From NCBI GenBank assembly GCA_964510165.1, contig CAZEBC010000045.1, positions 1 to 20,066 on the forward strand: a DNA stretch of 20,066 bases, written 5' to 3'. Shown piece by piece: positions 1 to 20,066 of the stretch. The notes below the pieces were generated by a model. The model did no database searches and was not told where the DNA came from. It worked only from the letters and a program-made list of their open reading frames with translations. Made by a program: the position numbers and the translations under genes. How positions within the stretch are numbered: position 1 is the first letter of the stretch; each line of letters starts with the position of its first letter. This DNA is from an uncultured bacterium (lineage in GTDB: Bacteria; Abyssobacteria; SURF-5).

Positions 1-3000
1 CTGGGCCTCCTTGTCGATGTCGAGCGCATGGCATCCCGTGACGCACGGCTTGGCCATGCGGCGCGAATTGATTGCGGCGTGCGAGGTCATGCCGCCCTCG
101 CGCGTGAGGACTCCGCACGCGGAGGATATGGCCCCGATGTCGTTGGGGGTGGTTCTGTCCGCCACCAGAATGACGTGCTCGCCCGCGTGCGCCCGCTTGA
201 TTGCGTCCGCCCTGCTGAAGGCCAACTTGCCGGTGGCCACACCGGGCGAGGCCGGATTCCCTCGGGCGAGGAGTCGTTTCGGAGCGCTTGGGCTGAAGAC
301 CGGCAGGAACAGTTGCTTTAGCTCGGCCTCCTGAAGGCGCGCGACGGCGGTCCTTTCATCAATCACTTTTTCCCTTGCAAGGTCCACCGCCGTTTTGAGC
401 GCGGCGTAATCGGTTCGCTTGGCGGCCCGCGTCTGGAGGAGATAGAGCACGCCGTCGTCAACGGTAAACTCTATGTCCTGCATGTCGCGGAAGTGAAGCT
501 CGAGCCTTCGTGCGACGGCCTTGAGTTCGTCATGTATCGCGGGAAACCGGCATTCCAGAGACAGGGACGCGCCTGCCTCATCCTGATAGGCGCTGAGCGG
601 CAGCGGGTTACCTCGCCCACACACAAGCAGTTCACCCTGACAGCACGGGAGATATTCGCCGAATATGCGAGGTTCGCCCGTGATGGGGTTGCGCGAGAAT
701 ACGACTCCGGAGCAGGAGTTTTGGCCACGGTTGCCGAACACCATCTGCTGTATGGTGGCCGCCGTTCCGAAGTGATGCGGGATATTGAATATCTGCCGAT
801 AGGTGGTGGCGCTGTCACTGCGCCAGGAGGAGAAGATCGCTCCGAGCGCGCCGAGAAGCTGCTCGCGGGGGTCCTGGGGGAACGGGGAGGCGGTCGCTTT
901 GCGCACCCACTCCAAGAGGGCCTTCACTCTCCGTTTCATTTCCTCGGGCGTTCCTCGCGCACCGTCAATTCTCTCAGCGGGAGACTCGCCGTCGCTTGTA
1001 CAGCCCATCACAGAGGAGGCATACTTCGCGATGAGCCGGAAATAGCACTCATACGCGAAAACCGGATCTCCCGATGTTCGGGCGAATCCCTCGACGGTCT
1101 CATCGTTCAAACCGATGTTGAGAATCGTGTCCATCATGCCGGGCATCGAGACGCAGGAACCGGCGCGCACCGCCAAGAGGAGCGGCCGCTCGGGCGCTCC
1201 CAGCAGGCAGCCCGTCACTTCCTCGAGTTCCGCAACGCAATCAAAGAGAAGCCTTCGTGTGTCGCTTCGCAGGACGCGGCCGTCGTGGAAGAACGTGTTG
1301 CATAGCTTCGAAGTGAGAACGAAGCCGGGGGGCACATTCACGCCGAGGCGGGCCATTTCCGTCAAATGCGCCCCCTTCTCCCCGAGGATGGGATACAACG
1401 AGGCGCCCCCTTCTGCAAGGCCGGGCCGGAAAAAGTACGCGAGTTTCGCCGGGTCCGTGTTGGCGGCAAGGGCATCGAGGTCCTGTCTTATCTTGGCCAC
1501 CTTACGGAGCGAAATCTCCCTTATGGGCGGATGGCGGACTCGCTTCATGAAGCCGGCGATCCGGCTGCGGGAGAAACTGAGCAGTTTGAGCGTGAGTTCC
1601 GAGAGGTGCTGGAGCGTGGTCTCCCGAAAGAGGCCGTCCACAAACGCGCTGGCCGCTTCCTCGGCATTGGGGATTTGCCGCAGGGCAAATATCTCCCTTG
1701 TCAGATCATAGTATATCTCCACCATCTTGTCGGTGATCACGCCTATTTCGGCGTCGATGCGCTCGAGGATTGAATAGACGGTGTAGAAGTTGAGGCCGCT
1801 CGAATGTTTGAGTTCAAGCAGTTGCGATGCATAGTGTTCGAGCTCCTCGGTCCCCTGGCCCTTGGCGCGCACATTGAGCACCATCGAATGGATGACGTCC
1901 AGGGCGACCGGCAGCGTTTCGGACGTGATATCTGCAAGTATCACATTATTGACTTCCCCAAAAAGAATGTATCCGATGCGTTCAAGCGTGAGGTCAAGCC
2001 AGATCGCCTCCAAGGTGACCGGAATGGTTTGCGATTGGATGAGAGGGTCCTTTATCTTGCCTCTGAGCGACATCCTTATGTCGCCAAGCAAGAGCGCGGC
2101 CTTCAAAGCCTTCTTTGAACGCAAGCACTCGATGAATTCCTCAAGCGGGTCAATCAGCGCGGGGAAGAAAAGGGCGACCGCATCGCGGCGCCACTTATGG
2201 ATCAGGTTCAAAATGTCCTCCGGCCTTCTCTTGCCCGCATCTTCAAGTTTGACTTTGAGAGTCTCGAAAAGAACTCTGTGATTCGGATTCTCCGCCTTTT
2301 CGCCTGCCTCGCGGAGCAGCGCGAGCAGGATCTCGAGATTGGTCTGAATCAGCGATTCGTTTCCCTTCTCGATGCTTCCCATCAGGTAGCGAAGGTAGTT
2401 ATTGACTTGCGGGGAAACGATCTGGGCAATATTACTCATCAACTGATAAATGTCTGAAACCCTGTCTTCGATTCTTCCTGGGTGCGGCTCGAAGATGTTT
2501 GCGAGTTCGCGCTCGAGCTCTTTGAGGGGTCGCATGATGCCCGCGAATTTCGCAGGTTGATATTGGAATACCTTCTGATACTTGTTTATCTTGTGCAGCG
2601 GTTCGGAATTGCCGTGCTCCGCATAGCTCAGCAGAGCTCTGACGAAGTCGAGATTGCGCGGCGAAAGCTTGTTGTGAATCTCGCCGCGTATGTCTTCGGT
2701 GATGGGGCAGGGGAAGGTGTACTCGATTTCTTCGGCAAGTCCGCGGATGGCGCGGATTTCGTCCTGTGAGGCGCCGAAGAACGGCAGGCTCTTCACCAAC
2801 TGGCGTATCAGGAGATACATCTCGTCCGAGGACAGGTCAAGCATCATCAACGTCTCAAGCTTTTCGCGCATCCGCTTCGAGAGCGCGATGCTGTCGGCCC
2901 GCTCGGCAAACCCGCTCCCCTGGTAACCCGGGAGGCTGCCGGTCTCGGCGCGAAGATTTATGGTGAGCGCCTTGATGAGTTCAGTGTTGACATGAGGATA

Positions 3001-3072
3001 TGCGACGATACGCTCGATACATTCGAACACATGGTCCCAGGTCCGTATCGGCTCAAGCCTCGGGTTTTTCAT
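1..3072 (-). CDS. ppdK: Pyruvate,phosphate dikinase-like protein with a ~540-aa N-terminal extension; partial, continues past the left edge (>1024 aa)
   Basis: Hand translation from ATG at 3072 (MKNPRLEPIRTWDHVF...) stays open to position 1, so it has no stop in the window and is absent from the ORF track. PPDK motifs start at about 1443: LGEKGAHLTEMARLGVNVPPGF, AVRAGSCVSMPGMMDTILNIG, QQMVFGN, SGVVFSRNPITG, DMQDIEFTVDDGVLYLLQTR, PASPGVATG, and the phospho-His motif GGMTSHAA (His codon 79-81). The PEP/pyruvate-binding domain is not visible. Confidence 0.88.
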   Translation of the reverse strand, partial: MKNPRLEPIRTWDHVFECIERIVAYPHVNTELIKALTINLRAETGSLPGYQGSGFAERADSIALSKRMREKLETLMMLDLSSDEMYLLIRQLVKSLPFFGASQDEIRAIRGLAEEIEYTFPCPITEDIRGEIHNKLSPRNLDFVRALLSYAEHGNSEPLHKINKYQKVFQYQPAKFAGIMRPLKELERELANIFEPHPGRIEDRVSDIYQLMSNIAQIVSPQVNNYLRYLMGSIEKGNESLIQTNLEILLALLREAGEKAENPNHRVLFETLKVKLEDAGKRRPEDILNLIHKWRRDAVALFFPALIDPLEEFIECLRSKKALKAALLLGDIRMSLRGKIKDPLIQSQTIPVTLEAIWLDLTLERIGYILFGEVNNVILADITSETLPVALDVIHSMVLNVRAKGQGTEELEHYASQLLELKHSSGLNFYTVYSILERIDAEIGVITDKMVEIYYDLTREIFALRQIPNAEEAASAFVDGLFRETTLQHLSELTLKLLSFSRSRIAGFMKRVRHPPIREISLRKVAKIRQDLDALAANTDPAKLAYFFRPGLAEGGASLYPILGEKGAHLTEMARLGVNVPPGFVLTSKLCNTFFHDGRVLRSDTRRLLFDCVAELEEVTGCLLGAPERPLLLAVRAGSCVSMPGMMDTILNIGLNDETVEGFARTSGDPVFAYECYFRLIAKYASSVMGCTSDGESPAERIDGARGTPEEMKRRVKALLEWVRKATASPFPQDPREQLLGALGAIFSSWRSDSATTYRQIFNIPHHFGTAATIQQMVFGNRGQNSCSGVVFSRNPITGEPRIFGEYLPCCQGELLVCGRGNPLPLSAYQDEAGASLSLECRFPAIHDELKAVARRLELHFRDMQDIEFTVDDGVLYLLQTRAAKRTDYAALKTAVDLAREKVIDERTAVARLQEAELKQLFLPVFSPSAPKRLLARGNPASPGVATGKLAFSRADAIKRAHAGEHVILVADRTTPNDIGAISSACGVLTREGGMTSHAAINSRRMAKPCVTGCHALDIDKEAQ

Positions 3073-3100
3073 AGACACGCCCTCACCGGCGCGGAATATG

Positions 3101-3478
3101 CTATGGGTCCTCGCGCTTTTCCAAAACCCGCTCGATGACGCCTCTGATGGTCTGAAGCTTCACAGGCTTGCTCAGGTAATCGTGCGCGCCCATATTCATG
3201 AGGTCCATGTACGACTCGACCTCGCCGAAGGCGGTCAGGAACACGACGGGCACATCGAGTTCTCTCTTTATGAGTTCCCGCATCAACTCCATACCGTCGA
3301 GGTTGGGCATTCTCAGGTCGGAGATGATGAGGTCAAAGTCGGATTGTGACAGCGCCTCGAGGGCCTCCAATCCGTCGTGGACCGCAGTCACCGTGTAGCC
3401 AATCCCCTCGAGACCTCTCCTGAACGCTTTGCAGAACTCCCTGTCGTCGTCAACCAGTAGTATCGAGCGCCCATCCAT
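3101..3478 (-). CDS. Single-domain response regulator (REC only)
   Basis: MDGRSILLVDDD...LIISDLRMPNLDG...FLTAFG...YLSKP. The start at ATG 3478 has an AAGGAG RBS at 3485-3490. The ORF-track start at 3550 is probably too long. Confidence 0.93.
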   Translation of the reverse strand: MDGRSILLVDDDREFCKAFRRGLEGIGYTVTAVHDGLEALEALSQSDFDLIISDLRMPNLDGMELMRELIKRELDVPVVFLTAFGEVESYMDLMNMGAHDYLSKPVKLQTIRGVIERVLEKREDP

Positions 3479-3550
3479 CAGCGACTCCTTCCGATTATCC
3501 TCCTGTTGTCGGTCCGGGAGACCAAAGCTTTCACCTCTCAGTATACACAA

Positions 3551-3985
3551 TCAGCCCGGCGGCTGCTCTTCCGACCAGACGGAATACCACAGCGTCCCGT
3601 CCAGCCCCTTTCTCTTGGCGGCGGCGTCTCGAATCTTTTCAGCCAGAAGGTCGATGTCATATGGCTTGGTGAGGTAGGCAAACGCCTCATCGCGCCAGCC
3701 TTCCAGAGCGGAGTCCACGGTTCCATGCCCTGTCAGCATTATGACCTCGAGCTCCGGCTTCAGTATTTTTATTTCCCGAAGCGCTTCGTTGCCGTCCATG
3801 CCGGGCATCTTCACATCCAGCACGACTACGTCAATTGGCCTCTCCCGTATGACGTCGAGAGCTTCGACTCCGCTGGCAGCGCCCGTCACCTCGAAGCCGC
3901 GCCTTTTCAGCGTGGCGGTGGCCGTGGTTCGGAAGCGCTGCTCGTCATCCACCAGCAGCACGTGAATCTTTCTCTGCTTGTCCAT
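3551..3985 (-). CDS. Single-domain response regulator (REC only)
   Basis: VLLVDDE, VVVLDVKMPGMDG, MLTGHG and YLTKP motifs; AAGGAG RBS upstream of ATG 3985. Confidence 0.94.
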   Translation of the reverse strand: MDKQRKIHVLLVDDEQRFRTTATATLKRRGFEVTGAASGVEALDVIRERPIDVVVLDVKMPGMDGNEALREIKILKPELEVIMLTGHGTVDSALEGWRDEAFAYLTKPYDIDLLAEKIRDAAAKRKGLDGTLWYSVWSEEQPPG

Positions 3986-4421
3986 GGTTTATGCTCCTTT
4001 CAAGTGTTGATACGCCCTTTTCCCTCGCGCATGCGTCCCTTATTTTCCTCGCCAGCACGCTGATCTCGCACGGCTTGGTGAGATAATCGAAAACGCCTTC
4101 CCTCAGCCCCTCAAGCGCCGATTTCATCGTGCCGTGCCCGGTCAACATGATCACCTCCGGGCTTGGATTGATCTTCCTGATCTCGCGAAAGGTCTCGTTG
4201 CCGTCCATGTCAGGCATCTTTACGTCGAGCACGACGACATCGAACGGCCTTTTCCTGATTTCGTCCAACGCTTCGATTCCGCTTCCCACGGCCGTGGCCG
4301 CGAACCCGCGCTTGTTCAAGATGCACGCAGTAGTGTTGCGAAACTGCTCTTCGTCATCCACGATCAGGACCCGAATGCCTTCGGTCTTCTTCGCAACCGC
4401 CTTTTTCTTGTCGGCGCTCAT
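3945..4421 (-). CDS. Single-domain response regulator (REC only), close paralog of 3551-3985
   Basis: VLIVDDE, VVVLDVKMPDMDG, MLTGHG and YLTKP motifs; overlaps the next gene by 41 bp. Confidence 0.93.
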   Translation of the reverse strand: MSADKKKAVAKKTEGIRVLIVDDEEQFRNTTACILNKRGFAATAVGSGIEALDEIRKRPFDVVVLDVKMPDMDGNETFREIRKINPSPEVIMLTGHGTMKSALEGLREGVFDYLTKPCEISVLARKIRDACAREKGVSTLERSINHGQAEKDSRAAGG

Positions 4422-4450
4422 GGTTCAGACCCTCGTGTCGGAAACGCGCC

Positions 4451-4909
4451 TCAGTCCCGGTCCTCTTCTTTTTCGTAGATGGCCATGGGATGACGAATGA
4501 TATTGTTGATCTTCGTCTTGCGCGATCTCTCCTCTTTGGCCAGCTTCCTCTCATAAGCTTCTTCGACCTTGGCAATTATCTCCGAGACGCGTGCGGGCTT
4601 GGTGAGGTAATCGAATGCCCCGAGTTTGAGGCCCTCTATGGCTGACTCGACCGAGGCGTGTCCCGTCAGCAGTATCACCTCCACGTCCGGATGGTCACGC
4701 TTGACCTTGCTCAGCACGTCCAGCCCGTCTATGCCCGGCATCTTGATGTCGAGCACCACGACGTCGAAACGCCTTTTGCCGAGGATGTCGAGCGCGTCGA
4801 ATCCGTTCGTGCACGTGAGTGTGTCAACACCGCGCTTTTCCAAGAGTTTTCTGGTAGTTGACAGGAACTGTTCCTCATCATCTACCAGCAGCAGGTGTAT
4901 GTTGCTCAT
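4451..4909 (-). CDS. Single-domain response regulator (REC plus a short charged tail)
   Basis: LLLVDDE, VVVLDIKMPGIDG, LLTGHA and YLTKP motifs; begins 3 bp after the kinase stop. Confidence 0.95.
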   Translation of the reverse strand: MSNIHLLLVDDEEQFLSTTRKLLEKRGVDTLTCTNGFDALDILGKRRFDVVVLDIKMPGIDGLDVLSKVKRDHPDVEVILLTGHASVESAIEGLKLGAFDYLTKPARVSEIIAKVEEAYERKLAKEERSRKTKINNIIRHPMAIYEKEEDRD

Positions 4910-4912
4910 GAC

Positions 4913-6643
4913 CTAACCTCCCTGTTCTTGCCGTATCGCGTGCCGGACTTGGGCCCGTTCCGGCACTGCGGAAAGCGGAAGTCGAACCGTGAATACCGTT
5001 CCCACGTTGACCTCGCTGCTGACCGAGATTTGGCCGCCCAGCCGCTCCACGATTCCATAACACGTGCTGAGCCCCAGTCCCGTGCCCTGACCCACTGGCT
5101 TCGTCGTGAAAAACGGTAGGAATATCTTTTCCAGATTCTCAGGGGGAATGCCGCAGCCGTTGTCTGCGAACGACACCGACAGGTGGCCGTTGCTGACGAC
5201 GGCGCCCACCTTGATCTGGCCGTTGTCTCTGCCTTTCAGAGCGTCAATAGCGTTGTTCAGGAGATTGAGAAAGACCTGTTGAAGTTGTGCCGGGTCGCTC
5301 TCTATGCGTGGAAGATCGGGGCCCAGTTCCTCGACAATCTGAATATTCTCAACCCGGGCTCGGCGGTCGACCATGCCGACAACCTCGTGGAGCAACGGGG
5401 GCATGTCGAATTTCTGTATCGAGGTCTCCGACTGACGGGCAAATTTGAGCAGTCCGAGCGTGATTTTCTTGCAGCGGTCCACCTGGGCGCCCATCCGGAT
5501 AATTGAGTCTCTCAGCATGTTCATATTCTCCGATTGAGACCCCTTCTGCTGCTCCATGTCGTCAAGAATGTCGAGCGCCAGAGCCTCTTCCGATTTCATG
5601 ACCTGCAGTGGGTTGTTGATCTCGTGCGCGAGGCCCGCGCTCATCTCGCCCACCTCCGCCAGCTTGCCGGCCATGATCAACTGGCTGCCCATCCGCTTCT
5701 TCTCCATGTCGGCCACCGTGAGTTGGTTGGCCACGCCCGAGGCCAGCAGAAATCCCATGGTCACCACCACCGCCCCGCCCGCGATTATCAGCGCGACCGC
5801 GAGCAACACGGCTCGCGTGAGGGGCGCGTAAGCGTCTCCCAATTCCTGGCGCACCACCAGGAGCCAGCCCGTGGAAGCGAGACGGCAGGTGGCATAGACA
5901 TGCCGCGAGCCGGCGCCGTCATCGCTCGCGAATGAGGCGACACCCTCCTCCGCCACCACGTACCGCTCGAAATCCCGGTCAACCTCCATGAGGTTCCCCC
6001 CGGAGCGACGTCGGGTCTGGAAAACCCCTTGTTCGTTGACCAGATACGCCTCTCCGGTCTTGCCAATGCGCAGGTTCTCGACAAGGTCGTTGAAGAAGAG
6101 CGTGTCAATAGTCGCGCGCAAGTACCAGGGGGCGCCGTCCTGTCCGCCGCGCACCGCGATCACGAAATGGGGAATATTGCGGTAGCCCAAAAACACATCG
6201 GAGATATAGATTCCCGCATCCTTGACCTTGAGAAACCATTCGGCGTCGGCGTAGTTTCGGCCCCTCAGGTCGTACGGGCCGATATAGGCCACATGGTTGC
6301 CGGCATCATCGAAAACGCCGATATCGAAAAACGCGCGGGATTGCCCTTGGAGGCGATCCAGCACTTGGGCAAGATGGTCGTTGTCCTTCAGGTTCTCGAA
6401 CCTGTCCGAAATGGCCACGTACCGCAGGTCCGATACCCTTTCGTTCAAGAACTGCTCCACAATGTGGCGGTGCCCGTCGGCCAGATGCGTGAGCTTCTCC
6501 TTTGCCTGGCTGCGCAGGTTGGTGGCGAAGTAGTATACGAGAGTGCCGAAGACAAGCATTACCGCCAGAAACGGCACCAGCAGGACTCGGCTCATTATCA
6601 TCCGGCGCGTGGCTTTGAACTTTCGGTTCTCCATTTCGCTCAC
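4913..6643 (-). CDS. Membrane sensor histidine kinase (TM - extracytoplasmic Cache-like domain - TM - HisKA - HATPase)
   Basis: H-box GEMSAGLAHEINNPL, N-box QQVFLNLLNNAIDA, G boxes DNGCGI / PFFTTKPVGQGTGLGL, two TM helices, and Cache-type motifs (Y..AEWF, YISDVFLGYR, GEAYLVN). The true start may be ATG 6634, which aligns with the paralog's start. Confidence 0.95.
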   Translation of the reverse strand: MSEMENRKFKATRRMIMSRVLLVPFLAVMLVFGTLVYYFATNLRSQAKEKLTHLADGHRHIVEQFLNERVSDLRYVAISDRFENLKDNDHLAQVLDRLQGQSRAFFDIGVFDDAGNHVAYIGPYDLRGRNYADAEWFLKVKDAGIYISDVFLGYRNIPHFVIAVRGGQDGAPWYLRATIDTLFFNDLVENLRIGKTGEAYLVNEQGVFQTRRRSGGNLMEVDRDFERYVVAEEGVASFASDDGAGSRHVYATCRLASTGWLLVVRQELGDAYAPLTRAVLLAVALIIAGGAVVVTMGFLLASGVANQLTVADMEKKRMGSQLIMAGKLAEVGEMSAGLAHEINNPLQVMKSEEALALDILDDMEQQKGSQSENMNMLRDSIIRMGAQVDRCKKITLGLLKFARQSETSIQKFDMPPLLHEVVGMVDRRARVENIQIVEELGPDLPRIESDPAQLQQVFLNLLNNAIDALKGRDNGQIKVGAVVSNGHLSVSFADNGCGIPPENLEKIFLPFFTTKPVGQGTGLGLSTCYGIVERLGGQISVSSEVNVGTVFTVRLPLSAVPERAQVRHAIRQEQGG

Positions 6644-7089
6644 CGTTCTTCTGTTTTATCGCTTCCCGTCGGGCGTTGCTCCACTGTTTGCGCCGTCTCC
6701 TGAATTCTCCTTTGCCTGGCTCGCCTCTTGTCGTAGGCGTGCTCCACGCTCGACTGTAACACGTCTATCGAGATGGGTTTGGTCAGGTAGGCGGTGACTC
6801 CCAGCTTGAGTCCTTCTGCCTCAGAATCAACGGAGACGTGGCCGGTCAAGAGGATGACCTCAACATCCGGATGGTTCTGTCGCATCTTTCTGAGCACCTC
6901 GAAGCCGTCAATTCCGGGCATCTTGATGTCGAGCACCACCACGTCTATGCGACGCTCGGCCAGAATCCTGAGCGCATCGTGTCCGTTGGTGCACGTGGAC
7001 GTGTTTATGCCGCGCCTGTCCAGTAACTTCTTATGCGTGGTGAGGAAGCGCTCCTCGTCGTCCACAAGCAGAAGGTTTATGGCGTCCAT
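6640..7089 (-). CDS. Single-domain response regulator, paralog of 4451-4909
   Basis: LLLVDDE, VVVLDIKMPGIDG, LLTGH and YLTKP motifs; overlaps the upstream kinase by 13 bp. Confidence 0.94.
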   Translation of the reverse strand: MDAINLLLVDDEERFLTTHKKLLDRRGINTSTCTNGHDALRILAERRIDVVVLDIKMPGIDGFEVLRKMRQNHPDVEVILLTGHVSVDSEAEGLKLGVTAYLTKPISIDVLQSSVEHAYDKRRARQRRIQETAQTVEQRPTGSDKTEER

Positions 7090-8813
7090 TGCGCCGGTTC
7101 TCCTTGCAGTTCCTTCGGGCTCTTTTCGCTCTTTTCGGGGGGACCGGCCAGTGGGAGCCGAACCGAAAAGACCGTGCCCACGCCTAACTCGCTGCTGACA
7201 GTGATCTGGCCGCCCAACCGATCCACGATCCCGTAACAGGTGCTCAGGCCCAGGCCCGTTCCCTGTCCCACCGGCTTCGTCGTGAAAAACGGGAGGAATA
7301 TCTTCTCCATGTTTTCCGGAGGTATGCCGATGCCGTCGTCGGTCACGGATATTATGAGGTCGTCATCTGCCGATGCGGCGGTGACGCGAATCTCACCCCC
7401 GCCCTTCGGCCTCAAGGCGTCGATTGCATTATTCAAGAGATTCAGGAATACTTGCTGAAGCTGGGCAGGATCGCTGCGGATGCTGGGCAGCGAGGCCTCG
7501 AATTCCTGCACGATGCGCACGTTCTCCACTTGCGCCTGGCGCTCCACCATGCTCACCACGCCGGGTATCAGCGACCGCATGTCCAGCGTCTCGATTTTCG
7601 CCTCGGTCTTGCGCGCAAACCCGAGCAGTCCCGCGGTGATCTGTTTCCCTCTTTCGACCTGCAGGTCGATCTGCTCAACGGATTCCCGAAGCAGTTTGAG
7701 GTTCTCGGGATCGAGGATGCTCCCGTTCTTCTCCATTTCTTCGAGAATATCCTTCATGTAGGTCTCTTCGCCCTTGATCACCTGGAGCGGGTTGTTCATC
7801 TCATGCGCGACGCCCGCGCTCATCTCGCCCACCTCGGCCAGCTTGCCAGCCATTATCAACTGCGTGCCCATTCGCTTCTTTTCCATGTCGGCCACGGTCA
7901 ACTGGTTTGCCACGCCCGAAGCAAGCATGAACCCCATGAACACCGCCAGTCCGCCGCCCGCCACGATCGTCACGACCCCGATCACCACGGCGCGGATGAG
8001 CGGCGAGTAGGCGTCACTGACGCTCTGGCGCACCACCAGAAGCCAGCCCATCGGTTCAATGCGGCCGGTGGCGTAAATGTGACGCTCTCCCTTGTGGTCG
8101 TCGGCGGCAAAGCATGAGGCGCGCCCCTCATGCTTCCCGTAGATGGAGAAATCGGGGTCGATCTCCATCAGGTCTCCTCCCGACCGGCGGCGTGTCTGGA
8201 ACACGCCCTCTCGATTTATCAGGTACGCCTCGCCCGTCTTGCCGACGCGGATGTTCTCCACCAGGTCGTTGAAATAGAGCCAGTCGATTGTTGTTCGCAA
8301 ATACCAGGTCCGATCCCCTTCCTCCTGCCGGACTGCGATCACAAAGTGCGGGTCGTTGCGATATCCCAGGAACAGGTCGGAGACATAGACATCCGCCTCC
8401 CGGGTCTGGAGGAACCACTGCGCCTCCGCATAGTTCTTGCCTTTCAAGTCGTAAGGCCCGATGTAGGCAACGTGGTCGCCCTTCTCATCGAAAAGCCCGA
8501 GATCGAAGAACGCGCGTGAGCGCATCTGGAGTCGCTCGAAAATCCTGGCCAGACGCTGCTCGCGGCTCAGTTCCTCAAACGTGTTTGAGGCTGCAACATA
8601 GTGCAGGTCGAAACAGCGTTCCCGAAGGAACCCCTCGATCATGCTCCGGTGAGCGTCGGCAGTCCTGACCAGGTTCGTCTCCACCTGAGCGCGCAGATTC
8701 GTCGCAAAGTAGTACACGAGCGTGCAGAACACGAGCGCAAGCGTGACAAACGGCACCAGCAACACTCGTCGCAGGATGATTCGCCGGATATTTTTGAACC
8801 GTCCGGCCTCCAT
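7077..8813 (-). CDS. Membrane sensor histidine kinase with Cache-like domain, close paralog of 4913-6643
   Basis: H-box GEMSAGVAHEMNNPL, N-box QQVFLNLLNNAIDA, DDGIGI and PFFTTKPVGQGTGLGL; two TM helices. Confidence 0.95.
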   Translation of the reverse strand: MEAGRFKNIRRIILRRVLLVPFVTLALVFCTLVYYFATNLRAQVETNLVRTADAHRSMIEGFLRERCFDLHYVAASNTFEELSREQRLARIFERLQMRSRAFFDLGLFDEKGDHVAYIGPYDLKGKNYAEAQWFLQTREADVYVSDLFLGYRNDPHFVIAVRQEEGDRTWYLRTTIDWLYFNDLVENIRVGKTGEAYLINREGVFQTRRRSGGDLMEIDPDFSIYGKHEGRASCFAADDHKGERHIYATGRIEPMGWLLVVRQSVSDAYSPLIRAVVIGVVTIVAGGGLAVFMGFMLASGVANQLTVADMEKKRMGTQLIMAGKLAEVGEMSAGVAHEMNNPLQVIKGEETYMKDILEEMEKNGSILDPENLKLLRESVEQIDLQVERGKQITAGLLGFARKTEAKIETLDMRSLIPGVVSMVERQAQVENVRIVQEFEASLPSIRSDPAQLQQVFLNLLNNAIDALRPKGGGEIRVTAASADDDLIISVTDDGIGIPPENMEKIFLPFFTTKPVGQGTGLGLSTCYGIVDRLGGQITVSSELGVGTVFSVRLPLAGPPEKSEKSPKELQGEPAQWTP

Positions 8814-8818
8814 CAGGG

Positions 8819-9310
8819 TTAACCCTCCTCCTTATCGAGTTCACGTATCTTCCGCAGGATGCCCAGCGGCGAACTCGAATCCGCCATCTCCAATATCTTC
8901 TCCATGCGGTCCTGCTTGATCTTCATCTTGTTCATGACGCGGTGTTTGTAGGCGTCGGTGAGAACCTGCAGCAGCTTTTCCAGTTCACAGGGTTTCTGAA
9001 GGTAGAAGTATGCGCCCTTCTTCGTGCACTCGACCGCCGATTCCGTCGAGCCATGCCCCGTGAGAATGACGACCTCCAGCCACTCATGCTCCCGCTTGAG
9101 AGCCTCGAGGGTCTGCTCGCCGTTCATCCCGGGCATCTTCAGATCCACCAGCGCGACGTCGATGGGATTCTGACGCGCAGTCTCGATGGCCTTGTCACCA
9201 CGGTTTACCGTGATGACGTTGAAGTCTCTGATCACAAGCCGTTTCTTGATGGATTCAAGAAACCGCTCCTCATCGTCTACGATCAGAAGGTTTATCTTTT
9301 CCTTTGCCAT
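8819..9310 (-). CDS. Response regulator (REC plus a ~40-aa C-terminal helical tail, no recognisable DNA-binding domain)
   Basis: LLIVDDE, ALVDLKMPGMNG, ILTGHG and YLQKP motifs; GAGGAGG RBS at about 9320-9326. Confidence 0.94.
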   Translation of the reverse strand: MAKEKINLLIVDDEERFLESIKKRLVIRDFNVITVNRGDKAIETARQNPIDVALVDLKMPGMNGEQTLEALKREHEWLEVVILTGHGSTESAVECTKKGAYFYLQKPCELEKLLQVLTDAYKHRVMNKMKIKQDRMEKILEMADSSSPLGILRKIRELDKEEG

Positions 9311-9325
9311 TGTCTTGTATCCTCC

Positions 9326-11389
9326 TCAGAAGCCTATCCAACGCCAATACCCGAAGAAAACCCACGCCCACAACACAAGGAACGATATCACCAACGCTGC
9401 CGCGCCATGCTTGAGAAAGTCCTGAACCGTCACGAGTTGTTCGCCGGTCTCAGGGTCCCTGGCCATGCTGTACGCAATGGCATTGTTGGGTGTGCCGACA
9501 ATCAACATATACGCGAATGAGGATGAGAATGCAGTTGAGAGCCCCACCATCAAGGGGGGGGTGCCGGAGAGGGTCGCCATCGGAACCGTGATCGGACCGA
9601 TCGCGGCGACCGTCGCGCCGTCGCTCATGAAGTTGGTGATGAACCCGCTGAAAAGACTGGTGGCGATGCAAAGCCCCTCTCCGCTCTTCATGGATTCCGG
9701 AAGCGCGTTGATGAAGCCGTCGGCCATCCACAGCGCGGCGCCCGTCGCCGCCAAGCCCACTCCCATGGCGCTGGCGCTCGCGTACAGCCCTACCACGTCC
9801 CAGTGAATCTGGTTGATGTCGCGCCAGCGCAGGATGCCGAGCAGGTTGAGCAGCACGAGGCACAAGAGCACCGGCCCGCCCATCCCCAGCGTGTCGGATG
9901 CGGTGGTCCACAAGGCTATCAGCAACACCAGAACGGCGGCGGTGCGGTACTCGTTCTTGGTCATCTTTCCGAGCTTTTCAGACTCGCGCCGTACCGCGGC
10001 GGCCACGTTCAGGTCCTTTATCCGCAATTTTCTGCGAAAGACAAGATACAAATACCCGCTGATCGCCATTGCCATGACCGGAACACAGGGAAGTCCGTAC
10101 ATCACCCATTGCCCGAACGTCGGCGCGAGGCCGTAATCGGACAAGATGCCCAGCATCACCGCGTTGCGCCCGCCCGCCGCCGGCGAGCCCGGCCCGCCGG
10201 TGTTCGCGACGAACGTGAGCATAAGGATCATCATTACGGCCAGGCTGCGGTCCTTCGTGATATTGGCCGCCTTGACCGCGCCCGCGTACACGAGCATGAA
10301 TATCGGCGCGATGAACGCCACCAGCGCATGTTCAGACAAAAACCCCGCCGCGACCGCGAGCAGCGGACAGAATATGAACGCCAGCCTCGAAAGCGATGTG
10401 CTCGTCCCGAGCAGCAGGATGCCGATTCGCTTGTCAAGCCCCGTCTTCGCGATTGCGGCCGAGACCGCAAGGACGCCAAAGATAAAAACGACCGAGTCCT
10501 TTGCATACGCGCCTGCAACCTTGTCGGGAGGAAGCACCCCAAAGAAGTACATCAGCATTCCGACAAAGACCGCGGTCATGCCCACGGGCATGGCGCCGGT
10601 CGCCCAAAACAGAGCCGCCACGATCAGGGTTCCGATCATGACTCTCGCCCGAAACGCGGTCTGTCTGGGACTCATCGAAATCTTCCTGGTAGTCCCGTCA
10701 TCCATGACCGCCGTCTTGGTCCAGCCCGCCCTCTCGCTATAGAAATCGGAGATGGTTTGTCCGACCTGCATGTTTCGAAAATCGGCGTACCCCATGATCG
10801 CCTGGTGCGACTCTTCGGTCTTCGGCGTGCTTATGAGCGCCAGAAGCCTGGAGGGCGGCGGCGACGCGATGATTGCCGCAAATATCAGAAACCCAAGCAG
10901 GATGAAGCCCGGCCGCGCGTTGTGCGCACCCATCAGCCACCGCTTGAAACTGCCCCGTTGGACTTGCGGAATCTCGTGGCGCGCCATCGCGTACACCCGC
11001 TCTTGCCTGGCCGCATTGATGACCTGGATCAGTTCTTCAAGCGCACACGGTTTCTGCATGTAATGAAACACGTCGTACTTGCCGGTGACCCGCGCCGATT
11101 CCGTGCTTCCATAGCCGGTCAGCATGATCACCTGCACCTCCGGCCTTATCTTCTTGATCTCCTTCAGCGTTTGGATGCCGTCCATCTTGGGCATTCGCTG
11201 GTCCAGAAGCACGACGTCGGGGCTGCTATGGCGCACAAACTTGATCGCATCCTCGCCATTGTTGACTTCCCAGACCCGATAGTTGCGCACTTCAAGCTGG
11301 CGCTTCATGGCGAGCCTGAATCGGTCTTCGTCATCGACCACGAGAATTCTCGGCCTTCCGTCGGGCTGGCTCGCTGTCTGCTCAGCCAT
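9326..11389 (-). CDS. N-terminal REC domain fused to an SLC13/DASS-family (ion transporter superfamily) anion permease
   Basis: aa 14-130 form a REC domain (ILVVDDE, VLLDQRMP, MLTGYG, YMQKP). The rest has many TM segments with DASS-like motifs: ALFWATGAMP, AIAKTGLDKRI, ANTGGPGSPAAGGRNA, IHWDVVGLY, AYMLIVGTPNNAIAY, DFLKHG. Confidence 0.92.
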   Translation of the reverse strand: MAEQTASQPDGRPRILVVDDEDRFRLAMKRQLEVRNYRVWEVNNGEDAIKFVRHSSPDVVLLDQRMPKMDGIQTLKEIKKIRPEVQVIMLTGYGSTESARVTGKYDVFHYMQKPCALEELIQVINAARQERVYAMARHEIPQVQRGSFKRWLMGAHNARPGFILLGFLIFAAIIASPPPSRLLALISTPKTEESHQAIMGYADFRNMQVGQTISDFYSERAGWTKTAVMDDGTTRKISMSPRQTAFRARVMIGTLIVAALFWATGAMPVGMTAVFVGMLMYFFGVLPPDKVAGAYAKDSVVFIFGVLAVSAAIAKTGLDKRIGILLLGTSTSLSRLAFIFCPLLAVAAGFLSEHALVAFIAPIFMLVYAGAVKAANITKDRSLAVMMILMLTFVANTGGPGSPAAGGRNAVMLGILSDYGLAPTFGQWVMYGLPCVPVMAMAISGYLYLVFRRKLRIKDLNVAAAVRRESEKLGKMTKNEYRTAAVLVLLIALWTTASDTLGMGGPVLLCLVLLNLLGILRWRDINQIHWDVVGLYASASAMGVGLAATGAALWMADGFINALPESMKSGEGLCIATSLFSGFITNFMSDGATVAAIGPITVPMATLSGTPPLMVGLSTAFSSSFAYMLIVGTPNNAIAYSMARDPETGEQLVTVQDFLKHGAAALVISFLVLWAWVFFGYWRWIGF

Positions 11390-13136
11390 CTGAACTTTCC
11401 TCCGCCTTCTGTATTGGAAGAACCACGGTAAAGGAACTGCCCGCGCCCGGCATGCTTTGGACTTCGATTCGGCCTCCCATGGACTGTACGATGCTCAGGC
11501 TGATGCTCAACCCAAGGCCGGTGCCTTTACCGACTTCCTTGGTGGTGTAGAACGGGTCGAATATCCTCTCCATCTGCTCGGAGGTCATTCCTTTACCCGT
11601 GTCGGCAATGCTCACCTTGATGAATCCGTTATCGCTGCGCGTGCTTATTGTCAGCCTGCCTCCGGTTCCCTCCATCGCATCGCCCGCATTGTTGACGATA
11701 TTCAGAAACACCTGCCGCATCTGGTCCGGGTCCAGCATTATGTCGGGCAAATTCGCGTCGTAGTTCCTGACCAGAGTGACCCCCGATACCTCCAGCTCCT
11801 TCTCCTTCAACCCCCCGACCACGTCATCCAGCAGATGGTTCAAGTTCGTTCTCACCAGGCGAGGCTCGTTCTTGCGCACGAAATCGAGCAGCTTCTCCGT
11901 GATGTCGCGAGCGCGGAAAACGGCCTCGTCAATGTAGTCCAGCTCCTGCCGTATCTTCTCCGGCGTGCACGCCAGTCCAAATTGGGGGTCGAGCATGTCC
12001 CTGATGACCCCGGTCTCGGAACTGATGATGGCCAAAGGGTTGTTGATCTCATGCGCAACTCCCCCTGCAAGCTCGCCCGCAGCCACCAACTTTGCCGCAT
12101 GAAACAGCTGCGATTTCAGTTCCTTCCTCGATTCATCCGTCGCCTGCGCGCGCTTCAGCAATCGGTCGGTCGTCAGCCCCGTGATCGTGACCAGCGCGAC
12201 GACAATGATGCCTGTGGCCGCGATTATGACGCCGCGCACCCGATACATGTCGGCGTAAGCGACCTTGACCGGCTGCCTCACCACGAGCACCCACGGAACC
12301 TCTTCCAGCCAGGCGTACGCAAACAGCTCGGCGCTGCCGTCGCTGGCAACCTCATCCGCCCCCGAACCGCTGGTTTCAGGCGGCATGTAAGGGCTCAGCG
12401 CCAAGAGGTCGCCCCGGCCCGGGTCCACAATCTGGTACTTGCCTTCCCGGTTGATGAGGGCCGAATCGGCCACTTTCCCTCTGCCGATTGTACGCAAGAA
12501 CAGGTAGAACTTGTCGGGGTCAAGCGTGGCCCGCATGACGCACGGTTCATCCTCGAATATCTGCCTCACCGCAATCGTGAAATGGGGCTTCTGCCTGAAA
12601 CCCAGATAAATATCGGTGATGTGATAGTTGCGTTCCTGGTTCATCAACGTCTGAAACCATTGCTCATTCCTGTAGTCCTTGCCCTGCAGGTAGGGATACG
12701 GCCCCGCATAACCGATCTGGACCCCAGACGCATTCAGGAAACCAACATCAACAAACGCATCGCTCATCGAGCGCAGATGACGCAGGTACCGCAGCATGTC
12801 CTCCTGGGAAGGCGGCAGCCTGAATCCGGCCCCGTAAAAAAGATTGAAAATGTTGACAACCCGCTCCTGCAGGAACAGGTCGATCGTGTTCCGCTGACTC
12901 TCCGCGAGCGAGGTCAGGTGCAGTTTCCCGCTCTCTCTCAATGTGAAATTGAACTGAAGGTGGAAATACAGCGAGAGGATCAGAAGAGGCACGACAATAG
13001 CCAGGAGCAACCCGAATTTCAGTCGCCGCCTCAGGCGCCGGTAATACTCTTCCATCCCCGGGCGCGACTGGATGCCCGCTTGGGCCGATTCGATGTCTTT
13101 TGGCGGAATACCACGGACCTTCTCATACGTTGCCAT
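11382..13136 (-). CDS. Membrane sensor histidine kinase with Cache-like domain; first gene of the operon
   Basis: H-box GELAGGVAHEINNPL, N-box RQVFLNIVNNAGDA, DTGKGM and PFYTTKEVGKGTGLGL; two TM helices; 8-bp overlap with the transporter gene. Confidence 0.95.
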   Translation of the reverse strand: MATYEKVRGIPPKDIESAQAGIQSRPGMEEYYRRLRRRLKFGLLLAIVVPLLILSLYFHLQFNFTLRESGKLHLTSLAESQRNTIDLFLQERVVNIFNLFYGAGFRLPPSQEDMLRYLRHLRSMSDAFVDVGFLNASGVQIGYAGPYPYLQGKDYRNEQWFQTLMNQERNYHITDIYLGFRQKPHFTIAVRQIFEDEPCVMRATLDPDKFYLFLRTIGRGKVADSALINREGKYQIVDPGRGDLLALSPYMPPETSGSGADEVASDGSAELFAYAWLEEVPWVLVVRQPVKVAYADMYRVRGVIIAATGIIVVALVTITGLTTDRLLKRAQATDESRKELKSQLFHAAKLVAAGELAGGVAHEINNPLAIISSETGVIRDMLDPQFGLACTPEKIRQELDYIDEAVFRARDITEKLLDFVRKNEPRLVRTNLNHLLDDVVGGLKEKELEVSGVTLVRNYDANLPDIMLDPDQMRQVFLNIVNNAGDAMEGTGGRLTISTRSDNGFIKVSIADTGKGMTSEQMERIFDPFYTTKEVGKGTGLGLSISLSIVQSMGGRIEVQSMPGAGSSFTVVLPIQKAEESSDG

Positions 13137-13199
13137 CAGGCACTTCCCCTACTTTCCCCAGAGCACGTGTTCCAACTGCCAGCTTGCGCAATCCGTATG

Positions 13200-13216
13200 T
13201 GCAAATGCTGTGCCGA
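13200..13216 (-). promoter_or_regulatory. Sigma-54 (RpoN) -24/-12 promoter for the kinase/receiver/transporter/dikinase operon
   Basis: The minus strand reads TCGGCACAGCATTTGCA, which has exact GG-N10-GC spacing and matches YTGGCACG-N4-TTGCW closely. It lies about 64 bp upstream of ATG 13136 in the correct orientation. Confidence 0.8.
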
Positions 13217-13308
13217 TGATCTCACGGCGCGCGCCGCACGAGAAAACCTCGGAAAATGGCCGGTTTCAGGGGTTTAGCCATTTGACCGCCTCAGTCATTT
13301 CGACGGAA

Positions 13309-13337
13309 TTCTTTACATGCTGTAAAGAAACCTGACA
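13309..13337. promoter_or_regulatory. Candidate upstream activator sequence (enhancer-binding protein site)
   Basis: Perfect 9-3-9 inverted repeat TTCTTTACA-TGC-TGTAAAGAA (13309-13329), overlapping TGTAAAGAAACCTGACA (TGT-N11-ACA, 13321-13337). It sits about 100 bp upstream of the -24 box. Confidence 0.55.
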
Positions 13338-13343
13338 GCCCGA

Positions 13344-13456
13344 AAGGTTCAAAGTTCAAGGTGCAAAGTCCCCAGTTATCCGGAGCAGGACTTTTGTGCG
13401 TCCTTCAATCCGCGTCGGTTCAACCGCAAGCCGGGAACCATAAACCGTAAACCCTT
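13344..13456. repeat. Two oppositely oriented degenerate heptamer tandem arrays
   Basis: AAGGTTC AAAGTTC AAGGTGC AAAGTCC (13344-13371) and AACCGCA AGCCGGG AACCATA AACCGTA AACCCTT (13422-13456). Confidence 0.6.
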
Positions 13457-13560
13457 CTTCGTTTTTAACCCCAATCTCTTCAATGGTTTCTGTCATTCGA
13501 AATTTTCGTTAACAACTTTTTCGTTGATCAATTCCGCCCCAACCATGGATGATACAGAAA

Positions 13561-13586
13561 GTGGGGGCACCCCCTTGCGGTTGCCC
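13561..13586 (+). repeat. REP-like palindrome (GTGG/GTAG class)
   Basis: GTGG-GGGCACCCCCTTGCGGTTGCCC: a GTGG tetramer followed by an imperfect GGGCA...TGCCC hairpin. Confidence 0.45.
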
Positions 13587-13631
13587 GCGATTGCGCAGGC
13601 GCAGTTCTGATTCAGGAGGCGACGTTCACCC

Positions 13632-15845
13632 ATGCGAGTCTCGGTAGAACAAACAATCAACAGGCTTCGCGAACTTGGGAAAAAGCCCCATCGCTCCAGG
13701 GGCAACGGCTGGCTCGCGCTGTGTCCCGCCCACCACGACACGCGTGCCAGCCTCTCGATCAGCGGCGGGCGCGACGGAACATTGCTGCTCAAATGCTTCG
13801 CGGGATGCCGGTTCGAACATATCCTCGATGCGCTCGGCTTGCGCGGGTGCGCGGGCGGTTCACGAACCGCCCCTGCAATGACGCCGCCCGATTGTGGGGG
13901 CGCGCGGCGCGCGCCCCGCCGCGCGCCTGACGGACACGCACGAAACGGCCTCTCGCGCATCGTGGCCGAGTACGACTACCGCGATGAACGCGGCCGACTG
14001 CTCTACCAGGTGGTCCGGTTCCAGCCGAAGGATTTCCGCTGTCGCAGGCCGTCTCCCTCCGGCGAATGGATTTGGGGCCTGAGCGGCCGCAGGGTGCTCT
14101 ACCGGTTGCCCGAGGCGCTGGAGGCCGTCCGCGCCGGACGCCGTCTCCACATCGTCGAGGGTGAGAAAGACGCCGACGCGCTCGCGCGGCTCGGCCTTGC
14201 AGCCACCACGAACCTGCATGGGGCGGGGAAGTGGCGCGATGAATATTCGCTCTCGCTCAGGGGCGTGCGCGCGGTCATCATTCCCGACAACGACGAGCCG
14301 GGCCGCGCCCACGCAAGGCGGGTGGCCCGAAGCCTCGCGCCGTTGGCCGCCGAGGTCAAGCTGCTGGAGCTGCCCGGGCTCGGCCCCAAGCAGGACGTAT
14401 CGGACTGGCTCGCGCGCGGCGGCACAGCGGCCGAGCTTGAGAGGCTCGCCGATGAACCGTCCAACCCTTCGGACTCCGCAGGGGCACGGCGCGCCGTGCC
14501 CCTGCAATCCTCCAACCTGAACGACCTCTATCACGCACGGCGAATTGCGCAACGCTTCGGCCAGAGCATCCGCCATTGCGAACGGCTCGGTGGGTTCTTC
14601 GTGTATGACGGCGTTCGCTGGACGCGCGACGAGACCGCTCAGGTGTGGCGCTGGGCCGTCGAGACCGCCGAAGACATCCAGCGCGAGGCGCGCGGGTTTG
14701 GTCGTGAAGACGAGCGCAGACGCCTGCTCGATTGGGCCGCCCGCGCCGAGCGCCGCGCCAACGTCGAGAGCGCGCTCACGCAGCTCGCCGCGCTGGAGGG
14801 AATCGCCCTCACGCACGATGCGTTCGATCGCGACCCCTGGCTGCTCAACTGCGCCAACGGAACCCTCGACTTGCGCTCGGGCGAGCTTCGGCCTCACCGG
14901 CGCGAGGACATGCTCACGAAGATGACCGCGGTCCGCTTCGAGCCGAAGGCGCCATGTCCGCAGTGGCAGGCGTTCCTCACGCGAATCATGAGCGGCAACG
15001 TGGAACTGCTGGCGTTCCTCCAGCGGGCGGTCGGCTACGCGCTCACCGGTTCGGTCAGGGAGCAGAAGCTCCTCTTTCTGCACGGAACGGGCGCAAACGG
15101 CAAGAGCACATTTCTGAGCGCACTTTTGCACGTGTGGGGCGACTACGGGAGGCGCATCGCGCCCGACCTGCTGTTTTTCGACCGCGACGACACGCATCCG
15201 ACCGCGCTGGCCGACCTGTGCGGCGTGCGCCTCGCGGTCACGACCGAAGTCGAGCAGGGCAAGCGCCTCGCCGAAGTGCTCGTCAAGGAACTCAGCGGGG
15301 GCGACCGCCTGCTCGCGCGCCGGATGCGGCAGGACTACTTCGAGTTCGAGCCGACCCACAAGCTGTTCATGGCGGGCAACCATCTGCCGGTCATCCGCGG
15401 GACCGACCACGCCGTGTGGCGTCGCATCGCGCTCGTGCCGTTCACGGTGACCGTGCCCGAGGGCGAGCAGATAAAAGACCTCGCCGACAAGCTGCGAGCG
15501 GAGGCGCCTGGCATCTTCAGATGGTGCGTGCGCGGATGCCTCGACTGGCAGGCGTTCGGCCTGAGCGAGCCTGCCGAGGTGCGCGCGGCGACGGGACAGT
15601 ACCGCTCCGACATGGACATCCTCGGCGATTTCCTGGCCGAACGCTGCGTCGTCCTGCCCGGGGCCGAGGTCACGAGCGCGGAGTTGAACCAGGCCTATCG
15701 CGCCTGGTGCGAGAAGACGGGCGAGCGCGCGATGAGCGCCCGCTCGCTCGGCCTGCGCCTGAAGGAGCGTGGGTTTACGCAGAAGCACAGCGGCGAGTCG
15801 AGAGCGCGGACGTGGATGGGCATCGGCCTCGGAAGCGAAGGGTGA
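13632..15845 (+). CDS. Phage/plasmid/satellite-type primase-helicase (Zn-binding domain - TOPRIM - D5_N - SF3 helicase - C-terminal winged helix; P4 alpha/D5-like)
   Basis: Zn motif CPAHHD...LLKCFAGC; TOPRIM motifs IVEGEKDA and IIPDNDEPG; D5_N-like LLNCANGTLDLRSGELRPH; Walker A GTGANGKST; SF3 motifs KELSGGD...ARRM, AGNHLP and AVWRR; tail YRAWC..TGER. AGGAGG at 13614-13619. Confidence 0.93.
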   Translation: MRVSVEQTINRLRELGKKPHRSRGNGWLALCPAHHDTRASLSISGGRDGTLLLKCFAGCRFEHILDALGLRGCAGGSRTAPAMTPPDCGGARRAPRRAPDGHARNGLSRIVAEYDYRDERGRLLYQVVRFQPKDFRCRRPSPSGEWIWGLSGRRVLYRLPEALEAVRAGRRLHIVEGEKDADALARLGLAATTNLHGAGKWRDEYSLSLRGVRAVIIPDNDEPGRAHARRVARSLAPLAAEVKLLELPGLGPKQDVSDWLARGGTAAELERLADEPSNPSDSAGARRAVPLQSSNLNDLYHARRIAQRFGQSIRHCERLGGFFVYDGVRWTRDETAQVWRWAVETAEDIQREARGFGREDERRRLLDWAARAERRANVESALTQLAALEGIALTHDAFDRDPWLLNCANGTLDLRSGELRPHRREDMLTKMTAVRFEPKAPCPQWQAFLTRIMSGNVELLAFLQRAVGYALTGSVREQKLLFLHGTGANGKSTFLSALLHVWGDYGRRIAPDLLFFDRDDTHPTALADLCGVRLAVTTEVEQGKRLAEVLVKELSGGDRLLARRMRQDYFEFEPTHKLFMAGNHLPVIRGTDHAVWRRIALVPFTVTVPEGEQIKDLADKLRAEAPGIFRWCVRGCLDWQAFGLSEPAEVRAATGQYRSDMDILGDFLAERCVVLPGAEVTSAELNQAYRAWCEKTGERAMSARSLGLRLKERGFTQKHSGESRARTWMGIGLGSEG
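13849..13917. repeat. Two REP-like GC palindromes inside the primase Zn-TOPRIM linker
   Basis: GGGCGGTTC-AC-GAACCGCCC-CTGC (13853-13876) and GTG-GGGGCGCGCG-G-CGCGCGCCCC (13894-13917). Confidence 0.65.
14478..14505. repeat. Perfect 28-bp REP-like palindrome inside the primase TOPRIM-helicase linker
   Basis: GCAGGGGCACGGCGCGCCGTGCCCCTGC is its own reverse complement. Confidence 0.8.
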
Positions 15846-15943
15846 ACACTTAGAACGCTTGAACGCATATTTCCTGTATCATCCCCGGAAACGAGATTTC
15901 CGGGACTTGATGGGAAAACGCGATTTAAGCGTTCGATCCGTTC
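15844..15943. repeat. ~100-bp imperfect palindrome with GAACRC iteron-like repeats; candidate replication origin
   Basis: GAACAC/GAACGC/GAACGC direct repeats (15844-15866) mirrored by AAGCGTTC and CCGTTC (15927-15943). The central hairpin is CCCGGAAA-cgaga-TTTCCGGG (15884-15904). All arms share a centre at about 15894. Confidence 0.65.
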
Positions 15944-16006
15944 GGGACGGATGAAAAGGCGGGCAATCGGCCCGGGCGCAGTGTGTTCGGCGCTGTGGTT
16001 GGGATC

Positions 16007-16125
16007 GATTTCGGAATGCGGATTCCTCGGACACGCAACACGAAACACGCAACGCGGATTGAATGATGAATGATAAGAGCATCACTCATCATTGCTTGCA
16101 CCCACTCCACTCACTCCAGTCACTT
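16007..16125. repeat. Cluster of short 7-mer and 9-mer tandem repeats plus an AT-rich hairpin in the convergent intergenic gap
   Basis: GATTTCG GAATGCG GATTCCT (16007-16027); ACACGCA ACACGAA ACACGCA ACGCGGA (16031-16058); hairpin AATGATGAATGAT-aagagc-ATCACTCATCATT (16062-16093); CACCCACTC CACTCACTC CAGTCACTT (16099-16125). Confidence 0.6.
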
Positions 16126-16128
16126 CTT

Positions 16129-18021
16129 CTACGTGAAATCGAGCTCGAACGTGTACACGCCTTCGCTGAGGATGCTCTTCATCTTGAGCCCGCTCTTTTG
16201 CAGGAGCGATTGGGCGGCGCGGTTCTCGCGGAGCACTTCCGCCGAGAAGCCGCCGATGCCGTTGCGGCGCGCAATGGTGATCAGGTACTTGAGCAGGAAC
16301 GACCCGATCCCGCGCTTCTGCCATTCGTCCCTGACGAGCAGCGCGATCTCCGCGCGGTTGGTTCGCGGATTCAGGTAGTAACGCCCGATCGCGATGATCT
16401 CGTCGCCATGGGCCTCCGGGACGGTGCCCACAAGCGCCACATCGTTGCGGCTGCTGATGTACGCGAAGTCCTGCATCTGTTTCTGCGGGATTCGCTTCAT
16501 GTGGGACATGTACCGATAATACATCGCCTGCTGGGACAGCGCGTAAAACAGGTCTCTGATTCGCGGTTCATCGGTCGGATGAATCGGGCGGAAGTTTATC
16601 TGGGTCCCGTCATCCAGGAGGAGCGAGGTGCGAAGGTCCTGAGGCCCGAGCAGGATCTTGCCCTCCATATCGCCCAACTCGACGGCCAGTTCGGGCCGCA
16701 CATACTTGGCCTTGATCGCCTCCTTGAGCAGCGCGGCCCTGAATTTCGGGTGCGCGATGCTGATGAGCGCGAGCGCGCGGTCCTGCACGCTCTTGCCGTG
16801 GAGGTACGCGATTCCGTGCTCGGTCACCACGTAATGCACGTCGCCGCGCGTGGTCACCACGCCCGCTCCCGCGCTCAGATGCGCCACGATGCGCGAGATC
16901 TCCTCATTGTGTGCGGTCGAAGGCAGCGCGATGATTGCCTTGCCGTTGTGCGACCTGGCCGCGCCTCGATTGAAGTCCACCTGTCCGCCGATTCCCGAGA
17001 AGAACTTGGTGCCCAGCGAATCGGAGCATACCTGCCCGGTGAGGTCAATCTCGAGCGCCACATTGATCGCCACCATCTTATGCTGTTGGCCGATAACGAA
17101 CACATCGTTCACGTATTCGGTCGGATGGAACGCGAAGAAGGGGTTGTTGTCGATGTAGTCGTACAGTTTTCGGCTGCCCATGCAGAAACTGGCGACGATC
17201 TTGCCGCGGTCAACCGACTTGCGTTTGCCCGTGACGGCGCCCGATTCCACCAGTTCGATCATAGCGTCAGAGAACATCTCGGTGTGTATGCCGAGGTCCT
17301 TCTTGCCCTTGAGAAACTCGATCACCGCCTGCGGGATGCGCCCGATGCCGAACTCGATCGTCGAGCCATCTTCCACCAGCGCGGCGATATATTCGCCGAT
17401 GCGGCGGGTCACTTCCGTCGGCTGCGCCTGCGTGATCTCATACAAAGGCTCCTCTGCCGGCACGAGTATGTCAAGGTCGTGCACATGCAGGAAGCTGTCG
17501 CCGAGGGTGCGCGGCATCTGGGGATTCACCTGGGCGATGACGAGGCCCGCATTTTCGGCGGCGCTCCTCACTATATCAACGGAAATGCCGAGACTGCACA
17601 TGCCCATCCTATCGGGCGGCGTGACCTGTATCAGCGCGGCGTCAAGCGGCAACTGGCCTGACTTGAACAGCCGCGGGATATCCGACAGGAAAATCGGAGT
17701 GTAATCGCCGAGCCCCTCCTGGATTATGTTGCGCACGTTTTCCGCGATGAAGAAGCTGTTGACGCGGAAATGCTCAGCGAGTTCCTTGTGCGCGTAGGGG
17801 GCCTCTCCGAAGGTAAGCAGATGCACGATCTCCGTGTCGGCCAACTCGTTGGAGCGCGCTGTCAACGCGCGAACAAGGCTCTGAGGGGTAGCGCAGCCGG
17901 TCCCGATGAACACGCGATGCCCGGGCATTATGCGCGAGACGGCCTCCTCGGGCGTTTGTACCAGAGACCGGTATTTTTCGCGCCAGTCGGGGTCATAAAT
18001 CGCCTTGCGTTGTTCCATCAT
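16129..18021 (-). CDS. Acetyl-CoA hydrolase/CoA-transferase domain fused to a C-terminal GNAT acetyltransferase
   Basis: Family I CoA-transferase motifs: IEFGIGRIP, LGIHTEMFSD (catalytic Glu present), GIGGQVDF and VHYVVTEHGIA. The C-terminal GNAT has FRPIHPTDE..., AEIALLVRDEWQKRGIGSFLL and VLRENRAA. ATGA overlap with the upstream gene. Confidence 0.93.
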   Translation of the reverse strand: MMEQRKAIYDPDWREKYRSLVQTPEEAVSRIMPGHRVFIGTGCATPQSLVRALTARSNELADTEIVHLLTFGEAPYAHKELAEHFRVNSFFIAENVRNIIQEGLGDYTPIFLSDIPRLFKSGQLPLDAALIQVTPPDRMGMCSLGISVDIVRSAAENAGLVIAQVNPQMPRTLGDSFLHVHDLDILVPAEEPLYEITQAQPTEVTRRIGEYIAALVEDGSTIEFGIGRIPQAVIEFLKGKKDLGIHTEMFSDAMIELVESGAVTGKRKSVDRGKIVASFCMGSRKLYDYIDNNPFFAFHPTEYVNDVFVIGQQHKMVAINVALEIDLTGQVCSDSLGTKFFSGIGGQVDFNRGAARSHNGKAIIALPSTAHNEEISRIVAHLSAGAGVVTTRGDVHYVVTEHGIAYLHGKSVQDRALALISIAHPKFRAALLKEAIKAKYVRPELAVELGDMEGKILLGPQDLRTSLLLDDGTQINFRPIHPTDEPRIRDLFYALSQQAMYYRYMSHMKRIPQKQMQDFAYISSRNDVALVGTVPEAHGDEIIAIGRYYLNPRTNRAEIALLVRDEWQKRGIGSFLLKYLITIARRNGIGGFSAEVLRENRAAQSLLQKSGLKMKSILSEGVYTFELDFT

Positions 18022-20066
18022 TGACGAGTCTCTCCTTCCGACAGAATGATGCGCGCGTCGGCCACCACCGGCTCGGCGCCCATCTCACGCACGATCAACG
18101 GACTTATGTCGAGTTCCTGAATCTGCGGGAAATCCGTCACGAGCTGGCTTATGCGCTGCAGGCCGTTGGCGATCGCCGCGAGGTCCACGCCCGGCTGTCC
18201 GCGCGCACCCTTGAGCAGCGCGTAGGAACGGCTTTCCGACAGCATCTGCATCGCCTCTTCAGCGGTTATCGGCGCCAGATGAAACGCCACGTCCCTCATC
18301 ACCTCAACGAAGATGCCGCCGAGACCGAACATGAGCATCGGCCCGAATTGCGGGTCACGGTTCATCCCCATGATGACCTCGCGGCCCTGCGGACACATCT
18401 TTTCTATGTACACGCCTTCAAGCTCGACGTCGGGCATGCGCTGGCGGACGCGAAGCAGCATGAGGTCGCATGCGTCGCGCACGTCCTGGGGATTCGACAA
18501 CCCCAGCTTGATTCCGCCGACATCGGATTTGTGCACTATGTTCGGAGATACGATCTTGACCGCGACCGGATAGCCGATCCTCTCGGCGACCTCGACCGCT
18601 TCCTCGGCGTTCACGACGATGTGCCCCTCAGGCACGATAAACCCGTATGCGCTCAGTAGTTCCTTCGCTTTGACCTCTCCGACGTATGTGCGGCCCGCCC
18701 TCAATTGGCGAGCGATTATCCGTTCGGCTCTGCGTCGGTGTACCGGGAAGCGGGTCACCACGCGCGGAGGACGCAGCCTCCAGGTGGCATAGTCACACAA
18801 CGCCCGGAGCGCGGCGACTGCGCGCTCGGGGGACGGATAGTCGGGCAGGTTCGAATCGAGCATCTCGTCGCGGCTCGGCATCACGTCCTCTCCGCCGATG
18901 AACGCGGCCAACACAGGCTTGTTCCCGCGAATGCAGCCGGCGATTGTGCGCGCCGTCTCGGCGGCCTTGGTCATGACTTTCGGCGTGAGGATGACTATGA
19001 CAGAGTCGATCGAATCGTCGTCGAGAGCCGCGTTGAAGGCCTCCGCATATCGCTCGCAATCGGCGTCGCCCAACACCGCAATGGGATTGTCCGTGATGTA
19101 CGAGGACGGCATCTTGCCGCGCAGCGCCGTCGAGACGCCGCTTGCAGGCGGCGCCAACTGCATCCCGGAATGGTCCACCGCGTCGGCCGCTATGATGCCC
19201 GGACCGTAGGCGTTGCTTATGATGGCCACACGATTCCCCTTCGGCAACGGCTGCGTTGCGAAGGCCACCGCGTAGTCAAGCAGCTTTTCGAAGCTGTCGG
19301 CCCGTATCACGCCCGAGCGATTGAAGGCGGCGCCATACGCGATGTCGGAGCCCGCCAGGCTGCCCGTATGTGAAGAGGCCGCCTTTATGCCCGCGCGCGT
19401 TATGCCTGCCTTCAAGATAACGACCGGCTTGGTCGCCGAAGCCGTCTCGGCCGCTTTGACAAACCCGTCGCCCGAACTGATGCTCTCCAGGTAGCCGATG
19501 ATGACCTTTGTCTGCTCGTCCGCCGAGAACGCTTCCAGAAAATCTATTTCGGTCAAATCGGCCCGGTTGCCGATGCCGACCATCTTCGCAAGGCCGAGGT
19601 GTCCCTTGGCGGCCCAGTCCATGATGGCCGTACACACCGCGCCGGACTGCGATACGACCGATATCCCGCCCCGGCGGGGAAACTGCGGGATAATCGAGGC
19701 GTTGAGCCAGTGGTCGGTGTTGATCAGGCCGGGACAGTTGGGACCGAGCAGCCGCACTTTGTGCGCGGCGCAGGTCTGCGATATTTCCTGTTCAAGCGCG
19801 GCCCCCTCCGGCGAGGCCTCCTTGAAACCCGCCGTGATAAGCGCGATCGCCTTCGCGCCTGCGTGAATTGACCCCTCAACGGCCAACCTCACGGCTGAGA
19901 CGGGAACGGCGATGACAGCGAGTTCGATCTGCCCGTGGAACTTCCTGAGGTCATTGCAGCACTTTATTCCCAGCACCTCTTCGGCAACGGGGTTCACGGG
20001 TACGATCTCACCCTTGAATCCGCAGCTAATCAGGTTGGCAAGAATGTCGTGGCCGACCTTGCCGGG
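18018..20066 (-). CDS. ADP-forming acetate/acyl-CoA ligase, fused alpha/beta type (CoA-binding - ligase - ATP-grasp); partial, start beyond the right edge
   Basis: The frame is open to 20066 (PGKVGHDILANLISCGFKGEIVPVNP...). Motifs: LLGPNCPG, VSQSGA, ASSHTGSLAG (catalytic His present), GYPVAVKIVSPNIVHKSDVGG, DPQFGPMLMFGLGGIFVE, ELDISPL...VADARI. Confidence 0.93.
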   Translation of the reverse strand, partial: PGKVGHDILANLISCGFKGEIVPVNPVAEEVLGIKCCNDLRKFHGQIELAVIAVPVSAVRLAVEGSIHAGAKAIALITAGFKEASPEGAALEQEISQTCAAHKVRLLGPNCPGLINTDHWLNASIIPQFPRRGGISVVSQSGAVCTAIMDWAAKGHLGLAKMVGIGNRADLTEIDFLEAFSADEQTKVIIGYLESISSGDGFVKAAETASATKPVVILKAGITRAGIKAASSHTGSLAGSDIAYGAAFNRSGVIRADSFEKLLDYAVAFATQPLPKGNRVAIISNAYGPGIIAADAVDHSGMQLAPPASGVSTALRGKMPSSYITDNPIAVLGDADCERYAEAFNAALDDDSIDSVIVILTPKVMTKAAETARTIAGCIRGNKPVLAAFIGGEDVMPSRDEMLDSNLPDYPSPERAVAALRALCDYATWRLRPPRVVTRFPVHRRRAERIIARQLRAGRTYVGEVKAKELLSAYGFIVPEGHIVVNAEEAVEVAERIGYPVAVKIVSPNIVHKSDVGGIKLGLSNPQDVRDACDLMLLRVRQRMPDVELEGVYIEKMCPQGREVIMGMNRDPQFGPMLMFGLGGIFVEVMRDVAFHLAPITAEEAMQMLSESRSYALLKGARGQPGVDLAAIANGLQRISQLVTDFPQIQELDISPLIVREMGAEPVVADARIILSEGETRQ

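Follow-up and report, generated by a model that had tools for sequence, protein, structure and literature searches.

A probable PPDK-derived histidine-swivel dikinase with a conserved, predicted all-helical N-terminal domain and no pyruvate barrel in an uncultured bacterium

The window analysed here, the whole stretch of 20,066 nucleotides (G000:C45:1-20066), contains most of a gene in which the catalytic core of a pyruvate phosphate dikinase (PPDK) is preceded by a 543-residue helical domain and is not followed by the pyruvate barrel. This N-terminal domain marks one uncharacterised family with three architectures. His-swivel dikinases form a small group comprising PPDK, PEP synthase, the glucan water dikinases (GWD/PWD), the rifampin and phenol phosphotransferases and VadK, and their third domain decides what is phosphorylated. 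We consider it probable that the protein is a cytoplasmic, PPDK-derived His-swivel enzyme of 1096 residues that acts on a partner other than pyruvate; less certainly, it may be tied to triose-phosphate metabolism.

The completed gene and its PPDK-type core

The open reading frame runs on the minus strand from window position 3078 to base 1, where it continues off the window end, and its earliest ATG lies at 3072. Position 2 of the NCBIfam PPDK profile TIGR01828 falls on residue 545 of the printed translation, or residue 543 when numbering starts at this ATG, and the Pfam families PPDK_N and PEP-utilizers both lie downstream of residue 543. The two resources thus agree with the original prediction that a long N-terminal stretch stands in frame before an ATP-grasp/His core of PPDK order; its 543 codons occupy window 1444-3072 of the minus strand (the original prediction gave 1443).

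The first 55 bases of the window overlap the end of contig C7, and reading in frame into that contig (locus L003) adds 73 residues before a stop. An independent assembly yields a protein of 1096 residues (P0002) with the same C-terminal letters, identical at 1021 of the 1024 shared positions, and the complete dikinase has 1096 residues. Recovery of the 3' end by these two routes, which had been proposed as a way to look for a PEP/pyruvate TIM barrel, reveals none: PF02896 is absent from the completed gene, in which about 40 residues remain after the His domain. Elsewhere in the genome PF02896 occurs on contigs C29 and C1 only, and the C29 copy belongs to a canonical PPDK with a 941-residue frame. 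As the barrel is absent here while a canonical PPDK is encoded elsewhere, the protein can be no ordinary PPDK, and its acceptor is likely to be something other than pyruvate, as had been anticipated.

The core itself follows PPDK (EC 2.7.9.1) in placing the ATP-grasp domain before the phospho-histidine swivel domain. Residues 553-1055 align with residues 8-511 of the C. symbiosum PPDK chain (PDB 1KBL/1DIK) over 503 residues at E 2e-119, and identity extends to the GxKG lysine, the VR(A/S)G arginine, the D-x-E of D(I/M)EFT, the Q-x-R of QTR and the GGMTSHAA motif, which contains the predicted catalytic His998 (window 79-81). The departures from PPDK are the missing TIM barrel, the added helical domain and a TIGR01828 score under the family cut-off (487.3 bits against 843.45, over profile positions 2-475 of 865, computed on the 1026 residues within the window). 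In a tree of the cores, in which two canonical PPDKs were sampled, the query groups with these and not with the PEP-synthase-like paralogues. Rifampin phosphotransferase and PEP-synthase-like dikinases, such as LmRPH (PDB 5HV1/5FBS), match weakly and in the shared domains only (E about 1e-4 for the His domain). They are comparable in combining one ATP-grasp domain, one His swivel and a family-specific acceptor-binding domain, but their acceptor domain lies between the other two and is unrelated in sequence.

Table 1. Dikinase domains and upstream signalling genes, in window coordinates
Feature	Position	Strand	Basis
N-terminal all-helical domain, residues 1-543	1444..3072	-	conserved, AF2 model
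Inserted helical bundle within the N-terminal domain, residues about 199-305	2158..2478	-	
C-terminal helical cluster of the N-terminal domain, residues 306-512 (D360 K404 F477 R483 T485)	1537..2157	-	
PPDK-type ATP-grasp nucleotide-binding domain, residues about 544-930	283..1443	-	Pfam PPDK_N (PF01326), E 3.4e-36
Phospho-histidine swivel domain, first part, residues 931-1024	1..282	-	PEP-utilizers (PF00391), E 6.3e-17
Four stand-alone receiver genes, directly upstream	3101-3550, 3551-3985, 3945-4421, 4451-4909	-	Response_reg, E 1e-29 to 3e-31
Three dCache histidine kinases	4913-6643, 7077-8813, 11382-13136	-	Pfam HATPase_c, HisKA, dCache_1
Two further receiver genes	6640-7089, 8819-9310	-	Pfam Response_reg
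Receiver fused to DASS/CitMHS-type anion transporter	9326-11389	-	Pfam Response_reg, Na_sulph_symp, CitMHS

A helical domain shared by three architectures

The N-terminal domain is a genuine, conserved unit and is confidently predicted to be all-helical, in line with the helical domain of the original prediction: the AF2 model contains 24 helices (mean pLDDT 84.7, pTM 0.81), and hhalign relates the domain between subfamilies with probabilities of 98.4-100% (98.4% for subfamily A against C, E 4e-15 over 405 columns). A Pfam scan of residues 1-543 at E<=1 matched no family, no family recurred meaningfully in the domain across 16 family members at E<=10, and solved-structure libraries (to 2026-04-08) returned generic helix bundles and nothing else.

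Identity between the subfamilies is 20-35%. Nevertheless, among 76 sequences of the three subfamilies, 16 columns hold the same residue in at least 85% of each subfamily, namely W12, R41, R90, L96, R110, R129, H133, L329, L336, D360, L361, K404, G405, F477, R483 and T485. That Arg, His, Lys and Asp residues stay invariant in every form points to a possible site for anion binding or catalysis. Because these residues and the invariant Thr persist at such low overall identity, the domain most likely takes part in the enzyme's work, as a putative anion-binding site for an acceptor or effector, and is not an idle appendage.

The combination of this domain with a PPDK core is found in forms of about 1090, 1020 and 1400 residues. 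The first is present in 6 of the 11 genomes of the phylum. The longest is widespread and fused to a PGK-like domain: PF00162 occurs in all 60 of its 60 clusters, after the His domain, in the place where PPDK has its barrel. The protein studied here shows the features that define membership, the invariant R90, R110, R129, H133, D360, K404, R483 and T485, a PPDK-type core and no barrel. A phmmer search of 1.84 billion representatives gave 25 matches at E<=0.001, 11 of which were covered by the domain check; 22 close relatives at 64-100% identity stand among 23 matches, and those of full length (about 1019-1118 residues) carry PF01326 and PF00391 only. Long PPDK-like relatives do exist, as had been supposed, but their source names are Abyssubacteria-type, Victivallales, Spirochaetota and Elusimicrobiales and not the expected Desulfobacterota. 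Publicly, the members are labelled 'phosphoglycerate kinase', 'pyruvate phosphate dikinase' or 'hypothetical'. In the core tree, which carries a long-branch warning, the three subfamilies do not form a group that leaves out the canonical PPDKs, so that the tree does not show domain and core to have been joined only once.

Gene neighbourhoods and the proposed function

Eight close loci, each with at least 1 kb of upstream sequence, could be compared. Half of them (L006, L007, L013 and G415:C6) have, immediately upstream of the dikinase, a giant protein of about 1780 residues composed of Gp_dh_N, Gp_dh_C and PGK, which retains the SCTT cysteine motif. In two others (L011, L012) the divergent neighbour is a canonical PPDK, and in the remaining two the upstream genes are unrelated: a signalling run in the present window and an opposite-strand radical-SAM gene in L005. 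The giant protein is found in three of six dikinase carriers and in neither of the two non-carriers tested. Its PGK-like counterpart in the fused proteins has lost the nucleotide-lobe motifs in four of the seven compared, and the substrate-lobe motifs of the PGK-like part are retained in all nine sequences compared. In both loci of the subfamily of about 1020 residues the dikinase sits after dnaG. A search of the present genome with the giant protein recovered an ordinary gap-pgk pair alone, at 31% identity; for this particular gene the PGK link is therefore indirect.

By homology with PPDK and the truncated PPDK VadK, ATP, probably together with Pi, would phosphorylate His998 at the ATP-grasp domain with release of AMP and PPi, after which the His domain would swing away to hand the phosphate on; the enzyme might just as well run in reverse. 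Judging from the fusions and gene neighbourhoods, we tentatively suggest that the phosphate partner is a metabolite of lower glycolysis or gluconeogenesis, such as 3-phosphoglycerate/1,3-bisphosphoglycerate or a close analogue. The binding site for this putative partner might lie in the N-terminal domain or in the PGK-like module, which is fused in one subfamily and may be supplied in trans by the giant neighbour in part of the subfamily of about 1090 residues. Alternatively, it may be the PGK-like domain, standing at the barrel's place in the fused subfamily, that provides the acceptor site, and the N-terminal domain would then regulate the enzyme or serve as a scaffold.

Another possibility for the nature of this protein is suggested by its surroundings in the window. 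The dikinase is the last of eleven same-strand genes, and the other ten all belong to two-component signalling, with three histidine kinases and seven receiver domains between 3101 and 13136. Between the stop at 3101 and the dikinase ATG lie 28 bases, in which no promoter- or terminator-like site rises above chance. From this position at the end of the signalling genes we predict that expression is probably tied to the sensory system upstream. The core might only autophosphorylate, with phospho-His or ATP turnover controlling other proteins, perhaps the four upstream receiver proteins or metabolic enzymes, and the helical N-terminal domain would serve as a ligand-sensing or protein-docking module. 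All-helical domains without an enzyme-like fold match, as is the case here, are common protein-binding modules. A precedent for a regulatory kinase of this kind is VadK (Rv1127c) of Mycobacterium tuberculosis, described in the available text of PMC13400623 as a barrel-less PPDK of an ATP-binding and a His domain only, which autophosphorylates His422 and binds methylcitrate-cycle enzymes. Both proteins share a PPDK-derived ATP-grasp and His core without the barrel, and the core scores 420.1 bits on the VadK-matching NCBIfam model NF004531 / PRK05878 (profile positions 25-433 of 534), just under the cut-off of 456. However, VadK is a two-domain protein of about 490-534 residues, as opposed to 1096 here with the extra conserved domain, and the present family is tied to PGK- and GAPDH-like modules, not to the methylcitrate cycle. 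The signalling arrangement, moreover, occurs in one of the eight close loci and, among the loci examined, in this genome only; the invariant Arg, His, Lys and Asp are more readily explained by catalysis or by the binding of a small anion than by a variable surface for protein contacts; and the recurrent partners are enzymes with retained catalytic motifs. We therefore regard a purely regulatory role as unlikely, though by no means far-fetched.

Relation to the glucan water dikinases

The N-terminal domain was originally compared with the central helical domain of GWD/PWD, on the basis of quoted strings, and the enzyme was proposed to phosphorylate a glucan such as glycogen. The five window segments quoted in support are all present where they were placed. 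Scored against 1000 shuffles, a quoted string of 22 residues matches at its claimed place (score 39, with 0 of 1000 shuffles as high), and so does one of 13 residues (score 27, p 0.006); another is borderline (p 0.069), two do no better than chance (p 0.73 and 0.58), and one scores best at residue 75 instead of the claimed 356. The motif resemblance thus holds for two of six pairs and fails, or nearly so, for the rest. Identities to the quoted strings favour family-invariant positions (6/10 against 22/79, one-sided Fisher p 0.048), which the earlier reader could not have known, and the matches taken together are no more than suggestive of homology, to the extent that the quoted strings are true to GWD/PWD.

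Structural data on StGWD1 offer a further parallel. Its central domain (aa 483-926) is reported in the available text of PMC13553574 to be all-helical, with 444 residues, 20 helices in three clusters and no PDB equivalent, and to have the conserved residues E900/E901/R904 on a helix close to the domain end, turned towards the catalytic His. No GWD entry came up in the fold library, which closes on 2026-04-08, before the crystal structures of this domain (9HA9 and 9QVI, August 2026; PMC13553574). The likeness to GWD1/PWD (EC 2.7.9.4 / 2.7.9.5) consists in a His-swivel dikinase with a large all-helical domain lacking a structural equivalent, of similar size (444 residues in StGWD1, about 430-540 here). 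D479 and the invariant R483 show an i, i+4 spacing near the domain end that may parallel E900/E901/R904.

Several observations point the other way. In GWD the central helical domain is followed by the His and then the ATP-binding domain (PMC13553574, available text), whereas here the ATP-grasp domain precedes the His domain. GWD1/PWD combine CBM45 or CBM20 with a PF22973-type His domain; here the His domain is of the PPDK type (PF00391), no CBM family (CBM45/CBM20) appears among Pfam matches at E<=1, and a genome-wide search for PF22973 (GWD1_pHisD) at E<=10 came back empty, although the control genomes likewise gave no match over the cut-off. No GWD-like family emerged from the Pfam scans of 16 members (E<=10), the phmmer search or PDB sequence searches, and the available text of PMC13553574 and bioRxiv 10.64898/2026.09.25.754361 states no bacterial relative of the GWD central domain. 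The genomic context, finally, points to C3 phospho-acids rather than glucans: PGK, GAPDH and PPDK are what the family is fused to or flanked by, and glycogen genes are not among them. A glucan or glycogen acceptor is accordingly not supported, and we consider a GWD/PWD-related enzyme acting on a glucan very unlikely. That the domain by itself is homologous is a likelier proposition than a glucan substrate, and we hold it to be possible if on the whole doubtful.

The two lines could in principle be joined. The N-terminal domain would then be the acceptor site of a new dikinase class acting on 3-phosphoglycerate/1,3-bisphosphoglycerate or an analogue and, at the same time, a prokaryotic relative of the GWD/PWD domain; phospho-His would couple ATP + Pi <-> AMP + PPi to phosphoryl transfer on this substrate, and the domain of the plant and algal starch dikinases would have been recruited from a bacterial metabolite dikinase. 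In its entirety this scenario appears quite unlikely. Hardly credible is an ordinary PPDK with a dispensable extension, or an assembly or annotation artefact, as might be read from the public name 'pyruvate, phosphate dikinase' of some relatives and from the window ending within the gene, given that the barrel is missing from the completed gene and from full-length close relatives, that the TIGR01828 score is 487 against 843, that the same 1096-residue protein was assembled independently, and that the extension is conserved at 64-87% identity and in three subfamilies.

The family exemplifies a PPDK core without the pyruvate barrel, joined to a conserved domain whose fold matches no solved structure beyond generic helix bundles; it is widespread in uncultured anaerobes and repeatedly fused to, or adjoining, PGK- and GAPDH-like modules. 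Its recognition puts right the misleading names under which its members are found in databases. Should homology of the N-terminal domain with the GWD central domain be true, it would imply a bacterial ancestry for starch phosphorylation. If phosphoryl transfer at the triose-phosphate level with AMP/PPi chemistry, as tentatively proposed here, proves true, the family would add an overlooked step to central carbon and energy metabolism.

A PPDK-type core without the barrel

The dikinase gene is a long minus-strand ORF that continues beyond the window edge, and 28 bases separate its first ATG, from which residues are numbered, from the stop codon of the receiver gene ahead of it. The window spans bases 1–20,066 of contig C45 in an assembly of 4.17 Mb (97% complete); the 55 bases at the start of C45 are identical to the last 55 of contig C7, where the frame continues for 73 more residues before a stop. 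P0002, a protein of 1096 residues assembled independently, agrees with the dikinase at 1021 of 1024 shared residues and has the same terminal letters, and we take the join to be real. Completing the gene at its 3' end, as the original prediction had proposed, leaves only ~40 residues after the His domain, and the protein therefore lacks the PEP/pyruvate TIM barrel. Two convergent tRNA genes lie 3' of the gene; the sigma-70 consensus at locus L003 lies 12 bases ahead of the tRNA-Gly gene converging on the dikinase 3' end.

Coordinates and neighbours of the dikinase gene in the window and at related loci (counts refer to the eight loci sampled for neighbourhoods)
Locus	Position	Strand	Feature
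Window	3078–1	−	Dikinase ORF, first ATG at 3072
Window	3101–13136	−	Dense run of signalling genes upstream of dikinase (1 of 8): three dCache histidine kinases, seven receiver domains
Window	9326–11389	−	Receiver–transporter protein, 687 residues
Window	13632–15845	+	D5_N/DUF5906/Pox_D5 primase-helicase-type ORF, 737 residues
Window	16129–19997	−	Acyl-CoA-synthetase-like and hydrolase/transferase–GNAT genes
L003	9389–9417	+	Perfect sigma-70 consensus (12/12; TTGACA, 17 nt, TATAAT)
L006	157–5508	same as dikinase	Giant, ~1780 residues, immediately upstream, abuts/overlaps dikinase start (with the next three, 4 of 8)
L007	4624–9969	same as dikinase	Giant, as above
L013	848–6235	same as dikinase	Giant, as above
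L035 (G415:C6)		same as dikinase	Giant, as above
L011, L012			Divergent neighbour: canonical 968-residue PPDK with barrel (2 of 8)
L005		opposite to dikinase	Radical-SAM gene upstream (1 of 8)
L008	175–384		65-residue helical-domain fragment

Pfam places PPDK_N in the dikinase at E 3.4e-36 and the mobile domain of PEP-utilizers at E 6.3e-17, and assigns no significant family to residues 1–543. That 543 codons precede the ATP-grasp domain in frame, as originally predicted, is confirmed by the PPDK model TIGR01828, whose position 2 falls at residue 543 and which extends through position 475 of 865, scoring 487 bits where the cut-off is 843. In a search of solved structures, residues 553–1055 align to residues 8–511 of Clostridium symbiosum PPDK (E 2e-119), with identity at the Lys of GxKG, the Arg of VR(A/S)G, the Asp and Glu of D(I/M)EFT, the Gln and Arg of QTR, and GGMTSHAA including His998, all of which we take to be PPDK catalytic residues. 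The first half-reaction is predicted to work as in PPDK, GWD/PWD and the Mycobacterium tuberculosis protein VadK (Rv1127c). With its barrel absent and its score under the cut-off, the protein nevertheless falls outside the PPDK family.

PF02896 occurs in the source genome only on contigs C29 (941-residue frame) and C1 (604-residue frame); the former is a canonical PPDK, since it carries both PPDK_N and PF02896, and the latter is read, from its size, as a putative PTS enzyme I. Five more PPDK_N-bearing frames of 698–915 residues lie on contigs C126, C58, C42 (two) and C9; the paralogue set besides the C29 PPDK and the dikinase gene is unusually large for 4.2 Mb.

A maximum-likelihood tree was built from 24 cores of our own choosing among the available sequences: eight of the ~1090-aa form to which the dikinase belongs, three of a ~1020-aa form, nine of a ~1400-aa form fused to PGK, two canonical PPDKs and two PEP-synthase-like paralogues from the source genome. 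The PPDK-type cores are split from the PEP-synthase-like pair (100/100), and the ~1090-aa and ~1020-aa forms fall together with the canonical PPDKs (95/97) without a resolved internal order. The PGK-fused form is a long sister branch (98/97). The program warned of long-branch effects in this tree. The placement indicates that the dikinase core is PPDK-derived, while the tree does not demonstrate a single origin for the combination of domain and core.

The helical domain and its possible relation to GWD/PWD

A word-indexed search with the N-terminal domain (7,999 candidates scored) recovered 23 proteins at E≤0.001, 22 of which are close relatives (64–100% identity), mostly of 1084–1118 residues, with PF01326 and PF00391 only and with source names in Abyssubacteria, Hydrogenedentota, Poribacteria and Lindowbacteria. 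The domain was found in six of 11 available genomes of the window's phylum (five of 10 besides the source genome). The remaining match of the 23, P0024, a chimeric-looking protein of 580 residues, joins a PF12706 metallo-beta-lactamase-type domain to 27% of the helical domain (68% identity), and the Chloroflexales contig of L008 begins with a fragment at 60% identity; both probably reflect chimeric assembly or binning, or are what is left of a gene.

Exhaustive phmmer against 1.84 billion representatives gave 25 matches at E≤0.001, ten of them at E≤1e-30. A domain scan covering 11 of the 25 found four proteins of ~900–1030 residues with the dikinase's architecture at ~35% identity, and two of ~1400 residues with a PGK domain after the His domain; the other five included two without a Pfam family (428 and 172 residues) and one of 915 residues with PPDK_N. 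The last two of the five are P0044 and P0043. In P0044 (746 residues) the ATP-grasp is missing and the helical region stands directly ahead of the PEP-utilizers His domain, and in P0043 (1170 residues, no Pfam family) the last ~250 residues match the C-terminal cluster of the helical domain. A profile search for longer proteins returned close relatives only and missed known distant members. Querying with the N-terminal domain taken from a single PGK-fused protein retrieved 60 clusters, all with PF00391, PF01326 and PF00162 and with lengths of 1175–1455 residues; their source names fall in Spirochaetota, Ozemobacteraceae, Erysipelotrichia and Elusimicrobiales, and they are annotated as 'phosphoglycerate kinase' or 'pyruvate orthophosphate dikinase'. 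A literature search of limited coverage yielded no description of the helical-domain dikinase family or of a PPDK–PGK fusion, and the accessible portion of a PGK review mentions other PGK fusions and not this one (PMC7729029).

Profile–profile comparison relates the N-terminal domain of the ~1090-aa form to those of the PGK-fused form (98.4% probability, E 4e-15, 405 columns) and the ~1020-aa form (100%, E 7e-59), and the latter two to each other (99.3%). Across 76 aligned sequences, 16 columns share one residue between the subfamilies, present in 85% or more of each: W12, R41, R90, L96, R110, R129, H133, L329, L336, D360, L361, K404, G405, F477, R483 and T485. At 20–35% overall identity, the abundance of Arg, His, Lys and Asp among these columns suggests a site for anion binding or catalysis. 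Residues ~199–305 are an insertion found in the ~1090-aa form alone. Internal repeats were considered and rejected, hhalign of domain parts giving 0.2–45% probability. Among the N-terminal domains of 16 members, the only Pfam family recurring at E≤10 was DUF2130 (seven members, best E 0.0042).

AlphaFold2, from a 31-row alignment, confidently models the domain as all-helical (24 helices, mean pLDDT 84.7, pTM 0.81); residues 306–543 modelled separately give nine helices at pLDDT 86.6. Foldseek with the whole domain returned no match at E≤0.001, and fold searches yielded nothing beyond generic helix bundles at scores that are background for helical proteins. Against PDB sequences, phmmer with the domain and a 16-member profile gave chance rows only (E 0.07 to 1.7), and the ESM Atlas held no usable match for the domain or for residues 306–543.

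What could this domain be related to? The original prediction likened it to the central helical domain of GWD/PWD. That domain of StGWD1 (crystal structures 9HA9 and 9QVI, residues 483–926) is reported to have 20 helices in three clusters; its conserved E900, E901 and R904, for which a role in transfer is proposed, sit on a helix that faces the catalytic residue His992 (PMC13553574). Neither the fold results nor those for PDB sequences included a GWD entry; since the fold library extends to April 2026 and the StGWD1 paper dates from August 2026, these structures are probably absent from it, and the negative results carry no weight either way. We scored the best ungapped placement of the unverified GWD/PWD strings quoted in the original prediction against shuffles. 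A 22-residue string found its best place at the claimed residue 129 (score 39, 0 of 1000 shuffles), and a 13-residue string at the claimed residue 87 scored 27 (p 0.006); one string was marginal (p 0.069), two were at chance (p 0.73 and 0.58), and one fitted best at residue 75, not the claimed 356. Given a few hundred thousand by-eye placements, ~0.1 chance occurrences of the raw score of 39 (~21 bits) are expected. More telling, as a lead, is that identities to the strings fall at six of 10 invariant positions vs 22 of the 79 remaining ones (one-sided Fisher p 0.048), since the family invariants were not knowable when the strings were chosen. R483, with D479 four residues earlier near the domain end, may also parallel the E900/R904 spacing in the available StGWD1 account (PMC13553574).

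The protein falls outside GWD/PWD in having the ATP-grasp before the His domain, the reverse of the order in GWD, in its PPDK-type His domain, unlike that of GWD, and in the lack of a carbohydrate-binding module in Pfam. PF22973, the GWD-type His domain, had no match in the source genome, weak evidence since the controls were also silent there; nor was it found in five relatives' genomes or in 401 genomes from each of the phyla of genomes G001 and G002, where the controls were silent too. PF23229 (DUF7067) gave chance rows only, elsewhere in the source genome, and short GWD motif words had no match in the literature search. With motif evidence that rests on these unverified strings, homology with the GWD/PWD helical domain is possible, if somewhat less likely than not.

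The signalling neighbourhood

Ten same-strand genes lie upstream of the dikinase in the window. Six of the proteins in the signalling run are stand-alone receivers, four of them in tandem directly ahead of the dikinase, and none of the signalling genes showed a DNA-binding output domain. Co-transcription of the dikinase with these genes is likely, because scans of the 28-base gap and its vicinity revealed no promoter- or terminator-like site above shuffles. A search of sequencing runs listed five DNA runs from three studies (freshwater and hot-spring metagenomes), with no RNA run among the matches listed.

One protein of the run carries an N-terminal receiver (residues 15–124) fused to an anion transporter of the DASS/CitMHS type (Na_sulph_symp, E 1e-38); if phosphorylation gates the transporter directly, that would be unusual. 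Beyond the run, the segment with the primase-helicase-type ORF has 66–69% G+C against 57–61% in its surroundings and probably belongs to an integrated mobile element; opposite this ORF lies another, of 642 codons and without a Pfam family. Further along, a 630-aa acetyl-CoA hydrolase/transferase–GNAT acetyltransferase fusion directly follows an ADP-forming acyl-CoA-synthetase-like protein (659 aa), the stop and start of the two genes overlapping.

The signalling neighbourhood keeps alive a rival reading in which the dikinase would act as a regulator in the manner of VadK, a barrel-less PPDK that is reported to phosphorylate its own histidine and to control enzymes through binding to them (PMC13400623). 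The dikinase core reaches 420 bits on the matching model NF004531, under the cut-off of 456, and this score together with the extra domain places the protein outside the VadK family. Since no other locus examined has such a neighbourhood, we treat it as a matter of expression regulation in the source organism and not as a pointer to the chemistry of the family.

Links to PGK and GAPDH

The eight close loci in the neighbourhood sample each have at least 1 kb upstream, and in four of them the neighbour is the giant. Pfam assigns nothing to the ~900 residues at its N terminus, which are followed by GAPDH-like N- and C-domains. These retain the SCTT active-site motif, and a PGK-like part with insertions comes after them. 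Searches with its N-terminal 915 residues found it in genome G415 and not in G412, G413, G407 or G410; in the source genome the whole giant matched the ordinary gap–pgk pair only (31% identity). It thus occurs in three of six dikinase-carrying genomes and in neither of two non-carriers tested. That the giant itself carries the helical domain was rejected, the domain profile matching dikinase ORFs only and blastp giving PGK-to-PGK matches only.

In the PGK-fused form, the PGK-like domain (the C-terminal ~440 residues) occupies the exact position of the PPDK barrel. We aligned it from seven fused proteins (P0041, P0046, P0052, P0056, P0076, P0078 and P0093) with two giants and the PGK of the source genome. 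The substrate-lobe motifs RxDxNV, ENLRF and NDAF..HR.HAS, which presumably bind 3-phosphoglycerate, are retained in all aligned fused proteins and giants, while the glycine motifs of the nucleotide lobe, which we assume to bind nucleotide, are lost or deleted in four of the seven fused proteins; the Arg of SHLGRP is replaced by Asp or Glu in the fused forms.

Overall, the reading best supported is a dikinase that acts on something other than pyruvate and has a genuine helical domain; to this extent the original reading stands, its glucan substrate being unsupported. Because the substrate-lobe motifs are kept and the nucleotide-lobe motifs often lost, we propose that the fused PGK-like module may still bind a phosphoglycerate-like acid, and that phospho-histidine, rather than ADP or ATP, would transfer the phosphate.
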